In this document: positions 1 through 50,126 of the stretch, in pieces
How positions within the stretch are numbered: the first letter of the stretch is position 1
Layout of the letters: each line of letters starts with the position of its first letter
Source of the DNA: Escherichia phage ev017
Length of the DNA: 50,126 nt
Sequence record: NC_049948.1
Direction: 5' to 3' (one strand)
Position numbers and translations under genes: made by a program
Notes under the pieces: generated by a model
The model's input: only the letters and a program-made list of their open reading frames with translations
Databases searched by the model: none
Told to the model about the DNA's origin: nothing

Positions 1-90
1 TTTTTTTTTTTTTTTTTTTTTTTTCAAGCAGAAGACGGCATACGAGATTCGCCTTAGTCTCGTGGGCTCGGAGATGTGTATAAGAGACAG
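1..90. other. Non-biological Illumina Nextera/P7 adapter: poly-T, CAAGCAGAAGACGGCATACGAGAT, 8-nt index TCGCCTTA, GTCTCGTGGGCTCGG, mosaic end AGATGTGTATAAGAGACAG
   Basis: Adapter strings read directly in the sequence. Confidence 0.93.
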
Positions 91-269
91 CCTCGCGGTT
101 TTTCACTATTTATGAAAATTTTTCAGGGAAAATCGTGTCGGTACTTCTCGAATATAACTTTTTGTTTTTTTTAATATTGCATCCGTAAAGGTCCGACATG
201 AAAGTGTCCGAAAATGCCTTTTTCTGGCGTTTTCATGTCGGGCCTTGTATTTGATAATGGGTTGTTTTC
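91..269 (+). promoter_or_regulatory. cos: cos-proximal packaging region (cosB-like) upstream of terminase small subunit
   Basis: Insert begins CCTCGCGGTTTTTCACTATTTATGAAAATTT, resembling the lambda left end just inside the cohesive end; GTCCGACATGAAA-type direct and inverted repeats at about 191-245 resemble terminase R elements. Confidence 0.6.
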
Positions 270-818
270 ATGAAGGTTAATAAAAAGAGGCTTGCCGAAA
301 TTTTCAACGTGGACCCGCGGACGATTGAACGCTGGCAGTCTCAGGGACTCCCTTGCGCCTCCAAAGGTAGTAAGGGCATTGAATCTGTATTTGATACTGC
401 CATGGCAATTCAGTGGTATGCGCAGAGGGAAACTGATATCGAAAACGAAAAGCTCCGCAAAGAACTGGACGATTTGCGTGCGGCAGCGGAGTCAGATTTA
501 CAACCCGGCACCATTGACTATGAACGCTACCGGCTCACAAAAGCGCAGGCAGATGCGCAGGAACTGAAAAATGCCCGTGAAGACGGAGTAGTGCTGGAAA
601 CTGAACTGTTTACCTTCATTCTGCAACGTGTGGCACAGGAGATTTCGGGGATACTTGTGCGTGTGCCGTTGACATTACAGCGTAAATATCCGGACATTTC
701 ACCATCACACCTTGATGTGGTGAAAACTGAAATCGCGAAAGCCTCCAATGTTGCAGCTAAGGCCGGTGAAAACGTGGGCGGGTGGATCGATGATTTCAGA
801 CGCGCAGAAGGCAGCTAA
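270..818 (+). CDS. nu1: Terminase small subunit (Nu1-like)
   Basis: ORF of 182 aa; N-terminal MKVNKK...IFNV..RTI..WQ..G HTH and ...IENEKLR...[27 protein letters not shown] match lambda Nu1 pattern; first gene after cos. Confidence 0.9.
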
Positions 819-2718
819 TGCAGCCGGTGCGATAGCTACAGGGCTTTTATCTCTCATTATTCCTGTTCCACTGACGACAGTTCAGTGGGCCAATAAACAT
901 TATTACCTTCCTAAAGAGTCGTCTTATACCCCGGGGCGATGGGAAACACTGCCGTTTCAGGTTGGCATCATGAACTGTATGGGCAACGATCTGATTCGCA
1001 CGGTTAACCTGATTAAATCTGCCCGTGTTGGTTATACAAAGATGTTGCTGGGAGTGGAGGCTTATTTTATTGAGCATAAATCACGCAACAGCCTTCTTTT
1101 TCAGCCCACGGACTCAGCTGCTGAAGATTTTATGAAATCTCATGTTGAGCCAACGATAAGGGATGTTCCTGCATTGCTGGAGCTGGCTCCATGGTTCGGA
1201 AGAAAACACCGCGATAATACGCTCACCCTGAAGCGTTTTTCCTCCGGTGTGGGGTTCTGGTGTCTGGGTGGTGCGGCAGCAAAAAACTACCGTGAAAAAT
1301 CCGTGGATGTGGTCTGTTATGACGAGCTTTCCTCGTTCGAACCGGATGTTGAAAAAGAGGGTTCGCCAACCCTGCTGGGGGATAAACGTATTGAGGGCTC
1401 TGTATGGCCAAAATCCATTCGCGGCTCGACGCCTAAAATCAAAGGCTCCTGCCAGATCGAAAAAGCCGCTAACGAGTCGGCACACTTCATGCGTTTTTAT
1501 GTGCCCTGTCCGCACTGTGGGGAGGAGCAGTATCTGAAATTTGGCGATGATGCCTCGCCTTTCGGTCTTAAGTGGGAGAAGAATAAGCCAGAAAGTGTTT
1601 TCTACCTTTGTGAGCATCATGGCTGTGTGATCCATCAGTCTGAGCTTGACCAGAGTAACGGGCGGTGGATCTGTGAAAACACGGGCATGTGGACCCGTGA
1701 CGGCCTGATGTTTTTCAGCGCCCGGGGTGATGAAATTCCGCCGCCGCGCTCCATCACTTTCCATATCTGGACGGCGTACAGTCCGTTCACCACCTGGGTA
1801 CAGATTGTCTATGACTGGCTGGATGCACTGAAAGATCCCAACGGCCTGAAAACCTTTGTGAACACCACGCTGGGCGAGACCTGGGAAGAGGCTGTGGGCG
1901 AAAAACTCGATCACCAGGTGCTGATGGATAAGGTTGTGCGTTACACGGCGGCGGTGCCTGCCCGGGTGGTTTATCTGACGGCGGGCATTGACTCGCAGCG
2001 AAACCGTTTTGAGATGTATGTCTGGGGATGGGCTCCGGGAGAGGAAGCCTTTCTGGTGGATAAAATCATCATTATGGGGCGTCCCGATGAGGAAGAGACG
2101 CTGTTACGTGTGGATGCGGCGATCAACAAAAAATACCGCCATGCAGACGGAACCGAAATGACCATTTCCCGTGTCTGCTGGGACATCGGGGGGATCGATG
2201 GCGAAATCGTTTATCAGAGGTCAAAAAAACACGGTGTTTTCCGGGTGCTGCCGGTAAAAGGCGCGTCTGTCTATGGCAAGCCGGTGATCACCATGCCGAA
2301 AACCCGCAATCAGCGGGGCGTTTATCTGTGTGAAGTGGGGACGGACACCGCAAAAGAAATTCTCTATGCCCGTATGAAAGCCGAGCCCACGCCTGCGGAT
2401 GAAGCCACGTCGTATGCCATCCGTTTTCCTGATGATCCGGAGATTTTTTCGCAGACAGAGGCGCAGCAACTGGTCGCGGAAGAGCTTGTGGAGAAGTGGG
2501 AAAAAGGAAAGATGCGTCTGCTGTGGGATAACAAAAAGCGGCGTAACGAAGCGCTGGACTGCCTGGTGTATGCCTACGCGGCATTACGTGTGTCCGTGCA
2601 ACGCTGGCAGCTTGATCTGGCTGTACTGGCAAAATCCCGGGAAGAAGAGACGACCCGGCCAACCCTTAAAGAACTGGCAGCGAAGCTGTCCGGAGGAGTG
2701 AATGGTTACAGTCGCTGA
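790..2718 (+). CDS. A: Terminase large subunit (gpA-like)
   Basis: 656-aa ORF from 748; internal Met at 790 gives lambda-like length with [16 protein letters not shown] and long collinear similarity to lambda gpA; start overlaps Nu1 end as in lambda. Confidence 0.92.
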
Positions 2719-2908
2719 ACTGCAGGCGCTGCGTCAGGCGCGCCTTGATTTATTAACCGGTAAACGGGTGGTGTCTGTCCAGAAAGATGGTCGCAGAATT
2801 GAATATACGGCGGCTTCTCTGGATGAGCTTAACCGGGCGATCAATGATGCGGAGTCGGTACTGGGGACAACCCGGTGTCGCCGTCGTCCGCTGGGAGTGA
2901 GGTTATGA
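2702..2908 (+). CDS. W: Head-tail joining protein W
   Basis: 68-aa ORF; LTGKRVVSVQKDGRRIEYTAAS similar to lambda gpW; position between A and B. Confidence 0.85.
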   Translation: MVTVAELQALRQARLDLLTGKRVVSVQKDGRRIEYTAASLDELNRAINDAESVLGTTRCRRRPLGVRL

Positions 2909-4497
2909 AACGAACGCCTGTCCTGATTGATGTGAACGGCGTTCCGCTTCGTGAGAGTCTCAGCTACAACGGGGGCGGTGCAGGATTTGGCGGGCAAATG
3001 GCTGAGTGGTTGCCACCGGCGCAGAGTGCCGATGCGGCCCTGCTGCCCGCGTTGCGTCTGGGGAATGCCCGGGCAGATGATCTGGTGCGCAATAACGGAA
3101 TAGCGGCTAATGCGGTGGCTCTGCATAAGGATCACATTGTCGGGCATATGTTTCTGATCAGCTACCGTCCGAACTGGCGCTGGCTGGGGATGCGGGAGAC
3201 CGCAGCAAAAAGCTTTGTCGATGAGGTGGAGGCGGCCTGGTCGGAATACGCCGAAGGGATGTTTGGCGAGATCGACGTGGAAGGAAAACGCACGTTCACG
3301 GAATTTATCCGTGAAGGTGTGGGCGTTCATGCGTTTAACGGCGAAATCTTTGTGCAGCCGGTCTGGGATACGGAAACCACGCAGTTATTCCGTACGCGTT
3401 TTAAAGCCGTGAGTCCGAAACGGGTGGACACGCCTGGACACGGTATGGGGAACCGTTTTCTGCGGGCCGGTGTGGAGGTCGATCGATATGGCCGTGCCGT
3501 CGCGTACCATATCTGTGAGGATGATTTTCCGTTCTCTGGTAGTGGACGATGGGAACGGATCCCGCGTGAACTTCCCACCGGGCGTCCGGCCATGCTGCAT
3601 ATTTTCGAGCCGGTGGAGGACGGGCAGACCCGTGGGGCTAATCAGTTTTACAGCGTCATGGAACGGCTGAAGATGCTCGATTCCCTGCAGGCAACACAGC
3701 TTCAGTCGGCCATAGTGAAGGCGATGTATGCAGCGACGATTGAAAGTGAACTTGATACCGAAAAGGCCTTTGAATATATCGCCGGCGCGCCACAGGAGCA
3801 GAAGGATAATCCGCTTATTAATATTCTGGAGAAGTTTTCCAGCTGGTATGACACGAATAACGTGACACTGGGCGGTGTCAAAATTCCGCACCTTTTCCCT
3901 GGTGATGATCTGAAACTACAGACTGCGCAGGATTCAGACAATGGATTTTCTGCGCTTGAACAGGCGCTGCTGCGGTATATCGCCGCCGGTCTTGGCGTTT
4001 CCTACGAACAGTTGTCCCGTGATTACTCGAAGGTCAGTTACTCAAGTGCCCGCGCCTCCGCCAATGAGTCGTGGCGCTATTTTATGGGGCGGCGAAAATT
4101 TATTGCGGCCCGGCTGGCCACGCAGATGTTTTCCTGCTGGCTGGAAGAGGCACTTCTTCGGGGGATTATTCGTCCGCCACGGGCACGTTTTGATTTTTAT
4201 CAGGCGCGATCAGCCTGGTCACGGGCAGAGTGGATTGGTGCCGGAAGAATGGCCATTGACGGGCTCAAGGAAGTCCAGGAATCAGTGATGCGCATTGAGG
4301 CCGGACTGAGCACGTATGAGAAAGAGCTGGCGCTGATGGGCGAGGATTATCAGGACATTTTCCGCCAGCAGGTCAGGGAATCTGCTGAGCGGCAAAAAGC
4401 CGGACTCTCACGTCCGGTGTGGATAGAGCAGGCGTATCAGCAGCAGATAGCGGAGAGTCGCAGGCCGGAAGAGGAGACAACACCACGTGAGACGTAA
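2905..4497 (+). CDS. B: Portal protein (gpB-like)
   Basis: ORF 2875-4497; Met at 2905 (MKRTPVLIDVNG); strong collinear similarity to lambda gpB (e.g. HIFEPVEDGQTRGAN, LLRYIAAGLGVSYEQLSR). Confidence 0.92.
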   Translation: MKRTPVLIDVNGVPLRESLSYNGGGAGFGGQMAEWLPPAQSADAALLPALRLGNARADDLVRNNGIAANAVALHKDHIVGHMFLISYRPNWRWLGMRETAAKSFVDEVEAAWSEYAEGMFGEIDVEGKRTFTEFIREGVGVHAFNGEIFVQPVWDTETTQLFRTRFKAVSPKRVDTPGHGMGNRFLRAGVEVDRYGRAVAYHICEDDFPFSGSGRWERIPRELPTGRPAMLHIFEPVEDGQTRGANQFYSVMERLKMLDSLQATQLQSAIVKAMYAATIESELDTEKAFEYIAGAPQEQKDNPLINILEKFSSWYDTNNVTLGGVKIPHLFPGDDLKLQTAQDSDNGFSALEQALLRYIAAGLGVSYEQLSRDYSKVSYSSARASANESWRYFMGRRKFIAARLATQMFSCWLEEALLRGIIRPPRARFDFYQARSAWSRAEWIGAGRMAIDGLKEVQESVMRIEAGLSTYEKELALMGEDYQDIFRQQVRESAERQKAGLSRPVWIEQAYQQQIAESRRPEEETTPRET

Positions 4498-5992
4498 TCT
4501 TTCACACATTATTGCCGCAGCATTCAATGAACCGCTGCTTCTGGAGCCCGCCTATGCGCGGGTTTTCTTTTGCGCGCTCGGGCGCGAGATGGGGGCAGCA
4601 AGTCTTTCGGTACCACAACAGCAGGTACAGTTTGATGCTCCCGGAATGCTGGCTGAAACGGACGAGTACATGGCCGGAGGTAAACGACCGGCCCGTGTTT
4701 ACCGGGTGGTGAACGGTATTGCTGTACTGCCGGTGACCGGCACGCTGGTGCACCGGCTGGGTGGTATGCGGCCATTTTCCGGAATGACAGGCTATGACGG
4801 CATTGTCGCCTGTCTTCAGCAGGCAATGGCGGATAGCCAGGTGCGGGGCGTACTGCTGGACATTGACAGTCCGGGCGGGCAGGCCGCCGGCGCGTTTGAC
4901 TGCGCTGACATGATTTACCGCCTCCGTCAGCAGAAGCCGGTCTGGGCACTGTGCAATGACACGGCCTGTTCTGCAGCCATGCTGCTGGCGTCGGCCTGCT
5001 CCCGACGGCTGGTTACCCAGACATCCCGTATCGGCTCCATTGGCGTGATGATGAGCCATGTCAGCTATGCCGGTCATCTGGCGCAGGCCGGTGTGGATAT
5101 CACGCTGATTTACTCAGGGGCGCACAAGGTGGATGGCAATCAGTTTGAAGCGTTGCCGGCAGAGGTTCGCCAGGACATGCAGCAGCGGATTGATGCGGCG
5201 CGCCGGATGTTTGCCGAAAAAGTGGCGATGTATACCGGTCTGTCTGTTGATGCCGTCACGGGAACAGAGGCTGCCGTTTTTGAAGGTCAGTCCGGCATTG
5301 AGGCCGGGCTGGCGGATGAATTAATCAATGCGTCGGATGCCATCAGTGTGATGGCCACGGCGCTGAACAGTAATGTCAGAGGAGGCACTATGCCGCAATT
5401 AACTGCAACGGAAGCCGCCGCGCAGGAGAACCAGCGAGTGATGGGGATCCTGACATGCCAGGAAGCGAAAGGACGTGAACAGCTTGCCACGATGCTGGCA
5501 GGACAACAGGGCATGAGCGTTGAACAGGCCCGGGCGATTCTGGCCGCGGCGGCACCGCAGCAGCCGGTGGCATCCACGCAGAGTGAAGCCGATCGCATTA
5601 TGGCGTGTGAAGAAGCGAACGGTCGTGAACAACTGGCGGCAACGCTGGCGGCGATGCCGGAGATGACGGTGGAAAAAGCCCGCCCGATCCTGGCTGCTTC
5701 ACCGCAGGCGGATGCCGGACCATCACTCCGTGATCAGATCATGGCACTGGATGAGGCAAAAGGGGCTGAGGCGCAGGCTGAACAGCTGGCTGCCTGCCCG
5801 GGAATGACAGTGGAGAGCGCCCGGGCTGTGCTGGCTGCGGGATCAGGTAAGGCAGAACCGGTCTCTGCATCCACAACCGCCATGTTTGAACATTTCATGG
5901 CGAACCATTCACCGGCAGCGGTACAGGGTGGCGTGGCACAGACGTCAGCAGACGGTGATGCGGACGTGAAAATGCTCATGGCCATGCCATGA
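4487..5992 (+). CDS. C: Head maturation protease/scaffold (gpC-like, includes Nu3-like C-terminal region with tandem repeats)
   Basis: 501-aa ORF; AFNEPLLLEPAYARVFF and SGMTGYDGIVACLQQA match lambda gpC ClpP-like protease; C-terminal part carries three ~40-aa repeats. Confidence 0.9.
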   Translation: MRRNLSHIIAAAFNEPLLLEPAYARVFFCALGREMGAASLSVPQQQVQFDAPGMLAETDEYMAGGKRPARVYRVVNGIAVLPVTGTLVHRLGGMRPFSGMTGYDGIVACLQQAMADSQVRGVLLDIDSPGGQAAGAFDCADMIYRLRQQKPVWALCNDTACSAAMLLASACSRRLVTQTSRIGSIGVMMSHVSYAGHLAQAGVDITLIYSGAHKVDGNQFEALPAEVRQDMQQRIDAARRMFAEKVAMYTGLSVDAVTGTEAAVFEGQSGIEAGLADELINASDAISVMATALNSNVRGGTMPQLTATEAAAQENQRVMGILTCQEAKGREQLATMLAGQQGMSVEQARAILAAAAPQQPVASTQSEADRIMACEEANGREQLAATLAAMPEMTVEKARPILAASPQADAGPSLRDQIMALDEAKGAEAQAEQLAACPGMTVESARAVLAAGSGKAEPVSASTTAMFEHFMANHSPAAVQGGVAQTSADGDADVKMLMAMP

Positions 5993-6028
5993 AGTCAGTG
6001 CTGACCATCAATAGGAGGTTTTTACAAT

Positions 6029-6376
6029 ATGGTGACGAAAACCATCACTGAACAGCGTGCGGAAGTACGTATTTTTGCCGGTAATGATCCGGCTCATACC
6101 GCCACAGGCAGCAGCGGGATTTCCTCGCCAACACCGGCACTGACGCCCCTGATGCTGGATGAAGCCACCGGGAAACTGGTGGTCTGGGACGGACAGAAAG
6201 CCGGTAGTGCGGTTGGCATACTGGTACTGCCGCTTGAAGGCACAGAGACGGCGCTGACGTATTACAAGTCGGGAACCTTTGCGACGGAGGCAATCCACTG
6301 GCCTGAAAGTGTGGATGAACACAAAAAGGCCAACGCCTTTGCTGGCAGTGCCCTGAGTCACGCGGCGCTGCCGTAA
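6029..6376 (+). CDS. D: Head decoration protein (gpD-like)
   Basis: 115-aa ORF; DPAHTAT...PLMLD...KLVVWDG...YKSGTF matches lambda gpD. Confidence 0.88.
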   Translation: MVTKTITEQRAEVRIFAGNDPAHTATGSSGISSPTPALTPLMLDEATGKLVVWDGQKAGSAVGILVLPLEGTETALTYYKSGTFATEAIHWPESVDEHKKANAFAGSALSHAALP

Positions 6377-6433
6377 CACGTTATCAGGCCACCGCGGTGG
6401 CCTGACTGATTTCTGAATGAAAGGAACTGATTT

Positions 6434-7462
6434 ATGGGATTGTTTACGACCCGCCAGTTACTCGGTTATACCGAACAAAAAGTTAAATTTCGTGCGCTGT
6501 TTCTGGAGCTGTTTTTCCGCCGTACGGTGAATTTCCATACCGAAGAGGTGATGCTGGACAAAATTACCGGAAAAACGCCGGTGGCGGCCTATGTCTCCCC
6601 GGTTGTTGAAGGAAAAGTGCTGCGTCATCGTGGTGGTGAAACCCGCGTGTTGCGTCCGGGCTACGTCAAGCCGAAACACGAATTTAATTACCAGCAGGCG
6701 GTTGAGCGCCTTCCTGGTGAAGATCCATCTCAACTGAATGATCCGGCTTACCGCCGTCTGCGTATCATTACCGATAACCTCAAACAGGAAGAGCACGCGA
6801 TTGTCCAGGTGGAAGAAATGCAGGCGGTAAATGCTGTGTTGTATGGCAAATACACCATGGAAGGAGACCAGTTCGAGAAAATTGAGGTCGATTTTGGCAG
6901 GTCGACGAAGAATAACATCACTCAGGGTAGTGGTAAGGAGTGGTCAAAACAGGATCGTGACACGTTCGATCCTACACATGATATTGACCTCTACTGCGAC
7001 CTGGCCAGCGGTCTTGTGAATATTGCCATTATGGACGGTACCGTCTGGCGTCTTCTGAATGGTTTTAAGCTGTTCCGCGAAAAACTGGATACCCGTCGCG
7101 GTTCAAATTCTCAACTCGAAACGGCAGTGAAAGATCTGGGCGCAGTGGTGTCCTTCAAGGGGTATTACGGCGATCTGGCCATTGTGGTGGCGAAAACGTC
7201 TTATATAGCAGAAGACGGTATCGAAAAACGTTATCTTCCAGATGGCATGCTGGTTCTGGGGAATACTGCTGCAGATGGGATCCGTTGTTACGGTGCCATT
7301 CAGGATGCTCAGGCGTTGTCCGAAGGTGTGGTGGCCTCTTCCCGTTATCCGAAACACTGGCTGACGGTAGGGGATCCCGCCCGTGAATTTACCATGACGC
7401 AGTCCGCGCCGCTGATGGTGTTGCCGGACCCGGATGAGTTTGTGGTGGTACAGGTGAAATAA
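6434..7462 (+). CDS. E: Major capsid protein (gpE-like)
   Basis: 342-aa ORF collinear with lambda gpE (LDTRRGSNS.LETAVKDLG, GDPAREFTM.QSAPLM). Confidence 0.93.
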   Translation: MGLFTTRQLLGYTEQKVKFRALFLELFFRRTVNFHTEEVMLDKITGKTPVAAYVSPVVEGKVLRHRGGETRVLRPGYVKPKHEFNYQQAVERLPGEDPSQLNDPAYRRLRIITDNLKQEEHAIVQVEEMQAVNAVLYGKYTMEGDQFEKIEVDFGRSTKNNITQGSGKEWSKQDRDTFDPTHDIDLYCDLASGLVNIAIMDGTVWRLLNGFKLFREKLDTRRGSNSQLETAVKDLGAVVSFKGYYGDLAIVVAKTSYIAEDGIEKRYLPDGMLVLGNTAADGIRCYGAIQDAQALSEGVVASSRYPKHWLTVGDPAREFTMTQSAPLMVLPDPDEFVVVQVK

Positions 7463-7513
7463 TCCGTGAGCGGGGGCGAAATGCCCCCGTGTCTTTTTTC
7501 ACAGGGGGCTGAT

Positions 7514-7888
7514 ATGGCAACGAAAGAGCAAAATCTGAAACGGCTTGATGAACTGGCCCTGATTCTGGGGCGTGAGCCGGATATATCCGGGAGTGCCGCA
7601 GAGATAGCGCAGCGGGTGGCAGAATGGGAAGAGGAAATGCAGTCATCCGGCGATGATGTACAGGTTATGAATATGGATATCCGGGAGCGGGAAACCGCGG
7701 CTCATGATGTTCGTGAGGAAACATCCGGCGCGTTAACGCGCATCAGAGTTCTGACCTGCCTCCATCTCTGTGGCGTTGATGGTGAAACGGGGGAATCCGT
7801 TGAGCTTGCGGATGTTGGTCGGGTGATTCTGATTATGTCCTCAGATGCAAAAACACACGTTGATGGTGGAATGGCTGTTTATGCGTGA
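7514..7888 (+). CDS. FI: DNA packaging protein FI-like
   Basis: ORF 7466-7888; likely start MATKEQ at 7514 preceded by G-rich RBS; acidic small protein in the FI position between E and FII. Confidence 0.7.
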   Translation: MATKEQNLKRLDELALILGREPDISGSAAEIAQRVAEWEEEMQSSGDDVQVMNMDIRERETAAHDVREETSGALTRIRVLTCLHLCGVDGETGESVELADVGRVILIMSSDAKTHVDGGMAVYA

Positions 7889-8234
7889 TTTTCAGAATGC
7901 CTTTGATGCCGCCCTTGCCGGGGTGGACAGTACGATTGTTGAAGTGATGGGCATCAGTGCGCAGTTCACCTCCGGTGCACAGCGTGGCGGCGAGGTTCAT
8001 GGCGTTTTTGACGATCCGGAGTCGCTGGGTTTTGCCAGTAGTGGGATCCGTATTGAAGGAAGTAACCCGTCATTATTTGTGCTTACGGATACGGTTTGTG
8101 CTGTACGGCGTGGTGACACGCTGACCATTAACGGCGAGATGTTCTGGGTGGACCGTGTTTCTCCGGATGACGGAGGGAGTTGTTATCTCTGGCTCAACCG
8201 GGGGCAACCACCTGCCGCCAGCCGTCGCCGCTGA
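7881..8234 (+). CDS. FII: Head completion protein FII
   Basis: ORF 7845-8234; from Met at 7881 similar to lambda FII (GVFDDPE...FWVDRVSPDDGGSC.LWL.RG.PPA). Confidence 0.88.
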   Translation: MRDFQNAFDAALAGVDSTIVEVMGISAQFTSGAQRGGEVHGVFDDPESLGFASSGIRIEGSNPSLFVLTDTVCAVRRGDTLTINGEMFWVDRVSPDDGGSCYLWLNRGQPPAASRRR

Positions 8235-8245
8235 AAGGGGGATGT

Positions 8246-8824
8246 ATGGCCATAAAAGGTCTTGAGCAGGCCGTTGAAAACCTCAGCCGTATCAGCAAAA
8301 CGGCAGTGCCTGGTGCCGCCGCAATGGCCATTAACCGCGTTGCTTCATCCGCGATATCGCAGTCGGCGTCACTGGTTGCCCGTGAGACAAAGGTACGCCG
8401 GAAACTGGTAAAGGAAAGGGCCAGGCTGAAAAGGGCCACGGTCAAAAATCCGCAGGCCAGAATCAAAGTTAACCGGGGGGATTTGCCCGTAATCAGGCTG
8501 GGTAATGCGCGGGTTGTCCTTTCGCGCCGCAGGCGTCGTAAAAAGGGGCAGCGTTCATCCCTGAAAGGTGGCGGCAGCGTGCTTGTGGTGGGTAACCGTC
8601 GTATTCCCGGCGCGTTTATTCAGCAACTGAAAAATGGCCGCTGGCATGTCATGCAGCGTGTGGCCGGGAAAAACCGTTACCCCATTGATGTGGTGAAAAT
8701 TCCGATGGCGGTGCCGCTGACCACGGCGTTTAAACAGAATATTGAGCGGATACGGCGTGAGCGTCTTCCGAAAGAGCTGGGCTATGCGCTGCAGCATCAA
8801 CTGAGGATGGTAATAAAGCGATGA
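8246..8824 (+). CDS. Z: Tail completion protein Z
   Basis: From MAIKGLEQAVENLSRISKTAVPGAAAMAINRVAS; essentially lambda gpZ as recalled. Confidence 0.92.
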   Translation: MAIKGLEQAVENLSRISKTAVPGAAAMAINRVASSAISQSASLVARETKVRRKLVKERARLKRATVKNPQARIKVNRGDLPVIRLGNARVVLSRRRRRKKGQRSSLKGGGSVLVVGNRRIPGAFIQQLKNGRWHVMQRVAGKNRYPIDVVKIPMAVPLTTAFKQNIERIRRERLPKELGYALQHQLRMVIKR

Positions 8825-9216
8825 AACATACTGAATTCCGTGCAGCCGTACTGGATGCACTGGAAAAACATGACACCGGGGCGACGCTTTTTGATGGTCG
8901 CCCCGCTGTTTTTGATGAGGCGGATTTTCCGGCAATTGCCGTTTATCTCACCGGCGCTGAATACACGGGCGAAGAGCTGGACAGCGATACCTGGCAGGCG
9001 GAGCTGCATATTGAAGTTTTCCTGCCTGCTCAGGTGCCGGATTCAGAGCTGGATTCGTGGATGGAAAGCCGGATTTATCCGGCGATGAGCGATATCCCGG
9101 CACTGTCAGATTTGATCACCAGTATGGTGGCCAGTGGCTATGACTACCGGCGCGACGATGATGCGGGCCTGTGGAGTTCAGCCGATCTGACTTATGTCAT
9201 TACCTATGAAATGTGA
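8821..9216 (+). CDS. U: Tail terminator protein U
   Basis: 131-aa ORF near-identical to lambda gpU as recalled. Confidence 0.93.
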
Positions 9217-9223
9217 GGACGAT

Positions 9224-9964
9224 ATGCCAACACCAAATCCTCTGGCACCGGTGAAAGGGGCCGGAACCACACTGTGGGTTTATAACGGGAGCGGCGACCC
9301 TTATGCAAACCCGCTTTCAGACAATGACTGGTCGCGTCTGGCAAAAATTAAAGACCTGACGCCCGGCGAACTGACCGCTGAGTCCTATGACGACAGTTAT
9401 CTCGATGATGAAGATGCGGACTGGACCGCGACCGGGCAGGGGCAGAAATCCGCCGGAGATACCAGCTTCACGCTGGCGTGGATGCCCGGAGAGCAGGGGC
9501 AGCAGGCGCTGCTGGCGTGGTTTAATGAAGGTGATACCCGTGCCTATAAAATCCGCTTCCCGAACGGCACGGTCGATGTGTTCCGTGGCTGGGTCAGCAG
9601 TATCGGTAAGGCGGTGACGGCGAAGGAAGTGATCACCCGTACGGTGAAGGTCACCAATGTGGGCCGTCCGTCAATGGCAGAAGATCGCAGTACGGTGACG
9701 GCGGCAACCGGTATGACCGTGACGCCTGCCAGCTCCTCGGTGGTGAAAGGGCAGAGCACCACGCTGACCGTGGCCTTCCAGCCGGAGGGCGCAACTGACA
9801 AGAGCTTCCGTGCGGTGTCAGCGGATAAAACAAAAGCCACCGTGTCGGTCAGTGGTATGACCATCACCGTGAACGGCGTTGCTGCAGGCAAGGTCAACAT
9901 TCCGGTTGTATCCGGTAATGGTGAACTTGCTGCGGTTGCAGAAATCACTGTCACCGACAGTTAA
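9224..9964 (+). CDS. V: Major tail tube protein V
   Basis: ORF 9194-9964; from [20 protein letters not shown] near-identical to lambda gpV including C-terminal Ig-like domain. Confidence 0.93.
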
Positions 9965-9979
9965 TCCGGAGAGTCAGCG

Positions 9980-10402
9980 ATGTTCCTGAAAACCGAATCA
10001 TTTGAACATAACGGCGTGACCGTCACGCTTTCTGAACTGTCAGCCCTGCAGCGTATTGAGCATCTCGCCCTGATGAAACAGCAGGCAGAACAGGCGGAGT
10101 CAGACAGCAACCGGCAGGTTACTGTGGAAGACGCCATCAGAACCGGTGCTTTTGTGGTGGCGATGTCCCTGTGGCATAACCATCCGCAGAAGACAAAGCA
10201 GCCTTCCATGAATGAAGCCGTTAAACAGATTGAGCAGGAAGTGCTTACCACCTGGCCCGCGGAGGCAATTTCTCATGCTGAAAACGTGGTGTACCGGCTG
10301 TCCGGTATGTATGGGTTTGTGGTGAATGATGCCCCTGACCAGGCAGAGGACTCCGGGCCTGCAGAGCCTGTTTCTGCGGGAAAGTGTTCGACGGTGAGCT
10401 GA
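9980..10402 (+). CDS. G: Tail assembly chaperone G
   Basis: 140-aa ORF near-identical to lambda gpG as recalled. Confidence 0.92.
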   Translation: MFLKTESFEHNGVTVTLSELSALQRIEHLALMKQQAEQAESDSNRQVTVEDAIRTGAFVVAMSLWHNHPQKTKQPSMNEAVKQIEQEVLTTWPAEAISHAENVVYRLSGMYGFVVNDAPDQAEDSGPAEPVSAGKCSTVS

Positions 10403-10818
10403 GTTTTGCCCTGAAACTGGCGCGAGAGATGGGGCGACCTGACTGGCGCGCCATGCTTGCCGGGATGTCATCCACGGAGTATGCCGACTGGCACCGCTTT
10501 TACAGTACCCATTATTTTCATGATGTTCTGCTGGATATGCACTTTTCCGGGCTGACGTACACTGTGCTCAGCCTGTTTTTCAGCGATCCGGATATGCATC
10601 CGCTGGATTTCAGTTTGCTGAACCGGCGTGAGGATGACGAAGAGCCTGAAGATGATGTGCTGATGCAGAAAGCGGCAGGGCTTACCGGAGGCGTCCGCTT
10701 TGACCCGGACGGAAATGAAGTTATCCCCGCTTCCCCGGATATGGCGGGCATGACGGAGGATGACGTAATGCTGATGACAGTATCAGAAGGGATCGCAGGA
10801 GGAGTCCGGTATGGCTGA
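9980..10818 (+). CDS. G-T: Tail assembly chaperone G-T (programmed -1 frameshift fusion product)
   Basis: Slippery heptamer GGGAAAG at about 10378-10384 near the end of G; the -1 frame ORF 10384-10818 matches lambda gpT. Confidence 0.85.
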
Positions 10819-13372
10819 ACCGGTAGGCGATCTGGTCGTTGATTTAAGTCTGGATGCGGCCAGATTTGACGAGCAGATGGCCAGAGTCAGGCGTCATTTT
10901 TCCGGTACGGAAAGTGATGCGAAAAAAACAGCGGCAGTCGTTGAACAGTCGCTGAGCCGACAGGCGCTGGCTGCACAGAAAGCGGGGATTTCCGTCGGGC
11001 AGTATAAAGCCGCCATGCGTATGCTGCCTGCACAGTTCACCGACGTGGCCACGCAGCTTGCAGGCGGGCAAAGCCCGTGGCTGATCCTGCTGCAACAGGG
11101 TGGTCAGGTTAAGGACTCCTTCGGCGGGATGATCCCCATGTTCCGGGGGCTTGCCGGTGCGATCACCCTGCCGATGGTCGGGGCCACCTCGCTGGCGGTG
11201 GCGACCGGTGCGCTGGCGTATGCCTGGTATCAGGGTAACTCAACCCTGTCCGATTTCAACAAAACGCTGGTCCTTTCCGGCAATCAGTCGGGTCTGACGG
11301 CAGATCGTATGCTGGTCCTGTCCAGAGCCGGGCAGGCGGCAGGGCTGACGTTTAACCAGACCAGCGAGTCACTCAGCGCACTGGTTAAGGCGGGAGTAAG
11401 CGGTGAGGCTCAGATTGCATCCATCAGCCAGAGTGTGGCGCGTTTCTCCTCTGCATCCGGCGTGGAGGTGGACAAGGTCGCTGAAGCCTTCGGGAAGCTG
11501 ACCACTGACCCGACGTCGGGGCTGACGGCGATGGCGCGCCAGTTCCATAACGTAACGGCGGAGCAGATTGCGTATGTTGCTCAGTTGCAGCGTTCCGGCG
11601 ATGAATCCGGGGCATTGCAGGCGGCGAACGAGGCCGCAACGAAAGGGTTTGATGACCAGACCCGACGCCTGAAAGAGAACATGGGCACGCTGGAAACCTG
11701 GGCAGACAGGACAGCACGGGCATTCAAATCCATGTGGGATGCGGTGCTGGATATTGGTCGTCCTGATACCGCTCAGGAGATGCTGATTAAGGCAGAGGCT
11801 GCGTTTAAGAAAGCGGACGACATCTGGAATCTGCGCAAGGATGATTATTTTGTTAACGATGAAGCGCGGGCGCGTTACTGGGATGATCGTGAAAAGGCCC
11901 GTCTTGCGCTTGAAGCCGCCCGAAAGAAGGCTGAACAGCAGAGTCAACAGGACAAAAATGCGCAGCAGCAGAGCGATACCGAAGCATCACGGCTGAAATA
12001 TACCGAAGAGGCGCAGAAGGCTTACGAACGGCTGCAGACACCGCTGGAGAAATATACCGCCCGTCAGGAAGAACTGAACAAGGCACTGAAAGACGGGAAA
12101 ATCCTGCAGGCAGATTACAACACGCTGATGGCGGCGGCGAAAAAGGATTATGAAGCGACGCTGAAAAAGCCGAAACAGTCCGGCGTGAAGGTGTCTGCGG
12201 GCGATCGTCAGGAAGACAGTGCTCATGCTGCCCTGCTGACGCTTCAGGCTGAACTCCGGACGCTGGAGAAGCATGCCGGAGCAAATGAGAAAATCAGCCA
12301 GCAGCGCCGGGATTTGTGGAAGGCGGAGAGTCAGTTCGCGGTACTGGAGGAGGCGGCGCAACGTCGCCAGCTGTCTGCACAGGAGAAATCCCTGCTGGCG
12401 CATAAAGATGAGACGCTGGAGTACAAACGCCAGCTGGCTGCACTTGGCGACAAGGTTACGTATCAGGAGCGCCTGAACACGCTGGCGCAGCAGGCGGATA
12501 AATTCGCACAGCAGCAACGGGCAAAACGGGCCGCTATTGATGCGAAAAGCCGGGGGCTGACTGACCGGCAGGCAGAACGGGAAGCCACGGAACAGCGCCT
12601 GAAGGAACAGTATGGCGATAATCCTCTGGCGCTGAATAACGTCATGTCAGAGCAGAAAAAGACCTGGGCGGCTGAAGACCTGCTTCGCGGGAACTGGATG
12701 GCAGGCCTGAAGTCCGGCTGGAGTGAGTGGGAAGAGAGTGCCACGGACAGTATGTCGCAGGTTAAAAGTGCTGCCACGCAGACCTTTGATGGTATTGCGC
12801 AGAATATGGCGGCGATGCTGACCGGCAGTGAACAGAACTGGCGCAGCTTCACCCGTTCCGTGCTGTCCATGATGACAGAAATTCTGCTTAAGCAGGCAAT
12901 GGTGGGGATTGTCGGGAGTATCGGCAGCGCTATTGGCGGGGCTGTTGGTGGCGGCGCATCCGCGTCAGGCGGTACAGCCATTCAGGCCGCTGCGGCGAAA
13001 CTCCATTTTGCAACCGGAGGATTTACGGGAACCGGCGGCAAATATGAGCCAGCGGGGATTGTTCACCGTGGTGAATTTGTCTTCACGAAGGAGGCAACCA
13101 GCCGGATTGGCGTGGGAAATCTCTACCGGCTGATGCGCGGCTATGCCACCGGCGGTTATGTCGGTGGCACCGGAAGTCCGGCGCAAATGCGGCGTTCAGA
13201 GGGTATCAGGTTTGAGCAGAACAACAACGTGGTGATTCAGAACGACGGTACGAATGGTCTGCCAGGTCCACAGATGATGAAGGCGGTGTATGACATGGCC
13301 CGCAAGGGTGCCCGTGATGAAATCCAGGCACAGATGCGCGATGGTGGTCTGTTCTCCGGAGGTGGACGATGA
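10811..13372 (+). CDS. H: Tail tape measure protein H
   Basis: 853-aa ORF, same length as lambda gpH and collinear. Confidence 0.95.
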   Translation: MAEPVGDLVVDLSLDAARFDEQMARVRRHFSGTESDAKKTAAVVEQSLSRQALAAQKAGISVGQYKAAMRMLPAQFTDVATQLAGGQSPWLILLQQGGQVKDSFGGMIPMFRGLAGAITLPMVGATSLAVATGALAYAWYQGNSTLSDFNKTLVLSGNQSGLTADRMLVLSRAGQAAGLTFNQTSESLSALVKAGVSGEAQIASISQSVARFSSASGVEVDKVAEAFGKLTTDPTSGLTAMARQFHNVTAEQIAYVAQLQRSGDESGALQAANEAATKGFDDQTRRLKENMGTLETWADRTARAFKSMWDAVLDIGRPDTAQEMLIKAEAAFKKADDIWNLRKDDYFVNDEARARYWDDREKARLALEAARKKAEQQSQQDKNAQQQSDTEASRLKYTEEAQKAYERLQTPLEKYTARQEELNKALKDGKILQADYNTLMAAAKKDYEATLKKPKQSGVKVSAGDRQEDSAHAALLTLQAELRTLEKHAGANEKISQQRRDLWKAESQFAVLEEAAQRRQLSAQEKSLLAHKDETLEYKRQLAALGDKVTYQERLNTLAQQADKFAQQQRAKRAAIDAKSRGLTDRQAEREATEQRLKEQYGDNPLALNNVMSEQKKTWAAEDLLRGNWMAGLKSGWSEWEESATDSMSQVKSAATQTFDGIAQNMAAMLTGSEQNWRSFTRSVLSMMTEILLKQAMVGIVGSIGSAIGGAVGGGASASGGTAIQAAAAKLHFATGGFTGTGGKYEPAGIVHRGEFVFTKEATSRIGVGNLYRLMRGYATGGYVGGTGSPAQMRRSEGIRFEQNNNVVIQNDGTNGLPGPQMMKAVYDMARKGARDEIQAQMRDGGLFSGGGR

Positions 13373-13698
13373 AAACCTTCCGCTGGAAAGTGAAACCCGG
13401 GATGGATGTGACATCGGCTCCTTCCGTCAGGGAGGTGCGCTTTGGTGATGGCTATTCCCAGCGTGCGCCTGCCGGGCTGAACGCTGACCTGAAAACGTAC
13501 AGCGTGACGCTGTCTGTCTCCCGTGAGGAGGCCACGGCGCTGGAGTCGTTTCTGGCTGAGCACGGGGGCTGGAAGGCCTTTCTGTGGACGCCGCCTTATG
13601 GTTACAGGCAGATAAAGGTGACCTGCGCAAAATGGTCGTCGCGGGTCAGTATGCTGCGTGTTGAGTTCAGCGCAGAGTTTGAACAGGTGGTGAACTGA
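13369..13698 (+). CDS. M: Tail tip protein M
   Basis: 109-aa ORF matching lambda gpM. Confidence 0.93.
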   Translation: MKTFRWKVKPGMDVTSAPSVREVRFGDGYSQRAPAGLNADLKTYSVTLSVSREEATALESFLAEHGGWKAFLWTPPYGYRQIKVTCAKWSSRVSMLRVEFSAEFEQVVN

Positions 13699-14396
13699 TG
13701 CAGGATATCCGGCAGGAAACATTGAATGAATGCACCCGTGCGGAGCAGTCGGCCAGCGTGGTGCTCTGGGAAATCGATCTGACAGAGGTCGGTGGAGAAC
13801 GTTATTTTTTCTGTAATGAGCAGAACGAAAAAGGTGAGCCGGTCACCTGGCAGGGGCGACAGTATCAGCCGTATCCCATTCAGGGGAGTAGTTTTGAACT
13901 GAATGGCAAAGGCACCAGTACGCGCCCCACGCTGACGGTTTCTAACCTGTACGGTATGGTCACCGGGATGGTGGAAGATCTGCAGAGTCTGGTCGGCGGA
14001 ACGGTGGTCAGGCGTAAGGTTTACGCCCGTTTTCTGGATGCGGTGAACTTCGTCAACGGAAACAGCGACGCCGATCCGGAGCAGGAGGTGATCAGCCGCT
14101 GGCGCATCGAGCAGTGCAGCGAACTGAGTGCGGTCAGTGCCTCCTTTGTACTGTCCACACCGACGGAAACGGATGGTGCCGTTTTTCCGGGGCGCATCAT
14201 GCTGGCTAATACCTGCACCTGGACCTATCGCGGTGATGAGTGCGGTTATCACGGTCCGGCGGTCGCGGATGAATATGATCAGCCGACTTCCGATATCACG
14301 AAGGATAAATGCAGCAAATGCCTGAGCGGCTGTAAGTTTCGCAATAACGTCGGCAACTTTGGCGGCTTCCTTTCCATTAACAAACTTTCGCAGTAA
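13698..14396 (+). CDS. L: Tail tip protein L
   Basis: 232-aa ORF matching lambda gpL. Confidence 0.93.
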   Translation: MQDIRQETLNECTRAEQSASVVLWEIDLTEVGGERYFFCNEQNEKGEPVTWQGRQYQPYPIQGSSFELNGKGTSTRPTLTVSNLYGMVTGMVEDLQSLVGGTVVRRKVYARFLDAVNFVNGNSDADPEQEVISRWRIEQCSELSAVSASFVLSTPTETDGAVFPGRIMLANTCTWTYRGDECGYHGPAVADEYDQPTSDITKDKCSKCLSGCKFRNNVGNFGGFLSINKLSQ

Positions 14397-14401
14397 ATCC
14401 C

Positions 14402-15145
14402 ATGACAGAGACAGAATCAGCGATTCTGGCGCATGCCCGGCGATGTGCGCCAGCGGAGTCGTGCGGCTTCGTGGTGAGAGCGCCGGAGGGGGAAAGATAT
14501 TTTCCCTGCGTGAATATCTCCGGTGAGCCGGAGGCGTATTTCCGGATGGCTCCGGAGGACTGGCTGCAGGCAGAGATGCAGGGTGAGATTGTGGCGCTGG
14601 TCCACAGTCATCCCGGTGGTCTGCCCTGGCTGAGTGAGGCCGACCGGCGGCTGCAGGTGCAGAGTGATTTGCCGTGGTGGCTGGTCTGCCGGGGGGCGAT
14701 TCATAAGTTCCGCTGTGTGCCGCATCTCACCGGGCGGCGCTTTGAGCACGGGGTGACGGACTGTTACACGCTGTTCCGGGACGCTTACCATCTGGCGGGG
14801 ATTGAGATGCCGGACTTTCATCGTGAGGATGACTGGTGGCGTAACGGCCAGAATCTCTATCTTGATAATCTGGAGGCCACAGGGCTGTATCAGGTGCCGT
14901 TGTCAGCGGCGCAGCCGGGCGATGTGCTGCTGTGCTGCTTTGGTTCATCGGTGCCGAATCATGCCGCTATTTACTGTGGTGACGGCGAGCTGCTGCACCA
15001 TATTCCTGAACAACTGAGTAAACGAGAGAGGTATACCGACAAATGGCAGCGACGCACACACTCCCTCTGGCGTCACCGGGCATGGCGCGCATCTGCCTTT
15101 ACGGGGATTTACAACGATTTGGCCGCCGCATCGACCTTCGTGTGA
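14402..15145 (+). CDS. K: Tail tip assembly protein K (MPN/JAMM plus NlpC/P60-like); alternative internal start at 14546 gives the 199-aa form
   Basis: 247-aa ORF; HSHPGG...SEAD JAMM-like motif and C-terminal Cys/His hydrolase-like region; overlaps I by ~100 nt. Confidence 0.88.
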   Translation: MTETESAILAHARRCAPAESCGFVVRAPEGERYFPCVNISGEPEAYFRMAPEDWLQAEMQGEIVALVHSHPGGLPWLSEADRRLQVQSDLPWWLVCRGAIHKFRCVPHLTGRRFEHGVTDCYTLFRDAYHLAGIEMPDFHREDDWWRNGQNLYLDNLEATGLYQVPLSAAQPGDVLLCCFGSSVPNHAAIYCGDGELLHHIPEQLSKRERYTDKWQRRTHSLWRHRAWRASAFTGIYNDLAAASTFV

Positions 15146-15714
15146 AAACGGGGGCTGAAGCCATCCGCGCACTGGCCACACAGCTCCCGGTGTTTCGTCA
15201 GAAACTGAGCGACGGCTGGTATCAGGTACGGATTGCCGGGCGGGACGTCAGCACGTCCGGGTTAACGGCGCAGTTACATGAGACTCTGCCTGATGGCGCT
15301 GTGATTCATATTGTTCCCAGAGTCGCCGGGGCCAAGTCAGGTGGCGTATTCCAGATTGTCCTGGGGGCTGCCGCCATTGCCGGATCATTCTTTACCGCCG
15401 GAGCCACCCTTGCAGCATGGGGGGCAGCCATTGGGGCCGGTGGTATGACCGGCATCCTGTTTTCTCTCGGTGCCAGTATGGTGCTCGGTGGTGTGGCGCA
15501 GATGCTGGCACCGAAAGCCAGAACTCCCCGTACACAGACAACGGATAACGGCAAACAGAACACCTATTTCTCCTCACTGGATAACATGGTTGCCCAGGGC
15601 AATGTTCTGCCGGTTCTGTACGGTGAAATGCGCGTGGGGTCACGCGTGGTTTCTCAGGAGATCAGCACGGCAGACGAAGGGGATGGTGGTCAGGTTGTGG
15701 TGATTGGTCGCTGA
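15043..15714 (+). CDS. I: Tail tip assembly protein I
   Basis: 223-aa ORF matching lambda gpI. Confidence 0.92.
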   Translation: MAATHTLPLASPGMARICLYGDLQRFGRRIDLRVKTGAEAIRALATQLPVFRQKLSDGWYQVRIAGRDVSTSGLTAQLHETLPDGAVIHIVPRVAGAKSGGVFQIVLGAAAIAGSFFTAGATLAAWGAAIGAGGMTGILFSLGASMVLGGVAQMLAPKARTPRTQTTDNGKQNTYFSSLDNMVAQGNVLPVLYGEMRVGSRVVSQEISTADEGDGGQVVVIGR

Positions 15715-15774
15715 TGCAAAATGTTTTATGTGAAACCGCCTCCGGGCGGTTTTATCGTTTATGGAGCATGAGGA

Positions 15775-18700
15775 ATGGGTAAAGGCAGCAGTAAGGGGCA
15801 TACCCCGCGCGAAGCGAAGGACAACCTGAAATCATCCCAGATGCTGAGCGTGATAGACGCCATCAGCGAAGGGCCGGTTGAAGGTCCGGTGGATGGATTA
15901 AAAAGCGTGCTGCTGAACAGTACGCCGGTGCTGGACAGTGAGGGGAATACCAATATATTCGGCGTCACGGTGGTGTTCCGGGCCGGTGAGCAGGAGCAGA
16001 CACCGCCGGAGGGATTTGAATCCTCCGGCTCCGAGACGGTGCTCGGTACAGAAGTGAAATATGACACGCCGATCACCCGGACCATCACGTCGGCAAACAT
16101 TGACCGTCTGCGTTTTACTTTCGGCGTGCAGGCACTGGTGGAAACCACCTCAAAGGGGGACAGGAATCCATCGGAAGTCCGCCTGCTGGTTCAGATTCAA
16201 CGTAACGGTGGCTGGGTGACGGAAAAAGACATCACCATTAAGGGCAAAACCACGTCGCAGTATCTGGCCTCGGTGGTGGTGGATAACCTGCCGCCGCGCC
16301 CGTTTAATATCCGGATGCGCAGGATGACGCCGGACAGCACCACAGACCAGTTGCAGAACAAAACGCTCTGGTCGTCATACACCGAAATCATCGATGTGAA
16401 ACAGTGCTACCCGAACACGGCACTGGTCGGCGTACAGGTGGACTCGGAGCAGTTCGGCAGCCAGCAGGTGAGCCGTAATTATCATCTTCGCGGGCGCATT
16501 CTGCAGGTGCCGTCGAACTATAACCCGCAGACGCGGCAATACAGCGGTATCTGGGACGGAACGTTTAAGCCAGCATACAGCAACAACATGGCCTGGTGTC
16601 TGTGGGATATGCTGACCCATCCGCGCTACGGCATGGGGAAACGTCTTGGTGCGGCAGATGTGGATAAATGGGCGCTGTATGTCATCGGCCAGAATTGCGA
16701 CCAGTCAGTGCCGGACGGCTTTGGCGGCACGGAGCCGCGCATCACCTGTAATGCGTACCTGACCACACAGCGCAAGGCGTGGGATGTGCTCAGTGATTTT
16801 TGCTCGGCGATGCGCTGTATGCCGGTATGGAACGGGCAGACGCTGACATTCGTGCAGGACCGACCGTCGGATAAGGTGTGGACCTATAACCGCAGTAATG
16901 TGGTGATGCCGGATGATGGCGCGCCGTTCCGCTACAGCTTCAGCGCCCTGAAAGACCGCCATAATGCCGTTGAGGTGAACTGGATTGACCCGGATAACGG
17001 CTGGGAGACGGCGACAGAGCTTGTGGAGGACACGCAGGCCATTGCCCGTTACGGTCGTAACGTCACGAAGATGGATGCCTTTGGCTGTACCAGCCGGGGG
17101 CAGGCACACCGCGCCGGGCTGTGGCTGATTAAAACGGAGCTGCTGGAAACGCAGACCGTGGACTTCAGCGTGGGTGCAGAAGGGCTTCGCCATGTACCGG
17201 GCGATGTCATTGAAATCTGTGATGATGACTATGCGGGGATCAGCATCGGCGGGCGCGTGCTGGCGGTGAACAACCAGACGCGGACACTGACGCTCGACCG
17301 TGAAATCACGCTGCCATCCTCCGGCACCACGCTGATAAGCCTGGCTGACGGACAGGGGAATCCGGTCAGCGTGGAGGTCCAGTCCGTCACCGACGGCGTG
17401 AAGGTAAAAGTGAGCCGTGTTCCTGACGGCGTTGCAGAATACAGCGTGTGGGGGCTGAAGTTGCCAACGTTGCGCCAGCGCCTGTTCCGCTGTGTGAGTA
17501 TCCGTGAGAACGATGACGGCACGTATGCCATCACTGCCGTGCAGCATGTACCGGAAAAAGAGGCCATCGTGGATAACGGGGCGCACTTTGACGGCGACCA
17601 GAGCGGCACGGTGAATGGTGTCACGCCGCCAGCGGTGCAGCACCTGACTGCCGAAGTCACCGCAGACAGCGGGGAATATCAGGTGCTGGCGCGCTGGGAC
17701 ACGCCGAAGGTGGTGAAGGGGGTGAGCTTTATGCTTCGCCTGACCGTGGCAGCGGATGACGGCAGTGAGCGGCTGGTCAGCACGGCCCGGACGACGGAAA
17801 CCACATACCGCTTCAGGCAACTGGCGCTGGGGAACTACAGGCTGACAGTCCGGGCGGTAAATGCGTGGGGGCAGCAGGGCGATCCGGCATCGGTATCGTT
17901 CCGGATTGCCGCACCGGCAGCGCCGTCGCAGATTGAGCTGACACCGGGGTATTTTCAGATAACCGCCACGCCGCATCTTGCGGTTTATGATCCGACGGTA
18001 CAGTTTGAGTTCTGGTTCTCGGAAAAGCGGATTGCGGATATCAGGCAGGTTGAAACCACAGCACGCTATCTTGGCACGGCGCTGTACTGGATAGCCGCCA
18101 GTATCAATATCAAACCGGGCCATGATTATTATTTTTACATCCGCAGTGTGAACACCGTTGGCAAATCGGCATTTGTGGAGGCTGTTGGCCAGCCGAGTGA
18201 TGATGCATCCGGCTATCTGAATTTTTTCAAAGGAGAGATAGGGAAAACCCATCTGGCTCAGGAGTTGTGGACGCAGATTGATAACGGTCAGCTTGCGCCT
18301 GACCTGGCTGAAATCAGGACGTCCATTACGGGTGTCAGCAATGAAATCACGCAGACCGTCAATAAGAAACTGGAAGACCAGAGTGCAGCGATCCAGCAGA
18401 TACAGAAGGTTCAGGTTGATACAAATAATAACCTGAACAGCATGTGGGCTGTGAAGCTGCAGCAGATGCAGGACGGACGCCTTTATATCGCGGGTATTGG
18501 TGCCGGTGTTGAGAATACTCCTGACGGTATGCAGAGTCAGGTGCTGCTGGCGGCGGACAGGATTGCGATGATTAATCCTGCGAATGGCAACACAAAGCCG
18601 ATGTTTGTTGGGCAGGGCGATCAGATATTCATGAACGAAGTGTTCCTGAAATATCTGACGGCTCCCACCATTACCAGCGGTGGCAATCCCCCAACGTTTT

Positions 18701-19257
18701 CACTGACACCTGATGGTCGACTTTCTGCGAAAAATGCGGATATCAGCGGTAACGTGAACGCGAACTCCGGGACGCTCAACAACGTCACGATTAATCAGAA
18801 CTGTCGGATTCTGGGAAAACTGTCAGCTAACCAGATTGAAGGTGATATTGTCAAAACGGTGGGAAAAGCCTTTCCGAGAAATGGCAGTTATGCCAGCGGT
18901 ACAATAACGGTCACTGTGTACGATGACCAGGCTTTTGACCGTCAGATAGTAGTCCCCCCCGTTCTGTTTCGTGGGGGTAAGCATGAAAACTTCAACAGCA
19001 ACAACCAACAGTCATACTGGTATTCAACCTGTAAGCTGCAGGTACTGAAGAACGGACAGGAAATCTTTCAGCAACCCGCGACGGATGTCAGCAGGGTATT
19101 TTCATCAGTCATTGATATGCCTGCCGGACACGGCCATGTCACCCTGACTTTCAATGTTTCTTCATATGGTGCTAATAACTGGACGCCAACGACCAGTATC
19201 AGCGACCTTCTTGTTGTTGTGATGAAGAAATCTACAGCCGGTATCAGTATCAGTTGA
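15775..19257 (+). CDS. J: Tip attachment / central tail fibre protein J (host specificity)
   Basis: 1160-aa ORF; N-terminal ~800 aa collinear with lambda gpJ, C-terminal receptor-binding region appears divergent. Confidence 0.93.
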
Positions 19258-19275
19258 ATTTTATAACCCAGATAC

Positions 19276-19304
19276 GGGCGCCAGAAATGGCGCCTTTTTT
19301 ATTT
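19276..19304 (+). terminator. Rho-independent terminator-like hairpin downstream of J
   Basis: GGGCGCC-AGAAAT-GGCGCC stem-loop followed by a T-run. Confidence 0.6.
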
Positions 19305-19315
19305 GTGGAGTGAAT

Positions 19316-21376
19316 ATGGCAGTACAGATTTCAGGCGTGCTGAAAGACGGTGCAGGAAAACCGATACAGAACTGCACCATTCAGCTCAAAGCAAAACGTA
19401 ACAGCACCACGGTTGTGGTGAACACGGTGGCCTCAGAAAATCCGGATGAAGCCGGACGTTACAGCATGGATGTCGAGTATGGCCAGTACAGCGTTATCCT
19501 GCTGGTTGAAGGTTTTCCGCCTTCACATGCCGGGGCCATCACCGTGTATGAGGATTCTAAGCCGGGGACATTGAATGATTTTCTGGGCGCTGCAACAGAA
19601 GATGATGTTCGTCCGGAGGCACTGTATCGTTTTGAAAAGATGGTGGAAGAGGTGGCACGCAACGCTGAAGCCGCCTCTCAGAGCGCAGCGGCAGCAAAGA
19701 AATCAGAAACAGCAGCGGCATCGTCCAGGAATGCGGCGAAAACATCAGAGACGAATGCAGGTAACAGCGCGAAAGCGGCAGCTTCTTCAAAAACAGCCGC
19801 ACAAAACGCAGCAACAGCGGCAGAACGTTCAGAGACAAATGCCCGTGCGTCAGAAGAAGCCTCCGCAGACAGTGAAGAGGCTTCCCGCCGTAATGCAGAG
19901 TCAGCCGCTGAAAATGCCGGAGTCGCCACCACAAAAGCGCGGGAGGCCGCAGCAGACGCAACAAAGGCCGGGCAGAAAAAGGATGAGGCTCTGTCGGCAG
20001 CGACACGGGCTGAAAAGGCGGCAGACCGCGCAGAAGTCGCAGCGGAAGTGACTGCAGAGCCCTATGCGAATATAGTGCCGCCGCTGCCTGATGTGTGGAT
20101 ACCGTTTAACGATTCACTGGATATGATTGCGGGTTTTTCTCCGGGCTATAAAAAAATAGCTATTGGTGACGATGTGGTTCAGGTCGCCAGTGATAAACAG
20201 GTTAATTTCAGTCGCGCATCAACGGCAACATATATCAACAAATCTGGCGAACTGAAAACGGCGGAAATTAATGAGCCGCGATTTGAGTGTGATGGCCTGC
20301 TTATTGAGGGACAAAGAACGAACTACATGCTCAATTCGGAAAGTCCAGCCAGCTGGGGGAAGTCATCAAACATGGATGTGCCCGAAACCGGGACAGATAG
20401 TTTTGGTTTTACTTATGGAAAGTTTGTCTGCAACGATTCTCTGGTTGGGCAAACTTCGGCTATTAATATGGCATCAATTGCTGCAACAAAGTCAGTTGAT
20501 GTCTCAGGCGATAACAAGTACGTGACAACCTCATGCCGTTTTAAAACAGAACGACAGGTAAGGTTACGTATACGGTTTGATAAGTATGATGGTAGTGCAA
20601 CAACTTTTCTTGGCGATGCGTACATTGATACGCAAACGCTTGAAATTAATATGACAGGTGGGGCTGCCGGCAGAATTACGGCACGAGTCAGGAAGGATAA
20701 GACCACAGGCTGGATTTTTGCAGAGGCAACGATTCAGGCAATTGATGGTGAGTTAAAAATAGGCTCTCAGATACAGTATTCTCCTGAGCGGGGTGGGGCA
20801 ACAGTATCTGGTGACTATATTTATCTTGCCACCCCACAAGTAGAGAATGGGCCGTGTGTATCATCATTTATTATTTCAGGAGGCAGCGCAACGACAAGAG
20901 CCAGTGATTTGGTTAGTATCCCCACCAGAAATAATCTTTATAAGTTACCATTTACTTTTTTACTTGAGATTCATAAAAACTGGGATATTGCACCAAACGC
21001 CGCACCCCGCGTGTGGGATATAGCAGCAGCCAATACCGGGCAATCAGCAATTGCAGCAATCAACAGAGGTAGTGGTAAGTTATATATGAGTCTGTCAAAC
21101 CCTTCAGGCTTGTATGTTAATAGCGCAGCGACAGATGTATTTGCAGAGAAAACCACATTTGGATGTATTGCAAAAGCTGATGGTCACTTTCATGTGGTGA
21201 CAAATGGTAAAGCGGTTAATGAAGTTTATTGTGAATATAATGGTGTGACCGCTGATAAAAATATCCGATTTGGAGGGCAGACGAATACTGGAGAACGACA
21301 TCTGTTTGGCCATATTCGCAATTTCCGCATATGGCATAAAGAATTAAATGACAGGCAATTAAAAGAGGTCGTATGA
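19316..21376 (+). CDS. stf: Side tail fibre protein (Stf-like N-terminus, divergent C-terminal domain)
   Basis: N-terminus MAVQISGVLKDGAGKPIQNCTIQLKA...GRYSMDVEYGQYSVIL matches lambda Stf; Ala/Ser-rich repeat shaft; low-GC C-terminal half. Confidence 0.85.
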   Translation: MAVQISGVLKDGAGKPIQNCTIQLKAKRNSTTVVVNTVASENPDEAGRYSMDVEYGQYSVILLVEGFPPSHAGAITVYEDSKPGTLNDFLGAATEDDVRPEALYRFEKMVEEVARNAEAASQSAAAAKKSETAAASSRNAAKTSETNAGNSAKAAASSKTAAQNAATAAERSETNARASEEASADSEEASRRNAESAAENAGVATTKAREAAADATKAGQKKDEALSAATRAEKAADRAEVAAEVTAEPYANIVPPLPDVWIPFNDSLDMIAGFSPGYKKIAIGDDVVQVASDKQVNFSRASTATYINKSGELKTAEINEPRFECDGLLIEGQRTNYMLNSESPASWGKSSNMDVPETGTDSFGFTYGKFVCNDSLVGQTSAINMASIAATKSVDVSGDNKYVTTSCRFKTERQVRLRIRFDKYDGSATTFLGDAYIDTQTLEINMTGGAAGRITARVRKDKTTGWIFAEATIQAIDGELKIGSQIQYSPERGGATVSGDYIYLATPQVENGPCVSSFIISGGSATTRASDLVSIPTRNNLYKLPFTFLLEIHKNWDIAPNAAPRVWDIAAANTGQSAIAAINRGSGKLYMSLSNPSGLYVNSAATDVFAEKTTFGCIAKADGHFHVVTNGKAVNEVYCEYNGVTADKNIRFGGQTNTGERHLFGHIRNFRIWHKELNDRQLKEVV

Positions 21377-21651
21377 AAGATTTAACTTTGAAGTTTCATG
21401 ACAAACTGCAGTTTAAGGCCTTCCTGTCATCTCTTGACTGGGAGGAGGATGAAGACCTCCAGAATAAACTGTTAGTCGATGAAATTGGTTTCACCTACAC
21501 AGAAACAGGGGTAACAGAAGAGGGAGAACCTGTCTGTGTCCGGAATGACGGTTATTTTGTCAACATTCGCATTCTTGATGACTTGTTTGATGTTTCTGTA
21601 TTCTCTGATTATGTCGTGGAGCTGGAAACACCGCTTCGGGAATGGAGCTGA
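21373..21651 (+). CDS. Hypothetical small acidic protein downstream of tail fibre (possible fibre-associated factor)
   Basis: 92-aa ORF whose start overlaps the stf stop; low GC; no recognised motif. Confidence 0.45.
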   Translation: MKDLTLKFHDKLQFKAFLSSLDWEEDEDLQNKLLVDEIGFTYTETGVTEEGEPVCVRNDGYFVNIRILDDLFDVSVFSDYVVELETPLREWS

Positions 21652-21663
21652 AAGGAGGAAATA

Positions 21664-21957
21664 ATGGATATAAGCCCCTTACTTCATGCGCTTTGTGCTG
21701 TGGCTGCGCAGATACTGGTTGGTCTTTTTACCGGAAACTGGGCTTACGGAGCGATAGCCGGTTGTACGTTCTTCATTGCGCGTGAACATACCCAGGCAGA
21801 ATATCGCTGGATTGAAATGTTCGGGCATGGCAAGCGAATGAATATGCCGTGGTGGGGCGGTTTTGATCCGCGAGCTTGGGATGTGGCAAGCCTGATGGAT
21901 TTTGCTGTGCCGGTGGTGGCGTGTCTGCTGGTCTGGCTGTTGGTTAATCGTGGGTGA
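21664..21957 (+). CDS. Hypothetical membrane protein
   Basis: 97-aa ORF with RBS-like GGAGG upstream and two hydrophobic segments. Confidence 0.45.
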   Translation: MDISPLLHALCAVAAQILVGLFTGNWAYGAIAGCTFFIAREHTQAEYRWIEMFGHGKRMNMPWWGGFDPRAWDVASLMDFAVPVVACLLVWLLVNRG

Positions 21958-22048
21958 AAAAAGGTGAGCTGTATATGCAACGGAGGAAGAACCCCCGTTG
22001 CTGGAAGCCAGGAAAAAGTATCGGGTGTTGCTGTCCTCGGATGTTGTG

Positions 22049-22906
22049 CTAATTGGGTGATAACAGATCCTGTGTATGGGAGTTTCCCTTTTTGCGTGCG
22101 TTGATGCTGGTAACGGCAAACGTCATGATGAACAAAACCGCGAATAAGACGACAATCGTCGGAGCTGGTGCGCTGTCGATAAAAAAGGACAACCAGACAC
22201 CAGTCATTGACACTATTACCGATATGCCAGTCGCCAGTAGGAGCGCAATATGAAAGCGTTGTGTCAGGAGTACCGCAATGGCGCCAGGCGCAATGAGCAG
22301 AGAAATGGAGAGAATGATACCTACCGCTTTCAGCGTCGCCACAATGGTCAGAGAGACCATGCACAGCAGCCCATAATGCAGCCATCTCGTATGCAAACCG
22401 CTTACCTGCGCCTGTTGATAATCAAAGCTGAACAGCAAAAAATCCCGCCATTTTACGCTAATAACAAGTGTAACCAGCCCGGCAATAATCATCGTCTGGA
22501 TTATATCGCCGATGGTTATCCCGAGCATGTCGCCGAAAAGAATATGGTCAAGATGTACGTCTGGTTTGACTGCAATATACAAGATCAGACCTGCGGCAAA
22601 CATGCCAGAAAAAACAATCCCCATCACTGTATCTTGCTTGATTCGGCTGTTGTCTTTCAGGTATCCCGTCGCCACCGCGCAGAATACTCCGGCGACGAAT
22701 GCCCCTGTAGCCAAAGGTAACCCCAGAATCCAGGCAAGCACGATTCCAGGAAAAACCGCATGACTCATCGCGTCACCCATCAGTGCCCAACCTTTCAGGA
22801 CCAGAAAGACCGACAGCAGCGCACAGGGTATGGAAACTACCAGTGAAATCAGCAGTGCGTGACTCATAAAGGTGAACTGCAGTGGCTCCAGTAATAATGC
22901 CATCAT
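22049..22906 (-). CDS. sitD: Iron/manganese ABC transporter permease SitD
   Basis: 285-aa polytopic membrane protein typical of the ABC-3 permease family; last gene of a 4-gene operon. Confidence 0.88.
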   Translation of the reverse strand: MMALLLEPLQFTFMSHALLISLVVSIPCALLSVFLVLKGWALMGDAMSHAVFPGIVLAWILGLPLATGAFVAGVFCAVATGYLKDNSRIKQDTVMGIVFSGMFAAGLILYIAVKPDVHLDHILFGDMLGITIGDIIQTMIIAGLVTLVISVKWRDFLLFSFDYQQAQVSGLHTRWLHYGLLCMVSLTIVATLKAVGIILSISLLIAPGAIAVLLTQRFHIALLLATGISVIVSMTGVWLSFFIDSAPAPTIVVLFAVLFIMTFAVTSINARKKGNSHTQDLLSPN

Positions 22907-23760
22907 GAGCGATCCTCCAGCGCCTTATGCGCACGCCGACGATTTGCCAAAAGCCCATGGGTGGGCGCAAAGACAAATGCTAAAAGAAACAGCAGTGTCT
23001 GCGCCACCACGATGATTCCACCTGTCGCGCCGTCCAGAAAGTAACTGACCCACGCGCCGAGGAAACTAGTTACACTGCCAATAGTTACAGCAATCATGAG
23101 CAGGCGGGGAAAACGATCGGTTAACAACCATGCTGTTGCACCGGGAGTCACCACCAGACAGATCACCAGAAAGGCACCAACCGTTTGCAGCGCCGCAACG
23201 GTCGAAACCGACAGCAGGGTGAAGAAGATGAGTTTTAATCTGCCCGGATGCAATCCAATAGCACGGGCGTGATTCTCGTCGAAAAAGGTCACCATAAGAT
23301 CTTTCCATTTGAAAAAAAGCACGATGATCGAGAGAATGCCAATGATAGTGAGTTGCAGGATATCCGCCGGATCGATTGCCAGAATATTGCCCAGGACGAT
23401 GGTCTGAATGTTCACAGATGTCGGGTTCAATGACACCATAAACAGCCCCAGGCCAAAAAAGGACGAGAAGATCAGACCGATGATGGCATCTTCTTTTAAG
23501 CGGGTGCGTTGGTTAAGAAACAGCATGCTGCCCGCAGCCAGTCCGCCGGAAAAGAAGGCTCCCAGAGAAAACGGAAGCCCCAGCATATATGCCCCCGCAA
23601 CACCCGGGACAATAGAGTGCGACAACGCATCGCCAATCAGCGACCAGCCTTTTAGCATCAGATAGCATGACAGGAAAGCGCAGAGACCGCCGACCATCGC
23701 CGAGACCCACATCGCATTGAGCATATATTCATAGCTGAAGGGTTCCAGTAGCACGTTCAT
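22903..23760 (-). CDS. sitC: Iron/manganese ABC transporter permease SitC
   Basis: 285-aa ABC-3 family permease, translationally coupled to sitB and sitD. Confidence 0.88.
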
Positions 23761-24584
23761 CTTTCTTCCCTCTGCACCGCTGACGGTCGATGAGCCACAA
23801 AAGGGCGTTCATCGTCAGTAATAATGCTTTCTTCCGAGCCGTTAAGTGTGACATGGCGCAGTACGCCGCTAAAAGCCAGCTCTAGGTTCTCGGCTGTAAA
23901 AGTGGTGTCTGTCGGCCCGCTTGCCAGGACGGTGCCTTTGACCATGACCGTATAATCGCAAAATGTCGTGACGGATCCGAGATTGTGTGTTGAGACAAGC
24001 ATCGTTTTGCCTTCCGCGCGTAACTCCCTCAACAGGCTGATGATTTTGGCTTCGGTTTTCACATCAACGCCAGTAAAAGGTTCATCCAGCAGGATCACAT
24101 CACCCTGCTGTGCAATCGCTCTCGCCAGAAAGACGCGTTTCTTTTGTCCACCGGAAAGCTCGCCGATTTGTCGATGGCGAAAATTCACCATATCGACACG
24201 TTCCAGCGCATCGGTGACAATTTGACGATCCCTCTTTTTGGCGATACGCAACATACCCATATGCCCATAGCGGCCCATCATCACCACATCTTCCACCAGT
24301 ACAGGAAATGACCAGTCAACATCTTCTGACTGAGGGACGTAGGCAACCAGGTTTTTCTGTAACGCCTGTCGCGTGGGAATACCCAGAACAGATATCTTTC
24401 CGCTGGTCAGACGCACAAATCCCATAATCGCTTTAAACAACGTCGATTTTCCGGAACCGTTTACCCCAACCAGAGCGGCAATAGATCCACTTGGTACTGT
24501 GAAGGATGCATCGCGCAGTGCTGTGTGCCCGTTACGCCAGGTGACAGTAACATCATTAACGACAATGCCTGCAGATTGCATCAT
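23757..24584 (-). CDS. sitB: Iron/manganese ABC transporter ATP-binding protein SitB
   Basis: Walker [13 protein letters not shown] signature LSGGQKKR, Walker B ILLDEP. Confidence 0.92.
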
Positions 24585-25498
24585 TATTTCTCCCTTTTCC
24601 CAGCTTTAATTCCCTGTACCAGCGTACTGGTAGTAACCTTAAGAAGGTCGATATACGTCGGTACCGGGCCGTTTTCTGTGCTCAGGGAATCGACATAGAG
24701 CACACCGCCGTAGTGTGCGCCGGTTTCACGCGCAACCTGACGCGCTGGTTTATCGGAAATCGTACTCTCGCTAAAGACTGCCGGGATATGATTTTTCTTA
24801 ACTATATCAACAACCTTACGTACCTGCTGCGGTGTTCCTTGTTGATCGGCATTAATCGGCCACAGATAAAGCTCTTTTAGCCCCAAATCGCGTGCGAGAT
24901 AAGAAAAAGCCCCTTCACTGGTGACCATCCATCGCTGATTCTCAGGGAGTTCCGTAATCTGCTTACGCAGGGGGGCAAGGGTTTGGGTAATCTTGGCTTT
25001 ATAAGTATCGGCATTGCGTTGGTAGGTTTGTGCATTTGCCGGATCGTATTTTATCAACGCATCACGAATATTATCGACGTAAATCAGAGCATTATCTGGC
25101 GACATCCATGCATGGGGGTTAGGTTTGCCCTCATAGGGTCCTTCGGTGATCCCTACAGGCGTCACACCCGAAGAGACAATTACTTCTGGAACCCCATTGA
25201 GATGCTGGTAAAAGCGTTGGAACCACAATTCCAGATTCATACCATTGGCGAGAATCAGTTGTGCCCCCTGCGCACGTTTAATATCGCCAGGGGTAGGCTG
25301 ATACTCATGAATTTCTGCACCAGGCTTGGTTATGGATGAGACTTCTGCAGCATCTCCCGCCACGTTTTTGGCCATATCCGCGATGATGGTAAATGTTGTA
25401 ATGACCTTGAATTTTTCAGTTGCACTTGCCTGAAATGCGATCGAGCAGGTGAGTGCGAGGCCCCCCAAGAGCATGGTTACTTTTTTTATCGAGTGCAT
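24584..25498 (-). CDS. sitA: Periplasmic metal-binding protein SitA
   Basis: 304 aa with N-terminal signal peptide; cluster-9 metal-binding lipoprotein-like; first gene of operon. Confidence 0.88.
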
Positions 25499-25530
25499 AA
25501 TTTAGTACCTATAGTGAGCAAAATTAGAAC

Positions 25531-25552
25531 AAACATAGCAACGGCTATGTTT
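25531..25552 (-). promoter_or_regulatory. MntR box-like palindrome in sit promoter
   Basis: AAACATAGC-n4-GCTATGTTT inverted repeat upstream of sitA. Confidence 0.65.
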
Positions 25553-25570
25553 TATAGCACAACCTATACA

Positions 25571-25590
25571 AAATGAAAATGATTATCATT
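25571..25590 (-). promoter_or_regulatory. Fur box-like site in sit promoter
   Basis: AAATGAAAATGATTATCATT resembles the Fur consensus GATAATGATAATCATTATC. Confidence 0.6.
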
Positions 25591-25883
25591 AGCGGTTTTG
25601 AGGCCCAAAACAGGGATTAGGTTGTTTCCGGCTGGCGACGCGTTATTGAGGAAAAAAGTAAGGCAGCTAGTAGGCTTTGAAATAACGTTTTGCGGTTGGC
25701 TGATGCAATTTCGAGAGTGCATGTATTGAATGATTTCTAGCCGTTACTGATTTTCGTATTTTTTGTATGGGAGGATTTGCACCTCTCCCCACCGAGCCTC
25801 CATGACTTTACTCCACTGTCTCTAGGGCTGCTGTGTGCCAGGAGCGGAAGCAGGGGGGCCAGAGACTCCTTAAAAGTTGATAG

Positions 25884-25985
25884 CTCGTTTTGCAGGGAGA
25901 CTTACACGGTAAGCGTTATTCCGAAGAGCTTAAAATTGAAGCAGTCAAACGGGTTGTTGAGCGTGTTTATGCGCTGCCATCTGAT
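25884..25985 (+). mobile_element. Possible remnant of an IS3-family transposase OrfA (fragment only)
   Basis: Short frame encoding ...GKRYSEELKIEAVKRVVERVYALPSD resembles the N-terminal HTH region of IS3-family OrfA; no intact transposase or inverted repeats seen. Confidence 0.25.
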
Positions 25986-26184
25986 TAATCGACGGAAGCA
26001 GTTCCGTTTGGTCTATGATGCAGTTGTCCGGCAGGCGCTCTGTGACGCAAAAGAACGATAGGAGTAGCATTGAAGTGAACGAGGTTATGCTTGTCTTATA
26101 TTATCCTCTATTTTAAAAACATCAGCTGGTTGTGTAAGAGTTTTTATTGTTTTATCTTGTTGACTTTGCTTTTATGAAAACAGA

Positions 26185-26955
26185 GTGATTGATACAATGA
26201 AAACCTTAAGTGGGAAAGAGTTTAGGAAATTATTTAATCGTTATGAGACAGGATTCTATCTAAGTGAGTTTGAATACTTAAAGGACTTTGATCCTTTGTT
26301 TCCTGAATGCGTAGGGAAAGAATTAAAGTTGGGTTATAAACGAAAAGTTGATGTATGGTGCGAAGAGGATGCTGCGCTATATGCAGAATTTATAGCTACA
26401 AAAGAAAGGCTGAAAAGAGGCCGGTTAATCCTAAAAATAAACCAAGTGTGGTCGCGTGTATATCCTGCTTATATTTATGCAATTGAAGAAAGAATAAATG
26501 TCAGGGCAAAGGGGAGAGAGTCATTTAAGTATGAAACTGTGCAAGAAAAACAATGTAAACTTTCCATAATGTTAGATGGTCTGAAAGACCTTGAATGTGA
26601 AATAGCTATGATTTCAAGTGAGTTTGAAATTGAAAAACACTCTATGCACTATTTTTATATGATTTTTGATATTGAACGCTATATAAATGACTGCAGTTAC
26701 TTTGTTTTTTCTGCTGCTAAAGTTGTTAAAGGCGTGATTCAATGCATTGGTTACATTGACAAAAATAACAAAGCAAGTTGCGATGAATTTTATTCAGGCA
26801 GCTATGAATGCTTGGATGATGATCAGGAAACACTGAACTATTTAAATGAATCATGCGCAGAGGGTATAGACGCTGATAAAGATCTCATCAGGAAGAATGA
26901 GTTATTAGCCTTATCCCTGAAGGAATTGTATCAACTTCTCGTTTCAAAAAAATAA
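26185..26955 (+). CDS. Hypothetical protein (AT-rich orphan cargo gene)
   Basis: 256-aa ORF, markedly AT-rich relative to its flanks, own upstream AT-rich region; no recognised motif. Confidence 0.6.
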   Translation: MIDTMKTLSGKEFRKLFNRYETGFYLSEFEYLKDFDPLFPECVGKELKLGYKRKVDVWCEEDAALYAEFIATKERLKRGRLILKINQVWSRVYPAYIYAIEERINVRAKGRESFKYETVQEKQCKLSIMLDGLKDLECEIAMISSEFEIEKHSMHYFYMIFDIERYINDCSYFVFSAAKVVKGVIQCIGYIDKNNKASCDEFYSGSYECLDDDQETLNYLNESCAEGIDADKDLIRKNELLALSLKELYQLLVSKK

Positions 26956-27414
26956 CAAGTAATACGGCGAGCGATATGACGTGCCATGGGATATCCGCAC
27001 CCAGCAGCATGTTGTCTCCACGATGTCCGCAGTTCGCTCATAATAGACATTCACTACAGTTATAGTAGAAGGTATGCATGCTGCTGAGTGGGGAAAGTGT
27101 GAAAGAAAAGAAGACAGCTGCTTTGTTTGTCGTCACGTTTATCTTCATTGGCTATGCAAGTCGTAATACAAGGCGGGACAAAACTGAGACACATAAGGCC
27201 TCGCAATGGCTTGCAAGGCCACACATGTATTGAGATGTTAATAAAATGTAGACTTGTAATTTTGATATAAATGGTAGAGAAAATCTTTCCCCAAAATAAA
27301 AACGAACGTCAATGAAATCAAACGGTTGAATAAAGTTGATTTTGGCTAATACAAAGACAAGAAAATAATATTTATGATTAAATATCAGCGAGTTGAATAC
27401 ATAATTTTTATATA

Positions 27415-27579
27415 CTGCTGCGCCATATGGGCTGGACTGAAGCCGCAGACCTGATTGTTAAAGGTATGGAAGGCGCAATCAATGCGAAGACCGTAACCTA
27501 TGACTTCGAACGTCTGATGGAAGGCGCTAAGCTGCTGAAATGTTCAGAGTTTGGTGATGCGATCATCAAGAATATGTAA
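27415..27579 (+). other. icd': Phage-borne 3' fragment of icd (isocitrate dehydrogenase) within the attP region
   Basis: Encodes ...[52 protein letters not shown]-stop, matching the C-terminus of E. coli Icd with substitutions; no upstream icd body. Confidence 0.8.
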
Positions 27580-27602
27580 TCACTACATGTGTTAAATATT
27601 GT

Positions 27603-27630
27603 AACGGGCGTATAACACGCCCGTTGTTTT
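27603..27630 (+). terminator. Rho-independent terminator-like hairpin after the icd fragment
   Basis: AACGGGCG-TATAACA-CGCCCGTT stem-loop followed by GTTTT. Confidence 0.6.
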
Positions 27631-27644
27631 ATGATGATGTAAAA

Positions 27645-27685
27645 TCTTCCCCAAAACTTTCCCCAAAACCCTTCCCCAAAACTGG
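27645..27685. repeat. Three tandem (C/T)TTCCCCAAAAC repeats; candidate integrase arm-type binding sites (a further copy at about 27284-27297)
   Basis: Direct repeats read in the sequence, immediately adjacent to the int stop. Confidence 0.55.
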
Positions 27686-27692
27686 CTATTTT

Positions 27693-28835
27693 CTATGCTG
27701 TTTTGATATCTACGATAATCCAGTCTTTACCACGATCATCATTGTATCGGTCGGTCATTTTTCTGGATTTATGACCTAACAACTTTTGCGTATCCAGACC
27801 CTGTTCCCGATATAACCGTTCTGACAGAGATCGCTGCTCATGAAATGTGGGCGCAGTTCCTGGCTCCCATTTTATGCCACATTTTTCCCTGGCCTTTTTA
27901 AAAGCCGTTGTAAGAGTATTTGCAGACACCTGGTCTCCTCTGTTTGCTTGAGAGGTAGTGTGACGGTAATGGACCAGATATTTACTAACAACAGCATCCC
28001 TGCACTGAGATATAACTTCACGAAGGGTAATATTCAGAGCATCGCATTTCAGGTTAAGCGGAATAGCAAGTTTTGAACCGGTTTTTTCCTGAGTAATGTG
28101 CAACATGTCGTCCCAGATATCAGAGAATTTCAAATTGCAGATATCGCCTAAACGTTGTCCAGTGACAAGAGCAAGTAGCATCCCGCATTTTAAATAGGGC
28201 TGCCGTCTGCTTACGCTGTCAAATATTGCCTGCCATTCGGGCAGTGATAATCTTTGGCGGTTTACTCGATTTCGCGGTTGTTTTGTTGCCTGCGCTGGGT
28301 TAAATCCTGGCGGAACATGTCCTGCGTGTTGTGCTTCTTTGAAGACGTCGATCAACACCATTCTCACGACTTGCGCCATCCTGTTATGACCTTCAGCCTT
28401 TACAGCATCAATTATTTCGGCAATATCAAGTGCGGTAATATCCTTGAGGTGTTGCATTCCACAATGCTCACGGAAAAGACGAATGGGTTTGCCTTTTTGC
28501 CGATAGGAGTTGGGTCTTAGTTCATTATGTTGCAGCCTGTCCTCCTGGATAGAAATATATTTATCAAGCCATTCTGTCACCGTAATGTCTGAGCGCCTGC
28601 CTTTCATTCTTTCTAGACGCTCATTGACGCTTAATATTTGTCGGGTACGTTGTTCAGCAATAATGGTATTTGCTTCAGTAGCAACTTGTTTTGCTTCATT
28701 CTCATCAGTTCCTAAGCTATGAAAACGACCGGATAGTGGATGTTTGTATTGCCAATATACCTTTCCGGTTCGCTTATCTAATTTGCAATATAAATTGGGT
28801 ATAGAGATTTTGTGAGATCGGGGTCTAGCAGCCAT
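27693..28835 (-). CDS. int: Tyrosine integrase (icd-targeting, phage 21/e14-like)
   Basis: 380-aa ORF; catalytic-domain R...HxxR...Y pattern (LGHKSRKMTDRY); adjacent to icd fragment and xis. Confidence 0.9.
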   Translation of the reverse strand: MAARPRSHKISIPNLYCKLDKRTGKVYWQYKHPLSGRFHSLGTDENEAKQVATEANTIIAEQRTRQILSVNERLERMKGRRSDITVTEWLDKYISIQEDRLQHNELRPNSYRQKGKPIRLFREHCGMQHLKDITALDIAEIIDAVKAEGHNRMAQVVRMVLIDVFKEAQHAGHVPPGFNPAQATKQPRNRVNRQRLSLPEWQAIFDSVSRRQPYLKCGMLLALVTGQRLGDICNLKFSDIWDDMLHITQEKTGSKLAIPLNLKCDALNITLREVISQCRDAVVSKYLVHYRHTTSQANRGDQVSANTLTTAFKKAREKCGIKWEPGTAPTFHEQRSLSERLYREQGLDTQKLLGHKSRKMTDRYNDDRGKDWIIVDIKTA

Positions 28836-29061
28836 CAGCGATTATCCGTTGGAGTTTTGGGTTTGCGTTTATTGGGAGTTGCGGTTCTGCAAGCGTTCCT
28901 ACAAAACGGGAATTTCGGTCAATCATCCAGTAGCGACCAACTTTTATAGCGGGTGGGGCCATCATTTTCCCTTGCGCGTATTTTTTCAGAACTCGCTCAC
29001 TTGGTGCTAAGTCCCCAAATTCTTCTTTAGCCCAGTCCTGTAAAGTGATTAGTCGAGACAT
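28825..29061 (-). CDS. xis: Excisionase
   Basis: 78-aa ORF overlapping the int start; LITLQDWA...winged-helix-like N-terminus. Confidence 0.7.
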   Translation of the reverse strand: MSRLITLQDWAKEEFGDLAPSERVLKKYAQGKMMAPPAIKVGRYWMIDRNSRFVGTLAEPQLPINANPKLQRIIADGC

Positions 29062-29200
29062 TTGTCCTCCTCTTAGCTGCTGAGGGAGTTTGTGACCGAT
29101 ATATCTGACATGATATTAAGCTCATGGCAGGTACATCTCTTGACTGGTCATAGAGATAAATTTAATGCTGAGAAATGCAGTATTGAATTTATCAATTTTT

Positions 29201-29440
29201 CTATTTCCTGCGTATGGCACGTAACTTCTTAATGTGTTCTGCTGTTTCGATCTCTTCAGCTATCCGATCTGCGTCAGCTTTATTCACAGGTTCAAAGTCA
29301 TGATTAAAGCGGAACATGCTGGCGATACATGTTCTGCCTTTTCGGATGTAGTGAACTTTGTTGTGAGTGGAACGCAGGATTTTGCAGGGAGTGCCGTGGT
29401 GGTCGACGTACCAGGTGTTAGGGTAAATCACTCTGAACAT
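29201..29440 (-). CDS. Hypothetical protein
   Basis: 79-aa ORF in the int-proximal left operon. Confidence 0.45.
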   Translation of the reverse strand: MFRVIYPNTWYVDHHGTPCKILRSTHNKVHYIRKGRTCIASMFRFNHDFEPVNKADADRIAEEIETAEHIKKLRAIRRK

Positions 29441-29465
29441 TCTTGACCTTGTGTTGTGCGGATTG

Positions 29466-29750
29466 TTATTCAGTGCCGATATTTACCTTTATCGCGTATA
29501 CCTTTACCGGTTTATCACCGAAGTGCGGATGTGTGATTGTCTTCACTTCATATCCGTCATACGGAACATCAACTCTGCGGCTGGAATCGTCGCGCTTCGG
29601 ATATCCCTTTGTGATAATCAGGCGGTCATGCTTACGGTTAACGAGGCGCTTTTTCCAGTAGTCATTACACAGGCGATACTCTTCCGTTTTCTCTCCGCGA
29701 ATCATGGCATCGAAGTATTCACCTTTAACGGCAAGTTGCAGGTTAGCCAC
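29466..29750 (-). CDS. ASCH/DUF3850-like domain protein
   Basis: LQLAVKGEYFDAMIRGEKTEEYR resembles the ASCH-like fold motif; probable GTG start at 29750 preceded by AAGGAG. Confidence 0.5.
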   Translation of the reverse strand: MANLQLAVKGEYFDAMIRGEKTEEYRLCNDYWKKRLVNRKHDRLIITKGYPKRDDSSRRVDVPYDGYEVKTITHPHFGDKPVKVYAIKVNIGTE

Positions 29751-30483
29751 GGTTAACTCCTTGCTGTGTGGCGTCGAGTAATAAATCCCACAACCGCTGA
29801 GAGCAATTTCCGCATGTACAGCGTTGACCCACAACGTTTATCGCGTTGCTGATTTCCGGCGTTACCTGTTTAGGAACCATAACCCAACCATCCGGAGTTA
29901 CCGGAAGCGAGAACGGCAGCACATCTCTGTGAACAAGTTTTTGCTGTGACAGGTTATCCAGAACTTTCTGTACTGCTGCATCACCGAATACACCAAGCGC
30001 ATCTGCCATAACTCCTACAACCTGATAAGCCTCAGCGCATACCGTGGATAAACCATCCGGAATTACCGGAGAGTTGCCGGGTTCTTTAATGTGCAAGCGA
30101 GGCTCACCATCTTTTGGCTCAGGCCACTGGCGCTCCATGTTGATCTTCAATTTATCTTCCATAGCAACGGTAATTTCAGCATCGCTGATGCCAGCACGGC
30201 GCTGTGCATCCCACAACAGAAACTGCATATCAGCCCACTCGCTAAGATCGTCTGGTTCGGCTGCGGCTTCCAGTGCCTCTTTTGAGAGGTGTTTCAGTGG
30301 ACCAATGGGGCCAACGCAGCCAAATGTGGAGTCAGACCATTTGGCATGCTCGTGGCGAATCTGTTCGCGTTCCAGTGATGCCAGTGCAATTCGTGCTAGT
30401 TCCATTTGTTCGCCACGAGTAAGCCCGTTTTCAAGCGGATTTTTAATGAACAATTCAATACGTTCTTTGGTAATAGTGGTCAT
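29743..30483 (-). CDS. Hypothetical protein
   Basis: 246-aa ORF; shares an NSPVIPG segment and an ~20-bp DNA repeat with the 30691-31224 gene. Confidence 0.55.
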   Translation of the reverse strand: MTTITKERIELFIKNPLENGLTRGEQMELARIALASLEREQIRHEHAKWSDSTFGCVGPIGPLKHLSKEALEAAAEPDDLSEWADMQFLLWDAQRRAGISDAEITVAMEDKLKINMERQWPEPKDGEPRLHIKEPGNSPVIPDGLSTVCAEAYQVVGVMADALGVFGDAAVQKVLDNLSQQKLVHRDVLPFSLPVTPDGWVMVPKQVTPEISNAINVVGQRCTCGNCSQRLWDLLLDATQQGVNRG

Positions 30484-30689
30484 GTGTTAATCCTCAAAAC
30501 TTTATGCCCGGGCGCAAAAGTACGTGTTTTGTCTTTGCTTATTCGCCACCCGTCTTTACGGGCCTCTTTTGCACAACCAGACCATGACGTACCGATATAC
30601 TCACCGAAGTCTGGCACTGGATATACACCTTCCGTACACTGGCGACAATCACAATAGAGATGCATGGTGTAACTTGCGGCAATAGCCAT
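30480..30689 (-). CDS. Hypothetical Cys-rich small protein
   Basis: Met at 30689 (MAIAASYTMHLYCDCRQC); coupled to neighbours. Confidence 0.45.
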   Translation of the reverse strand: MAIAASYTMHLYCDCRQCTEGVYPVPDFGEYIGTSWSGCAKEARKDGWRISKDKTRTFAPGHKVLRINT

Positions 30690-30690
30690 A

Positions 30691-31224
30691 TCACTCTCTT
30701 TTTCCCTGAAGCATGGCAGCGTGGCAGGCATCCTCTACGCCCTTAACTGCATCTGCGCAGTAGTTATAGCGATTGCATTCCACTAACTTCTGCCTGAGAT
30801 TTTCAATTGCTTGCGCGACATCAGCCTGTATTACAGGAACTGGCGGAACGGCTGTCTGCTGCTCTCGAACGTCATTAGTCGCTATCGGTTCTGCTGCCAA
30901 CTGACTGGCATATTTGTTAATGGTAACGATAAGCTCTTGCTCAGCCTCATCCAGACAATCACCGATACCTCGCCTGTCGCCGTCAAAATCATCGAAATCA
31001 GCACGAACTCTGGCAAATTTCAGGATTGCGGACAACACCTCACCAGGAATTACCGGAGAGTTGGTTGACGTTTCCGAAATTTCCCGAAAATTATTGGTTG
31101 ACGAATTCGCGTTTTCCCGAAAGTTTCCGGCATGAAGCATAGCCGCGCGGCAGGCGTTCCAGCCTCTCACCTCTGCAATAGCGGCAACAGCATCGACCGC
31201 GTACATGCTAAGAGGGTTAGGCAT
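30691..31224 (-). CDS. Hypothetical protein
   Basis: ORF 30691-31299; probable start at internal Met 31224 after the upstream gene stop. Confidence 0.5.
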   Translation of the reverse strand: MPNPLSMYAVDAVAAIAEVRGWNACRAAMLHAGNFRENANSSTNNFREISETSTNSPVIPGEVLSAILKFARVRADFDDFDGDRRGIGDCLDEAEQELIVTINKYASQLAAEPIATNDVREQQTAVPPVPVIQADVAQAIENLRQKLVECNRYNYCADAVKGVEDACHAAMLQGKRE

Positions 31225-31241
31225 TGGTTTTTCTTCAGGTA

Positions 31242-31496
31242 CTACTGGCACTGGCTTGGCATATATAGCGGCTGAACATACCAACCCTTTGATAACCAAC
31301 TGTCAGCAATGTTTTTACTCCTCGTTATTGCCGGAATACCTAAGCCATTGTCTGAATGCAGCCATGCCACCGGATTCTCTTCCAGCGATGCCAGAGCAAT
31401 TTCATAAGCCCGGCGCTCAACATTGTCTCGCACATCCAAACTGCTGATACGCTCTTTGATTTCTTTAATCAGTTCTTTGTCGGTAAAAGTGCTCAT
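31242..31496 (-). CDS. Hypothetical protein
   Basis: ORF 31242-31517; start MSTFTDKEL adjacent to the Ea22-like stop. Confidence 0.45.
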   Translation of the reverse strand: MSTFTDKELIKEIKERISSLDVRDNVERRAYEIALASLEENPVAWLHSDNGLGIPAITRSKNIADSWLSKGWYVQPLYMPSQCQ

Positions 31497-31497
31497 A

Positions 31498-32262
31498 TCA
31501 ATCTCCATTGGTATCAATGTTTACAGCCTGACAAGACTCTTTGAGCACCCAGTCAATAGCGTCTTTCCATGCCTCTGTTTCGACTGGTGGATTTTCACGC
31601 TTAACCTGTTCATAGAAGCGCACTGCTTTAACCAGTCCTTCCGGTACTACTGGTGATGGCTGTTTAGCTTCTAAATCAGCAATTCTGTCAACCACGGCAT
31701 CGACAGCATCTGAAAAGCCGAACCAGTTGCTCCACTCCGGCTCATCCCCGGTTGCTGCAAAGTACATATCTGCTAAAGCAGATTCAGCATGGTCACGCTC
31801 GTTAATGAGTTGCTCTTCGCTTTTCTCCAGTTCAGCAATACGCTTACCCCCATCCGAGATAACACCTTCGTAATACTCACGCTGCTCGTTGAGTTTTGAT
31901 TTTGTCTCCTCAAGCTCAACTCTCAGCTTCCCAACAGTAAGAGCAATATCCTCGTTCTCCTGGTCGCGGCGTTTTATGTATTGCTGGTTTCTTTCCCGTT
32001 CATCCAGCAGTGCCAGCACAGTAGCCGGATTGGCTGCGGCGATGAATTCAGCATTGGCCTGCTGTTCCATTTGGAAATCTTCATCGAAACCGCTTTCTGG
32101 ATGCGCTCCTTCAATTCTGCAAATGGGAATATATCCAGCAACTTCACGATGAATTAGCGCATAATCACCATCAAATCGGCTCTCTCCATATTCGAGCGAC
32201 CACTCACCACACGTTGCTTTTTCTGCCGCTTCACGCAGTGCCTGATAGTTAATTTCGCTCAC
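31498..32262 (-). CDS. ea22: Ea22-like protein
   Basis: N-terminus MSEINYQALREAAEKA and central LLDERERNQQYIKRRDQENEDIALTVGKLRVELEETKSKLNEQREYYEGVISDG match lambda Ea22. Confidence 0.8.
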   Translation of the reverse strand: MSEINYQALREAAEKATCGEWSLEYGESRFDGDYALIHREVAGYIPICRIEGAHPESGFDEDFQMEQQANAEFIAAANPATVLALLDERERNQQYIKRRDQENEDIALTVGKLRVELEETKSKLNEQREYYEGVISDGGKRIAELEKSEEQLINERDHAESALADMYFAATGDEPEWSNWFGFSDAVDAVVDRIADLEAKQPSPVVPEGLVKAVRFYEQVKRENPPVETEAWKDAIDWVLKESCQAVNIDTNGD

Positions 32263-32480
32263 TTCGAACCTCTCTGTTTACTGATAAGCTCCAGATCCTC
32301 CTGGCAACTTGCACAAGTCCGACAACCCTGAACGACCAGGCGTCTTCGTTCATCTATGGGATCGCCACACTCACAACAATGAGTGGCGGATATAGTCTGG
32401 TAGTTCAGACGACGCATTTTTATTGCTGTATTGCGCTGTAATTCTTCAATTTCTGATGCTGAATCAATGATGTCCGCCAT
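32259..32480 (-). CDS. TraR/DksA-family C4 zinc-finger protein
   Basis: 73 aa with CCECG...CRTCASC four-Cys motif. Confidence 0.65.
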   Translation of the reverse strand: MADIIDSASEIEELQRNTAIKMRRLNYQTISATHCCECGDPIDERRRLVVQGCRTCASCQEDLELISKQRGSK

Positions 32481-32578
32481 CTTTCATTAATCCCTGAATT
32501 GTTGGTTAATACGCTTGAGGGTGAATGCGAATAATAAAAAAGGAGCCTGTAGCTCCCTGATGATTTTGCTTTTCATGT

Positions 32579-32860
32579 TCACCGTTCCTTAAAGACGCCG
32601 TTTAACATGCCGATCGCCAGGCTTAAATGAGTCGGTGTGAATCCCATCAGCGTTACCGTTTCGCGGTGCTTCTTTAGTACGCTACGGCAAATGTCATCGA
32701 CGTTTTTATCCGGAAACTGCTGTCTGGCTTTTTTGATTTCAGAATTAGCCTGACGGGCAATGCTGCGAAGGGCGTTTTCTTGCTGAGGTGTCACTGAACA
32801 AGCCCCATGTCGGCAAGCATAAGCACACAGAATATGAAGCCCGCTGCCAGAAAAATGCAT
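32579..32860 (-). CDS. Hypothetical protein
   Basis: 93-aa ORF in the lambda-like delta region. Confidence 0.45.
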   Translation of the reverse strand: MHFSGSGLHILCAYACRHGACSVTPQQENALRSIARQANSEIKKARQQFPDKNVDDICRSVLKKHRETVTLMGFTPTHLSLAIGMLNGVFKER

Positions 32861-32870
32861 TCAGTGGTTG

Positions 32871-33062
32871 TCATACCTGGTCTCTCTCATCTGCTTCTGC
32901 TTTCGCCACCATCATTTCCAGCTTTTGTGAAAGGGATGTGGCTAACGTATGAAATTCTTCGTCTGTTTCTACTGGTATTGGCACAAACCTGACTCCAATT
33001 TGAGCAAGGCTATGTGCCATCTCAATACTCGTTCTTAACTCAACAGGAGATGCTTTGTGCAT
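32871..33062 (-). CDS. Lambda orf63-like protein
   Basis: [36 protein letters not shown] matches lambda orf63 as recalled. Confidence 0.75.
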   Translation of the reverse strand: MHKASPVELRTSIEMAHSLAQIGVRFVPIPVETDEEFHTLATSLSQKLEMMVAKAEADERDQV

Positions 33063-33223
33063 ACCGCCTCCCGTTTATTATTTATCTTCTCAGCCAGCCG
33101 CTGTGCTTTCAGTGGATTTCTGATAACAGAAAGGCCGGGAAATACCCAGCCTCGCTTTGTAACGGAGTAGACGAAAGTGATCGCGCCTACCCGGATATTA
33201 TCGTGAGGATGCGTCATCGCCAT
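33035..33223 (-). CDS. Lambda orf61-like protein
   Basis: [33 protein letters not shown] matches lambda orf61 as recalled. Confidence 0.75.
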
Positions 33224-33894
33224 TGCTCCCCAAATACAAAACTAATTTCAGCCAGTGCCTCGTCCATTTTTTCGATGAACTCCGGCACCATCTCGTCAAA
33301 ACTCGCCATGTACTTTTCATCCCGCTCAACCACGACATAATGCAGTCCTTCACGCTTCATACGCGGGTCATAGTTGGCAAAGTACCAGGCATCTTTTCGC
33401 GTCACCCACATGCTGTACTGCACCTGGGCCATGTAAGCCGATTTTATGGCCTCGAAACCACCGAGCCGGAACTTCATGAAATCCCGGGAGGTAAACGGGC
33501 ATTTCAGCTCAAGGCCGTTGCCGTCACTGCATAAACCATCGGGAGAGCAGGCGGTGCGCATACTTTCGTCGCGATAGATGATCGGGGATTCAGTAACATT
33601 CACGCCGGAAGTAAACTCAAACAGGGCTCTGGCGTCGTTCTCGTACTGTTTTCCCCAAGCCAGCGCCTTAGCGTTAACTTCCGGAGCCACACCGGTGCAA
33701 ACCTCAGCAAGCAGGGTGTGGAAGTAGGACATTTTCATGTCAGGCCATTTCTTTCCGGAGCGGGGTTTTGCTATCACGTTGTGAACTTCTGAAGCGGTGA
33801 TGACGCCGAGCCGTAATTTGTGCCATGCATCATCCCCCTGTTCGACAGCTCTCACGTCGATCCCGGTACGCTGCAGGATAATGTCCGGTGTCAT
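33214..33894 (-). CDS. exo: Lambda exonuclease (Red alpha)
   Basis: 226-aa ORF near-identical to lambda Exo. Confidence 0.95.
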
Positions 33895-34676
33895 GCTGCC
33901 ACCTTCTGCTCAGTGGCTTTCTGTTTCAGGAATCCAAGAGCTTTCACTGCTTCGGCCTGTGTCAGTTCTGACGATGCGCGAATGTCGCGGCGAAATATCT
34001 GGGAACAGAGCGGCAATAAGTCGTCATCCCATGTTTTATCCAGGGCGATCAGCAGAGTGTTAATCTCCTGCATGGTTTCATCGTTAACCGGAGTGATGTC
34101 GCGTTCCGGCTGACGTTCTGCAGTGTATGCGGTATTTTCGACAATGCGCTCGGCTTCATCCTTGTCATAGATACCAGCAAATCCGAAGGCGAGACGGGCA
34201 CACTGAATCATGGCTTTATGCCGTAACATCCGTTTGGGATGCGACTGCCACGGCCCCGTGATTTCTCTGCCTTCGCGGGTTTTGAATGGTTCGCGGCGGC
34301 ATTCATCCATCCACTCGGTAACGCAGATCGGATGATTGCGGTCTTTGCGGTAAATCCGGCATGTACATGATTCATTGTCCTGCTCAAAGTCCATACCATC
34401 AAACTGCTGGTTTTCATTGATGATGCGGGACCAGCCATCAACGCCCACCACCGGAACAATGCCGTTCTGCTTATCAGGGAAGGCGTAAATTTCTTTCGTC
34501 CACGGATTAAGGCCGTACTGGTTGGCGACGATCAACAATGCGATGAACTGCGCATCGCTGGCATCACCTTTAAATGCCGTCTGGCGAAGAGTGGTGATCA
34601 GTTCCTGTGGGTCGACAGAATCCATGCCGACACGTTCAGCCAGCTTCCCTGCCAGCGTTGCGAGTGCTGTACTCAT
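33891..34676 (-). CDS. bet: Recombination protein Bet (Red beta)
   Basis: 261-aa ORF near-identical to lambda Bet. Confidence 0.95.
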
Positions 34677-34681
34677 CCGTT

Positions 34682-34978
34682 TTATACCTCTGAATCAATA
34701 TCAGCCTGATGGTGAGCAATGGTTTCAACTATGTACCGGATGTGTTCTGCCATGCGCTCCTGAAACTCAACATCGTCATCAAACGCACGGGTAATGGCTT
34801 TTTTGCTGGCCCCGTGGCGTTGTAAATGATCGATGCATAGCGATTCAAACAGGTGCTGGGGCAGGCCTTTTTCCATGTCGTCTGCCAGTTCTGCCTCTTT
34901 CTCTTCACGGGCGATCTGCTGGTAGTGACGCGCCCAGCTCTGAGCCTCAAGACGATCCTGAATGTAATAAGCGTTCAT
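34682..34978 (-). CDS. gam: Host-nuclease inhibitor Gam (RecBCD inhibitor)
   Basis: 98-aa ORF matching the short form of lambda Gam. Confidence 0.92.
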
Positions 34979-35053
34979 GGCTGAACTCCTGAAAATGGCT
35001 GTGAAAATATCGCCCGCGAAATGCCAGGCTGATTAGGAAAACAGGAAAGGGGG

Positions 35054-35197
35054 TTAGTGAATGCTTTTGCTTGATCTCAGTTTCAGTATTAATATCCATT
35101 TTTTATAAGCGTCGACGGCCTCACGAAACATCTTTTCATCGCCAATAAAAGTGGCGATAGTGAATTTAGTCTGGATAGCCATAATTGTTTGATCCAT
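35054..35197 (-). CDS. kil: Host-killing protein Kil
   Basis: From Met at 35197 ([47 protein letters not shown]), matching lambda Kil. Confidence 0.85.
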
Positions 35198-35330
35198 TTT
35201 TTGGGACTCCTGGCTGATTAAGTATGTCGATAAGGCGTTTCCATCCGTCACGTAATTTACGGGTGATTCGTTCAAGTAAAGATTCGGAAGGGCAGCCAGC
35301 AACAGGCCACCCTGCAATGGCATATTGCAT
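35166..35330 (-). CDS. cIII: Regulatory protein CIII (FtsH inhibitor)
   Basis: Minus-strand ATGCAATATGCCATTGCAGGGTGGCCT... encodes MQYAIAGWPVAGCPSESLLERITRKLRDGWKRLID... matching lambda CIII; below the ORF-track size cutoff; coordinates approximate. Confidence 0.75.
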   Translation of the reverse strand: MQYAIAGWPVAGCPSESLLERITRKLRDGWKRLIDILNQPGVPKNGSNNYGYPD

Positions 35331-35402
35331 GGTGTGCTCCTTATTTATACATAACGAAAAACGCCTCGAGTGAAGCGTAATTGGTATGCGGTAACGCCGC
35401 GC

Positions 35403-35771
35403 TCAGGCGGCCTTGATAGTCATATCATCTGAATCAAATATTCCTGATGTATCGATATCGGTAATTCTTATTCCTTCACTACCATCCATTGGAGGCCATC
35501 CTTCCTGACCATTTCCATCATTCCAGTCGAACTCACACACAACACCATATGCATTTAAGTCGCTTGAAATTGCTATAAGCAGAGCATGTTGCGCCAGCAT
35601 GATTAATACAGCATTTAATACAGAGCCGTGTTTATTGAGTCGGTATTCAGAGTCTGACCAGAAATTATTAATCTGGTGAAGTTTTTCCTCTGTCATTACG
35701 TCATGGTCAATTTCAATTTCTATTGATGCTTTCCAGTCGTAATCAATGATGTATTTTTTGATGTTTGACAT
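35403..35771 (-). CDS. ea10: Ea10-like protein
   Basis: 122-aa ORF matching lambda Ea10 as recalled. Confidence 0.8.
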   Translation of the reverse strand: MSNIKKYIIDYDWKASIEIEIDHDVMTEEKLHQINNFWSDSEYRLNKHGSVLNAVLIMLAQHALLIAISSDLNAYGVVCEFDWNDGNGQEGWPPMDGSEGIRITDIDTSGIFDSDDMTIKAA

Positions 35772-35953
35772 CTATTCATATCCTCATAGATAAAAAATCG
35801 CCCTCACACTGGAGGGCAAAGAAGATTTCCAATAATCAGAACAAGTCGGCTCCTGTTTAGTTACGAGCGACATTGCTCCGTGTATTCACTCGTTGGAATG
35901 AATACACAGTGCAGTGTTTATTCTGTTATTTATGCCAAAAATAAAGGCCACTA

Positions 35954-36154
35954 TCAGGCAGCTTTGTTGTTCTGTTTACCAAGTTCTCTGGCAATCATTG
36001 CCGTCGTTCGTATTGCCCATTTATCGACATATTTCCCATCTTCCATTACAGGAAACATTTCTTCAGGCTTAACCATGCATTCCGATTGCAGCTTGCATCC
36101 ATTGCATCGTTTGAATTGTCCACACCATTGATTTGTATCAATAGTCGTAGTCAT
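35954..36154 (-). CDS. ral: Restriction alleviation protein Ral
   Basis: 66-aa ORF MTTTIDTNQWCGQFKRCNGCKLQSECMV... matching lambda Ral. Confidence 0.9.
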   Translation of the reverse strand: MTTTIDTNQWCGQFKRCNGCKLQSECMVKPEEMFPVMEDGKYVDKWAIRTTAMIARELGKQNNKAA

Positions 36155-36367
36155 ACGGATAGTCCTGGTATTGTTCCATCACATCTTGAGGATGCTCTTC
36201 GAACTCTTCAAATTCTTCTTCCATATATCACCTTAAATAGTGGATTGCGGTAGTAAAGATTGTGCCTGTCTTTTAACCACATCAGGCTCGGTGGTTCTCG
36301 TGTACCCCTACAACGAGAAATCGGATAAACTCTATTCACCCCTACAGAGAGCAAAAGAGAAACGCCG

Positions 36368-36949
36368 ATGAACAACTCATGGTGGCAGGAACTAATGCAT
36401 TTTTTCCTGCAAGGAATGACACTTAAACAGTTGATTCATATGCTAATCATCCTGATCATATTGATTATTGTTATGCCGGTAAGCGTAAAAGAATGGATAA
36501 ACCTGCATAGTCCAGAAATCCTTCCTCATTACTGGATGTATTACATCCTGTTGTTTTGCGTTAGCTATGTGCTTAACGGCGTTGTTAATTCCGCTTATCA
36601 CGCTGTGACTGAAAGAATTGAGGTATTCGCTGCTCAGAAGCGCAAATCTAAAGAAGAAAAATATGTGCAAGATTTGTTTGATTCGTTAACTCTTGGAGAA
36701 AGAGCGTATTTGGCATTCGCTGTAGCCGCTAATAACCAGCTACAAACGGAAAAGGGCGCTCATGAATCAATTTCATTGCTCAAAAAAGGACTCCTCGTTC
36801 GAAGGCCTCCTGCTGTTGGATATCCTGATACCGACCGTTTCGTTATCCCTGAAAGCTATAGACATGAGTGCTACATTAGGTTTGCCGGGAAGGCAGACAG
36901 CCTTATGGATGAACTTATCGCTCAGGATAAGCATGGCAAAAACAAGTAA
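36368..36949 (+). CDS. sieB: Superinfection exclusion protein SieB
   Basis: 193-aa ORF MNNSWWQELMHFFLQGMTLKQLIHMLIILI... matching lambda SieB; opposite strand to the surrounding operon, as in lambda. Confidence 0.9.
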   Translation: MNNSWWQELMHFFLQGMTLKQLIHMLIILIILIIVMPVSVKEWINLHSPEILPHYWMYYILLFCVSYVLNGVVNSAYHAVTERIEVFAAQKRKSKEEKYVQDLFDSLTLGERAYLAFAVAANNQLQTEKGAHESISLLKKGLLVRRPPAVGYPDTDRFVIPESYRHECYIRFAGKADSLMDELIAQDKHGKNK

Positions 36950-36965
36950 TTAGCAAATGAATTTA

Positions 36966-37238
36966 TCATCTCGCCGTCAGTTGTTTTGATTTCCGGTAGC
37001 CTGCCGCGTAAAGAGCTACGTTCGGAAGACAAGTTGAACCTTCATATTTTCTGGTCAACGTTGTCAGAGTTATCACTTCTGCTCTCATTGCTGGTTTGAG
37101 CTTGCATTGCAAGACCACTCGTGAAGGGGTTGGCCTGTGTAGCTTGTCGGAGCTGATCGCCTCCTGACTTTGCAGATTTGCGCGACGAGCTCTACGGCGA
37201 GAAGCTGCGGTGCCTTTAAATTCTGTTTTTCTGGACAT
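36966..37238 (-). CDS. N: Antitermination protein N-like (early antiterminator; C-terminus resembles the P22 gp24 type)
   Basis: ORF 36966-37310; Met at 37238 preceded by GGGAGGA; N-terminal Arg-rich motif GTAASRRRARRANL; first gene of the leftward operon. Confidence 0.75.
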   Translation of the reverse strand: MSRKTEFKGTAASRRRARRANLQSQEAISSDKLHRPTPSRVVLQCKLKPAMRAEVITLTTLTRKYEGSTCLPNVALYAAGYRKSKQLTAR

Positions 37239-37349
37239 GGATTCCTCCCGAATAAACTTTGGCGATGCAATCTCGAAGCTCCTCCTGAGACGGTTGCTTC
37301 GGCATTGCATCCCACAGCTTATGTGGTTGGGTGATCTGGCTTTTCAGCC

Positions 37350-37385
37350 ACGTAGTCGAGAGTCGACGTTGTTTAAAGAGCCTGC
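37350..37385 (-). promoter_or_regulatory. nutL: Candidate nutL (boxA-like GCTCTTTAA plus short hairpin) upstream of N
   Basis: Minus-strand GGCTCTTTAAACAACGTCGACTCTCGAC: boxA-like element followed by a GTCGA-CTC-TCGAC stem-loop. Confidence 0.3.
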
Positions 37386-37424
37386 CAGTCTGTTCCATTT
37401 GGCTTCCAGCGTCCTGCTGACGGT

Positions 37425-37480
37425 TAAATAGTACGATATGTACTTTACAAGATCAATACAATTTGTTGTAAGTTGGCGTG
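37425..37480 (-). promoter_or_regulatory. OL: Candidate OL/PL operator-promoter region
   Basis: Palindrome AGTACGATATGTACT at about 37430-37444 plus a second TTACAA...TTGTAA inverted element; related AGTAC-n5-GTA element recurs between cI and cro. Confidence 0.45.
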
Positions 37481-37674
37481 GTTTTTTATAACGCTTTGTA
37501 TTTAATAGTGTTGTTTTTTAGCGTGGATGTATTGCCTCGGCGATGTAAGGAGAGATCAGAATTGCGTGGTTTAGTGGGTTGCATCTATTTATTTTTCAAT
37601 AAATATAATTGGTTATGTGTTTTTAGGTGGGCGAACGTGAGGCAAAGAAAACCCGGCGCTGAGGCCGGGTTGTA

Positions 37675-38427
37675 TTATGCTGCAAGTCTCTTAACCCAAG
37701 TCTCTCTTTTGGAGAATGGTAGAACTTGGCTTGATTCATGGAAGAGTAAGGAGAGTTGTTGCATTTGATCACCAATTGCTTCGCTGTCTATAACAACAAA
37801 TCTGTTGTTATACTCCTCACTTGAAGCTTTAAGATCAATTAGTTTCCCAAGCAATGAGTAAGCACTATTCCAGCTTCCTCCGTGTTTCACGCTTGATGTA
37901 AAAACGTATTTAGGTATGTCGGTTTTTATTGTTACAGGGACGGTAATTTGATGTCCACTCAAGCCATATACGTTTTCACGAAGAGAAAGTGCGTCTCTAA
38001 GCTCTGTGTGATATAGATAATCAATAACCATACTTTCAAACTTTTCAGCTTGAACTGGCTGATACCAGTCTAACGACAAAGTTGATGCGAGTATACCAGC
38101 TCTAATTATGTTCGATGTAATCGCACCGACATCCTTTTCTGTTGCCCAAGCAATGATTTCTCCTCGAGCATTGAGTTCTGCGCCTTCTTTAAGCAGTAAT
38201 TGTCGTATCTCATCAAGTCGTTTTTTGGTAAGCGAGATCCCTCTTGCCTCCATATTCATTAAGGCATCGCATCTGTCACTAACTAAATACCTACCATTGA
38301 CTTCACGGATAAAGGCACCGACATGCTCTCCATCATCACAGTAAGTGAATGGACTGATAATTCTCAAGGTCTTGCCTATTGGATGGCATTCGAAACCTAG
38401 TTGTGAGATCACTGTTGAGCACATCAT
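37675..38427 (-). CDS. Hypothetical protein, gene 2 of a two-gene cassette at the rexAB-equivalent locus (candidate phage exclusion/defence component)
   Basis: 250-aa ORF, AT-rich, overlapping the stop of the upstream 185-aa ORF; same strand as cI; no recognised catalytic motif. Confidence 0.65.
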   Translation of the reverse strand: MMCSTVISQLGFECHPIGKTLRIISPFTYCDDGEHVGAFIREVNGRYLVSDRCDALMNMEARGISLTKKRLDEIRQLLLKEGAELNARGEIIAWATEKDVGAITSNIIRAGILASTLSLDWYQPVQAEKFESMVIDYLYHTELRDALSLRENVYGLSGHQITVPVTIKTDIPKYVFTSSVKHGGSWNSAYSLLGKLIDLKASSEEYNNRFVVIDSEAIGDQMQQLSLLFHESSQVLPFSKRETWVKRLAA

Positions 38428-38981
38428 ATTCCAAACCCCATTTGCCCCGACTCATCTTCAAGCGGTAAAGGTATTCTCCCAGAGTAAGTTATGTTCAGAT
38501 GTTTACAGAAGTAATTCCAATACCCTACCAGGTCATCTGGGTTTATGTCATCTTCGATTGGAAACGCTATTCTATCACTATAGTATCCAGCTTCTTCATA
38601 GTATACATGGTAGTGAGCACCGTAAATGATATCTTGGTACTTCGGATGATCGACCTTGTAACTATTCGTGTGTTTGTCAAAGTGATAGGTATCTACCGCG
38701 AAAACCCTCTTGTTATGATAGAAAGCAATAATATTTATTTTAGGGTAAGAAATCGGGTCATCAGGTTCTGAATCCTGATCTGGTTTCCATTTCAGTTCAA
38801 ACTTTAGCCCTTGTATAGGTATACAATCCTCATCCAAGGGGATGATATGGGCTTGTAGCCACATATCAGAGCGACTTGGTTTCTGTTTCCATTTAACGCC
38901 AGAAAAGTTAACTATTTTTTTACAATAAAGTACTTTATCAACTTCTACTTGGCTTGGCTGATAATCATCTATTTTTGCCAA
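38424..38981 (-). CDS. Hypothetical protein, gene 1 of the two-gene cassette at the rexAB-equivalent locus
   Basis: 185-aa ORF starting ~40 nt downstream of the cI stop; AT-rich; Tyr/His/Asp-rich; no recognised motif. Confidence 0.65.
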   Translation of the reverse strand: MAKIDDYQPSQVEVDKVLYCKKIVNFSGVKWKQKPSRSDMWLQAHIIPLDEDCIPIQGLKFELKWKPDQDSEPDDPISYPKINIIAFYHNKRVFAVDTYHFDKHTNSYKVDHPKYQDIIYGAHYHVYYEEAGYYSDRIAFPIEDDINPDDLVGYWNYFCKHLNITYSGRIPLPLEDESGQMGFGI

Positions 38982-39020
38982 TGTTTACCGCCCTGTAAAT
39001 TGTAGATAAAAGTGGTTTCA

Positions 39021-39674
39021 TCACCCAAACGTCTCTTCAGGCCATTGGCTGGCGATAACTTTCCCCACAACGGAACAACTCTCATTGCATGGGATCATTG
39101 GGTATTGTGGGTTTAGTGGCTGTAGAAACACCTGACCGCTATCCCTGATCAGTTTCTTGAAGGTAAATTCATCACCACCAAGTCTGGCTATGCAGAAATC
39201 GCCGGGCTCAACAGCTTGCTCAGGGTCAACCAGAATTAACATCCCGTCAGGAAAGCTGGGTTTGGAACCTGTTGGTGCGGTCATTGAGTTACCTTCAACC
39301 TCAAGCCAGAATGCAGAGTCACTGGCTTTTTTGGTTGTGCTTACCAATCTCTCCGCATCGCCTTTGGTAAAGGTTCTGAGTTCTGGAGAGAACATCCCAG
39401 CCTGAACATGAGAAAAAACAGGGTACTCATATTGTTTTTTAACTGGGGCCGATGAGTATTCGCCAACAGGTGAAAATGTCCCGTCGTGGTTGAATGATAT
39501 GTTATCAATACCAAGGTATTTAAACACCACACCAATATCACTAAGAGATGGATGACGAGATCCGCGCAACCAGTGTCCAATCCCACCCTGCGTCATACCT
39601 AGCTCTTCGGCTAACTTCTCTTGAGTTATGCCGAGCTCTTTCATTCTGGATCTAGCCAGTTCATACCATTTCAT
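39021..39674 (-). CDS. cI: CI repressor (lambda-type C-terminal LexA-like cleavage/dimerisation domain, heteroimmune N-terminal HTH)
   Basis: ORF 39021-39722; C-terminal ~140 aa ([18 protein letters not shown]...[18 protein letters not shown]) match lambda CI; N-terminal DBD differs; start codon among Mets at 39674-39722 uncertain. Confidence 0.9.
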
Positions 39675-39722
39675 TTTCATGTCCTTATTATTACGCTCTG
39701 TACTGGAACCATCCATGCACAA

Positions 39723-39791
39723 TGTGTATTTTTACTTGTATTCGCAAAGTACATATTGTATTTTTTTATTCGTGTTTACTATGGAGGGCAT
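39723..39791. promoter_or_regulatory. OR: OR/PR/PRM divergent operator-promoter region
   Basis: Intergenic region between divergent cI and cro containing AGTAC/GTACT-type partial palindromes. Confidence 0.5.
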
Positions 39792-40007
39792 ATGAGCAAC
39801 CTACGAAAATATCGAGAGTCACTGAATATCTCTCAAACAACACTTGCTAAGGCAGTTGGATGCACACAGGGAGCTATCGGACATTGGGAATCTGGTCGTC
39901 GCTTCCCAGACCTTAAAACATGCCGTGCTCTTGTTGCGTGCCTAAACAAGTTAGGCGCAAAAGTCAGTCTTGATGACGTGTTCCCGCCGGAACACAAAGC
40001 CGCTTAA
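39792..40007 (+). CDS. cro: Cro-like repressor
   Basis: 71-aa HTH protein from Met at 39792 (GGAGGG RBS); shares the TQGxIGHW recognition-helix motif with the cI N-terminus. Confidence 0.8.
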   Translation: MSNLRKYRESLNISQTTLAKAVGCTQGAIGHWESGRRFPDLKTCRALVACLNKLGAKVSLDDVFPPEHKAA

Positions 40008-40148
40008 TAAGCGGATCCGCTCTTTGTAACAACGGACATTCGTCCTACGTCGCTGAAAAGCGAGTTCCAAGATATCTGACCAACTAAGGCCATATGCGTT
40101 TCCACGCATACCTTTCAACTAACTATTCACTATTGGAAATCTTAAGAA

Positions 40149-40445
40149 ATGGAAAGAACAAGTTACAGCAAACTATCACAGCGTGACGTTGATCGCGCAG
40201 AAACAGATTTACTTATCAATCTGTCAGCTATTACCCAGCGCGGTCTGGCAAAGATGATTGGCTGTCATGAATCGAAGATAAGCAGAACGGACTGGAGATT
40301 TATTGCTTCGGTCTTGTGTGCTTTCGGAATGGCATCAGACATCAGTCCGATTAGCAGGGCTTTTAAGTATGCGCTTGATGGACTCACCAATAAAAAACGC
40401 CCGGCGGCAACCGAGCGTTCTGAACAAATCCAGATGGAATTCTGA
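40149..40445 (+). CDS. cII: Transcriptional activator CII
   Basis: 98-aa ORF; C-terminal LTNKKRPAATERSEQIQMEF matches lambda CII, N-terminus divergent. Confidence 0.85.
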   Translation: MERTSYSKLSQRDVDRAETDLLINLSAITQRGLAKMIGCHESKISRTDWRFIASVLCAFGMASDISPISRAFKYALDGLTNKKRPAATERSEQIQMEF

Positions 40446-40477
40446 GGTCATTACTGGATCAATCCACAGGAGTCATT

Positions 40478-41377
40478 ATGACAAATACAGCAAAAATACT
40501 CAACTTCTGCAGAGGTAACTTTGCCAAACAGGAGCGTAATGTGGCAGATCTCGATGATGGTTACGCCAGACTATCAAATATGCTGCTTGAGGCTTATTCA
40601 GGCGCAGATCTGACCAAGCGACAGTTTAAAGTGCTGCTTGCCATTCTGCGTAAAACCTATGGATGGAATAAACCAATGGACAGAATCACCGATTCTCAAC
40701 TTAGCGAGATTACAAAGTTACCCGTCAAACGGTGCAATGAAGCCAAGTTAGAACTCGTCAGAATGAATATTATCAAGCAGCAAGGCGGCATGTTTGGACC
40801 AAATAAAAACATCTCAGAATGGTGTATCCCTCAAAACGAGGGAAAATCCCCTAAAACGAGGGATAAAACATCCCTCAAATTGGGGGATTGCTATCCCTCA
40901 AAACAGGGGGACACAAAAGACACTATTACAAAAGAAAAAAGAAAAGATTATTCGTCAGAGAATTCTGGCGAATCCTCTGACCAGCCAGAAAACGACCTTT
41001 CTGTGGTGAAACCGGATGCTGCAATTCAGAGCGGCAGCAAGTGGGGGACAGCAGAAGACCTGACCGCCGCAGAATGGATGTTTGACATGGTGAAGACCAT
41101 CGCGCCATCAGCCAGAAAACCGAATTTTGCAGGGTGGGCTAACGATATCCGCCTGATGCGTGAACGTGACGGACGTAACCATCGCGACATGTGTGTACTG
41201 TTCCGCTGGGCATGCCAGGACAACTTCTGGTCCGGTAACGTGCTGAGCCCGGCCAAACTCCGCGACAAGTGGACCCAGCTCGAAATCAACCGTAACAAGC
41301 AACAGGCAGGTGTGACAGCCTGCAAACCAAAACTCGACCTGACAAACACTGACTGGATTTACGGGGTGGATTTATGA
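40478..41377 (+). CDS. O: Replication initiator O
   Basis: 299-aa ORF near-identical to lambda O; contains ori iterons. Confidence 0.95.
   Translation: MTNTAKILNFCRGNFAKQERNVADLDDGYARLSNMLLEAYSGADLTKRQFKVLLAILRKTYGWNKPMDRITDSQLSEITKLPVKRCNEAKLELVRMNIIKQQGGMFGPNKNISEWCIPQNEGKSPKTRDKTSLKLGDCYPSKQGDTKDTITKEKRKDYSSENSGESSDQPENDLSVVKPDAAIQSGSKWGTAEDLTAAEWMFDMVKTIAPSARKPNFAGWANDIRLMRERDGRNHRDMCVLFRWACQDNFWSGNVLSPAKLRDKWTQLEINRNKQQAGVTACKPKLDLTNTDWIYGVDL
40825..40950 (+). promoter_or_regulatory. ori: ori-lambda-type replication origin (four iterons plus AT-rich region) inside O
   Basis: Four ~18-20-bp ATCCCTCAAAACGAGGGA-type repeats followed by an A-rich tract. Confidence 0.85.
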
Positions 41378-42075
41378 AAAACATCGCCGCACAGATGGTT
41401 AATTTTGACCGTGAGCAGATGCGTCGGATCGCCAACAACATGCCGGAACAGTACGACGAAAAGCCGCAGGTACAGCAGGTAGCGCAGATCATCAACGGTG
41501 TGTTCAGCCAGTTACTGGCAACTTTCCCGGCGAGTCTGGCTAACCGTGACCAGAACGAACTGAACGAAATCCGCCGCCAGTGGGTTCTGGCTTTCCGGGA
41601 AAACGGGATCACCACAATGGAACAGGTTAACGCAGGAATGCGCGTAGCCCGTCGGCAGAATCGACCATTTCTGCCATCACCCGGGCAGTTTGTTGCATGG
41701 TGCCGGGAAGAAGCATCCGTTATCGCCGGACTGCCAAACGTCAGCGAGCTGGTTGATATGGTTTACGAGTATTGCCGGAAGCGAGGCCTGTATCCGGATG
41801 CAGAGTCTTATCCGTGGAAATCGAACGCGCACTACTGGCTGGTTACCAACCTGTACCAGAACATGCGGGCCAATGCGCTGACTGACGCGGAATTACGACG
41901 CAAGGCTGCCGATGAACTGACCTGTATGACAGCGCGAATTAACCGTGGTGAGACGATACCTGAACCAGTAAAACAACTTCCTGTCATGGGCGGCAGACCT
42001 CTAAATCGTGTTCAGGCGCTGGCGAAGATCGCAGAAATTAAAGCTAAGTTAGGACTGAAAGGAGCAAGTGTATGA
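41374..42075 (+). CDS. P: Replication protein P (DnaB helicase loader)
   Basis: 233-aa ORF near-identical to lambda P. Confidence 0.95.
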   Translation: MKNIAAQMVNFDREQMRRIANNMPEQYDEKPQVQQVAQIINGVFSQLLATFPASLANRDQNELNEIRRQWVLAFRENGITTMEQVNAGMRVARRQNRPFLPSPGQFVAWCREEASVIAGLPNVSELVDMVYEYCRKRGLYPDAESYPWKSNAHYWLVTNLYQNMRANALTDAELRRKAADELTCMTARINRGETIPEPVKQLPVMGGRPLNRVQALAKIAEIKAKLGLKGASV

Positions 42076-42362
42076 CGGGCAAAGAGGCAATTATTCATTA
42101 CCTGGGGACGCATAATAGCTTCTGTGCGCCGGACGTTGCCGCGCTAACAGGCGCAACAGTAACCAGCATAAATCAGGCCGCGGCTAAAATGGCACGGGCA
42201 GGTCTTCTGGTTATCGAAGGTAAGGTCTGGCGAACGGTGTATTACCGGTTTGCTACCAAGGAAGAACGGGAAGGAAAGATGAGCACGAACCTGATTTTTA
42301 AGGAGTGTCGCCAGAGTGCCACGATGAAACGGATATTGGCGGTATATGGAGTTAAAAGATGA
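42072..42362 (+). CDS. ren: Ren protein
   Basis: 96-aa ORF matching lambda Ren. Confidence 0.9.
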   Translation: MTGKEAIIHYLGTHNSFCAPDVAALTGATVTSINQAAAKMARAGLLVIEGKVWRTVYYRFATKEEREGKMSTNLIFKECRQSATMKRILAVYGVKR

Positions 42363-42387
42363 CCATCTACATCACTGAGCTAATAAC

Positions 42388-42418
42388 AGGCCTGCAGGTA
42401 ATCGCAGGCCTTTTTATT
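42388..42418 (+). terminator. tR2-like rho-independent terminator
   Basis: AGGCCTGC-loop-GCAGGCCT stem followed by TTTTTATTT. Confidence 0.65.
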
Positions 42419-42435
42419 TGGGGGAGAGGGAAGTC

Positions 42436-42876
42436 ATGAAAAAACTAACCTTTGAAATTCGATCTCCGGCACATCAGCAAAACGCTATTCACGCAGTACA
42501 GCAAATCCTTCCAGACCCAACCAAACCAATCGTAGTAACCATTCAGGAACGCAACCGCAGCTTAGACCAAAACAGGAAGCTATGGGCCTGCTTAGGTGAC
42601 GTCTCTCGTCAGGTTGAATGGCATGGTCGCTGGCTGGATGCAGAAAGCTGGAAGTGTGTGTTTACCGCAGCATTAAAGCAGCAGGATGTTGTTCCTAACC
42701 TTGCCGGGAATGGCTTTGTGGTAATAGGCCAGTCAACCAGCAGGATGCGTGTAAGCGAATTTGCGGAGCTATTAGAGCTTATACAGGCATTCGGTACAGA
42801 GCGTGGCGTTAAGTGGTCAGACGAAGCGCGACTGGCTCTCGAATGGAAAGCGCGATGGGGAGATCGGGCTGCATGA
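42436..42876 (+). CDS. ninB: NinB (Orf family recombination protein)
   Basis: From MKKLTFEIRSPAHQQNAIHAVQQILPDPTKP matching lambda NinB. Confidence 0.9.
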   Translation: MKKLTFEIRSPAHQQNAIHAVQQILPDPTKPIVVTIQERNRSLDQNRKLWACLGDVSRQVEWHGRWLDAESWKCVFTAALKQQDVVPNLAGNGFVVIGQSTSRMRVSEFAELLELIQAFGTERGVKWSDEARLALEWKARWGDRAA

Positions 42877-43400
42877 CTATCAAATCAAATACGCCAGCAC
42901 ACGACAAGGACTGCTGGCAAACGCCGCTTTGGCTTTTTGATGCACTGGATATTGAGTTTGGATTCTGGCTGGATTCGGCAGCGAGCGACAAAAATGCTCT
43001 GTGCGCTCACTGGCTAACTGAGGACGACGACGCGCTCAATTCTGAGTGGGTAAGCCACGGTGCAATCTGGAATAACCCACCGTACAGCAATATCAGGCCG
43101 TGGGTGGAAAAAGCCGCTGAGCAGTGTATACAACAGCGACAGACGGTAGTGATGCTTGTGCCAGAGGATATGTCTGTCGGATGGTTCAGCAAGGCTCTGG
43201 AGAGTGTTGACGAAGTTCGTATTATCACTGATGGACGGATTAATTTTATCGAACCATCGACAGGGCTGGAGAAGAAGGGAAACAGCAAAGGCTCCATGCT
43301 GCTGATTTGGCGACCGTTCATCAGTCCTCGACGGATGTTTACTACCGTATCCAAAGCGGCATTGATGGCGATCGGGCAGGGCGTCAGGAGGGCTGCATGA
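42873..43400 (+). CDS. Phage DNA N6-adenine methyltransferase (orphan)
   Basis: ORF 42813-43400; from Met at 42873; NPPY motif (IWNNPPYSN); no adjacent restriction endonuclease. Confidence 0.75.
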
Positions 43401-43573
43401 GACGACAGCGACGAAGCATCACCGACATAATCTGCGAAAACTGCAAATACCTTCCAACGAAACGCTCCAGAAATAAACGCAAGCTAATCCCAAAAGAATC
43501 TGACGTAAAAACCTTCAATTACACAGCCCACCTGTGGGATATCCGGTGGCTAAGATATCGTGCGAGGAAATGA
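43397..43573 (+). CDS. ninE: NinE
   Basis: [29 protein letters not shown]...[14 protein letters not shown] matches lambda NinE. Confidence 0.8.
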
Positions 43574-43917
43574 CAATGGATTATTCACAGTTAAGTGATT
43601 TTGAAATTAACAGAATGGTAGGAGACATAATTTTTAAAGGCCTTTGGGCAAGTAAACCGGAAACATCAGGGAATAACACCAACAAATGGTATTACGGAAA
43701 TGCTGATACAACTTTTGAGCCATTAAATCATTTGCCTGACTACTGCAATGATCCGAGCGCTTCATGGCCGATTATTGAGAAATACAGGATTTCTATCTTA
43801 GACCAGTTAACTGAATGGTGTGTGGATGCAAAAGGCGTAAGCCCAATATTTGATACCAGACCTCTCCGCGCCGCCATGATTGTCTTTCTCCTGATGCAGG
43901 AGGCCAATAATGCTTAG
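43570..43917 (+). CDS. Hypothetical nin-region protein
   Basis: ORF 43534-43917; probable start MTMDYS/MDYS at 43570-43576. Confidence 0.5.
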
Positions 43918-44104
43918 CCCATCTCAATCCCTTCAATACCTGAAAGAAAGCATAGAGCGGGCTTCAATGTGCACAGAGTGGATTCTATCTAGGTTTAGCG
44001 CATACAGAAGATTGCCGGTAAAGGGCATGCCAAGCAAGTCGATGCTGCATATGCAAAAGAATGCGCGCTGGAAGGTATGGCGAGAACACAGGTTATGTGG
44101 CTGA
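43910..44104 (+). CDS. ninF: NinF-like protein (N-terminus lambda-like, remainder divergent)
   Basis: [16 protein letters not shown] matches the lambda NinF N-terminus; the rest lacks the Cys-rich motif. Confidence 0.5.
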
Positions 44105-44123
44105 AAGAGGGGGTTATTAAGGC

Positions 44124-44486
44124 GTGAATACCTACAGCATCACATTACCCTGGCCTCCGAGCAATAATCGCTATTACCGCCATAATCGCGGGCGCACGCA
44201 CGTCAGCGCAGAGGGGCAGGCATACCGCGATAACGTCGCCCGAATCATTAAAAACGCAATGCTGGATATCGGCCTGGCTATGCCTGTGAAAATCCGCATT
44301 GAGTGCCACATGCCGGATCGCCGTCGCCGTGACCTGGATAATCTGCAAAAAGCCGCTTTTGACGCACTCACTAAAGCAGGTTTCTGGCTGGATGATGCTC
44401 AGGTCGTTGATTACCGCGTTGTGAAGATGCCTGTTACCAAAGGTGGGAGGCTGGAACTGACCATCACCGAAATGGGGAATGAATGA
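44124..44486 (+). CDS. rusA: Holliday junction resolvase RusA
   Basis: 120-aa [21 protein letters not shown]... matching E. coli prophage RusA. Confidence 0.92.
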
Positions 44487-44623
44487 TGTTTGAGTTTAAT
44501 ATGGCAGAACTTCTTCGCCACCGCTGGGGGCGTCTGCGCTTATATCGTTTCCTCGGTTCTGTTTTGACCGATTACCGAATACTGAAGAATTACGCCAAAA
44601 CCCTGACAGGAACAGGAGTATGA
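44483..44623 (+). CDS. ylcG: YlcG-like small protein
   Basis: 46-codon [26 protein letters not shown]... overlapping the rusA stop; same position as ylcG in DLP12; below ORF-track cutoff. Confidence 0.55.
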
Positions 44624-44708
44624 AGTCAGAGATAACAATCAACTAATACTGTTTTGTTGATTTTTGCTTGTAATTGGCGTTCTGGTCTGATTTTTGTGGA
44701 GTAAGTTG

Positions 44709-45092
44709 ATGCGTGATATTCAGATGGTTCTTGAGCGTTGGGGTGCGTGGGCGGCTAATAATCATGAAGATGTGACCTGGTCGTCCATTGCCGCCGGTTT
44801 TAAGGGATTAATTCCTTCAAAAGTAAAATCTCGCCCGCAATGTTGTGACGATGACGCGATGATCATTTGCGGGTGCATGGCCCGTCTGAAAAAGAACAAC
44901 AGCGATTTACACGATTTATTAGTAGATTATTATGTATGTGGTATGACATTCATGTCACTGGCAAGTAAGCATTGCTGCTCGGATGGTTATATCGGGAAAA
45001 GGTTACAGAAGGCTGAGGGCATAATTGAAGGGATGTTAATGGCATTAGATATCCGGTTAGATATGGATATCGTTGCTAATAATTCTAATTGA
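44709..45092 (+). CDS. Q: Late-gene antiterminator Q (QuuD/phage-82-type)
   Basis: ORF 44694-45092; Met at 44709; 127 aa, Cys-rich; immediately upstream of late promoter region and lysis genes. Confidence 0.75.
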
Positions 45093-45233
45093 TATGCAAT
45101 TGTTTACTAAAAGTTATTAAAAATGGGGCGTGGAAACGCCCCCAAAATAAAGGGTAATATATAACAGAAGGTTTATATAGTAAGAAGCAAGGTAGTGCTT
45201 CTAAAGGAAGTGGCTTGAGGGCTCCACTTATAT

Positions 45234-45270
45234 GTTGCGGAGGCAAAGCCTCCCGCAACATATCTTTTTC
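45234..45270 (+). terminator. tR'-like rho-independent terminator downstream of Q (PR'/qut region 45093-45233)
   Basis: GTTGCGGAGGC-AAAG-CCTCCCGCAAC hairpin followed by a T-run; a second hairpin GGGGCGTGGAAACGCCCC at about 45124. Confidence 0.6.
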
Positions 45271-45280
45271 GTAAGTCAGA

Positions 45281-46363
45281 TTAGAACTGATAAACCAGAC
45301 CTACAGCGACGATGTCGTCGGTATCAATACCAGCTGTTTTGGTAAACTTACTATCGTCAATTAAGTTGATTTTGTAATCAACAAAAGTGGACATGTTTTT
45401 ATTAAAGTAGTAAGTAGCACCGACATCGACATACTTGACTAAGTCTCGGTCACCATGAACACCAAGGTCTTTACCTTTTGACTGAAGGTAAGCAACAGAT
45501 GGACGCAGACCGAAGTCAAACTGATATTGTGCTACTGCTTCAAAGTTTTGTGCTTTGTTTGCAATATGGTTATTACCAAAAACGGTCATATTCTGAGTTT
45601 CAGAATATGTGGTAGCCAGATAGATATTGTTCGCATCATATTTCAGGCCTGCAGCCCATACTTCCGCATTTTTGCCGGAGGCATTGAATTTGCTCTTACC
45701 ATAGGCGACCTGACCGTCAGTGCGATCTGATTTAGCATAGGTTGCACCCACGCCGAATCCTTCATACTCATAAGTAGTGGAGAAACCGAAACCATCACCA
45801 TTGGCTTCAGTTACGTCAGTGCGGTCATTTTTACCCTGATACTGAGCAGCAAAGTTCAGGCCATCGACCAGACCAAAGAAGTCGTTGTTACGATAAGTTG
45901 CAACACCAGTAGTGCGACCAGTCATGAACACATCTGTTTGGGTCCAGGTATCACCACCGAATTCTGGCAGAACGTCAGTCCACGCACCGATGTCGTATGC
46001 TACACCGTAGTTACGGCCGTAATCGATTGAGCCGTAATCACCAAATTTCAGGCCTGCAAATGCAAGACGGGTTTTGTCTTTGGAAGAACCTTGAGATTCA
46101 GCACGGTTGCCTTTGAATTCATATTCCCACTGACCGAAACCAGTCAGTTGATCGTTGATTTGGGTTTCACCTTTGAAGCCAAGACGGGCATAAGTAGTAT
46201 CACCATCATCTGCATCATTAGAGGAGAAGTAGTGCTTGGCATTAACTTTCCCGTATAGATCCAGCTTGTTACTGTCTTTATTATAAATTTCAGCTGCCTG
46301 AGCAGACATCGCCATCAGTACTGATGCAGCTACAGCAGAAATTGCCACTGTTAATTTTTTCAT
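45281..46363 (-). CDS. Outer-membrane porin (OmpC/NmpC/Lc family), phage-borne
   Basis: ORF 45281-46423; from [23 protein letters not shown] signal peptide; general porin repeats; C-terminal VGLVYQF with terminal Phe. Confidence 0.9.
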
Positions 46364-46951
46364 TGTACGCCCTTTTTTTGAACTTTTATTAAAAAATGAT
46401 GTCACTGCGCGATAAATATTCATCTAATCAATGTGATTATTTCAAGATGTAAGTTTTAGTTTCTCATTTAATTTGTGAAGTAGATCTCTATTTTTATCTG
46501 AACCTTTTCTATCTAATCCTATTCATGGCTCTTGTCTGAACAAAAATAAATCTATTAGCTAATTTATATTAATGGCACTTATTTATAAGTGCTCTATAAT
46601 TCTTTAGCTTAATTTAAACAAACTAAAAATAACATCGGAAATTATTAACTGGTTATTTGTTGAAGTTTTCTTATGCATTTGTGGTGGTGTTTTGAACACT
46701 CGGTGGCATTCTCACAAATATCATTTAGTAGTTTACGTACGTAAAAAATTGGTTATGCTGTTAAGAGTGGTTACTTCGTCACACAGCTTAAACCCGCCGT
46801 CGAGCGGGTTTTTCCATTTTTTGAGTCTCGATATTAGCTGATAACCCAATACCTGAGTTATTCACTGACTCCGAATCTGTTACGTTTCTGCCTTTATTGC
46901 GATACGTAGTATCCCCTTAATTTACACCCGCTTTGTCTGCGAGGTGGGGTT

Positions 46952-47167
46952 ATGAAATCCATGGATAAGTTAACAACGGGTGTCGCCTATGGTACCTCAG
47001 CAGGTAGTGCCGGGTACTGGTTTTTACAGTTGCTCGATAAAGTCACGCCCTCACAGTGGGCGGCAATAGGTGTGCTGGGTAGCCTGGTATTTGGCCTGCT
47101 GACGTACCTGACAAACCTTTATTTCAAGATTAAAGAAGATAAGCGCAAGGCTGCGAGAGGTGAATAA
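46952..47167 (+). CDS. S: Pinholin (S21-type holin)
   Basis: 71-aa two-TMD protein [26 protein letters not shown]... matching phage 21 S. Confidence 0.88.
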
Positions 47168-47664
47168 TGCCTCCATCATTACGAAAAGCCGTTGCTGCTG
47201 CTATTGGTGGCGGAGCAATTGCTATAGCATCAGTGTTAATCACTGGCCCAAGTGGTAACGATGGTCTGGAAGGTGTCAGCTACATACCATACAAAGATAT
47301 TGTTGGTGTATGGACTGTATGTCACGGGCATACAGGAAAAGACATCATGCTCGGTAAAACGTATACCAAAGCAGAATGCAAAGCCCTCCTGAATAAAGAC
47401 CTTGCCACGGTCGCCAGACAAATTAACCCGTACATCAAAGTCGATATACCGGAAACAATGCGCGGCGCTCTTTACTCATTCGTTTACAACGTGGGTGCTG
47501 GCAATTTCAGAACATCGACGCTTCTTCGCAAAATAAACCAGGGCGATATCAAAGGCGCATGTGATCAGCTACGTCGCTGGACATATGCTGGCGGTAAGCA
47601 ATGGAAAGGTCTCATGACTCGTCGTGAGATTGAGCGTGAAATCTGTTTGTGGGGTCAGCAATGA
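47167..47664 (+). CDS. R: SAR endolysin (R21-type lysozyme)
   Basis: 165 aa; N-terminal Gly/Ala-rich signal-anchor-release domain followed by lysozyme-like domain. Confidence 0.88.
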
Positions 47665-48122
47665 ACAGAGTAACCGCGATTATCTCCGCTCTGGTTATCT
47701 GCATCATCGTCTGCCTGTCATGGGCTGTTAATCATTACCGTGATAACGCCATTACCTACAAAGCCCAGCGCGACAAAAATGCCAGAGAACTGACGCTGGC
47801 GAACGCGGCAATTACTGACATACAGATGCGTCAGCGTGATGTTGCTGCGCTCGATGCAAAATACACGAAGGAGTTAGCTGATGCGAAAGCTGAAAATGAT
47901 GCTCTGCGTGATGATGTTGCCGCTGGTCGTCGTCGGTTGCACATCAAAGCAGTCTGTCAGTCAGTGCGTGAAGCCACCACCGCCTCCAGCGTGGATAATG
48001 CAGCCTCCCCCCGACTGGCAGACACCGCTGAACGGGATTATTTCACCCTCAGAGAGAGGCTGATCACTATGCAAAAACAACTGGAAGGAACCCAGAAGTA
48101 TATTAATGAGCAGTGCAGATAG
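47649..48122 (+). CDS. Rz: Spanin inner-membrane subunit Rz
   Basis: 157 aa; N-terminal TMD and coiled-coil; overlaps endolysin stop. Confidence 0.85.
47881..48063 (+). CDS. Rz1: Spanin outer-membrane lipoprotein subunit Rz1 (embedded in Rz, +1 frame)
   Basis: 60 aa; lipobox LPLVVVGC; Pro-rich; entirely within Rz. Confidence 0.85.
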
Positions 48123-48153
48123 AGCTGCCCATATCGATGGGCAACTCATGCAA

Positions 48154-48447
48154 TTATTGTGAGCAATACACACGCTCTTCCAGCGGAGTATAAATGCCTA
48201 AAGTAATAAAACCGAGCAATCCATTTACGAATGTTTGCTGGGTTTCTGTTTTAACAACATTTTCTGCACCACCACAAATTTTTGCTGCATCGACAGTTTT
48301 CTTCTGCCCAATTCCCGAAACGAAGAAATGATGGGTGATGGTTTCCTTTGGTGTTACTGCTGTAGGTTTGTTTCCAACAGTAAACGTCTGTTGAGCACAT
48401 CCTGTAATAAGCATTGCCAGAGCGGCAGAAAACAACATTTTTTTCAT
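48154..48447 (-). CDS. bor: Bor-like lipoprotein (serum resistance)
   Basis: ORF 48154-48495; from MKKMLFSAALAMLITGCAQQTFTV... matching lambda Bor. Confidence 0.88.
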   Translation of the reverse strand: MKKMLFSAALAMLITGCAQQTFTVGNKPTAVTPKETITHHFFVSGIGQKKTVDAAKICGGAENVVKTETQQTFVNGLLGFITLGIYTPLEERVYCSQ

Positions 48448-48927
48448 CTTATTATCCTGCATTGTTAAAAACGGCAGAATCCTATGTGACAACAATTAAA
48501 CGATAGTTAAATGGATTGATGAAAATTAAAACTACACAGGTGGGCTCAGACTATTGGAGGAAGTTGGGGACACTCAGAATCCTGTGGAATGAAATAAACC
48601 GGTCTATCCGTCCATTACCCTTTTAGCTGCGCTGTATCGTCGCCGTATTCCCGCATTAACCATGACCGTAGCCCGACGGGGAATTCCTTCTGCGTGAGTG
48701 TGCGGGAATAATTAAAAACGATGCACACCGGGTTTTTACCGCGTTAATGATTCGCGGGTTTATCCCGGTGCGATGGTGGAAGAAACAGGAAGCTGTATTA
48801 CAGAAAGTGCTACTACTGTATCCCGATGCGATGTATGTAATGTGAGTCAGATAATGGCACAGGATGTGGTGATGTGGCAGTCTGGAACACAGGATATATT
48901 GTCAGAATAAGACCCGTAGGAATAAAA

Positions 48928-49254
48928 ATGAAAAGACGCCTTTTACTACTTTTTCTGTTATCTGTCCTGGCAGTGGGATGCTCGCAGCAAAAAGCTGATG
49001 AGCCCCGGCAATTAGTGACGGTGTATCCACGATATCCGGAATATGCTGCAGCAAATTATATCAAGGGGCTGGTTGAGGTTAAGTTCGATATTGGTGCTGA
49101 TGGGACTGTGACACGGATCGTTTTTCTCCGCTCAGAGCCTCATAATTTGTTTCGTGATGAAGTGGTGAAGGCCATGGCGAAATGGCGATTTGAAAAGAAT
49201 CGCCCCTGTCAGGGAGTGAAGAGACAATTTATCTTTACGCCGTCACGTCCTTGA
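48928..49254 (+). CDS. Putative lipoprotein with TonB C-terminal-like domain
   Basis: ORF 48874-49254; from MKRRLLLLFLLSVLAVGCS lipobox; YPRYPEYAAANYIKGLVEVKFDIGADGTV resembles a TonB-C fold motif. Confidence 0.55.
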   Translation: MKRRLLLLFLLSVLAVGCSQQKADEPRQLVTVYPRYPEYAAANYIKGLVEVKFDIGADGTVTRIVFLRSEPHNLFRDEVVKAMAKWRFEKNRPCQGVKRQFIFTPSRP

Positions 49255-49376
49255 TGCTTCCAGGTAGAGAGGGGCTGGAAGCAGGAGAAAAATGAAAGAG
49301 CCAGCGGTTATATTTTTGTCATGGCTGACGAGGAATGATGGAAGAAGGCGTTGTATGCCACACAACGCCTCACTGT

Positions 49377-49730
49377 TCATTTCTTCTTTTTCTCTGGTGG
49401 AACCCGATGAATAAGAGTTGCACTGGTTTCCGATGAGATGGCGATATACTCGGGCAAAGTATGCTGGCAGTTTTCCAACTGGTCAAAAATACCTGCTCTC
49501 GTCTGTTGCAATGCCTGCAGCATGCGGCGGCAATGCGCCTTGCTTTTACTAACCATCTTTCCTTCCTCTATCAGTCGCTGCGTGAACTCATCATGGAATA
49601 CCAGGTAAATGCGGATGTTATCGGTTTTGGCTACGCAGCATAGTACAAAACGGACAGGTGCATCCCGGGACGGGGGAGGCGTCACATGTCCCTGTGATGG
49701 TTGTTCCGGGTAATGTACTGTGTGGGGCAT
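49377..49730 (-). CDS. Hypothetical protein (possibly the C-terminal part of a frameshifted gene)
   Basis: 117-aa ORF overlapping the upstream minus-strand ORF by ~113 nt in a different frame. Confidence 0.3.
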   Translation of the reverse strand: MPHTVHYPEQPSQGHVTPPPSRDAPVRFVLCCVAKTDNIRIYLVFHDEFTQRLIEEGKMVSKSKAHCRRMLQALQQTRAGIFDQLENCQHTLPEYIAISSETSATLIHRVPPEKKKK

Positions 49731-49869
49731 AAAAATGTCCGATAATTTTACTTTCTACCGCAGTTAGTTGATTCGTTGGTCCTGGTAGCACATTGGGCGA
49801 GGATTTAAATGCCAGGCAACTGAAGGATGATGTCGCAAGGGAGATAGCGAGAATATTTCTGATTTTCAT
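49618..49869 (-). CDS. Hypothetical secreted small protein
   Basis: ORF 49618-49938; Met at 49869 starts a signal-peptide-like MKIRNILAISLATSSFSCLA; overlaps ORF 49377-49730 in another frame. Confidence 0.35.
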   Translation of the reverse strand: MKIRNILAISLATSSFSCLAFKSSPNVLPGPTNQLTAVESKIIGHFYAPHSTLPGTTITGTCDASPVPGCTCPFCTMLRSQNR

Positions 49870-50019
49870 TTGATGATGCCTCTGTGTGAAATGACGGTAA
49901 ACGACGCACTTGTGCCGGCACATAATAGCAAGCACCATAATAGATCAGATTCGATTCTTGCTGTAAGTGATAATTATTCTCGTTTTCGGGTCCTTTCCGT
50001 CGATCCAACAGGTTACGGG

Positions 50020-50126
50020 TGTCTCTTATACACATCTGACGCTGCCGACGAATAGAGAGGTGTAGATCTTCGTGGTACCCGTCTCGTTAAAAAAAAAAAC
50101 TAAGACGTGGTACCATATTAGAGTTA
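50020..50126. other. Non-biological Illumina Nextera adapter (mosaic end TGTCTCTTATACACATCTGACGCTGCCGACGA, index ATAGAGAG, degenerate P5, poly-A)
   Basis: Adapter strings read directly; preceded by ...GATCCAACAGGTTACGGG resembling the lambda right end. Confidence 0.92.

Follow-up and report, generated by a model that had tools for sequence, protein, structure and literature searches.

The window analysed here, a 50,126-nt stretch recorded as Escherichia phage ev017 (NC_049948.1), holds a complete lambdoid phage genome at positions 91-50019, running from terS to the lysis genes in the order of the virion and bordered on both sides by sequence of library origin (Table 1). At the left of this genome, the cosB subsites lie between the cohesive-end site (cosN) and terS in the order R3-I1-R2-R1, with R2 inverted, an order that matches the published architecture (PMC9026076). 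Directly downstream of cosB are encoded a Nu1-family terminase small subunit (TerS) and a gpA-family large subunit (TerL). The product of gene 1 matches Pfam family PF07471 (Phage_Nu1) with an E-value of 1.9e-81, whereas that of gene 2 carries GpA_ATPase and GpA_nuclease domains (PF05876, PF20454); TerL is, as far as its domains can tell, the endonuclease that would nick cosN and also the packaging ATPase. Features annotated in phage 21 were placed by coordinate mapping, that is, a window position equals the phage 21 coordinate plus 81 or the M81255 coordinate minus 85.

Table 1. Positions of the cos subsites, terminase genes and library-derived segments in the window
Feature	Position	Strand	Basis or remark
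T24 run	1-24	+	non-biological; reverse complement of poly-A read once the library molecule had ended
Nextera i7 index primer N701	25-71	+	exact match, 47/47
P7, CAAGCAGAAGACGGCATACGAGAT	25-48	+	part of N701
i7 index, TCGCCTTA	49-56	+	part of N701
Read-2 tail, GTCTCGTGGGCTCGG	57-71	+	part of N701
Tn5 mosaic end (ME), AGATGTGTATAAGAGACAG	72-90	+	exact; 3′ end joined to phage base C10
CCT, bases 10-12 of GGGCGGCGACCT (right part of cosN)	91-93	+	junction alignments with OL657228.1, M81255.1 and PhiR57_1
IHF site I2	111-125	+	M81255.1 feature 196-210, mapped
cosB R3, AATCGTGTCGGTACTT, putative site for the TerS (gp1) DNA-binding domain	131-146	+	OL657228.1 50-65, M81255.1 216-231; sequence identical
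cosB I1, IHF bending site between R3 and R2	155-167	-	OL657228.1 feature 74-86
cosB R2, TTTCATGTCGGACCTT, opposite to R3 and R1	188-203	-	OL657228.1 107-122, M81255.1 273-288
cosB R1, TTTCATGTCGGGCCTT(G)	231-246/247	+	OL657228.1 150-166, M81255.1 316-331
IHF-like site I0, which overlaps the ribosome-binding site of gene 1	253-267	+	M81255.1 feature 338-352
Gene 1, terminase small subunit (TerS, Nu1 homologue, 182 aa)	270-818	+	phage 21 CDS 189-737
Gene 2, terminase large subunit (TerL, gpA homologue)	790-2718	+	phage 21 CDS 709-2637, +81
cosQ/'R4' box, CGGGTCCTTTCC	49987-49998	+	M81255.1 feature 136-147, mapped; conserved with the lambda right end
GG, cohesive-end bases 1-2	50018-50019	+	PhiR57_1 junction alignment
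Right-end artefact, whole	50020-50126	+	mirror of the left end
ME reverse complement without its first C, TGTCTCTTATACACATCT	50020-50037	+	1 mismatch or deletion if taken as 50019-50037
Read-1 tail, GACGCTGCCGACGA	50038-50051	+	Nextera sequence match
ATAGAGAG, reverse complement of N502/S502 index CTCTCTAT	50052-50059	+	sequence match
P5 reverse complement	50060-50088	+	6 errors; 23/29 bases match
A11	50089-50099	+	homopolymer
Junk or noise, 27 nt	50100-50126	+	none

Among the cosB elements, R2 and R1 are the sole matches without mismatch to the R-box consensus in the 50 kb, and they differ from one another at one of 16 positions. The two boxes make up the outer part of a larger inverted repeat with 27-nt arms (188-214 and 220-246). 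R-box-like matches at 5893, 19048 and 33733, each with two to three mismatches, were set aside as being at chance level (1.55 expected). On the minus strand, I1 (AAACAAAAAGTTA) has one mismatch to the IHF consensus WATCAANNNNTTR, and I0 likewise contains a one-mismatch copy of that consensus on the minus strand at 255-267. At the other end of the genome, the heptamer GGGTCCT inside CGGGTCCTTTCC is the packaging-termination signal of lambda cosQ.

An earlier note on this DNA had proposed that direct and inverted repeats at about 191-245 are terminase R (cosB) elements. As regards the inverted pair this holds, since the pair is identical with R2 and R1 as annotated in M81255.1 and OL657228.1, and the sequence supports the assignment of the repeats as putative TerS binding sites, the term 'putative' being the one with which M81255.1 marks R3, R2 and R1 of phage 21. 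The direct copy, in turn, had to be given up: GTGTCCGAAAATG (about 203-215), considered as a fourth R box, is unannotated in the phage 21 records and shares only GTCCGA with R2, and it is accounted for as the inner part of an arm of the inverted repeat with 27-nt arms. The earlier note did not contain R3, I1, cosQ, the right-end artefact or the seven bases missing from cos (see below).

A palindrome placed as this one is could also function mainly as an RNA or DNA hairpin, either as a terminator or as a translational regulator of gene 1, rather than as a pair of TerS sites. That is, the region at 188-246 folds as RNA with a free energy of -35.5 kcal/mol (z = -8 versus shuffled sequences), it ends 23 nt before the start codon of gene 1, and a weak terminator-like pattern was called at 223-242. 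However, the outer 16-mers match R3 (9-nt core TGTCGG plus flanks), which is located 40 nt outside the palindrome, and a match in such a place is what repeats bound by a protein, and not a hairpin, would be expected to show. Moreover, lambda has the same inverted R2/R1 arrangement in unrelated sequence (16-mers at 109-124 and 151-166), and the position and orientation of the boxes fit the R3-I1-R2-R1 scheme (PMC9026076). There is no proper T-run after the stem. In addition, late transcription of lambda must read through cos into the head genes, which counts against a terminator, and the terminator reading was rejected. We consider it highly unlikely that the hairpin is the main function of the palindrome. 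The two roles are nonetheless compatible, and the hairpin may have a secondary one.

With R2 and R1 taken as TerS sites, the locus could operate as in the established lambda/21 model, in which IHF bends cosB at I1 and, for phage 21 with its R3-I1-R2-R1 order and inverted R2, the TerS dimer docks across the IHF bend (PMC9026076, PMC4669245). R3 and the inverted R2 would be bound by the winged-helix domains of the gp1 dimer, R1 being a third site, and TerS would then anchor gp2 (TerL), leading to nicks 12 nt apart in cosN. Packaging would start rightwards into gene 1, and the complex would stay on the cosB end until the next cosQ-cosN is reached.

The DNA to the left of the genome is of a different nature. 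Positions 25-90 consist of P7, an i7 index, the Nextera read-2 tail and the ME, and agree with these at 66 of 66 bases (0 mismatches), whereas about 2e-35 such matches would be expected by chance in the window. The N701 primer is printed letter for letter as positions 25-71 in two unrelated papers (PMC9454148, PMC5902506). The plus-strand ME has a single copy in the window, at 72-90, and no adapter copies were detected inside the window away from its two ends. Only two homopolymers of at least 10 bases occur in the window, both at its extreme ends, and the T24 run is found neither in phage 21 nor in PhiR57_1. This run presumably originated from the T-spacer of the flow-cell oligonucleotide plus empty sequencing cycles. 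The exact matches to N701 and to the ME confirm what had been proposed for bases 1-90, namely that they are poly-T followed by a P7/Nextera adapter with index and are non-biological. The left-end finding is an untrimmed Nextera adapter beside the characterised cos of phage 21, which is correct, ordinary and already known.

The right end carries the counterpart of this arrangement. The sequence of the N502 primer, whose index is found there in reverse complement, was taken from the same two papers (PMC9454148, PMC5902506). The P5-side adapter is in reverse complement at the end opposite P7, as in one library molecule, and the window as a whole reads polyT-P7-i7-ME-[insert]-ME′-i5′-P5′-polyA, as if it were one giant library molecule. 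We take the left tail to be a canonical read-1 read-through and the right tail to be a read-2 read-through, which is noisier; from what is known of Illumina chemistry, assembled read-through tails would give exactly this layout at both contig ends. The junction at this noisy right end (2|3) is shifted by one base relative to other assemblies, and it is there that the ME lacks its first C.

The insert starts at position 91 with CCTCGCGGTTTTTCAC. Positions 91-290 are 100% identical to bp 10-209 of phage 21, and over 91-3000, which includes gene 1, the identity to Escherichia phage 21 is 99.8%. Three phage 21 records have base 1 of the cohesive end as their first base (OL657228.1, in which cosN is annotated at 1-12, X02501.1 and M23775.1), and window position 91 aligns to base 10 of these; therefore, the CCT at the start of the insert represents bases 10-12 of GGGCGGCGACCT. 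On the right side, position 50017 corresponds to base 42931, with which the phage 21 genome ends, i.e. the mature right end, and the right-terminal 3 kb are 98.6% identical to phage 21 with the same end base. Thus, of cosN the window contains only the GG and the CCT, while both flanks (...TTACG and CGCGG...) are present, and cos bases 3-9 (GCGGCGA, 7 nt) are missing. The full 12-mer is seen in PhiR57_1, M81255.1 and E. coli prophages; in the first two the junction reads ...CAGGTTACG|GGGCGGCGACCT|CGCGGTTTTTCAC... (TTACG|GGGCGGCGACCT|CGCGG). When the junction of the window was rebuilt with the seven bases, it was found with 100% identity over 609 nt in prophages of numerous complete E. coli chromosomes, and its coverage reaches 80% or more in 291 genomes. 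The chromosomes with an identical rebuilt junction include those of Nissle 1917 and ATCC 11775.

It had been suggested before that the insert begins at the lambda left terminus, with the last three bases of the 12-nt cohesive end. The alignment of position 91 to base 10 bears out the position within the cohesive end; the lambda identity, however, has to be replaced, since the closest relative is phage 21, and many cosB positions are different in lambda. With a cos region 100% identical to that of phage 21 and R boxes unlike those of lambda, the cos site is, by these sequence criteria, predicted to be of the phage 21 packaging specificity and not of that of lambda.

Homology to both phage 21 and PhiR57_1 begins exactly at 91 and ends at 50017/50019, and the adapter is absent from both phages. 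The phage attachment site (attP) is contiguous in the window, and no host DNA is found at either end. A segment of 459 bp (27234-27692) comprising attP carries a 3′ fragment of icd; it is omitted in the PhiR57_1 record, and in lysogen chromosomes the match breaks at this segment in most of those listed. For two arbitrary ends to fall in the same 12 nt of a 49.9-kb genome, the chance is about 6e-8. Because both ends lie inside the 12-mer at so low a chance expectation, attP is contiguous and host flanks are lacking, the contig must have cos, and no host DNA, at its borders. The same had been claimed from the left end; the right end agrees with it, as it stops at cos base 2 and is capped by adapter.

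An alternative would be that the template was covalently continuous (a closed circle, a replicating concatemer or a prophage), and that the ends are in cosN by coincidence, at ordinary Tn5 sites or through chimeric reads. It is true that an assembler can open a circular genome at any point and that untrimmed Nextera data have reads with adapter throughout, internal copies being present in some public phage records. Yet such breaks would have had to fall twice within the same 12 nt, at the probability given above. Furthermore, circular assembly normally gives overlapping ends and a single Tn5 event gives a 9-bp duplication, whereas here 7 nt are missing, and independent assemblies repeatedly show identical junction bases. 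The contiguous attP, with no host flanks, excludes a prophage as the source. Altogether, a continuous template appears extremely unlikely. The window is very probably a short-read assembly of cos-cut DNA of the phage 21 type, obtained from a Nextera (Tn5) library with indices N701 and N502.

With a cos-cut template, in which cosN has been nicked by terminase, few if any library fragments would bridge the cohesive end. The outermost fragments would start at a Tn5 junction, located 9 nt from the 5′ end of the overhang on the left (C10) and at 10 nt on the right (G2). Reads of short outermost inserts would run on into the adapter and from there into poly-A and noise, and the assembler could have retained these tails as contig extensions, there being no competing path of genomic sequence at a terminus. 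A cos-cut template together with read-through tails would thus account both for the non-biological segments at 1-90 and 50020-50126 and for the missing GCGGCGA. Loss of genome termini from Nextera/tagmentation libraries has been described (PMC5557969, PMC8785237). In addition, the same artefact, at the same bases, is present in independent public assemblies, namely Lambda_4C10, ev066, ev110, ev099 and P2_2H4.

Searches of a phage collection with the two Nextera ME-plus-tail sequences returned 26 and 41 records, with matches mostly at record ends. Adapter-bearing records include LR595861.1 (Lambda_4C10), LR597653.1 (ev066), LR597652.1 (ev110), LR595869.1 (P2_2H4) and MH538296.1 (Maceta). Most public records have a partial adapter at one end, whereas the window keeps the full primer, index, poly-T or poly-A and noise at both ends. 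The ME junction of the lambdoid and P2 records falls within the cohesive end, at G3 or at C10/G10. That is, Lambda_4C10 starts at C4 and ends with ...TTACG GGG|CTGTCTC, and Lambda_ev066 has the same right end and starts at bp 24; Lambda_ev110 starts at CCTCGCGG (C10) and ends with ...TTACGGGGC followed by T8 and P7; ev099 has the ME joined to bp 44 on the left and ends with ...TTACGGGGC; and P2_2H4, with a 19-nt cohesive end, has the junctions ME|G10 on the left and G9|ME′ on the right. On the left, the ME is joined to bp 44 in ev203 and to bp 52 in ev207. The left ends of ev099, ev203, ev207 and ev066 are well inside the genome and not terminal. A junction in Salmonella phage SW9 (ME|GGAAAGCAT) is unplaced, the cohesive-end sequence being absent from that record.

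Taken together, among the Nextera assemblies of 5′-overhang cos phages inspected here, the junctions or record ends in the 12-nt lambda/21 cohesive end are at 3|4 or 9|10 (left end of the window, 4C10, ev066, ev110 and ev099), and both ends of P2_2H4, in the 19-nt P2 end, are at 9|10. Each terminal junction is therefore exactly 9 nt from one of the terminase nicks, whether the overhang is of 12 or 19 nt, with the right end of the window as the exception, off by one, in a sample that is small and comes largely from one sequencing project, so that the offset is a lead and not a result. If the recurrent offset is general, it could point to a nick- or end-directed insertion mode of Tn5, a proposal to which we give somewhat less than an even chance. 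By inspection, neither microhomology between the ME and cos nor a Tn5 target consensus offered an obvious explanation for the junctions. A search for further ME-to-cos fusions with the pattern TGTATAAGAGACAG N0-14 CGCGGKTTTTCRCTATTTATG gave 0 matches in the viral, metagenome and genome contig collections, and hence no extra replicates; the contig of the window itself is thus absent from these collections in its present form.

These offsets also bear on the state of the cut DNA. As a variant of the main explanation, the cohesive ends might have been annealed, in nicked circles or concatemers, at the time of tagmentation, in which case the junctions would be Tn5 events positioned by the nick. 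The left junction of P2_2H4 is 9 nt into a 19-nt overhang, which at a free end would be pure single-stranded DNA and a poor target for Tn5. The stagger of Tn5 is 9 nt, which is also the distance to a nick for all terminal junctions seen, bar the right end of the window; standard Tn5 geometry can account for those junctions whose strand is the opposite of that with the nick, as one of the two points of attack would then lie on the nick in annealed cos. Moreover, the record ends abut exactly in 4C10 (C4...G3) and in P2_2H4 (G10...G9). However, the standard geometry fits only those opposite-strand junctions, and the left C10 junction of the window, which shares its strand with the nick at a distance of 9 nt, is left unexplained; about ten ends were sampled, several of them from one study. 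Annealed ends are thus a possibility that we entertain tentatively, leaning against it, within the broader reading of the window as cos-cut DNA.

Biologically, the cos site is a textbook phage 21 site and contains nothing new, and the value of the analysis is mostly practical. Positions 1-90 and 50020-50126 should be trimmed before annotation or database submission, and restoring GCGGCGA gives the true genome of 49,936 bp, with its ends at cosN. Untrimmed Nextera adapters persist in GenBank/RefSeq phage records, and some have been annotated as coding sequence. Only the recurrent 9-nt distance between Tn5 junctions and terminase nicks reaches somewhat further: if it is true, untrimmed read-through junctions could be used to map cos nick positions to the base from tagmentation libraries, although the usual view of Nextera data is that phage termini are lost.

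Compared with known systems, the packaging locus is that of phage 21 (OL657228.1, M81255.1, X02501.1), whose annotated cos subsites and genes 1 and 2 map one to one onto the window. The two genomes differ in size (42.9 kb in phage 21 versus 49.9 kb in the window), the window is without cos bases 3-9, and its right half is closer to ev207/PhiR57_1 than to phage 21. The closest whole genome is that of Escherichia phage PhiR57_1 (PV340572.1, host ECOR13), which has the same gene content and is essentially the same phage, with 26 mismatches and one gap in total (22 mismatches and the gap over a segment of 27,148 bp, and 4 mismatches over another of 22,327 bp). Its record is permuted and starts at int; the 12-nt cos junction is intact there, and the 459-bp attP/icd segment is not included; a literature search found no paper on this phage. 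Lambda (NC_001416.1) has the same 12-nt cohesive end as the window, and both GGGTCCT and CAGGTTACG are conserved at its right end. The layout of its cosB is also the same, with R3 at about bp 50-65, R2 and R1 as inverted 16-mers and the TerS start at about bp 190 (PMC9026076). The R boxes themselves, however, are CTGTCGTTTCCTTTCT in lambda versus TTCATGTCGGGCCTT in the 21 type, a difference known to be the basis of the distinct packaging specificities of lambda and phage 21 (PMC4669245, PMC9026076).

In independent public Nextera assemblies of both lambdoid and P2-like cos phages (those compared were LR595861.1, LR597653.1, LR597652.1, LR597635.1 and LR595869.1), the record end or the site of adapter attachment lies within the cohesive end, either between positions 3 and 4 or between positions 9 and 10. 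At each position the distance from the junction to a terminase nick is exactly 9 nt, whether the overhang is 12 or 19 nt long. This spacing suggests a mode of Tn5 insertion directed by the nick or by the DNA end. Junctions in the nicked strand itself are left unexplained.

The right contig end of the window carries a mirror of the left-end artefact. Here, the cos bases GG are followed by the reverse complement of the Tn5 mosaic end, from which the first C is missing, and then by the read-1 tail, the N502 index, a P5 sequence with many errors, A11 and finally 27 nt of noise, and this stretch needs trimming in the same way as bases 1-90. Nextera adapter has also been kept at the ends of phage records in GenBank and RefSeq, the two adapter halves matching 26 and 41 phage records, respectively, and it is spanned by annotated 'hypothetical protein' CDSs, e.g. 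in ev207 and ev066.

Coordinates of adapter remnants and of other features in the window
Record	Position	Feature
Window	50018-50126	right-end artefact
LR597636.1 / NC_049949.1	1-47	adapter
LR597653.1	46682-46723	adapter
LR597652.1	46697-46770	adapter
ev207	1-186	CDS spanning adapter
ev066	46495-46722	CDS spanning adapter
Window	188-246	R2-R1 palindrome
Window	~22054-25503	sitABCD
Window	27234-27692	attP region and icd 3' fragment
Window	33733-33748	R-box-like match
Window	~45281-46423	OmpD/OmpC-like porin gene

The PhiR57_1 record, nearly identical in other respects and apparently trimmed to CDS boundaries, lacks a 459-bp segment of the window that contains the attP region and a 3' fragment of the isocitrate dehydrogenase gene icd. 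The match is also broken at this segment in most of the lysogen chromosomes among those listed, as expected for phages that, like 21 and e14, have icd as their integration site. A sitABCD manganese/iron ABC transporter operon lies between attP and the genes for the tail fibre, and a porin gene lies downstream of Q (positions transferred from the PhiR57_1 annotation); both are bacterial-type cargo. Bor and a partial tonB-like ORF are located near the right end.

A further match to the R-box consensus, TTTCATGTCAGGCCAT, with two mismatches, is found within the early region; it is probably meaningless, because the number of matches of such quality in the window is close to chance. The cosB boxes R2 and R1 make up the outer portion of an imperfect palindrome of 59 nt located 23 nt upstream of the start codon of gene 1 (TerS); as RNA, this palindrome is predicted to fold with -35.5 kcal/mol (z = -8), and it may have a secondary function in the late transcript. 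Lambda has an analogous R2-R1 palindrome, but of different sequence.

What the first reader, a model, noticed from the sequence alone, without database searches (positions are those of the whole stretch)
19276..21957. Chimeric side tail fibre with lambda Stf N-terminus and a low-GC foreign C-terminal domain, plus two small downstream ORFs
After a terminator-like hairpin downstream of J, a 688-aa protein begins with the lambda Stf N-terminal attachment domain, continues into an Ala/Ser/Glu-rich repeat shaft (SETNA-type repeats), then switches at about 20100 into a markedly AT-rich C-terminal half with no lambda similarity. A 92-aa acidic ORF overlaps its stop and a 97-aa membrane ORF follows; no canonical tfa gene is seen. 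This looks like a horizontally swapped receptor-binding module, possibly with a novel chaperone.
Basis: partly seen in the sequence, partly recalled or inferred. Interest (0 to 1): 0.45.

Follow-up and report, generated by a model that had tools for sequence, protein, structure and literature searches.

The report
Phage 21 side tail fibre locus
This is the already sequenced side-tail-fibre locus of lambdoid phage 21: a mosaic fibre with a lambda-type anchor and a borrowed lectin-like tip, always followed by a small partner protein of unknown role, so it is largely ordinary with one modest open question.

Summary
Window 19276-21957 is 100% identical to Escherichia phage 21 (OL657228.1), where it is annotated as side tail fiber, hypothetical protein and putative membrane protein. 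About 300 E. coli genomes carry the same sequence.

The 686-aa Stf is a mosaic:
- a lambda Stf N-terminal anchor (PF08400);
- an Ala/Ser/Glu-rich shaft;
- from about 20081, a low-GC module made of a domain related to the head-spike fibre of the Rhodobacter gene transfer agent (GTA), plus a ConA/LamG-like domain.

The same module ends lateral fibres of T5-like, T1-like, Dhillonvirus, Nonagvirus, rV5-like and P2-like phages. In IrisVonRoten it was published as a "proximal fiber" with a galectin-like domain.

The 92-aa acidic ORF is tied to the module in both directions. It follows the fibre stop in 76 of 76 loci chosen by the module alone, and the module precedes it wherever upstream sequence was held in about 90 loci chosen by the ORF. 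It is under purifying selection and is unrelated to Tfa. Its role, chaperone or fibre subunit, is unproven.

The 97-aa membrane ORF was found almost only in temperate phages and is probably a separate moron. A 20-codon tfa 3' scar at 21977-22036 shows the cassette replaced an ancestral stf/tfa.

Verdict: already known locus. The only new angle is the uncharacterised 92-aa partner family.

The parts
19276..19305 (+). Intrinsic terminator-like hairpin plus T-run between J and stf
   Evidence: One search finds an 8-pair stem with 6 GC pairs followed by TTTTTATTTG. It is annotated as a terminator in phage 21 OL657228.1.
19316..21376 (+). stf, side tail fibre, 686 aa (phage 21 CPT_21_22). An in-frame GTG at 19310 would give 688 aa.
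   Evidence: The region is 100% identical in nucleotides to OL657228.1. It matches phrog_1419 'tail protein' at 1102 bits.
19316..19708 (+). Lambda Stf-type N-terminal tail-attachment (Ig-like) domain, residues 1-131
   Evidence: PF08400 E 9.8e-69. PDB 9e7m lambda tail fibre residues 1-94, E 1.4e-49. In Ur-lambda this domain forms a dodecameric ring around the distal tail protein (PMC13455828).
19646..20080 (+). Ala/Ser/Glu-rich, presumably coiled-coil shaft, residues 111-255, GC 0.586
   Evidence: Composition. It is 60% identical to lambda orf-401 over residues 1-260. TRF finds no DNA tandem repeat.
20081..20950 (+). Conserved joint (PLPDVWIPFNDSLDM) plus GTA head-spike-fibre-like beta domain, residues 256-545, GC 0.446
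   Evidence: NF048003 GTA_spike_fiber E 1.2e-14, 55.3 bits against a cut-off of 36. RcGTA Rcc01080 sequence (PDB 6tb9) E 1.4e-9 over residues 297-543. The conserved frame and one variable cassette are visible.
20951..21373 (+). C-terminal ConA/LamG-like (published as 'galectin-like') domain, residues 546-686, GC 0.409
21373..21651 (+). 92-aa acidic protein (CPT_21_23, phrog_1361), the module-linked fibre partner. Its start overlaps the stf stop (ATGA) and an AAGAGG Shine-Dalgarno lies upstream.
   Evidence: Synteny in both directions. dN/dS 0.13-0.41. AF2 pLDDT 90.6. No known fold or family relative.
21664..21957 (+). 97-aa two-span membrane protein (CPT_21_24, phrog_1443) with a strong AAGGAGG Shine-Dalgarno. 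Found almost only in temperate phages.
   Evidence: It is absent from the virulent T1/T5-like loci inspected. A homologue in Halomonas phiHAP-1 lies between the tail fibre assembly gene and the sheath gene.
21977..22036 (+). Remnant of the 3' end of a lambda-type tfa gene (Tfa residues 156-175), the scar of the cassette replacement. It is truncated by the sit region.
   Evidence: tblastn gives 75% identity over 20 residues, E 0.002. The same position holds a 36-39-residue remnant, 85-92% identical, in related prophages.

Best explanation
This is the side-tail-fibre locus of a phage 21-type lambdoid prophage.

**Fibre architecture.** Twelve Stf chains, forming four trimers, presumably anchor around the tail tip through the lambda-type N-terminal Ig-like domain. 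They extend through an Ala-rich coiled-coil shaft. At a conserved joint (PLPDVWIPFNDSLDM) they continue into a horizontally acquired, low-GC distal module. That module has a beta domain related to the capsule-binding head-spike fibre of the Rhodobacter gene transfer agent, followed by a ConA/LamG-like lectin domain.

**Function (inferred).** The module binds a surface glycan such as O-antigen, LPS core or capsule. This gives reversible primary adsorption that helps J reach LamB.

**The 92-aa protein.** It is encoded with a 4-base overlap on the fibre stop and is a dedicated partner of this module. It most likely acts as an assembly factor and/or a small subunit bound to the conserved framework of the module. 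It takes the place that Tfa holds in lambda.

**The 97-aa membrane protein.** It is a separate temperate-phage gene, probably a lysogenic-conversion or exclusion-type moron.

**Origin.** The three-gene cassette replaced the ancestral stf 3' end and tfa, leaving a tfa 3' scar.

**Shown versus inferred.** Shown: identity, domain composition, mosaic origin, strict synteny, selection and the scar. Inferred: glycan binding, oligomeric state, and what the 92-aa and 97-aa proteins do.
For: **Identity.** The region is 100% identical over 2682 nt to phage 21 OL657228.1 (annotation). Among E. coli genome records, 308 match at 99% identity or more.

**Domains.**
- PF08400 and the lambda Stf N-terminal chain of PDB 9e7m.
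- NF048003 above its curated cut-off and Rcc01080 at E 1.4e-9.
- The RcGTA head fibre binds capsular polysaccharide (PMC7296036 and PMC10218006).
- Homologous lateral fibres are proposed, and for T5-like phages reported, to use O-antigen as primary receptor. IrisVonRoten, whose Gp22 is homologous, infects E. coli K-12 with restored O16 O-antigen (BASEL papers).

**Horizontal origin.**
- GC steps down at the joint.
- The module is fused to P2 H-type and PF03406 N-termini.
- It occurs in 228 phage records spanning at least six virulent or temperate lineages.
- A tfa scar lies at 21977-22036.

**92-aa partner.**
- In about 90 loci fetched by the 92-aa protein, the fibre module lies directly upstream wherever upstream sequence was held.
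- In 80 loci fetched by the module alone, 76 of 76 with enough downstream DNA have a 92-aa-family ORF at the fibre stop.
- The same holds in IrisVonRoten, JenP1, tunus, ime and AKFV33.
- It moved with the module into a P2-like prophage, where only a 74-aa Caudo_TAP fragment remains.
- dN/dS is 0.13-0.41 in lineages without a distal fibre.
- Its low GC matches that of the module.

**97-aa protein as a separate gene.**
- Nearly all well-covering matches are in lambdoid or P2-like temperate phages. Weaker partial matches lie in a few large, non-lambdoid phages.
- Its GC is 0.53.
- It stays 100% identical while the fibre module falls to 40% identity.
- In PhiR63_1 a terminator separates it from the fibre genes.
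Against: - No experiment on the phage 21 Stf or on either small ORF was found in the papers searched.
- No solved structure covers the head-spike-fibre domain. Only residues 2-10 of Rcc01080 are resolved.
- The 92-aa protein has no detectable relation to any known chaperone.
- Its sequence does not track the variable cassettes. It is 93-96% identical where the module is only 36-44% identical. That fits binding to a conserved frame, but it also fits a role unrelated to receptor specificity.
- In most related prophages the module carries a distal fibre (67 of 76 loci). The phage 21 arrangement may therefore be a reduced form whose lectin domain is not the main receptor-binding element.
- Phage 21 plates on K-12 through J and LamB, so Stf is not essential in the laboratory.
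Confidence: 0.6

Rival explanations
1. The 92-aa protein is mainly a structural adaptor that docks a second, distal fibre onto the end of the proximal fibre. Phage 21 has lost that distal fibre gene, so its locus is a truncated 'proximal-only' version. This partly overlaps with the best explanation.
For: - In 67 of 76 module-selected loci, a distal-fibre gene lies directly after the 92-aa ORF.
- The same order is seen in IrisVonRoten, JenP1, tunus, AKFV33 and PhiR63_1.
- Otherwise unrelated distal fibres share an N-terminal motif, M[AV]TxT[VI]IPxDIxxLK.
- The distal fibres carry their own Peptidase_S74 intramolecular chaperone, so they need a docking site rather than a chaperone.
- The BASEL II paper models the T-shaped distal fibre as attached to the proximal fibre.
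Against: - The 92-aa ORF is intact and under purifying selection (dN/dS 0.13-0.41) in several lineages with no distal fibre gene. These include the phage 21 type, the P2-like prophage and the 63-64% identity clade.
- The window encodes no distal fibre anywhere.
- The rV5-like phage ime has the module and a 110-aa homologue but no gene with the adaptor motif next to it.
Confidence: 0.25
2. The two small ORFs are unrelated passengers, such as anti-defence, exclusion or other morons. They merely sit in a recombination-prone slot next to the fibre gene and have no role in the fibre.
For: - Both are annotated only as hypothetical or membrane protein and belong to PHROGs of unknown function.
- The 97-aa protein does behave this way. 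It is found almost only in temperate phages and has a different GC.
- It is invariant while the fibre varies.
- A homologue sits in what, from my recollection of the P2 gene map, is the moron slot after the tail fibre genes in Halomonas phiHAP-1.
- Small acidic phage proteins are often inhibitors of host factors (general knowledge).
Against: For the 92-aa ORF the passenger idea fits poorly.
- The association with the module is one-to-one in both directions, across virulent and temperate phages of at least seven backbones.
- The start codon overlaps the fibre stop.
- There is no PADLOC hit.
Confidence: 0.1
3. The stf gene here is a decaying, non-functional remnant, comparable to the frameshifted stf of laboratory lambda PaPa.
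For: - Phage 21 infects K-12 through J and LamB alone.
- Some relatives carry IS insertions in stf.
- PGAP annotates the identical sequence in ATCC 25922 as a pseudogene fragment plus a shorter CDS.
Against: - The ORF is uninterrupted over 686 codons.
- It is 100% identical in hundreds of genomes.
- All domain HMMs match end to end.
- The PGAP split is an annotation artefact, because the DNA is identical to the intact phage 21 gene.
Confidence: 0.05

Closest known systems
Escherichia phage 21 (OL657228.1) genes CPT_21_22, CPT_21_23 and CPT_21_24
   Same: The nucleotide sequence is identical over the whole finding. Gene calls, terminator and ribosome-binding sites are the same.
   Different: Nothing differs in sequence. 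The window is a prophage copy in an E. coli chromosome. The genome announcement does not discuss the fibre.
Lambda (Ur-lambda) side tail fibre Stf with its chaperone Tfa
   Same: The N-terminal anchoring domain matches (PF08400; close match to PDB 9e7m residues 1-94). The Ala-rich shaft, the position downstream of J and the primary-adsorption role are shared.
   Different: The distal half is unrelated: lambda orf-314 gives no match. There is no intact tfa, only a 20-codon scar. There is no lom between J and stf. A different small partner protein follows the gene.
IrisVonRoten (Bas32) Gp22 'proximal fiber' with galectin-like domain, with Gp23 and the T-shaped distal fibre Gp24 (BASEL II, PMC11990801)
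   Same: The C-terminal module is 52% identical to Gp22. The 92-aa protein is 49% identical to Gp23. The gene order fibre then 92-aa ORF is the same.
   Different: IrisVonRoten has a T5-type N-terminal attachment and a 574-aa distal fibre after Gp23. Phage 21 has a lambda-type N-terminus, no distal fibre and a 97-aa membrane gene instead.
RcGTA head spike fibre Rcc01080 (GhsB), NCBIfam NF048003
   Same: The central beta domain is homologous. Rcc01080 binds capsular polysaccharide, which suggests the glycan-binding role.
   Different: Rcc01080 is a single chain attached to a pentameric capsid spike base through an N-terminal (I/L)-G repeat peptide. Here the domain sits at the end of a tail fibre and is followed by an extra LamG-like domain.
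Branched LtfA/LtfB lateral fibres of T5-like phages DT57C and DT571/2
   Same: The concept is shared: a proximal fibre provides the attachment site for a second fibre, and the fibres target O-antigen.
   Different: LtfA and LtfB both end in Peptidase_S74 intramolecular chaperones and lack this module. No 92-aa partner is described for them.

Membership tests
Lambda-type side tail fibre (Stf) | N-terminal 'prophage tail fibre N-terminal' domain (PF08400) that anchors the fibre to the tail tip | tested here: met
   PF08400 E 9.8e-69 over residues 1-131. Matches the PDB 9e7m chain at E 1.4e-49.
Lambda-type side tail fibre (Stf) | Gene located directly downstream of the central fibre gene J in a lambda-like tail operon | tested here: met
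   J lies at 15775-19257 and stf at 19316-21376.
Lambda-type side tail fibre (Stf) | Lambda-type distal (C-terminal) receptor-binding region | tested here: not met
   tblastn with lambda orf-314 gives no hit in the window or in related loci.
Lambda-type side tail fibre (Stf) | Adjacent Tfa chaperone gene (Caudo_TAP, PF02413) | tested here: not met
   No Pfam hit. Only a 20-residue Tfa remnant at 21977-22036.
GTA head spike fibre domain family (NF048003) | Score above the curated NCBIfam cut-off | tested here: met
   55.3 bits against a cut-off of 36, E 1.2e-14, residues 329-529. Rcc01080 matches at E 1.4e-9.
GTA head spike fibre domain family (NF048003) | N-terminal (I/L)-G repeat peptide that binds a pentameric capsid spike base, with location on the head | tested here: not met
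   The N-terminus here is the lambda Stf anchor. The feature is described in PMC7296036. This is therefore a relative at domain level only.
ConA-like lectin / LamG superfamily (PF13385 Laminin_G_3) | Pfam score above the gathering threshold, or a confident jelly-roll fold | tested here: inconclusive
Tail fibre assembly proteins (Tfa / Caudo_TAP), for the 92-aa ORF | Sequence or profile similarity to Tfa | tested here: not met
Tail fibre assembly proteins (functional class), for the 92-aa ORF | Required for folding or oligomerisation of the cognate fibre | not testable with these tools
   Only indirect support is available: strict synteny, the overlapping start and purifying selection.
Fibres with a C-terminal intramolecular chaperone (Peptidase_S74) | PF13884 domain at the C-terminus | tested here: not met
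   Stf has no PF13884 hit. The distal fibres of related loci do have one.
Two-part proximal plus distal lateral fibre (IrisVonRoten type) | Proximal fibre carrying this module, followed by the 92-aa ORF | tested here: met
   52% identity to Gp22 and 49% to Gp23, in the same order.
Two-part proximal plus distal lateral fibre (IrisVonRoten type) | Distal fibre gene with the conserved N-terminal adaptor motif and an S74 chaperone | tested here: not met
   No such gene or motif is found anywhere in the window.
Known anti-phage defence or exclusion proteins, for the 97-aa ORF | Match to a PADLOC, Pfam or NCBIfam model | tested here: not met
   There are no significant hits. It belongs to phrog_1443 of unknown function.

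The most novel reading that the evidence does not exclude
The 92-aa protein (phrog_1361) would define a new class of tail-fibre accessory protein. It is unrelated to Tfa, gp38/gp57-type chaperones and S74 intramolecular chaperones. It would be obligatorily paired with one lectin-tipped fibre module across at least seven phage backbones. It would act as an assembly factor that stays on the fibre, serving as a cap or as a docking hub for exchangeable distal fibres. If so, phages could re-tool their host range by plugging different distal fibres onto a conserved adaptor.
Probability: 0.4. Interest if true: 0.45.

Novelty: already known. Interest (0 to 1): 0.27.

Why it matters
The practical value is modest. 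The module with its 92-aa partner behaves as a portable unit that has been grafted onto lambda-, P2-, T5-, T1- and rV5-type tails. That makes it a ready-made cassette for engineering host range. It also means that anyone transplanting this fibre tip should probably carry the 92-aa gene along.

The locus lies in a prophage that also carries the sitABCD iron/manganese uptake genes and is common in extraintestinal pathogenic E. coli. What this fibre binds therefore bears on how that prophage spreads.

The locus itself is already sequenced and annotated, and its fibre type has been described. The only real gap is the biochemical role of the two small proteins.

Tried and rejected

3. **Exhaustive HMMER with the 92-aa profile.** It hit several giant proteins with 6-10 'copies'. 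Pfam shows these are PKD- or TPR-repeat proteins. I judged the hits to be repeat-driven false positives and not domain fusions.

5. **Covariation of the 92-aa protein with the variable cassettes.** Spearman correlation was 0.80 with the LamG cassette and 0.61 with the GTA-like cassette.
   - The set was biased, because strongly divergent cassettes dropped out of the tblastn filter.
   - Adjacency alone explains the ordering.
   - Clear counter-examples exist, with the 92-aa protein 93-96% identical where the module is 36-44% identical.
   - It is therefore not used as evidence for specific recognition.

6. **DT57C LtfA/LtfB as a direct model.** Those fibres use S74 chaperones and lack this module. 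They are an analogy only.

7. **True tandem repeats in the shaft.** None exist at the DNA level.

8. **Virion proteomics for the 92-aa homologue.** The AKFV33 paper confirms the fibre ORF137 by mass spectrometry but does not mention ORF136.
Full report
**1. The observation**

- A long ORF runs from 19310 (GTG) or 19316 (ATG) to 21376.
- A 92-aa ORF lies at 21373-21651. Its ATG overlaps the fibre stop as ATGA.
- A 97-aa ORF lies at 21664-21957.
- Both small ORFs have good Shine-Dalgarno sequences.

Other features also check out.
- A hairpin with a T-run sits at 19276-19305, after J.
- GC is 0.586 in the shaft. It falls to 0.446 and 0.409 in the two C-terminal domains, is 0.427 in the 92-aa ORF, and rises to 0.531 in the 97-aa ORF. 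The step lies at about 20081.
- The shaft is Ala/Ser/Glu-rich but is not a tandem repeat at the DNA level.
- The 92-aa protein has pI 4.1. The 97-aa protein has two hydrophobic spans.

**2. Identity**

- The 2682 nt are 100% identical to Escherichia phage 21, OL657228.1 positions 19194-21875.
- That record annotates a terminator, 'side tail fiber' (686 aa), a hypothetical protein (92 aa) and a 'putative membrane protein' (97 aa). The sitDCBA genes, attP and the icd fragment follow.
- Among E. coli genome records, 308 match at 99% identity or more, including ATCC 25922, NU14 and APEC O18.
- In ATCC 25922, PGAP splits the identical DNA into a pseudogene fragment and a 'phage head spike fiber domain-containing protein'. 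This is an annotation artefact.
- The genome announcement for phage 21 does not discuss the fibre.
- Work on phage 21 host range concerns J with LamB, OmpC and OmpF only.

**3. Anatomy of Stf**

- Residues 1-131 match PF08400 (E 9.8e-69). Residues 1-94 match the lambda Stf fragment in PDB 9e7m (E 1.4e-49). In Ur-lambda this Ig-like domain forms a dodecameric ring around the distal tail protein (PMC13455828).
- Lambda similarity (60% identity) extends through the shaft to about residue 260 and then stops.
- Residues 297-543 match the RcGTA head spike fibre Rcc01080 (E 1.4e-9). Residues 329-529 match NCBIfam NF048003 above its cut-off.
- Residues 560-681 give a sub-threshold Laminin_G_3 hit.
- Only residues 2-10 of Rcc01080 are resolved experimentally. 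It is a single chain per spike and binds capsule polysaccharide.
- Aligning diverse homologues shows a conserved frame around two variable cassettes. The frame consists of the PLPDVWIPFNDSLDM joint, RASTATYINKSG...EPRFExDGLLIEGQRTN, ATPQVExG..SSFI....TRASD, and the C-terminal IRxGGQT..G.RHLFGHxRNxRxWHKxLxDxQ.

**4. The module is mobile**

- It occurs behind PF08400, PF12571 (P2 H-like) and PF03406 N-termini.
- In a P2-like prophage the fibre is followed by 92-aa and 97-aa ORFs and then a 74-aa Caudo_TAP fragment.
- tblastn finds the module in 228 phage records. Inspected examples are:

| Lineage | Phage |
|---|---|
| T5-like | IrisVonRoten, AKFV33 |
| T1-like | tunus |
| Nonagvirus | JenP1 |
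| rV5-like | ime |
| Dhillonvirus | SLUR29 (listed, not inspected) |

- In the window, lambda Tfa residues 156-175 are recognisable at 21977-22036, just after the 97-aa ORF. Relatives keep a longer remnant at the same position. In the window the sit region cuts it short.
- The cassette therefore replaced the 3' part of an ancestral stf together with most of tfa.

**5. The 92-aa ORF**

- It belongs to phrog_1361. All 366 homologues found are 'hypothetical'.
- Fetching loci by the 92-aa protein gave about 90 loci. Wherever upstream sequence was held, the fibre module lies directly upstream.
- Fetching 80 loci by the module alone gave 76 of 76 with a 92-aa-family ORF at the fibre stop.
- The pairing holds in every virulent phage inspected.
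- dN/dS against the window allele is 0.13-0.41.
- AF2 gives a confident alpha+beta model (pLDDT 90.6), but it has no informative structural neighbour.
- There is no Pfam, NCBIfam, PDB or PADLOC match and no relation to lambda Tfa.
- The protein does not track the variable cassettes. It stays 93-96% identical where the module is only 36-44% identical. Any contact should therefore be with the conserved frame or with a conserved third partner.

**6. Distal fibres in relatives**

- In most related prophages (67 of 76) and in the T5-like, T1-like and Nonagvirus phages inspected, a second fibre gene follows the 92-aa ORF.
- These distal fibres differ in their bodies. They share an N-terminal motif, M[AV]TxT[VI]IPxDIxxLK, and a Peptidase_S74 intramolecular chaperone.
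- The BASEL II paper models the T-shaped IrisVonRoten Gp24 as attached to the 'proximal fiber' Gp22, which has a protruding galectin-like domain. It does not discuss Gp23, the 92-aa homologue.
- The window encodes no distal fibre. Phage 21 therefore has the proximal fibre and the 92-aa protein only.
- This keeps alive the rival reading that the 92-aa protein is a docking adaptor. Its conservation and purifying selection where no distal fibre exists argue that its primary tie is to the module itself.

**7. The 97-aa ORF**

- It belongs to phrog_1443.
- It was found in 73 phage records. Nearly all well-covering matches are in lambdoid or P2-like temperate phages, with weaker partial matches in a few large, non-lambdoid phages. 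It is absent from the virulent loci inspected.
- It stays 100% identical where the fibre module diverges to 40%.
- Its GC resembles that of the host.
- In PhiR63_1 it follows a terminator.
- A homologue in Halomonas phiHAP-1 lies between the tail fibre assembly gene and the sheath gene. From my recollection of the P2 map, this corresponds to the slot that holds the P2 gene fun(Z).
- I read it as a separate temperate-phage moron of unknown function.

**8. Mechanism and verdict**

*Shown:* a mosaic Stf with a lambda anchor and a horizontally acquired lectin-type module; a strictly co-inherited small partner; a tfa scar.

*Inferred:* the fibre binds a surface glycan for reversible adsorption. This is by analogy with the RcGTA head fibre and with the O-antigen-targeting lateral fibres proposed for the homologous phages. 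The 92-aa protein assists assembly and/or remains on the fibre.

The locus is already in GenBank and its fibre type has been described, so the finding is 'already known'. The residual interest lies in the uncharacterised 92-aa partner family.

Noticed in passing
window 21977-22036: A 20-codon remnant of the 3' end of a lambda-type tfa gene (Tfa residues 156-175) lies just after the 97-aa ORF. Related prophages keep 36-39 codons at the same spot. Here the sit region truncates it.
   Followed up: yes
window 22049-25498 (minus strand): The sitDCBA iron/manganese ABC transporter operon lies inside the prophage between the fibre locus and attP/icd, as annotated in phage 21. It is a virulence-associated moron carried by the phage.
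   Followed up: partly
L002 (E. coli ATCC 25922, NZ_CP009072.1) 6041-8101: PGAP annotates DNA that is 100% identical to the intact 686-aa stf as a truncated pseudogene plus a 417-aa 'phage head spike fiber domain-containing protein'. This is an annotation artefact and recurs in many RefSeq E. coli genomes.
   Followed up: partly
L005 6704-7744; L093 5084-6808; L094 5093-6148; L095 5087-5824; L098 4080-5753: Distal fibre proteins of otherwise unrelated sequence share an N-terminal motif, M[AV]TxT[VI]IPxDIxxLK, and a Peptidase_S74 intramolecular chaperone. The motif looks like a universal plug for docking onto this proximal-fibre module.
   Followed up: partly
L003 (Lambda_4C10) 5551-7967; H31 and H32 in E. 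coli genomes: Insertion sequences interrupt stf in several phages and strains. A three-gene mobile element sits 130 nt before the stf stop in 4C10, 4A7, 1W and 3W. IS3-family elements sit in stf in two E. coli chromosomes.
   Followed up: no
L005 (PhiR63_1) about 7745-7785: A strong intrinsic terminator (GGGGCCGAGCGCCCC followed by a T-run) separates the distal fibre gene from the 97-aa membrane gene. This suggests the latter is not simply part of the late fibre transcript in those prophages. In the window no terminator lies between the 92-aa and 97-aa ORFs.
   Followed up: no
phage records MG065652-MG065666, OR849447: GenBank records labelled Campylobacter and Listeria phages carry this coliphage fibre module and its 92-aa partner at 39-55% identity. 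They look like rV5-like or other coliphage sequences that are mislabelled, or contaminants.
   Followed up: no
P0277, P0283, P0284, P0301, P0305: The 92-aa profile gives multi-copy hits in giant PKD- and TPR-repeat proteins. Pfam shows these are ordinary repeat proteins, so I judged the hits to be repeat-driven false positives.
   Followed up: yes
L097 (Halomonas phage phiHAP-1) 3501-3806: A 39%-identical homologue of the 97-aa membrane protein lies between the tail fibre assembly gene and the tail sheath gene of an unrelated temperate myovirus. This family of small membrane proteins therefore recurs next to fibre genes across genera.
   Followed up: partly

Follow-up and report, generated by a model that had tools for sequence, protein, structure and literature searches.

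Positions 22049-25498 of the genome of Escherichia phage ev017 (NC_049948.1; 50,126 nucleotides (nt), the whole of which was analysed and is called the window below) carry four genes on the minus strand:

24584-25498, minus strand: sitA, 304 amino acids, periplasmic cluster A-I metal-binding protein (Pfam PF01297, E = 9e-86)
23757-24584, minus strand: sitB, 275 amino acids, ABC ATPase (NCBIfam NF011630)
22903-23760, minus strand: sitC, 285 amino acids, permease (Pfam ABC-3, PF00950, E = 9e-83)
22049-22906, minus strand: sitD, 285 amino acids, permease (Pfam ABC-3, E = 1.5e-76)

Each gene is an uninterrupted open reading frame (ORF) with an ATG start and one terminal stop, and the four products contain a ZnuA-type binding protein, an ABC_tran, an ABC-3 and an ABC-3 domain, respectively, with Pfam E-values of 1e-30 to 1e-86. 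The locus is thus the complete four-gene, minus-strand ABC operon that an earlier note on this DNA had placed here; the stretch given in that note extends to 25600 and so also includes the regulatory sites that precede sitA. The gene order established from the ORFs and their Pfam domains (binding protein, ATPase, permease, permease) recurs in about 60 other loci besides those of Salmonella arizonae and Phytobacter. The 4-nt overlaps described in the earlier note are present at the sitB/sitC and sitC/sitD junctions (ATGA), but sitA and sitB overlap by 1 nt only (TAATG), with another ATG located 3 nt downstream. The one 1-nt and two 4-nt start/stop overlaps would couple the translation of the four genes. 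Rfam and tRNA scans yielded no match in or near the operon. In our assessment, the region is very probably an intact sitABCD operon, a 'moron' that constitutes a self-contained accessory cassette within the b region of a lambdoid temperate phage of the phage-21 type, which integrates into icd.

The encoded proteins place the transporter in a well-defined family. SitA has a Sec-type signal peptide and lacks a lipobox, and it matches the YfeA structure 5uxs with an E-value of 4e-125. Its metal residues H64, H129, E195 and D270 align with H76, H141, E207 and D282 of YfeA, with all four residues of the His-His-Glu-Asp site 1 (as given in PMC6719664) retained. SitB matches the model NF011630 ('manganese/iron ABC transporter ATP-binding protein') over its full length at 592.8 bits (cut-off 393), and contains a Walker A motif at residue 40, the LSGGQ motif at 143, a Walker B motif at 163 and an H-loop at 199. 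RefSeq names all four proteins SitABCD. The best 80 loci of a genome-contig scan included none from E. coli, Shigella or S. enterica subsp. enterica; the Salmonella comparator was S. enterica subsp. arizonae, whose SitA, SitB, SitC and SitD share 74, 76, 86 and 70% amino-acid identity with the phage proteins in the same A-B-C-D order; the Phytobacter Sit proteins are 86-94% identical, and the Salmonella SitA fragment 5jg7 matches phage SitA with an E-value of 3e-86. One distant SitA relative on a viral contig (L100) was rejected as phage cargo, as it proved to be host flank beyond an integrase. With the NF011630 cut-off passed, the YfeA metal site in place and 70-86% identity, the proposed Mn/Fe-type metal ABC importer syntenic with Salmonella sit is borne out.

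The operon therefore encodes a SitABCD/YfeABCD-type importer whose substrates, by analogy with its homologues, would be Mn2+ and Fe2+. SitA would act as the periplasmic binder, SitB as the ATPase, and SitC and SitD as a heterodimeric permease, together importing both metals. SitABCD of Salmonella, Shigella and avian pathogenic E. coli (APEC) has roles in Mn/Fe transport, peroxide resistance and virulence (PMC3852070). An assignment to another ABC family that does not import Mn or Fe, either a zinc-specific system (ZnuABC or AztABC) or a siderophore or haem system, might be considered, given that the Pfam family of SitA bears the name 'ZnuA' and that the sub-threshold NCBIfam matches include the zinc models AztC and AztB (E of about 1e-55). 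We consider this assignment highly improbable. The zinc models score far below their cut-offs (66 versus 268 bits for ZnuA, 78 versus 284 for ZnuB, 197 versus 350 for AztC and 187 versus 280 for AztB), whereas SitB exceeds that of the Mn/Fe equivalog; the metal site of SitA is that of the Mn/Fe binder YfeA, the predicted operators upstream of sitA are of the Fur and MntR types, and the RefSeq names likewise point to SitABCD. Zinc-specific binding proteins are marked by a third histidine and a His-rich loop.

The sit operon is oriented opposite to the late genes and has its own operator-bearing upstream region, in which three elements were recognized:

25575-25593, minus strand: predicted Fur box GCTAATGATAATCATTTTC, 17/19 consensus positions, 77-95 nt upstream of the sitA ATG
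25554-25567, minus strand: second, imperfect palindrome ATAGG-ttgt-GCTAT, between the Fur box and the MntR operator
25531-25552, minus strand: predicted MntR-type operator, perfect palindrome AAACATAGC-cgtt-GCTATGTTT, 33-54 nt upstream of the sitA ATG

The Fur box is the sole site within three mismatches in the window (0.01 expected by chance), and is kept in six Enterobacteriaceae sit promoters as well as in the plasmid and second-prophage alleles described below. The MntR-type operator, also flagged as a 9-pair hairpin, is an exact match to AACATAGC-N4-GCTATGTT, which we take to be the MntR consensus, and is conserved across the E. coli alleles, in Salmonella and in other genera. The TGTGCTATA block of the second palindrome is invariant in the six-species alignment, and this element might be another MntR site or belong to the promoter. 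Fur- and MntR-type operators are thus located upstream of sitA, and the two regulators would be predicted to bind them. In a consensus scan, the region upstream of sitA yielded no strong sigma-70 promoter, and the sequence following sitD no intrinsic terminator; the only match of the terminator scan upstream of sitA was the MntR palindrome itself. Mathieu 2020 (PMC6969025) describes a Fur box upstream of phage-borne sit, and PMC3852070 reviews the repression of sitABCD by MntR; the passages available from Mathieu 2020 and Misson 2023 do not mention an MntR operator. We envisage that sit is read from its own promoter, overlapped by the Fur box and the MntR operator. Given such a promoter, we propose that in a lysogen sit would answer to the iron and manganese sensors of the host, which would induce it upon shortage of these metals without involvement of the phage repressor.

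The surroundings of the operon define its position in the phage genome:

19310-21376, plus strand: side tail fibre gene (Pfam phage_tail_N, E = 1e-68; phage 21 annotation)
21373-21651 and 21664-21957: two small conserved ORFs (PHROGs 1361 and 1443)
25777-26061: small ORF with no Pfam, PHROG or PADLOC match
26185-26955: orphan ORF
27287-27681, plus strand: attP region, comprising an icd 3′ fragment, a terminator and four arm-type repeats
27412-27579: icd 3′ fragment, in translation the last 55 codons of isocitrate dehydrogenase
27601-27627: icd terminator, within the attP region
27693-28835, minus strand: int, lambda-type tyrosine integrase (Pfam Arm-DNA-bind_1 and Phage_integrase)
28825-29061, minus strand: xis, excisionase (annotations of related phage records)

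With the side tail fibre gene on the left and icd, attP and int on the right, sit lies between the tail fibre genes and attP, in agreement with the earlier note. The operon points against the neighbouring tail genes, and in an integrated prophage would lie about 1.7-2 kb from the right end. The arm-type repeat TTCCCCAAAA occurs in four copies (at 27287, 27647, 27659 and 27672, the last three within 27647-27681) against 0.09 expected, and the phage 21 record annotates an icd pseudogene together with attP. The KE51 chromosome matches the window up to position 27630 and then continues into host genes, its prophage lying at icd beside a partial icd. The contig ends fall inside cosN, GGGCGGCGACCT. 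The cos ends, the lambda-type int and xis, the icd fragment in attP and the KE51 prophage at icd identify a phage-21-type lambdoid phage that integrates at icd. The cosN ends are those expected of linear packaged DNA, and plaque-forming relatives have the same operon, in support of the view that sit is packaged in virions. For the orphan ORF, Pfam, NCBIfam and PDB searches returned no match and PADLOC returned only one over 25 residues (E = 0.003); its single-sequence AlphaFold model has a mean pLDDT of 32.6. The phage 21 record terms the IS3 resemblance of the ORF at 25777-26061 unconvincing. The ends of the window are untrimmed Illumina adapters.

Comparison with other sit-bearing and sit-less genomes delimited a mobile unit that is slightly larger than the operon:

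22022-25686: mobile sit cassette, about 3.65 kb, starting 7-27 nt past the sitD stop and ending about 188 nt upstream of the sitA start

The IncF plasmid pB1W1 matches 22022-25686 at 96.7%, and a second lambdoid prophage (SPF_0923 record) matches 22029-25683 at 97.5%. The sit-less phage Tritos shares 21653-22033 with the window and diverges thereafter; in Tritos, HannyBb, PhiR49_1 and mEp460_4F5, the left flank is present and sit is absent. These related phages, together with the dispensability of the region, uphold the description of sit as non-essential cargo. In a lambdoid prophage of a different lineage, the cassette is located at the end; on IncF plasmids and in islands, it is bordered by IS elements. 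Around 22022 and 25686, a search for direct or inverted repeats of at least 14 nt, or for IS ends, that might account for capture of the cassette gave no match.

These comparisons also bear on whether the sit segment could be an assembly chimera, created when host or plasmid reads were assembled into a phage contig. Adapter sequence remains at both ends of the window, which is a raw assembly without trimming, and sit is present on plasmids in about 1000 records, making a contaminating template conceivable. However, of 5426 complete E. coli genomes, 1188 contain the identical left junction and 781 the identical right junction, and both junctions are found in independently sequenced phages, namely phage 21 (from 1950s Paris sewage), ev207, 1H12, Perceval and PhiR57_1, the last of which is 100% identical. 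Moreover, the allele in the window is of the phage/chromosomal type (99.7-100% to phage 21) rather than the plasmid type (96.7%). Since both junctions recur in hundreds of independent complete genomes, a chimeric join, which the earlier note had named as something to be checked, is ruled out, and this explanation is effectively refuted. In total, positions 21000-27000 are covered to at least 80% by 18 phage genomes in the databases, among them phage 21 and PhiR57_1.

The closest relatives place the operon as a shared component of this phage group. PhiR57_1 (PV340572) is 100% identical over the region and 99.9-100% identical over the rest, but is deposited from int onward and without the sequence at window positions 27234-27692. 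Escherichia phage 21 (OL657228; 42.9 kb) is 99.6-99.8% identical from cos to past int, with SitA at 99.7%, but differs in the early/immunity region. Both agree with ev017 in the sit operon and its junctions, the icd fragment, the attP repeats and the integrase, and their records annotate SitA-D. Infant-gut phages such as ev207, 1H12 and Lambda_2E9 and the prophage Perceval of the adherent-invasive E. coli (AIEC) strain LF82 carry the same cassette at the same position with 99.1-99.7% identity, whereas elsewhere they show mosaic differences: lom is present in Perceval, and IS insertions occur in some relatives. According to Mathieu 2020 (PMC6969025), 70% of infant-gut lambda isolates carry sitABCD, which is described there as a moron.

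The sitABCD of IncF/ColV plasmids and the chromosomal 'PAI sit' of Shigella and E. coli have the same cassette limits, 95-99% amino-acid identity and conserved Fur and MntR sites, but are flanked by IS1, other IS elements and aerobactin genes instead of phage genes, and their upstream region is only about 84% identical. The plasmid allele is reportedly the copy whose roles in Mn/Fe transport and peroxide resistance were characterised in APEC. The APEC work is described in PMC3852070 without stating which sit copy was used. Salmonella SPI-1 sitABCD and Yersinia yfeABCD have the same four-gene order, the YfeA metal site and the Fur and MntR promoter layout, with 70-86% identity for S. arizonae; unlike the operon studied here, they are chromosomal rather than phage-borne, and represent orthologues at genus distance.

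Phage-borne sitABCD is already known: GenBank phage records annotate it, and Mathieu 2020 (PMC6969025) and Misson 2023 (PMC9928086) discuss it as a common lambda moron that has a Fur box and is transcribed in lysogens. Our confirmation of the operon therefore adds no new biology.

By analogy with characterised homologues, a lysogen would gain a second high-affinity Mn/Fe importer and, with it, better tolerance of peroxide and of metal limitation; metal uptake, peroxide resistance and any fitness effect in lysogens would follow those of the homologues. The benefit may be conditional or small, because many hosts already have MntH and Feo, and in the literature searched we found no direct comparison of the phenotype of a lysogen with that of a Δsit derivative and no benefit assay. 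A reading in which sit is mere baggage, either silent or in decay, that leaves the lysogen unaffected could appeal to the dispensability and frequent decay of b-region genes, to IS insertions beside or inside the region in some relatives (H19-H24 and H31), and to the lack of a sigma-70 consensus match upstream of sitA. Nevertheless, all four sit ORFs are full-length with intact catalytic and metal-binding motifs, the predicted Fur and MntR operators are both conserved, and sit identity is at least 99% across hundreds of genomes. Furthermore, Misson 2023 (PMC9928086) reports that the sit genes of Perceval are transcribed in the LF82 lysogen at 4-13-fold over the prophage background. We therefore regard inert baggage as very unlikely, and favour an operon that is expressed in the lysogen under host control.

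Another possibility is that sit is also transcribed during lytic growth, by N-antiterminated transcription from pL running leftward through xis, int and attP into the b region, and that it thereby serves the phage as an auxiliary metabolic operon. In the non-integrated genome, int, xis and the pL operon share the strand of sit and lie upstream of it, so early-left read-through across attP would be possible after infection, and only weak terminator-like hairpins are present on that strand between int and sit. The lambda pL transcript enters the b region. However, about 2 kb, including an opposite-strand ORF, separates int from sit, and in an induced but unexcised prophage, sit and the pL operon lie at opposite ends. 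If it occurred, such read-through would increase Mn/Fe import in lytic growth and leave sit in the lysogen under host Fur and MntR only, thus adding to, rather than replacing, the host-controlled expression proposed above. On balance, we judge lytic transcription of this kind to be unlikely.

The phage would in addition be a vehicle that spreads sit. Phage carriage is one route by which a metal importer associated with fitness and virulence moves among E. coli and Shigella, and the prevalence of sit provides context for the ecology of gut and extraintestinal E. coli. The operon is present in 44% of complete E. coli genomes, and about half of these keep the left phage junction. Because about 70% of the chromosomal sit places in these genomes keep this junction (1188 genomes versus 1683 places), our data suggest that, on chromosomes, sit is carried mainly by 21-like prophages.

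The four open reading frames of the sit operon run uninterrupted over 22049-25498 on the minus strand, each with an ATG start and a single terminal stop, and their Pfam domains bear out the earlier note's description of a four-gene ABC transporter operon on this strand:

24584-25498, minus strand: sitA, 304 aa, ZnuA/TroA-type periplasmic binding protein (Pfam E = 9e-86)
23757-24584, minus strand: sitB, 275 aa, ABC ATPase (Pfam E = 2e-30)
22903-23760, minus strand: sitC, 285 aa, ABC-3 permease (Pfam E = 9e-83)
22049-22906, minus strand: sitD, 285 aa, ABC-3 permease (Pfam E = 1.5e-76)

The 4-nt overlaps that the note had described exist at sitB/sitC and sitC/sitD (both ATGA), but sitA and sitB overlap by 1 nt (TAATG), with a further in-frame ATG 3 nt after the first.

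SitB contains Walker A, LSGGQ, Walker B and H-loop motifs and scores 592.8 bits against the NCBIfam model NF011630 (manganese/iron ABC transporter ATP-binding protein; cut-off 393). A zinc ABC family was rejected, with NCBIfam scores of 66 against a cut-off of 268 for ZnuA, 197 against 350 for AztC and 78 against 284 for ZnuB. The nearest solved structure for SitA is that of Yersinia pestis YfeA (E = 4e-125), whose site-1 ligands are His76, His141, Glu207 and Asp282 (PMC6719664); all four are kept in SitA, as His64, His129, Glu195 and Asp270, in an alignment with a constant offset of 12. The comparison with Salmonella, run with Salmonella enterica subsp. arizonae, revealed the same A-B-C-D order and amino acid identities of 74, 76, 86 and 70%, and the nearest non-Escherichia operon among the matches listed is that of Phytobacter (86-94% identity). 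Thousands of E. coli records in RefSeq carry exactly these proteins under the names SitA-D. The operon itself is confirmed, and its interpretation as a phage-borne metal importer is supported.

The region upstream of sitA contains three operator-like blocks:

25593-25575, minus strand: predicted Fur box GCTAATGATAATCATTTTC, 17/19 positions of the Fur consensus
25567-25554, minus strand: imperfect second palindrome, between the Fur box and the MntR palindrome
25552-25531, minus strand: putative MntR operator AAACATAGC-cgtt-GCTATGTTT, a perfect palindrome

The Fur-type site is unique in the 50 kb (chance expectation, 0.01), and the perfect palindrome exactly matches the MntR consensus AACATAGC-N4-GCTATGTT. 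Across six genera, these blocks are what is conserved upstream of sitA, and all three are retained in the alleles of an IncF plasmid and a second lambdoid prophage. Between the phage and the IncF plasmid (25490-25686), the upstream non-coding sequence is ~84% identical, whereas the coding sequence is ~97% identical, with the Fur and MntR sites retained. Simple scans detected neither a sigma-70 consensus upstream of sitA nor a terminator after sitD. In Salmonella and Shigella, MntR and Fur are established repressors of sitABCD (PMC3852070).

In the best-supported reading, sit would mediate Fur/MntR-responsive Mn/Fe import in the lysogen from its own promoter. Loss of metal from Fur and MntR would switch the operon on, irrespective of the phage repressor; SitA would capture periplasmic Mn2+/Fe2+ and deliver it to SitCD, with SitB supplying the power. 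The lysogen would thereby acquire metal uptake and, by analogy with homologues, tolerance of peroxide. Beyond the anatomy, family, operators and mobility of sit, which were observed directly, its substrates, regulator binding and host benefit are suggested by homologues (PMC3852070) and by published transcription of the sit copy of prophage Perceval in LF82, at 4-13-fold above the prophage background (PMC9928086). Judging from the layout, early-left read-through might express sit in lytic growth too, because sit follows int on the pL strand, although we consider this improbable.

The window is a lambdoid phage, with lambda-like head, tail, recombination, immunity, replication and lysis modules annotated throughout. 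Phage 21 (OL657228) matches 91-25000 at 99.6%, and the sit-bearing phage PhiR57_1 (PV340572) matches the entire phage part at 99.9-100%. The note had placed sit between the tail fibre genes and attP, and its right-hand neighbour is indeed the phage-21 attachment module:

27412-27579: icd 3′ copy, the last 55 icd codons, with its own terminator alongside
27287 and 27647-27681: four arm-type repeats TTCCCCAAAA (0.09 expected by chance)

In this attP layout (27287-27681), the captured icd 3′ end and terminator are flanked by one TTCCCCAAAA on the left and three in tandem on the right, and int and xis complete the module to the right of sit. Such an arrangement lets the phage integrate into icd while leaving the gene functional, as is documented for phage 21 and e14. 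E. coli KE51 carries the same prophage at icd, its chromosome following window 14030-27630 at 99.88% and then continuing into ycgX and bluR; the right end of the prophage lies ~1.7-2 kb from sit. Between sit and attP is an orphan ORF (26185-26955, plus strand, 256 aa, GC ~36%; PHROG 20520, unknown function) that matches nothing in Pfam, NCBIfam or the PDB; its single-sequence structure model was unusable (pLDDT 33). Among phage records it occurs only in the 18 with sit and an icd-type integrase, and may be a second moron.

A chimeric assembly join at sit, which the note had raised as a refuting possibility, was dismissed from junction recurrence rather than reads. A 401-nt probe over the left junction and a matching one over the right, counted at ≥80% coverage, hit 1188/5426 and 781/5426 complete E. 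coli genomes, respectively, and ≥80% of 21000-27000 is present in 18 phage records. The sit operon is present in 2384 of the 5426 genomes, at 1683 chromosomal and 1061 plasmid places; the SitA-D allele here is of the phage/chromosomal type (99.7-100% to the phage 21 proteins), not the plasmid type.

Matches in other contexts delimit a mobile cassette. The IncF plasmid match spans 22022-25686 (96.7%), that of the second lambdoid prophage spans 22029-25683 (97.5%), and similarity to the sit-less phage Tritos covers 21653-22033, beyond which the two diverge. From these boundaries, the cassette comprises the operon, a promoter region of ~188 nt and 7-27 nt of 3′ sequence. In the second prophage, sit is the last element after stf-tfa, followed by the host genes uspF and ompN; an IS-ridden aerobactin island is a third context. 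No flanking repeats indicating an insertion route were found around the cassette.

The presence of sit on phages is already known, and nothing of substance here is new. SitABCD is annotated in phage 21, ev207, 1H12, Perceval, PhiR57_1 and others, and the EAEC 042 genome paper (2010) listed sit as prophage cargo. Mathieu et al. 2020 report sit, with a Fur box, on 70% of infant-gut lambda phages and propose an iron and manganese acquisition benefit (PMC6969025), and Misson et al. 2023 demonstrate that sit is an expressed moron (PMC9928086). A direct phenotype comparison of sit+ and Δsit lysogens was not found in the searchable literature.

The 197 bases at the window ends are library artefact, not phage: untrimmed poly-T, Illumina P7 sequence, i7 index TCGCCTTA and Nextera read-2 transposase adapter at 1-90, and an untrimmed reverse-complemented mosaic end, i5 index ATAGAGAG, corrupted P5 and poly-A junk at 50020-50126. 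Phage sequence opens (91) at position 10 of the 12-nt cohesive end GGGCGGCGACCT and closes (50018-50019) at position 2, so that the contig edges lie 9-10 nt inside each filled-in terminus and the contig lacks the middle 6-7 nt of cosN; it has no host flank. Ends of this kind would be expected from tagmentation of linear, cos-ended DNA and are therefore consistent with packaged genomes. Near-identical phages were obtained as plaque formers (PMC6969025, PMC9928086).

Other accessory genes were observed. Between N and cI, the interval occupied by rexAB in lambda, a gene pair (37675-38427 and 38424-38981, both minus strand) matches DUF1828/DUF6978 as well as PDC-M24, a candidate defence system in PADLOC (full-length B match, E = 5e-10; A, E = 5e-4). 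The pair is probably an anti-phage system encoded by the prophage. Also present are bor (48154-48447, minus strand), a porin of the OmpD/NmpC type (45281-46423, minus strand) located between Q and the lysis genes, and a TonB C-terminal-domain fragment (48874-49254, plus strand; Pfam TonB_C, E = 1e-12). Expression of the porin and the TonB fragment as Perceval morons has been reported (PMC9928086). The pairing of a TonB fragment with a metal importer in one phage is curious. In the early-left region, an ORF (29743-30483, minus strand) labelled only 'EaA' in the identical GenBank record has a dATP/dGTP pyrophosphohydrolase domain (PF04447, E = 8e-42). Among distant SitA relatives on viral contigs, one rejected as phage cargo (L100) had only host flank. 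On unrelated viral contigs of ~50 kb, a distant three-gene metal ABC operon (L103, IMGVR_UViG_2811995228_000002, 5965-8560; SitA identity 52%; likewise L104, L108 and L110) has a large terminase gene on one side and genes for a ParB-methylase, a C5-methylase and a SAM synthetase on the other, which may reflect separate captures of cluster A-I metal importers in other phage lineages.

What the first reader, a model, noticed from the sequence alone, without database searches (positions are those of the whole stretch)
25531..25590. Dual metalloregulator boxes (MntR and Fur) upstream of sitA
The near-perfect palindrome AAACATAGC-AACG-GCTATGTTT matches the MntR-box architecture, and AAATGAAAATGATTATCATT resembles a Fur box. 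Both lie within ~100 bp upstream of sitA, implying host Mn- and Fe-responsive control of a phage-borne operon independent of phage regulation.
Basis: partly seen in the sequence, partly recalled or inferred. Interest (0 to 1): 0.45.

Follow-up and report, generated by a model that had tools for sequence, protein, structure and literature searches.

The report
Fur and MntR operators before sitA
The promoter of the manganese/iron importer operon sitABCD carried by this lambda-like phage contains the standard binding sites for the host's iron (Fur) and manganese (MntR) repressors. The arrangement is real but already well known.

Summary
sitABCD lies on the minus strand, with the sitA ATG at 25498. 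Upstream of it are a Fur box (GCTAATGATAATCATTTTC, 25593..25575, 17/19 to the consensus) and a perfect MntR palindrome (AAACATAGC-N4-GCTATGTTT, 25552..25531). The palindrome's half-sites are identical to those of the E. coli K-12 mntH operator. Neither match is expected by chance in the window. This pair is present in all 23 Enterobacterales sitA promoters I examined and in the E. coli mntS promoter. The 19-bp register is the one at which MntR dimers bind cooperatively in a published cryo-EM structure. The window is a lambda-like phage, 100% identical to phage PhiR57_1 over the 22.3 kb aligned (window 27693-50000), and sit sits in the b region as a moron. Dual Fur/MntR repression of sitABCD is textbook for Salmonella and Shigella. 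A Fur box upstream of lambda-borne sit was published in 2020, and sit expression from the related Perceval prophage was reported in 2023. Verdict: a real, functional-looking regulatory region whose interpretation is supported, but already known and of low interest. The paired MntR operator is a small additional detail.

The parts
25575..25593 (-). Fur box GCTAATGATAATCATTTTC. It contains the 7-1-7 core TGATAATcATTTTCA.
   Evidence: 17/19 to the classic 19-bp consensus, with about 0.01 matches expected per window. Matches of at least 13/19 sit 5-8 nt upstream of MntR box 1 in 13 of 23 orthologous promoters (15 of 23 have such a match within 8 nt); 2.8% of random 65-mers reach 13/19 and none of 5000 reach 17/19.
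25531..25552 (-). MntR box 2 (promoter-proximal): perfect palindrome AAACATAGC-cgtt-GCTATGTTT, core ATAGC-N4-GCTAT at 25548..25535.
   Evidence: Unique in the window, with 0 of 100 shuffles matching. Half-sites are identical to the K-12 mntH operator. It matches the enterobacterial consensus quoted in PMC1698941.
25550..25571 (-). MntR box 2's upstream partner, MntR box 1 (distal, degenerate): TTGTATAGGttgtGCTATAAAA, core 25567..25554, one core mismatch.
   Evidence: Only two core matches with at most 1 mismatch exist in the 50-kb window, and they are 19 bp apart. The same 19-bp pair is present in 23/23 Enterobacterales sitA promoters and in the K-12 mntS promoter.
25551..25559 (-). Predicted extended -10 element TGcTATAAA, embedded in the right arm of box 1 (inferred).
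   Evidence: Read directly from the sequence. TGTGCTATAnAA is nearly invariant in alignment A1. The consensus scanner missed it because the hexamer ends in A.
25574..25579 (-). Predicted -35 hexamer TTTTCA, 17 bp upstream of the -10, overlapping the 3' end of the Fur box (inferred).
   Evidence: Read directly from the sequence. The TTTTCATTT block is conserved in A1 and in the anchored alignment.
24584..25498 (-). sitA, periplasmic Mn/Fe-binding protein.
   Evidence: ORF. NCBIfam Mn/Fe substrate-binding-protein families match. Annotated SitA in identical E. coli and phage records.
23757..24584 (-). sitB, ABC ATPase.
   Evidence: NF011630 manganese/iron ABC transporter ATP-binding protein, 593 bits, above the curated cut-off.
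22903..23760 (-). sitC, permease.
   Evidence: Metal ABC permease families match. Annotated SitC in Nissle 1917 and PhiR57_1.
22049..22906 (-). sitD, permease.
   Evidence: Metal ABC permease families match. Annotated SitD.
25499..25683 (-). Regulatory region that travels with the operon. Homology to the ColV-type plasmid sit copy (86% identity) begins at 25683.
   Evidence: Plasmid hits start at query position 118, which is window 25683. On the plasmid an IS1 lies just upstream.

Best explanation
This is the native sigma-70 promoter/operator region of the sitABCD Mn2+/Fe2+ ABC importer. It is carried as a self-contained 'moron' cassette in the b region of a lambda-like temperate phage.

Fe2+-Fur binds the Fur box (25593..25575), which overlaps the predicted -35 hexamer. 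Mn2+-MntR dimers bind two adjacent operators 19 bp apart: box 1 over the extended -10 element and box 2 over the predicted transcription start. Either repressor would exclude RNA polymerase. The operon should therefore be expressed when the lysogen is short of iron and manganese, regardless of the phage's own CI/Cro/N/Q circuitry.

Shown here: the sequence matches, their statistical rarity, their conservation and fixed spacing in orthologues, the phage context, and the position at the prophage end.

Inferred: the -35/-10/+1 assignment, actual protein binding, and cooperativity between the two MntR dimers.
For: MntR box.
- It is a perfect and unique match.
- Its half-sites are identical to the K-12 mntH operator, which likewise has a Fur box just upstream.
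- It matches the consensus AACATAGCnnnnGCTATGTT that PMC1698941 attributes to Ikeda 2005.

Fur box.
- It matches the consensus at 17/19, with 0.01 matches expected per window.

Conservation.
- 23/23 Enterobacterales sitA promoters carry two ATAGC-N4-GCTAT cores exactly 19 bp apart.
- 15/23 carry a Fur match of at least 13/19 within 8 nt upstream of box 1 (13/23 at 5-8 nt).
- The spacer bases vary freely while the arm sequences are held, which is the signature of a protein-binding site.

Spacing.
- B. subtilis MntR dimers bind 18-bp sites separated by 1 bp, cooperatively.
- E. coli mntS has paired sites at the same spacing (PMC11882963; verified on K-12 DNA).

Published function.
- MntR and Fur repress sitABCD in Salmonella and Shigella (review PMC3852070).
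- A Salmonella sitA-lacZ fusion responds to fur and mntR deletions (PMC8970401).

Phage context.
- The window matches Perceval, PhiR57_1 and ev207.
- A Fur box upstream of lambda-borne sit has been published (PMC6969025).
- sitABCD is transcribed in the Perceval lysogen (PMC9928086).
- The host species encodes mntR.
Against: - No binding, footprint or reporter data exist for this exact copy.
- The simple sigma-70 scanner found no promoter in the region, so the -35/-10 assignment rests on my reading and on analogy with mntS and mntH.
- Box 1 has a core mismatch (ATAGG) and overlaps the -10 element, so part of its conservation could reflect the promoter rather than MntR.
- In the circular or vegetative phage genome, sit lies downstream of int on the same strand. 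Some read-through from pL during lytic growth is therefore not excluded.
Confidence: 0.9

Rival explanations
1. The palindrome is an RNA hairpin, either an intrinsic terminator or an attenuator. It would stop transcripts entering from the int/attP side or regulate sit through its leader.
For: The terminator scan flags 25552..25531 on the minus strand (9-bp stem, 3 G-C pairs). The hairpin folds at -9.8 kcal/mol, z = -4.1 against shuffles.
Against: - The T-tail is poor (GTTCTAATTT).
- In orthologues only the 5-bp ATAGC/GCTAT cores are reliably kept. In 20 of 23 promoters (all but the window, Perceval and Erwinia amylovora) fewer than 9 of 9 arm positions of box 2 are complementary, and the arm sequence is conserved rather than covarying.
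- The element lies between the predicted -10 and the ATG, so most of it would not be in front of the sit transcript's 5' end.
- No Rfam family matches, including the Mn riboswitch.
- The sequence is identical to a known protein operator.
Confidence: 0.03
2. Only Fur regulates the phage-borne copy, which is all the 2020 phage paper noted. The MntR palindromes would be inherited relics with no role in E. coli lysogens.
For: PMC6969025 mentions only a Fur box and never MntR. SitABCD of E. coli transports iron as well as manganese (review).
Against: - The proximal box is a perfect consensus site, identical in its half-sites to the functional K-12 mntH operator.
- E. coli encodes MntR.
- Both boxes are retained in the phage, chromosomal and plasmid sit alleles despite 14% divergence around them.
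- Pantoea promoters keep both MntR boxes while lacking the Fur box, which suggests MntR is the more constant regulator.
Confidence: 0.04
3. The sites are phage regulatory DNA, such as a repressor operator or integrase/IHF/Xis arm sites near attP, and resemble metalloregulator boxes only by coincidence.
For: They lie in a phage genome about 2 kb from int/attP.
Against: - The same region, with the boxes, occurs on ColV-type plasmids next to IS1.
- It also occurs upstream of sitA in at least 20 further Enterobacterales species outside Escherichia.
- attP is at about 27580-27692, next to the icd fragment, far from the boxes.
Confidence: 0.01

Closest known systems
Salmonella enterica serovar Typhimurium sitABCD promoter (Ikeda et al. 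2005, J Bacteriol 187:912) and Shigella flexneri sit promoter (Runyen-Janecky et al. 2006)
   Same: It is the same operon with the same pair of regulators. In the Salmonella arizonae and Citrobacter orthologues I aligned, the layout is the same: Fur box, 7-8 nt gap, box 1 with the -10, then box 2. Repression by Mn-MntR and Fe-Fur is reported in the literature.
   Different: The copy here is carried by an inducible lambda-like phage rather than next to SPI-1. Its proximal MntR box and its Fur box are closer to consensus than those of the Salmonella arizonae allele (18/18 against 15/18 of the specified positions of the 22-bp MntR pattern; 17/19 against 13/19 for Fur). I could not read the primary papers, so I do not know whether they described one MntR site or two.
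E. coli K-12 mntH promoter (Patzer and Hantke 2001: dual repression by Fe-Fur and Mn-MntR)
   Same: The MntR half-sites are identical (AAACATAGC / GCTATGTTT). A Fur box lies upstream and overlaps the -35, and the MntR box lies just before the start codon.
   Different: mntH has a single full MntR palindrome, with no second core 19 bp upstream in my reading. It encodes an NRAMP transporter, is a core gene, and is not mobile.
E. coli mntS (rybA) promoter and B. subtilis mneP/mneS arrays of MntR sites (Shi et al. 2025, PMC11882963)
   Same: Two MntR cores lie 19 bp apart, that is, 18-bp sites separated by 1 bp. The -10 sits in the right arm of the upstream site and the transcript start falls in the downstream site.
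   Different: mntS has no Fur box. mneP/mneS use four weak sites for activation, not repression. Cooperativity at sitA is untested.
Lambda-borne sitABCD morons (Mathieu et al. 2020, PMC6969025; Perceval prophage of LF82, Misson et al. 2023, PMC9928086)
   Same: These are the same phage group and the same cassette. The promoter is 98.5-100% identical. The Fur box has been reported and expression in the lysogen has been reported.
   Different: Those papers do not mention MntR.

Membership tests
Enterobacterial MntR operator | Match to the inverted repeat AACATAGC-N4-GCTATGTT | tested here: met
   The proximal box matches at 16/16, and at 18/18 for the longer AAACATAGC arms. It is identical to the K-12 mntH site.
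Enterobacterial MntR operator | Overlaps the promoter or transcription start of a manganese-homeostasis gene | tested here: inconclusive
   It lies 33-54 nt upstream of the sitA ATG. The -10 and +1 are predicted by eye and by analogy with mntS/rybA. The consensus scanner found no promoter.
Enterobacterial MntR operator | Conserved in orthologous promoters (phylogenetic footprint) | tested here: met
   The ATAGC-N4-GCTAT core is present with at most 2 mismatches in 23/23 Enterobacterales sitA promoters. It is absent in alpha-proteobacterial sitA loci, which have been reported to use Mur.
Enterobacterial MntR operator | Mn2+-dependent binding by MntR and loss of repression in an mntR mutant | not testable with these tools
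   Known only from the literature on Salmonella and Shigella orthologues.
Fur box | Match to the 19-bp consensus GATAATGATAATCATTATC | tested here: met
   17/19 at 25593..25575, with 0.01 matches expected per window. The 7-1-7 core TGATAATnATTATCA matches at 13 of 14 specified positions, by direct reading.
Fur box | Conserved position relative to the promoter in orthologues | tested here: met
   Matches of at least 13/19 lie within 8 nt upstream of box 1 in 15/23 promoters (13/23 at 5-8 nt). They are absent in the six Pantoea promoters.
Fur box | Fe2+-Fur binding and derepression in a fur mutant | not testable with these tools
   Literature only.
Paired, cooperatively bound MntR sites (mntS / mneP type) | Second MntR site with 18-bp sites separated by 1 bp (19-bp register) | tested here: met
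   The cores are at 25548..25535 and 25567..25554. The same spacing is seen in K-12 mntS and in the published structure.
Paired, cooperatively bound MntR sites (mntS / mneP type) | Cooperative dimer-dimer binding | not testable with these tools
   It would need EMSA or mass photometry with E. coli MntR on the 25531-25571 duplex.
Phage moron (lysogenic-conversion cassette) | Non-phage-function genes inserted between phage modules, with their own promoter | tested here: met
   sitABCD lies between the tail-fibre genes and attP/int in a lambda-like genome. Its own promoter region travels with it onto plasmids.
Phage moron (lysogenic-conversion cassette) | Expressed from the repressed prophage | not testable with these tools
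   Published for the 98.5%-identical Perceval copy: 4-13 fold above prophage background.
Phage moron (lysogenic-conversion cassette) | Terminator downstream of the cassette | tested here: inconclusive
   A GC-rich hairpin at 21977-22001 lies about 50 nt after the sitD stop but has no adjacent T-run. The terminator scan reported nothing there.

The most novel reading that the evidence does not exclude
The sitA promoter carries a conserved pair of MntR operators in the 19-bp register that supports cooperative dimer-dimer binding, not a single operator. This gives the importer a steep, switch-like response to manganese.

The same 'weak site over the -10, strong site over +1' design is shared with the mntS promoter. 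That would be cis-regulatory evidence for the proposal that mntS descended from a sitA gene (bioRxiv 10.1101/2023.06.02.543501). I found no mention of paired sites at sitA in the literature I could search.
Probability: 0.45. Interest if true: 0.3.

Novelty: already known. Interest (0 to 1): 0.13.

Why it matters
It documents how a temperate phage plugs a metal-uptake virulence and fitness operon directly into the host's Fur and MntR regulons. The lysogen therefore expresses it under iron and manganese starvation, as in the gut, urine or macrophages, without prophage induction. This is a good teaching example of a moron, but it adds little: the regulators, the sites and the phage carriage are all published. 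The only increment is the conserved paired MntR operator at the cooperative 19-bp spacing. It predicts cooperative Mn sensing at sit and links the sitA and mntS promoters.

Tried and rejected
- The generic sigma-70 scan found no promoter at 25300-26000. I assigned -35 TTTTCA and extended -10 TGcTATAAA by eye. The scanner rejects hexamers that do not end in T.
- The terminator reading of the palindrome was considered and rejected.
- The Rfam scan of 25300-26000 returned nothing, so there is no Mn riboswitch or other known RNA.
- The 52-aa ORF at 25564..25722 (-) that overlaps the Fur box, and the ORFs at 25777..26061 and 26185..26955, had no NCBIfam or Pfam hits. The 52-aa ORF extends upstream of 25683, where homology to the plasmid copy ends, so I treat it as a mechanical ORF.
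- Searching the paper library for the motif string AAACATAGC returned only irrelevant hits.
- The primary papers were not held: Ikeda 2005, Patzer and Hantke 2001, Waters 2011, and the journal version of Wright 2024. What I say about them comes from reviews that cite them or from my own knowledge.
- Searches for 'sitA promoter' and for 'two MntR / MntR boxes' found nothing on paired sites at sitA.
- I did not build a formal Fur or MntR position-weight matrix. I used consensus-mismatch counts with shuffle or random-sequence nulls instead.

Full report
**What is in the sequence**

The four ORFs at 25498..24584, 24584..23757, 23760..22903 and 22906..22049 are all on the minus strand. They are the substrate-binding protein, ATPase and two permeases of a Mn/Fe ABC importer. 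Identical E. coli and phage records annotate them as sitA, sitB, sitC and sitD.

Reading the sense (minus) strand, the order is:
- GCTAATGATAATCATTTTC at 25593..25575;
- a 7-nt gap;
- ATAGGttgtGCTAT at 25567..25554;
- AAAAC;
- ATAGCcgttGCTAT at 25548..25535, which is the centre of the 22-bp palindrome AAACATAGCcgttGCTATGTTT at 25552..25531;
- 32 nt, then the ATG at 25498.

**Is it more than chance?**

The pattern AAACATAGC-N4-GCTATGTTT has one match in the 50-kb window even with three mismatches allowed, and none in 100 dinucleotide-preserving shuffles. The classic 19-bp Fur consensus matches at 17/19 on the sense strand at 25593..25575. About 0.01 matches of that quality are expected per window.

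The shorter core ATAGC-N4-GCTAT occurs only twice in the whole window at one mismatch or fewer. Those two hits are 19 bp apart in front of sitA.

**Comparison with reference operators**

The E. coli K-12 mntH promoter carries AAACATAGCaaagGCTATGTTT immediately before its start codon, with a Fur-like box (TTGATAATCATTCTC) a few turns upstream. Its half-sites are identical to those here, and only the 4-bp spacer differs. Rodionov et al. quote the enterobacterial MntR consensus as AACATAGCnnnnGCTATGTT, citing Ikeda et al. 2005 (PMC1698941). The proximal box matches this at every specified position.

**Phylogenetic footprint**

A search of one genome per species returned sitA loci from about 20 Enterobacterales species and many alpha-proteobacteria. 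The Enterobacterales included Phytobacter, Shimwellia, Izhakiella, Pantoea, Erwinia, Buttiauxella, Atlantibacter, Salmonella arizonae, Klebsiella, Raoultella, Citrobacter and Enterobacter.

I compared those 20 Enterobacterales promoters with the window, phage Perceval and a ColV-type plasmid copy, 23 sequences in all. Every one carries two ATAGC-N4-GCTAT cores (at most 2 mismatches each) exactly 19 bp apart. Spacer bases vary freely. The arm sequences are conserved rather than covarying, which points to protein recognition and not to an RNA hairpin.

A Fur match of at least 13/19 lies within 8 nt upstream of the distal MntR box in 15 of the 23, and 5-8 nt upstream in 13. Random 65-mers of the same composition reach 13/19 in 2.8% of trials, 15/19 in 0.02%, and never 17/19. 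The six Pantoea promoters keep both MntR boxes but have no Fur box. Alpha-proteobacterial loci lack the MntR motif, consistent with published work that they use Mur instead.

The phage allele, the Perceval/ev207 allele and the 86%-identical plasmid allele differ at several flanking positions. All keep the Fur box and both MntR boxes. The plasmid allele has one mismatch in box 2 and a perfect box 1.

**The 19-bp register**

Shi et al. (Nat Commun 2025, PMC11882963) solved B. subtilis MntR dimers on the mneP promoter. [quoted passage not shown] The authors note that E. coli mntS has two sites at the identical spacing overlapping its promoter.

I confirmed on K-12 DNA that the mntS/rybA promoter has cores at L085 2059-2072 and 2078-2091, also 19 bp apart. 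The annotated RybA 5' end falls inside the downstream core, and a TATAAT hexamer lies in the right arm of the upstream one. The sitA region here has the same design.

The predicted promoter consists of:
- an extended -10, TGcTATAAA, at 25559..25551, lying in the right arm of box 1;
- a -35 hexamer, TTTTCA, at 25579..25574, 17 bp upstream, overlapping the 3' end of the Fur box;
- an implied transcription start around 25543-25546, inside box 2.

This promoter assignment is inference. The simple consensus scanner did not call it, because the hexamer ends in A.

**Mechanism**

Fe2+-Fur over the -35, and one or two Mn2+-MntR dimers over the -10 and the start site, would each exclude RNA polymerase. 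Transcription should therefore need low iron and low manganese. This is the published behaviour of sitABCD in Salmonella and Shigella:
- A review cites Ikeda 2005 and Runyen-Janecky 2006 for it (PMC3852070).
- A Salmonella sitA-lacZ fusion responds to fur and mntR deletions (PMC8970401).
- It is also the behaviour of E. coli mntH (Patzer and Hantke 2001, cited).
- From my own knowledge of the Ikeda abstract, point mutations in the putative Fur and MntR sites abolished the respective controls. I could not open that paper.

**Phage context and independence from phage regulation**

The window is collinear with phage Perceval, at 99.3% identity over 10 kb around sit. It is 100% identical to Escherichia phage PhiR57_1 over window 27693-50000. 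PhiR57_1 is a canonical lambda-like genome (cI, cro, N, O, P, Q, S, R, Rz, bor, J, stf) with SitABCD after the side tail fibre genes.

The integrase gene is at 27693..28835. A 3' fragment of icd lies at 27412-27579. Homology to the Nissle 1917 prophage end stops at 27630. attP is therefore next to int, and the phage integrates in icd.

After integration, sit lies about 2.1 kb from the prophage end and reads inward. Only two opposite-strand ORFs and then host DNA lie upstream of it. No phage promoter can feed it in a lysogen.

Misson et al. found sitABCD transcribed 4-13 fold above the silent prophage background in LF82, which carries the Perceval prophage (PMC9928086). Mathieu et al. found sitABCD on 70% of infant-gut lambda phages. 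[quoted passage not shown] They do not mention MntR.

The cassette is extremely common. The 401-bp promoter query hits 2350 of 5426 complete E. coli genomes, on chromosomes and plasmids. Homology between the phage and plasmid copies starts at window 25683, so the operators are part of the mobile unit.

**Rivals**

The palindrome can fold as RNA at -9.8 kcal/mol and was flagged as terminator-like. Against this reading:
- its T-tail is poor;
- only the 5-bp cores are reliably kept in orthologues;
- it lies downstream of the predicted -10;
- no Rfam family matches the region.

A phage-specific operator or arm site is excluded because the same region occurs on plasmids and in non-phage chromosomal contexts.

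**Verdict**

Dual Fur/MntR control of sitABCD has been established since 2005-2006. The Fur box on lambda-borne sit was published in 2020, and expression in lysogens in 2023.

The one thing I can add is that the MntR operator at sitA is a conserved pair at the cooperative 19-bp spacing. It mirrors the mntS promoter, which is interesting given the proposal that mntS derives from a sitA signal-peptide region (bioRxiv 10.1101/2023.06.02.543501; that paper does not discuss binding sites). I could not establish whether the pair has been described before.

Noticed in passing
The pair at this spacing is present in 23/23 Enterobacterales sitA promoters and in the E. coli K-12 mntS promoter. It matches the cooperative-binding register seen by cryo-EM for B. 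subtilis MntR.
   Followed up: yes
window 27412-27579 (+), and 27580-27692: The phage carries the last ~55 codons of isocitrate dehydrogenase (icd) next to int. Homology with the Nissle 1917 prophage end stops at 27630. This is therefore an icd-integrating lambdoid phage that restores the icd 3' end on insertion.
   Followed up: partly
window ~25908-25988 (+): A short reading frame, GKRYSEELKIEAVKRVVERVYALPSD*, weakly resembles the N-terminus of IS3-type transposases (Pfam HTH_Tnp_1, E = 0.003, below the gathering score). It may be an IS scar about 410 nt upstream of sitA, marking how the cassette entered the phage.
   Followed up: partly
window 25683; L083 632-1329: Homology between the phage/chromosomal sit copy and the ColV-type plasmid copy (86% identity) begins about 185 nt upstream of the sitA ATG. 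On the plasmid an IS1 sits immediately upstream. The Fur and MntR operators therefore move with the operon.
   Followed up: partly
window 21977-22001: A GC-rich inverted repeat (10-bp arms, 90% complementary, 5-nt loop) lies about 50 nt after the sitD stop, between sitD and the convergent small ORFs that follow the tail fibre gene. It has no adjacent T-run, so its role as a terminator is unclear.
   Followed up: partly
L006, L010, L011, L012, L021, L022 (Pantoea sitA loci), ~100 nt upstream of sitA: Pantoea sitA promoters keep both MntR boxes but have no recognisable Fur box. Photobacterium loci (L062, L064) have a strong Fur box (16/19) and no MntR box. The regulator pairing of sit promoters varies by lineage.
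   Followed up: partly
L085 2059-2091 (E. coli K-12 mntS promoter) compared with window 25531-25571: The mntS and sitA promoters share the same core design: a weak MntR site containing the -10, and a strong MntR site over the transcription start. This fits the published idea that mntS evolved from a sitA signal-peptide region. The preprint I could read does not mention this cis-regulatory similarity.
   Followed up: partly
window 26185-26955 (+): A 256-aa ORF lies between sitA and attP and is conserved in Perceval, PhiR57_1 and Nissle 1917, where it is annotated as hypothetical. It has no Pfam or NCBIfam hit.
   Followed up: no

Follow-up and report, generated by a model that had tools for sequence, protein, structure and literature searches.

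A phage 21-type attachment site carrying the 3' end of host icd in the genome of Escherichia phage ev017

The window analysed here is the whole 50,126-nucleotide stretch of Escherichia phage ev017 DNA deposited as NC_049948.1. According to its ORF map, the sitABCD genes, an iron/manganese transporter moron on the minus strand (21744-25498), adjoin an attachment (att) site that is followed by int and xis. A 256-aa ORF on the plus strand (26185-26955) lies between sitA and the att site; it is annotated as 'hypothetical protein' in phage 21, in Perceval and in the prophage of E. coli ATCC 25922, and a Pfam search with its sequence returned no match. On the opposite side, int (27693-28835, minus strand) encodes a lambda-type tyrosine integrase with an N-terminal arm-DNA-binding domain: residues 1-71 of the protein matched PF09003 (Arm-DNA-bind_1, E = 1.8e-28), residues 200-367 matched PF00589 (Phage_integrase, E = 7.8e-24) and 376 of its 380 residues (99%, full length) are identical to those of phage 21 Int. 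The start of int is overlapped by xis (28825-29061, minus strand; PF07825, E = 6.7e-6), which is annotated as an excisionase gene in phage 21, Perceval and lysogens. The int gene together with the adjacent P' arm was found in about 30% of the complete E. coli genomes searched (1,616/5,426). At Rfam gathering thresholds no RNA family was detected near the att site, the only match in the window being Lambda_thermo, the cIII thermoregulator (RF01804, 35285-35343, minus strand, 88.5 bits). The prophage sRNA svsR of the icd-integrated phage NC-SV was also considered for this location and rejected, since its paper places svsR at the 3' end of cI.

Between the 256-aa ORF and int, the plus strand carries the last 54 codons of icd (27415-27576) and its stop codon (27577-27579), a fragment hereafter called icd'. 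Its translation aligned significantly and over its whole length with E. coli isocitrate dehydrogenase residues 363-416 as found in PDB entries (E = 9.6e-30), with three differences from the K-12-type protein (M363L, D398E and E414K), and it matched the last 48 positions of the Pfam Iso_dh profile (301-348 of 348). The rest of the gene is absent: full-length Icd searched by tblastn against the window matched through residues 362-416 only, and the gene searched by blastn matched only at 27416-27715. In the free phage icd' is thus a pseudogene without a gene body, and it is annotated as a pseudogene in phage 21. Homology to the 3' end of host icd, as delimited by blastn and by the icd 3' end of a lysogen, covers both the coding part and the terminator (27416-27632, plus strand); it begins at 27416 and continues through the terminator to about 27630-27632. 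This block is 94.1% identical to K-12 icdC, 85.3% identical to the e14-derived icd end of the same strain and 100% identical to the attL of ATCC 25922. Downstream of the stop codon, an intrinsic terminator (27601-27627, plus strand) folds into an 11-pair stem followed by TTTTAT, with a folding energy of -16.7 kcal/mol (z = -3.3), and it corresponds to an annotated terminator in phage 21. An earlier note on this DNA had described an icd 3' end of about 54 residues at about 27415-27579, lacking the upstream body of the gene and followed by a terminator hairpin. The identity of the fragment, the missing body and the terminator are all borne out, with one adjustment, namely that homology to the host starts at 27416.

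The icd' block is flanked by repeats of the motif TTCCCCAAAA. An exact motif search located three tandem copies of the 11-bp sequence TTCCCCAAAAC at 27647-27657, 27659-27669 and 27672-27682, and a fourth copy, TTCCCCAAAAT, at 27287-27297, in agreement with the earlier reading of three repeats abutting the int stop codon and another at about 27285. In the form annotated in phage 21, they are plus-strand dodecamers of consensus YYTTCCCCAAAA; the P arm has a single copy and the P' arm a tandem of three. The P-arm copy, CTTTCCCCAAAA (27285-27296), lies some 130 bp upstream of the crossover region described below and is identical in phage 21; the P'-arm copies, TCTTCCCCAAAA, CTTTCCCCAAAA and CCTTCCCCAAAA (27645-27681), which are annotated as attP subsites in phage 21, lie at +231 to +265 from the core, and the last of them ends about 10-11 bp before the int stop codon (27693-27695). 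An exact YTTCCCCAAAA is present at four places in the whole window of 50,126 bases, all of them within this 400-bp stretch. When up to two mismatches were allowed, the sole extra match was an inverted TTAGCCAAAA at 27340-27349, which corresponds to the background frequency. An inverted partial match at 27089-27098 was rejected, as its AAAA half is missing and its position is outside the site. A weak, putative match to the IHF consensus WATCAANNNNTTR is present between the P-arm site and the core (AATCAAACGGTTG, 27316-27328, plus strand); since three such matches were found in the window and 2.1 were expected, it is suggestive by its position only.

The repeats are situated between two convergent genes, and they might instead be a signal of another kind, such as binding sites for Xis or a host factor, or a regulator of the convergent int and icd transcripts. 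We regard this as very unlikely. The integrase possesses a lambda-type arm-binding domain, which requires arm sites, and the phage 21 record marks the repeats as attP subsites. The layout of one P and three P' copies in direct orientation moreover parallels that of e14, in which the motif is a different one; this joint change of motif and integrase argues that the repeats are arm-type recognition sites and places the window with phage 21.

The junctions of an integrated relative were examined in E. coli ATCC 25922 (NZ_CP009072), a lysogen in which RefSeq annotates a complete 1,251-bp icd followed directly by int and xis. At its attL, the body of icd is joined to the window sequence from 27416 onward with 100% identity, so that the last 164 bases of the gene and the terminator are those of the window. 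The attR is located about 52 kb away, beyond a lambdoid prophage carrying sit, and comprises, in this order, the phage P arm, the core, the host allele of icd' and then ymgL/ycgX, with bluR nearby. Over 27200-27630, phage P arm included, attR is 96.8% identical to the window: it coincides with it throughout 27200-27425 and carries the host base from 27426, the host allele displaying 14 differences in 27426-27602, the first at 27426, before homology ends at about 27630. Identity of attL from 27416 and of attR up to 27425 restricts strand exchange in this strain to 27416-27425, the sequence TGCTGCGCCA at the 5' edge of host icd homology (plus strand). The limits of the core were set by this junction comparison alone because a by-eye search for core-type inverted repeats around the overlap gave no convincing pair. 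In K-12, homology of both the e14-derived and the original (icdC) icd 3' ends starts at the same TGCTGCGCCA.

We then derived a predicted empty site, attB, by fusing the host halves of the attL and attR of ATCC 25922. This sequence was found in one piece, all 899 bases being identical (100.0%), in another ATCC 25922 assembly (NZ_CP037449), whose chromosome is about 50 kb shorter, and at a coverage of at least 80% in 2,906 of the 5,426 complete E. coli genomes. Both attL and attR thus lie in icd; integration into icd was the only one seen in the lysogens inspected, and int was directly downstream of icd in every lysogen row inspected. The proposals that integration replaces the host icd 3' end with the phage copy, and that the gene is left functional in its reading frame yet altered, agree with these junctions: the lysogen icd remains a full-length ORF, and its comparison with the displaced allele shows 14 base differences and a single changed residue, number 370, which is T in the phage copy and V in the host allele. 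Past attR, directly after the displaced icd terminator, the host flank of ATCC 25922 contains CCGTTATAAAATAACGTATCAAAAG (L006, positions ~800-930). This sequence looks like a degenerate form of the e14-type arm repeats (TTATCAAAA), perhaps the scar left by an older e14-like element.

The window itself has the properties of a virion genome. Its ORFs follow the vegetative order of lambda, with the terminase genes at 270-2718, head and tail genes up to 21376, and then sitABCD, the att site, int, xis and the early and lysis genes. Remnants of sequencing adapters are present at both ends, namely a poly-T (1-24) and a Nextera P7/i7 adapter (25-90) on the left, and the reverse complement of the Nextera mosaic end, the i5 adapter and junk on the right (~50020-50126). 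Genuine phage sequence therefore extends from about 91 to about 50019 and is bounded by cos ends. It begins at 91 with CCTCGCGGTTTTTCACTATTTATGAAAATTT, which corresponds to position 10 of the phage 21 record and resembles the left cohesive end of lambda; the right cos end reads ...CAGGTTACGGG. Being a linear virion genome with a cos end on either side, this sequence has P arm, core and P' arm in one uninterrupted stretch, and the site is accordingly a true attP.

A hybrid of attR and attL at the junction between tandem elements inserted in a chromosomal icd would resemble attP. Such junctions can occur, or at least be assembled, as illustrated by the chromosomes of FXCREC028 (NZ_CM135822) and FXCREC048 (NZ_CM135821), in which sitABCD, the 256-aa ORF, icd' and int are contiguous; this intact attP arrangement could reflect either a tandem prophage junction or an assembly artefact. 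For the window, an origin of this kind is still less probable than a non-arm role of the repeats: the sequence spans a lambda-like left cos end to a right cos end, Nextera adapters are fused to both of its ends, its genes are in vegetative order (terminase to tail, sit, att, int, early, lysis) and it is devoid of host DNA. Even more remote is the idea that icd' is a passive remnant of aberrant excision with no role, the integrase targeting another sequence, for although the fragment is a pseudogene with no start context in the free phage, the crossover maps to its first 10 bp, the only complete icd in lysogens owes its 3' end and its terminator to the fragment, the arrangement is kept in e14 despite identities of only 85% for icd' and 60% for Int, and int with the P' arm occurs in 1,616 complete genomes and lies directly downstream of icd in all lysogens inspected.

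We conclude, with a probability of about 0.96, that the att region of the window is the attP of a lambdoid phage of the phage 21 type, which targets the 3' end of host icd; nothing was found that contradicts this explanation. The analysis establishes how closely the sequence matches phage 21, which domains Int contains, what the junctions at attL, attR and attB are, and where the crossover lies. The icd fragment, terminator and repeats on which the earlier note had built its attP are all located where it had read them, and in the phage 21 record these elements carry the annotation of an attP. The note's description of the integration as being of phage 21/e14 style is supported, with the refinement that the system belongs specifically to the phage 21 type and not to the e14 type, the integrase being only 60% identical to IntE and the arm motif being different. 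The feature is the phage 21 attachment site rediscovered: it is already annotated in GenBank, and both the site and its reading are already known, the layout being a long-known and very common one.

By analogy with lambda Int, the N-terminal domain of the integrase would bind the single YYTTCCCCAAAA dodecamer of the P arm and the three of the P' arm, while its C-terminal domains would bind the core at 27416-27425. Strands would then be exchanged with the identical TGCTGCGCCA of host icd, around codons 363-366. Because the phage holds the whole part of icd that lies beyond the crossover (54 codons, stop codon and terminator), attL rebuilds a complete and terminated icd of 416 codons, and integration leaves the gene intact. 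In the lysogen, codons 363-416, the stop codon and the terminator are supplied by the phage copy, and the full-length reading frame is retained. The terminator at 27601-27627 serves icd after integration. The 3' end that the host gene loses is found at attR, cut off from the rest of icd, and becomes a promoterless pseudogene. Icd activity is presumably kept in the lysogen, and IHF and Xis may have a role at the att site.

The site is a textbook case of how a temperate phage uses a position inside a gene of an essential pathway without inactivating it, by carrying the replacement. For annotation, the short 'isocitrate dehydrogenase' ORF of such phages should be viewed as an att-site component and not as a metabolic gene. 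The site also marks the chromosomal entry point of the widespread 'PAI-icd' prophages carrying Sit and Iss in ExPEC and AIEC. Current understanding is unchanged by these results.

Two further observations were made around the site. About 200 bp past the core, on the side away from int, the minus strand can form a strong hairpin with an extended stem at 27189-27228 (GGCCTTGCAAGCCATTGCGAGGCC; -23.7 kcal/mol, z = -4.6). Part of the hairpin lies within a 51-aa ORF that the phage 21 record lists as 'putative membrane protein'. The position of the hairpin relative to the site is that of lambda sib/tI, so that it could be a retroregulator of int, one that destabilises the int mRNA solely while attP is intact. 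The second observation concerns sequence variation: the 12 positions at which the att region departs from phage 21 are all within the icd' and terminator block, the arms being invariant, which suggests that phage and host continue to exchange icd 3' alleles by way of about 215 bp of homology. That the hairpin is a sib-like retroregulator of int and that the phage serves as a carrier of icd alleles through such exchange is a tentative proposal, and on balance we doubt it; if true, both would be small extensions of known biology. A record of another sort, ON470584 (vB_EcoM-689R6, H27), is a prophage prediction labelled 'partial genome' that contains a full-length host icd, followed by two ORFs, one of them with a DUF262 domain, and by a different integrase about 2 kb away. 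It probably represents a third kind of icd-associated element whose record includes host flank.

The closest known system is phage 21 (M61865; OL657228, ~27200-28980), which has the same order of att, int and xis and whose DNA is 98.6% identical over the 1.9 kb of window 27000-28900. At the homologous positions its record annotates an 'ICDH-like protein' pseudogene, a terminator, the integrase and the excisionase, together with 'attP ... 3 subsites P1P2P3; consensus YYTTCCCCAAAA'. The reading frame of icd' and its 54 encoded residues, the terminator and the four dodecamers are the same in the two phages. Across 27200-27719 the 12 nucleotide differences are confined to 27483-27601 and leave the peptide unchanged, and the arms (27200-27415 and 27602-27719) display none. 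In phage 21, attP has reportedly been delimited to 366-418 bp, bounded by the outermost dodecamers, its size is said to have been explained in the same way as proposed below, by the icd segment, and the arm consensus is reported to be required for integration. Elsewhere in the genome, window 91-25000 is 99.6% identical to phage 21 (99.9% to PhiR57_1) and corresponds to positions 10-24918 of its record, which include sitD, sitC, sitB and about half of sitA; classical phage 21 thus appears to carry sit. The early regions of the two phages differ, and the phage 21 genome measures 42.9 kb compared to 50.1 kb here.

Perceval (OV696612), the AIEC LF82 prophage also designated 'PAI-LF82-icd', is 99.2% identical to the window over att and int, with minor sequence differences, but its record leaves the icd' fragment and the att site unannotated. 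Like the 'PAI-icd' islands of ExPEC, Perceval is integrated in icd and has its sitABCD moron adjoining the att site, as in the window. The presence of sitABCD in this LF82 prophage has been described (PMC9928086), and 'PAI-icd' islands with Sit and Iss have been reviewed in many ExPEC and AIEC strains including LF82 (PMC7545054).

The cryptic prophage e14 of E. coli K-12 (icd/icdC, intE) shares its attB in icd with the ev017 phage and likewise carries a replacement icd 3' end and terminator. Its layout is alike, a single P-arm repeat preceding the core by about 128 bp and a tandem of three P' repeats following closely on the terminator, but the arm motif is TTATCAAAA where the window has TTCCCCAAAA at equivalent positions. 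Its IntE and icd' are 60% and 85.3% identical to their counterparts in the window, and ymfD, ymfE and lit separate its int from the att site by 3.3 kb, whereas int adjoins the site in the window.

The integrase of lambda is likewise a heterobivalent tyrosine recombinase that has an arm-binding domain. In lambda, too, three P' arm sites stand in tandem by the end of int, xis overlaps int, and the att site maps between the b-region morons and int in the vegetative order. Lambda, however, integrates between gal and bio, not inside a gene, and carries no host gene fragment. Its attP spans about 240 bp, and all its P' sites are less than about 90 bp away from the core. In the window the P' sites lie 231-265 bp from the core, unlike those of lambda, because the icd' block intervenes, and it is this block of about 215 bp between core and P' sites that brings attP to about 400 bp (27285-27681).

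What the first reader, a model, noticed from the sequence alone, without database searches (positions are those of the whole stretch)
37675..38981. Uncharacterised AT-rich two-gene cassette at the rexAB locus: candidate novel phage-exclusion/defence system
Two overlapping minus-strand ORFs (185 aa then 250 aa, 4-nt overlap) lie between the cI stop and the N gene, exactly where lambda carries rexAB. They are on the cI strand with only ~40 nt separating them from cI, so are probably transcribed from PRM in the lysogen. Both are strongly AT-rich compared with the flanking cI and N, indicating recent acquisition. Neither shows motifs I recognise (no Walker, nuclease, kinase or TIR/SIR2-like signature, no clear TMD). 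The first protein is rich in Tyr/His/Asp with a KWKxKP element. Lysogen-expressed gene pairs at this position are typically abortive-infection or exclusion systems.
Basis: inference. Interest (0 to 1): 0.85.

Follow-up and report, generated by a model that had tools for sequence, protein, structure and literature searches.

The report
Untested two-gene prophage cassette beside cI
Two overlapping genes sit directly behind the repressor gene of this lambda-like phage, where lambda carries rexAB. They belong to a widespread but never tested gene pair that temperate phages of many bacteria keep next to their repressor, most likely to protect the lysogen from other phages.

Summary
Two minus-strand ORFs, A (38424-38981, 185 aa) and B (37675-38427, 250 aa), overlap by 4 nt. 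A starts 39 nt after the cI stop, and B is followed at once by a terminator.

The swapped segment runs exactly from the cI stop to that terminator. Phages with the same cI carry other cargo there. The same cassette also sits beside a different cI.

The pair is not RexAB: there is no sequence match and no membrane segment. B is a distant full-length relative of PDC-M24B. PDC-M24 is a computationally predicted, untested "phage defence candidate" in PADLOC. A relates to PDC-M24A/DUF6978 only weakly but shares a D...HxN...HxH motif.

B models as a T3SS-chaperone-like N domain plus a restriction-endonuclease-like C domain that lacks the canonical catalytic residues. A models confidently but resembles no solved structure.

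The A-then-B pair follows the prophage repressor on the same strand in Enterobacterales, Aeromonas, Pseudomonas and Azotobacter. It lies between repressor and integrase in several Firmicute phages.

The identical cassette is in 241 of 5426 complete E. coli genomes, including CFT073 and Nissle 1917.

Best reading: a lysogen-expressed anti-phage system. Function and mechanism are unproven.

The parts
39021..39722 (-). cI-type repressor (HTH + Peptidase_S24, LexA family). It is the upstream gene of the presumed operon. The RefSeq start for the identical gene corresponds to window 39716.
   Evidence: ORF list. Annotated 'LexA family transcriptional regulator' in the 100% identical phage ev207.
38982..39020 (-). 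39-nt cI-A spacer. It holds a purine-rich stretch (CAGGGCGG) about 7 nt before the TTG start of A and has no terminator.
   Evidence: Sequence read. Terminator scan.
38424..38981 (-). Gene A, 185 aa, soluble and acidic (pI 5.3), beta-rich. Invariant in 44 distinct relatives: W31, R92, D97, H104, N106, H123, H125, F158, P173. Conserved C-terminal tail G-Q-(M/I/L)-x-L. Matches phrog_2017 (unknown function). Weak match to DUF6978 / PDC-M24A.
37675..38427 (-). Gene B, 250 aa, soluble (pI 5.9). The N-terminal part carries DUF1828 (Pfam match 26-110; the model's N-terminal domain runs to about residue 122) and has a T3SS-chaperone-like fold. The C-terminal domain (about 127-250) has a restriction-endonuclease-like fold without the canonical PD-(D/E)xK residues. 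Matches phrog_1960. Distant full-length match to PDC-M24B.
38424..38427 (-). ATGA junction: the stop of A overlaps the start of B, implying translational coupling. The junction is conserved in all 15 proteobacterial loci printed.
37650..37671 (-). Intrinsic-terminator-like hairpin (AACCCGGC-CTCAGC-GCCGGGTT) followed by TTCTTTGCCT, 3 nt after the B stop. It lies in the flank shared with phages that carry other cargo, in the position of the terminator that ends lambda's cI-rexA-rexB operon (from memory).
37672..39018 (.). The exchangeable cassette. Homology with phages 2G7b and Stx2a_WGPS8, which have the same cI allele, stops at 37671/37672 and resumes at 39019/39023.
   Evidence: Local blastn. 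Annotation of the alternative cargo.
36966..37238 (-). N-like antiterminator gene. It marks the far side of the slot and is context only.
   Evidence: Annotation of the identical phage ev207.

Best explanation
A and B form a lysogen-expressed, two-protein anti-phage (superinfection-exclusion or abortive-infection) module. It is carried as exchangeable cargo in the cI-to-terminator slot of lambdoid prophages. It is a divergent proteobacterial branch of the predicted PADLOC candidate PDC-M24.

Proposed working:
- Shown by anatomy only: the pair is read through from the cI promoter in the lysogen. A is poorly initiated (TTG start). B is translationally coupled to A through the ATGA overlap. Both would therefore be made at low, fixed ratio.
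- Inferred: the two soluble proteins form a complex.
- Inferred: B's N-terminal T3SS-chaperone-like domain binds a protein or peptide cue. The cue could be a product of the incoming phage, or the conserved C-terminal tail of A.
- Inferred: this switches on an activity that stops the infection. The activity would reside in A's conserved D97/H104/N106/H123/H125 site (two His on one face of a beta-strand, metal-site-like), in B's endonuclease-like C domain, or in both. The likely target is nucleic acid.
For: Position and operon anatomy:
- cI stop, 39 nt, A, ATGA overlap, B, terminator, with no terminator in between.
- The cI-N region is an established hotspot of mosaic cargo. It holds rexAB in lambda and bstA in BTP1, the latter highly expressed in the lysogen (Owen et al. 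2021, PMC8585504).

Cargo behaviour:
- The same cI allele carries other cargo between identical breakpoints.
- The same cassette sits next to a different cI in Stx1_121427.
- A variant cassette with about 68% identity in A follows four different repressors.

Link to a defence candidate:
- B matches PDC-M24B end to end (E 4.7e-10).
- 65 of 82 B relatives match PDC-M24B, the best at 1.6e-80.
- PDC-M24 was derived from cassettes embedded in BREX, DISARM or type I RM loci.
- A bona fide PDC-M24 pair in a Latilactobacillus phage (A 9.7e-21, B 5.7e-58) has an A protein with the same D..HxN..HxH motif.
- Profile-profile comparison of the two A groups gives E 6e-4 over 128 colinear columns.

Deep conservation of the pair and its place:
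- Every one of 32 loci has an A-like ORF upstream of B, and all match the A profile.
- 9 of 10 upstream genes tested in Pseudomonas, Azotobacter and viral contigs are HTH+S24 repressors on the same strand.
- The same holds in Enterobacteriaceae, Aeromonas and Thorsellia.
- Four Firmicute phages (Lj965, phage 37, phiSP119-3, MissF) place the pair between an annotated repressor or HTH regulator and integrase, on the same strand. Latilactobacillus TMW 1.1365 P3 and satellite Javan357 place it just upstream of integrase, with no repressor annotated on that strand.
- In S. aureus 80alpha that stretch is one cI-led transcript in the lysogen and holds the proven defence gene tha (Rostol et al. 2024, PMC11087260).

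Structure and prevalence:
- Confident models: A pLDDT 86, B pLDDT 84.
- B has a T3SS-chaperone-like or DUF2170-like domain plus an endonuclease-like domain.
- The cassette is kept at 99% identity or more in 241 of 5426 complete E. coli genomes.
Against: - No experiment of any kind bears on function. PDC-M24 itself is only a prediction and was not among the systems tested. No paper in the searched library mentions PDC-M24 or gives a function for DUF1828 or DUF6978.
- The A-to-PDC-M24A link is weak. The PADLOC match is E 4.8e-4 over residues 104-163 only. The Pfam DUF6978 score is 22 bits, below the 29.6-bit cut-off. Only 5 of 22 close relatives and 1 of 22 broader-family members match PDC-M24A. 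hhalign probability is 28%.
- B's endonuclease-like domain lacks a conserved D...(D/E)xK on strands 2 and 3. H159 is replaced in Firmicute relatives.
- The tight linkage to repressor genes across phyla would also fit a role in the phage's own lysogeny control.
- Transcription from the cI promoter is inferred, not measured.
Confidence: 0.55

Rival explanations
1. The pair serves the prophage's own lysis-lysogeny decision rather than defence. It would modulate repressor level, repressor cleavage or induction. A second role of this kind has been reported for lambda RexA (from memory: Thomason et al. 2021).
For: The pair is linked to a repressor gene on the same strand in every proteobacterial genus examined and in four Firmicute phages. 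This holds although the repressors belong to different families and B identity falls to about 20-25%.
Against: - Phages with the same cI allele and the same flanks lack the pair and carry unrelated cargo instead, so it is dispensable for that switch.
- It combines with many unrelated repressors.
- The PDC-M24 family was defined from copies embedded in BREX, DISARM or type I RM loci, outside a lysogeny module.
- In Nissle 1917 it is kept intact, at 100% identity, in a prophage with a truncated integrase gene and an IS3-family insertion. Bury et al. report that prophage as non-inducible.
Confidence: 0.15
2. The pair is a toxin-antitoxin-like addiction module that stabilises the prophage. Any anti-phage effect would be secondary.
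For: Two translationally coupled genes with a conserved 4-nt overlap. One partner has an enzyme-like conserved site. The pair persists in degraded prophages.
Against: - Neither protein matches any toxin or antitoxin family in Pfam, NCBIfam or PADLOC.
- Both proteins are large for a type II pair.
- Neither has a DNA-binding antitoxin-type domain.
- The cassette is lost and replaced freely between near-identical phages.
Confidence: 0.1
3. The pair is lysogenic-conversion cargo that alters host physiology (stress, metabolism or virulence) and has no role against phages.
For: The same phage carries other host-benefit cargo, namely sitABCD and an OmpC-like porin. The cassette is common in extraintestinal and commensal strains such as CFT073 and Nissle 1917.
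Against: - Host-adaptation cargo is usually host-specific. This pair spans Enterobacterales, Aeromonas, Pseudomonas and Azotobacter, and its PDC-M24 relatives are in Lactobacillus, Staphylococcus and Streptococcus phages, always in the repressor-linked module.
- Relatives are embedded in restriction and BREX loci.
Confidence: 0.12

Closest known systems
PDC-M24 (PADLOC-DB v2 'phage defence candidate', multi-gene no. 24; Payne et al., bioRxiv 10.1101/2024.01.29.577857)
   Same: - Two adjacent co-oriented genes, a small A followed by a roughly 250-aa B.
- B is homologous over its full length.
- A shares the D..HxN..HxH core and a colinear profile alignment.
- Bona fide PDC-M24 pairs also sit in the lysogeny module of temperate phages.
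   Different: - A here is 185 aa against about 142-154 aa. It is barely detected by the PDC-M24A and DUF6978 models.
- B scores 37 bits against 194 bits for a true member.
- The proteobacterial branch always uses an ATGA overlap and follows S24-type repressors.
- PDC-M24 itself is untested, so it supplies a label, not a mechanism.
Lambda RexA/RexB
   Same: Same slot (between cI and N), same strand as cI, two genes ended by a terminator, presumably expressed in the lysogen (hotspot statement in PMC8585504).
   Different: - No sequence similarity in Pfam, PHROGs, NCBIfam or PADLOC.
- RexB is a polytopic membrane protein (established knowledge). A and B are both soluble.
- The genes overlap here.
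BstA (prophage BTP1) and Tha (S. aureus 80alpha): proven defence genes in the repressor operon
   Same: Same genomic logic: cargo directly downstream of, and co-transcribed with, the prophage repressor (PMC8585504; PMC11087260).
   Different: Those are unrelated single proteins (a KilA-N/DNA-binding type and a HEPN type). No similarity to A or B was detected.
PD-(D/E)xK restriction-endonuclease fold (NgoMIV, BstEII, PspGI; Can2 nuclease domain)
   Different: - No sequence relation to any solved structure.
- The catalytic D and (D/E)xK positions are not conserved. The family instead conserves G-x-S/T-G before strand 2, D198-x-K/R on a helix, and D/E214.
T3SS-chaperone-like fold (CesT, SicP, SpcU) and DUF2170
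   Different: No sequence relation. There is no secretion-system context. Here the domain is fused to an endonuclease-like domain.

Membership tests
PDC-M24 (PADLOC candidate system) | B component matches a PDC-M24B profile over its length | tested here: met
   PDLC04540 E 4.7e-10, residues 2-249 against profile 4-254/256. The match is distant: a true member scores 5.7e-58. 65 of 82 relatives of B match PDC-M24B.
PDC-M24 (PADLOC candidate system) | A component matches a PDC-M24A profile | tested here: inconclusive
   E 4.8e-4, residues 104-163 only. 5 of 22 close relatives and 1 of 22 broad relatives match. hhalign against Firmicute PDC-M24A proteins gives E 6e-4, probability 28%, 128 colinear columns. 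The D..HxN..HxH motif is shared.
PDC-M24 (PADLOC candidate system) | Adjacent, co-oriented A-then-B gene order | tested here: met
PDC-M24 (PADLOC candidate system) | Would be called by PADLOC's own system rules and thresholds | not tested
   PADLOC itself was not run; only its HMMs were scanned. The weak A hit makes a call doubtful.
PDC-M24 (PADLOC candidate system) | Anti-phage activity | not testable with these tools
   PDC systems were predicted, not assayed.
RexAB | Sequence homology to RexA and RexB | tested here: not met
   Scans with E up to 1 against Pfam, PADLOC, PHROGs and NCBIfam return only DUF6978, DUF1828, PDC-M24, unknown-function PHROGs and one chance-level NCBIfam hit (glutathione peroxidase, E 0.15, 11.6 bits against a 270-bit cut-off).
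RexAB | One partner is a polytopic inner-membrane protein (RexB) | tested here: not met
   Highest 19-residue hydropathy mean is 0.45 (A) and 1.19 (B). Both proteins are acidic and soluble.
RexAB | Located between cI and N, on the cI strand, ended by a terminator | tested here: met
Pfam DUF1828 (PF08861) | Score above the curated gathering threshold | tested here: met
   B residues 26-110, 33.5 bits against a cut-off of 22.
Pfam DUF6978 (PF22398) | Score above the curated gathering threshold | tested here: not met
   A residues 104-164, 22 bits against a cut-off of 29.6. Only 3 of 22 family members match at E 0.01 or better.
PD-(D/E)xK nucleases | Alpha/beta core fold | tested here: met
PD-(D/E)xK nucleases | Conserved acidic residue at the start of strand 2 and (D/E)xK on strand 3 | tested here: not met
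   Strand 2 is preceded by S157-G158-H159, and H159 is not kept in Firmicute relatives. Strand 3 has no conserved acidic residue or Lys in the broad family. Residues were placed from predicted secondary structure, not from superposition.
Type II toxin-antitoxin systems | Match to a known toxin or antitoxin family | tested here: not met
   No such match in Pfam, NCBIfam or PADLOC.

The most novel reading that the evidence does not exclude
The A-B pair is a mechanistically new immune (or lysogeny-linked) module that temperate phages of both Proteobacteria and Firmicutes keep in the repressor operon. A would be a previously undescribed metal-dependent enzyme fold, with an invariant D/HxN/HxH site and no structural relative. 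It would be controlled by a partner that fuses a chaperone-like sensor to a catalytically rewired endonuclease fold.
Probability: 0.3. Interest if true: 0.75.

Novelty: new variant of a known kind. Interest (0 to 1): 0.55.

Why it matters
If the pair is a defence system, it adds a widespread, easily tested member to the small set of systems known to ride in the repressor operon of temperate phages (RexAB, BstA, Tha).

It is present unchanged in well-used strains: uropathogen CFT073, probiotic Nissle 1917 and the E. coli type strain. It could therefore account for part of their unexplained resistance to lambdoid phages. Bury et al. 2018 explicitly left "other genes of prophage 3" open.

Protein A has a strongly conserved, enzyme-like site in a fold with no solved relative. 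Working it out could reveal a new effector chemistry.

The near-universal linkage to repressor genes across phyla is a rule that gene-neighbourhood defence screens centred on defence islands would miss.

Tried and rejected
Tried without result:
- PDB by sequence: nothing for A; only chance hits for B.
- BFVD Foldseek of A: one uncharacterised viral protein.
- AlphaFold-database fold libraries: not available.
- NCBIfam: no real match.
- Literature searches for PDC-M24, DUF1828/DUF6978, the RefSeq protein accessions and the PhiR phage names: no functional study.
- Single distant B proteins P0096 and P0087: no viral contigs.
- Plasmids: no B relative.
- A scan for the Latilactobacillus B: found only the same phage.
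- hhalign of the A family against one Firmicute A sequence: not significant. The six-sequence profile did better.

Considered and rejected:
- RexAB homology: no match, no membrane protein.
- A canonical nuclease active site in B.
- HepS (PMC13043305) and TerI (bioRxiv 2025.02.27.640495): checked and unrelated.
- The 'phage repressor' of Bury et al.: it turned out not to be cI or the cassette.

Full report
**What is in the sequence.**
The window is a lambdoid phage. Positions 37400-39800 are 100% identical to Escherichia phage ev207 (Jouyvirus) and to PhiR57_1 and PhiR63_2.

Read along the minus strand, the region runs as follows:
- cI (39722/39716..39021), annotated as a LexA-family regulator in the identical phage ev207;
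- a 39-nt spacer with no terminator;
- ORF A (38981..38424, 185 aa, TTG start);
- ORF B (38427..37675, 250 aa), starting inside A's stop codon (ATGA);
- 3 nt later, a terminator-like hairpin with a T-rich tail (37671..37650);
- about 400 nt of non-coding sequence;
- the N-like antiterminator gene (37238..36966).

Both proteins are soluble and acidic, with no membrane-span-like stretch.

The cassette is AT-rich: 0.395 GC against 0.463 for cI, 0.495 for N and 0.497 for the window. The whole early-left region is also AT-rich (0.40-0.45), so composition alone says little.

**It is exchangeable cargo.**
Phages 2G7b and Stx2a_WGPS8 share the flanks at about 94-99% identity. Their homology stops at window 37671/37672 and resumes at 39019/39023, that is, exactly at the terminator and at the cI stop codon. 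Between those points they carry unrelated genes of 283 aa and 173 aa.

Conversely, Stx1a phage Stx1_121427 has the same cassette (98.5% identity) next to a different cI. A variant cassette with about 68% identity in A follows four different repressors in Enterobacteriaceae prophages.

The cI-N interval is a recognised hotspot of mosaic cargo. It holds rexAB in lambda and bstA in BTP1 (Owen et al. 2021, PMC8585504).

**What the proteins are.**
Neither protein matches RexA, RexB or any characterised family. The matches found are:
- Pfam gives DUF1828 for B residues 26-110 (33.5 bits, above the cut-off). For A it gives only a sub-threshold DUF6978 match (22 bits against 29.6).
- PHROGs gives two families of unknown function.
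- NCBIfam gives nothing real.
- PADLOC gives PDC-M24B for B over its full length (E 4.7e-10). For A it gives a weak, partial PDC-M24A match (E 4.8e-4, residues 104-163).

PDC means 'phage defence candidate'. These are cassettes found embedded in BREX, DISARM or type I RM loci and added to PADLOC without experimental test (Payne et al., bioRxiv 10.1101/2024.01.29.577857). Their Table S8 lists cassette FAM_00129>>FAM_00065 as PDC-M24.

**Structure.**

Across 44 distinct A-family sequences the invariant residues are W31, R92, D97, H104, N106, H123, H125, F158 and P173. H123 and H125 alternate on one predicted strand, and D97 and H104 lie on the neighbouring strands. That arrangement suggests a metal or catalytic site. 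This is inference.

B models as two domains (pLDDT 84):

I assign the first set to the N-terminal DUF1828 half and the second to the C-terminal half by secondary-structure order. The tool gives no residue alignment.

The canonical D...(D/E)xK residues are not conserved. The family instead keeps G155-x-S157-G158, W186, D198 and an acidic residue at position 214. Nuclease activity of B is therefore possible but not supported by the usual signature.

**The pair is old and always sits with the repressor.**
B has 229 relatives among representatives clustered at 50% identity. Almost all of the 150 listed are stand-alone proteins of about 250 aa or shorter fragments; one is a 791-aa protein with four matched stretches.

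In all 32 loci examined, an ORF of about 170-185 aa ends with a 4-nt overlap on B, and every one matches the A profile. These loci come from Enterobacteriaceae, Aeromonas, Thorsellia, Pseudomonas, Azotobacter and uncultured viral contigs. The ATGA junction is conserved in all 15 proteobacterial loci printed. 8 of 18 A genes start with TTG or GTG.

The gene upstream on the same strand is an HTH+Peptidase_S24 repressor in 9 of 10 distant loci tested, and in all the closer ones. A D3-like Pseudomonas phage has the pair downstream of its CI-like repressor with one gene in between, and there the A gene is unannotated.

Firmicute phages carry bona fide PDC-M24 pairs or close relatives. The Latilactobacillus pair scores 9.7e-21 for A and 5.7e-58 for B. 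The other five B proteins were found by tblastn with the Latilactobacillus B.
- In Lj965, S. aureus phage 37, phiSP119-3 and Streptococcus MissF the pair lies between an annotated repressor or HTH regulator and integrase, on the same strand.
- In Latilactobacillus TMW 1.1365 P3 and satellite Javan357 it lies just upstream of integrase, with no repressor annotated on that strand.

Their A proteins (142-154 aa) carry the same D..HxN..HxH core. They align colinearly with the proteobacterial A profile (hhalign E 6e-4, probability 28%, 128 columns).

In S. aureus 80alpha the genes from cI onward are one transcript in the lysogen and include the proven defence gene tha (Rostol et al. 2024, PMC11087260).

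**Prevalence.**
The identical cassette (99% identity or more) is chromosomal in 241 of 5426 complete E. coli genomes. These include CFT073, Nissle 1917 and the type strain ATCC 11775.

In Nissle 1917 it lies in a prophage next to icd with a truncated integrase gene and an IS3-family insertion. This is the 'prophage 3' that Bury et al. 2018 (PMC5987069) linked to resistance against lambda and Stx phages. They left 'other genes of prophage 3' untested.

**Interpretation.**
The best-supported reading is a lysogen-expressed two-protein anti-phage module. It is a divergent proteobacterial branch of the untested PDC-M24 candidate. It occupies the rexAB slot but is mechanistically unlike RexAB.
- Shown: the anatomy, the cargo behaviour, the homology of B, the conserved pairing and placement, the fold assignments and the conserved site in A.
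- Inferred: transcription from the cI promoter, complex formation, which protein senses and which acts, the target, and the defence function itself.

The main rival is a role in the phage's own lysogeny control. The universal repressor linkage favours it. Against it, phages with the same cI do without the pair, the pair combines with unrelated repressors, and relatives occur inside restriction and BREX loci.

Addiction-module and host-physiology readings are less likely.

**Novelty.**
This is a new variant of a known kind. The slot logic is established, and the family is already listed as a candidate. What has not been described, as far as the searchable literature shows, is:
- the A component as it appears here;
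- the cross-phylum repressor linkage;
- the fold of A;
- any function.

The search covers open-access papers and bioRxiv only. A characterisation under another name cannot be excluded.

Noticed in passing
window 40103-40471 (cII-like gene 40149..40445, +): The primers used by Bury et al. 2018 (PMC5987069) to clone and quantify the Nissle 1917 'phage repressor' pr (EcN_1294) map to the cII-like gene of this immunity region. They do not map to cI (39021..39722). The published 'repressor' that reduced lambda and Stx plating about 200-fold therefore appears to be a CII homologue.
   Followed up: partly
L038:3486-4004 (Pseudomonas phage VB_PaD_phPA-G, PP083311.1, about 14515-15033): An A-family gene that overlaps the annotated B homologue by 4 nt is not annotated in the GenBank record. 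It matches the A profile at E 5e-10.
   Followed up: yes
window about 22050-25500 (-) and 45281-46423 (-): By 99% identity to ev207, the phage carries sitABCD-like iron/manganese transporter genes in its late-left region and an OmpC-like porin gene downstream of Q. These are further lysogenic-conversion cargo.
   Followed up: partly
window 26001-27000 and 46001-47000: These are the two most AT-rich kilobases of the window (GC 0.357 and 0.374), lower than the A-B cassette. The first lies just beyond sitA. The second covers part of the porin gene and the sequence beside it. They were not analysed.
   Followed up: no
window 36368-36949 (+): A 193-aa ORF on the opposite strand between N and the ral/kil region is annotated 'super-infection exclusion protein B' in relatives. 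The phage therefore carries a second presumed exclusion gene about 700 nt from the A-B cassette.
   Followed up: no
L041:2035-2493 (Lactobacillus prophage Lj965, Ljo_0292): In this Firmicute A homologue the otherwise conserved Asp of the D..HxN..HxH motif is a Cys (VRLCINGTRHHN).
   Followed up: no
window 37675-38427 (protein B) and relatives: Cys3 and Cys14 of B (MxC...C) are invariant or nearly so in the proteobacterial B subfamilies aligned (A2, A5, A6). No role is proposed.
   Followed up: no
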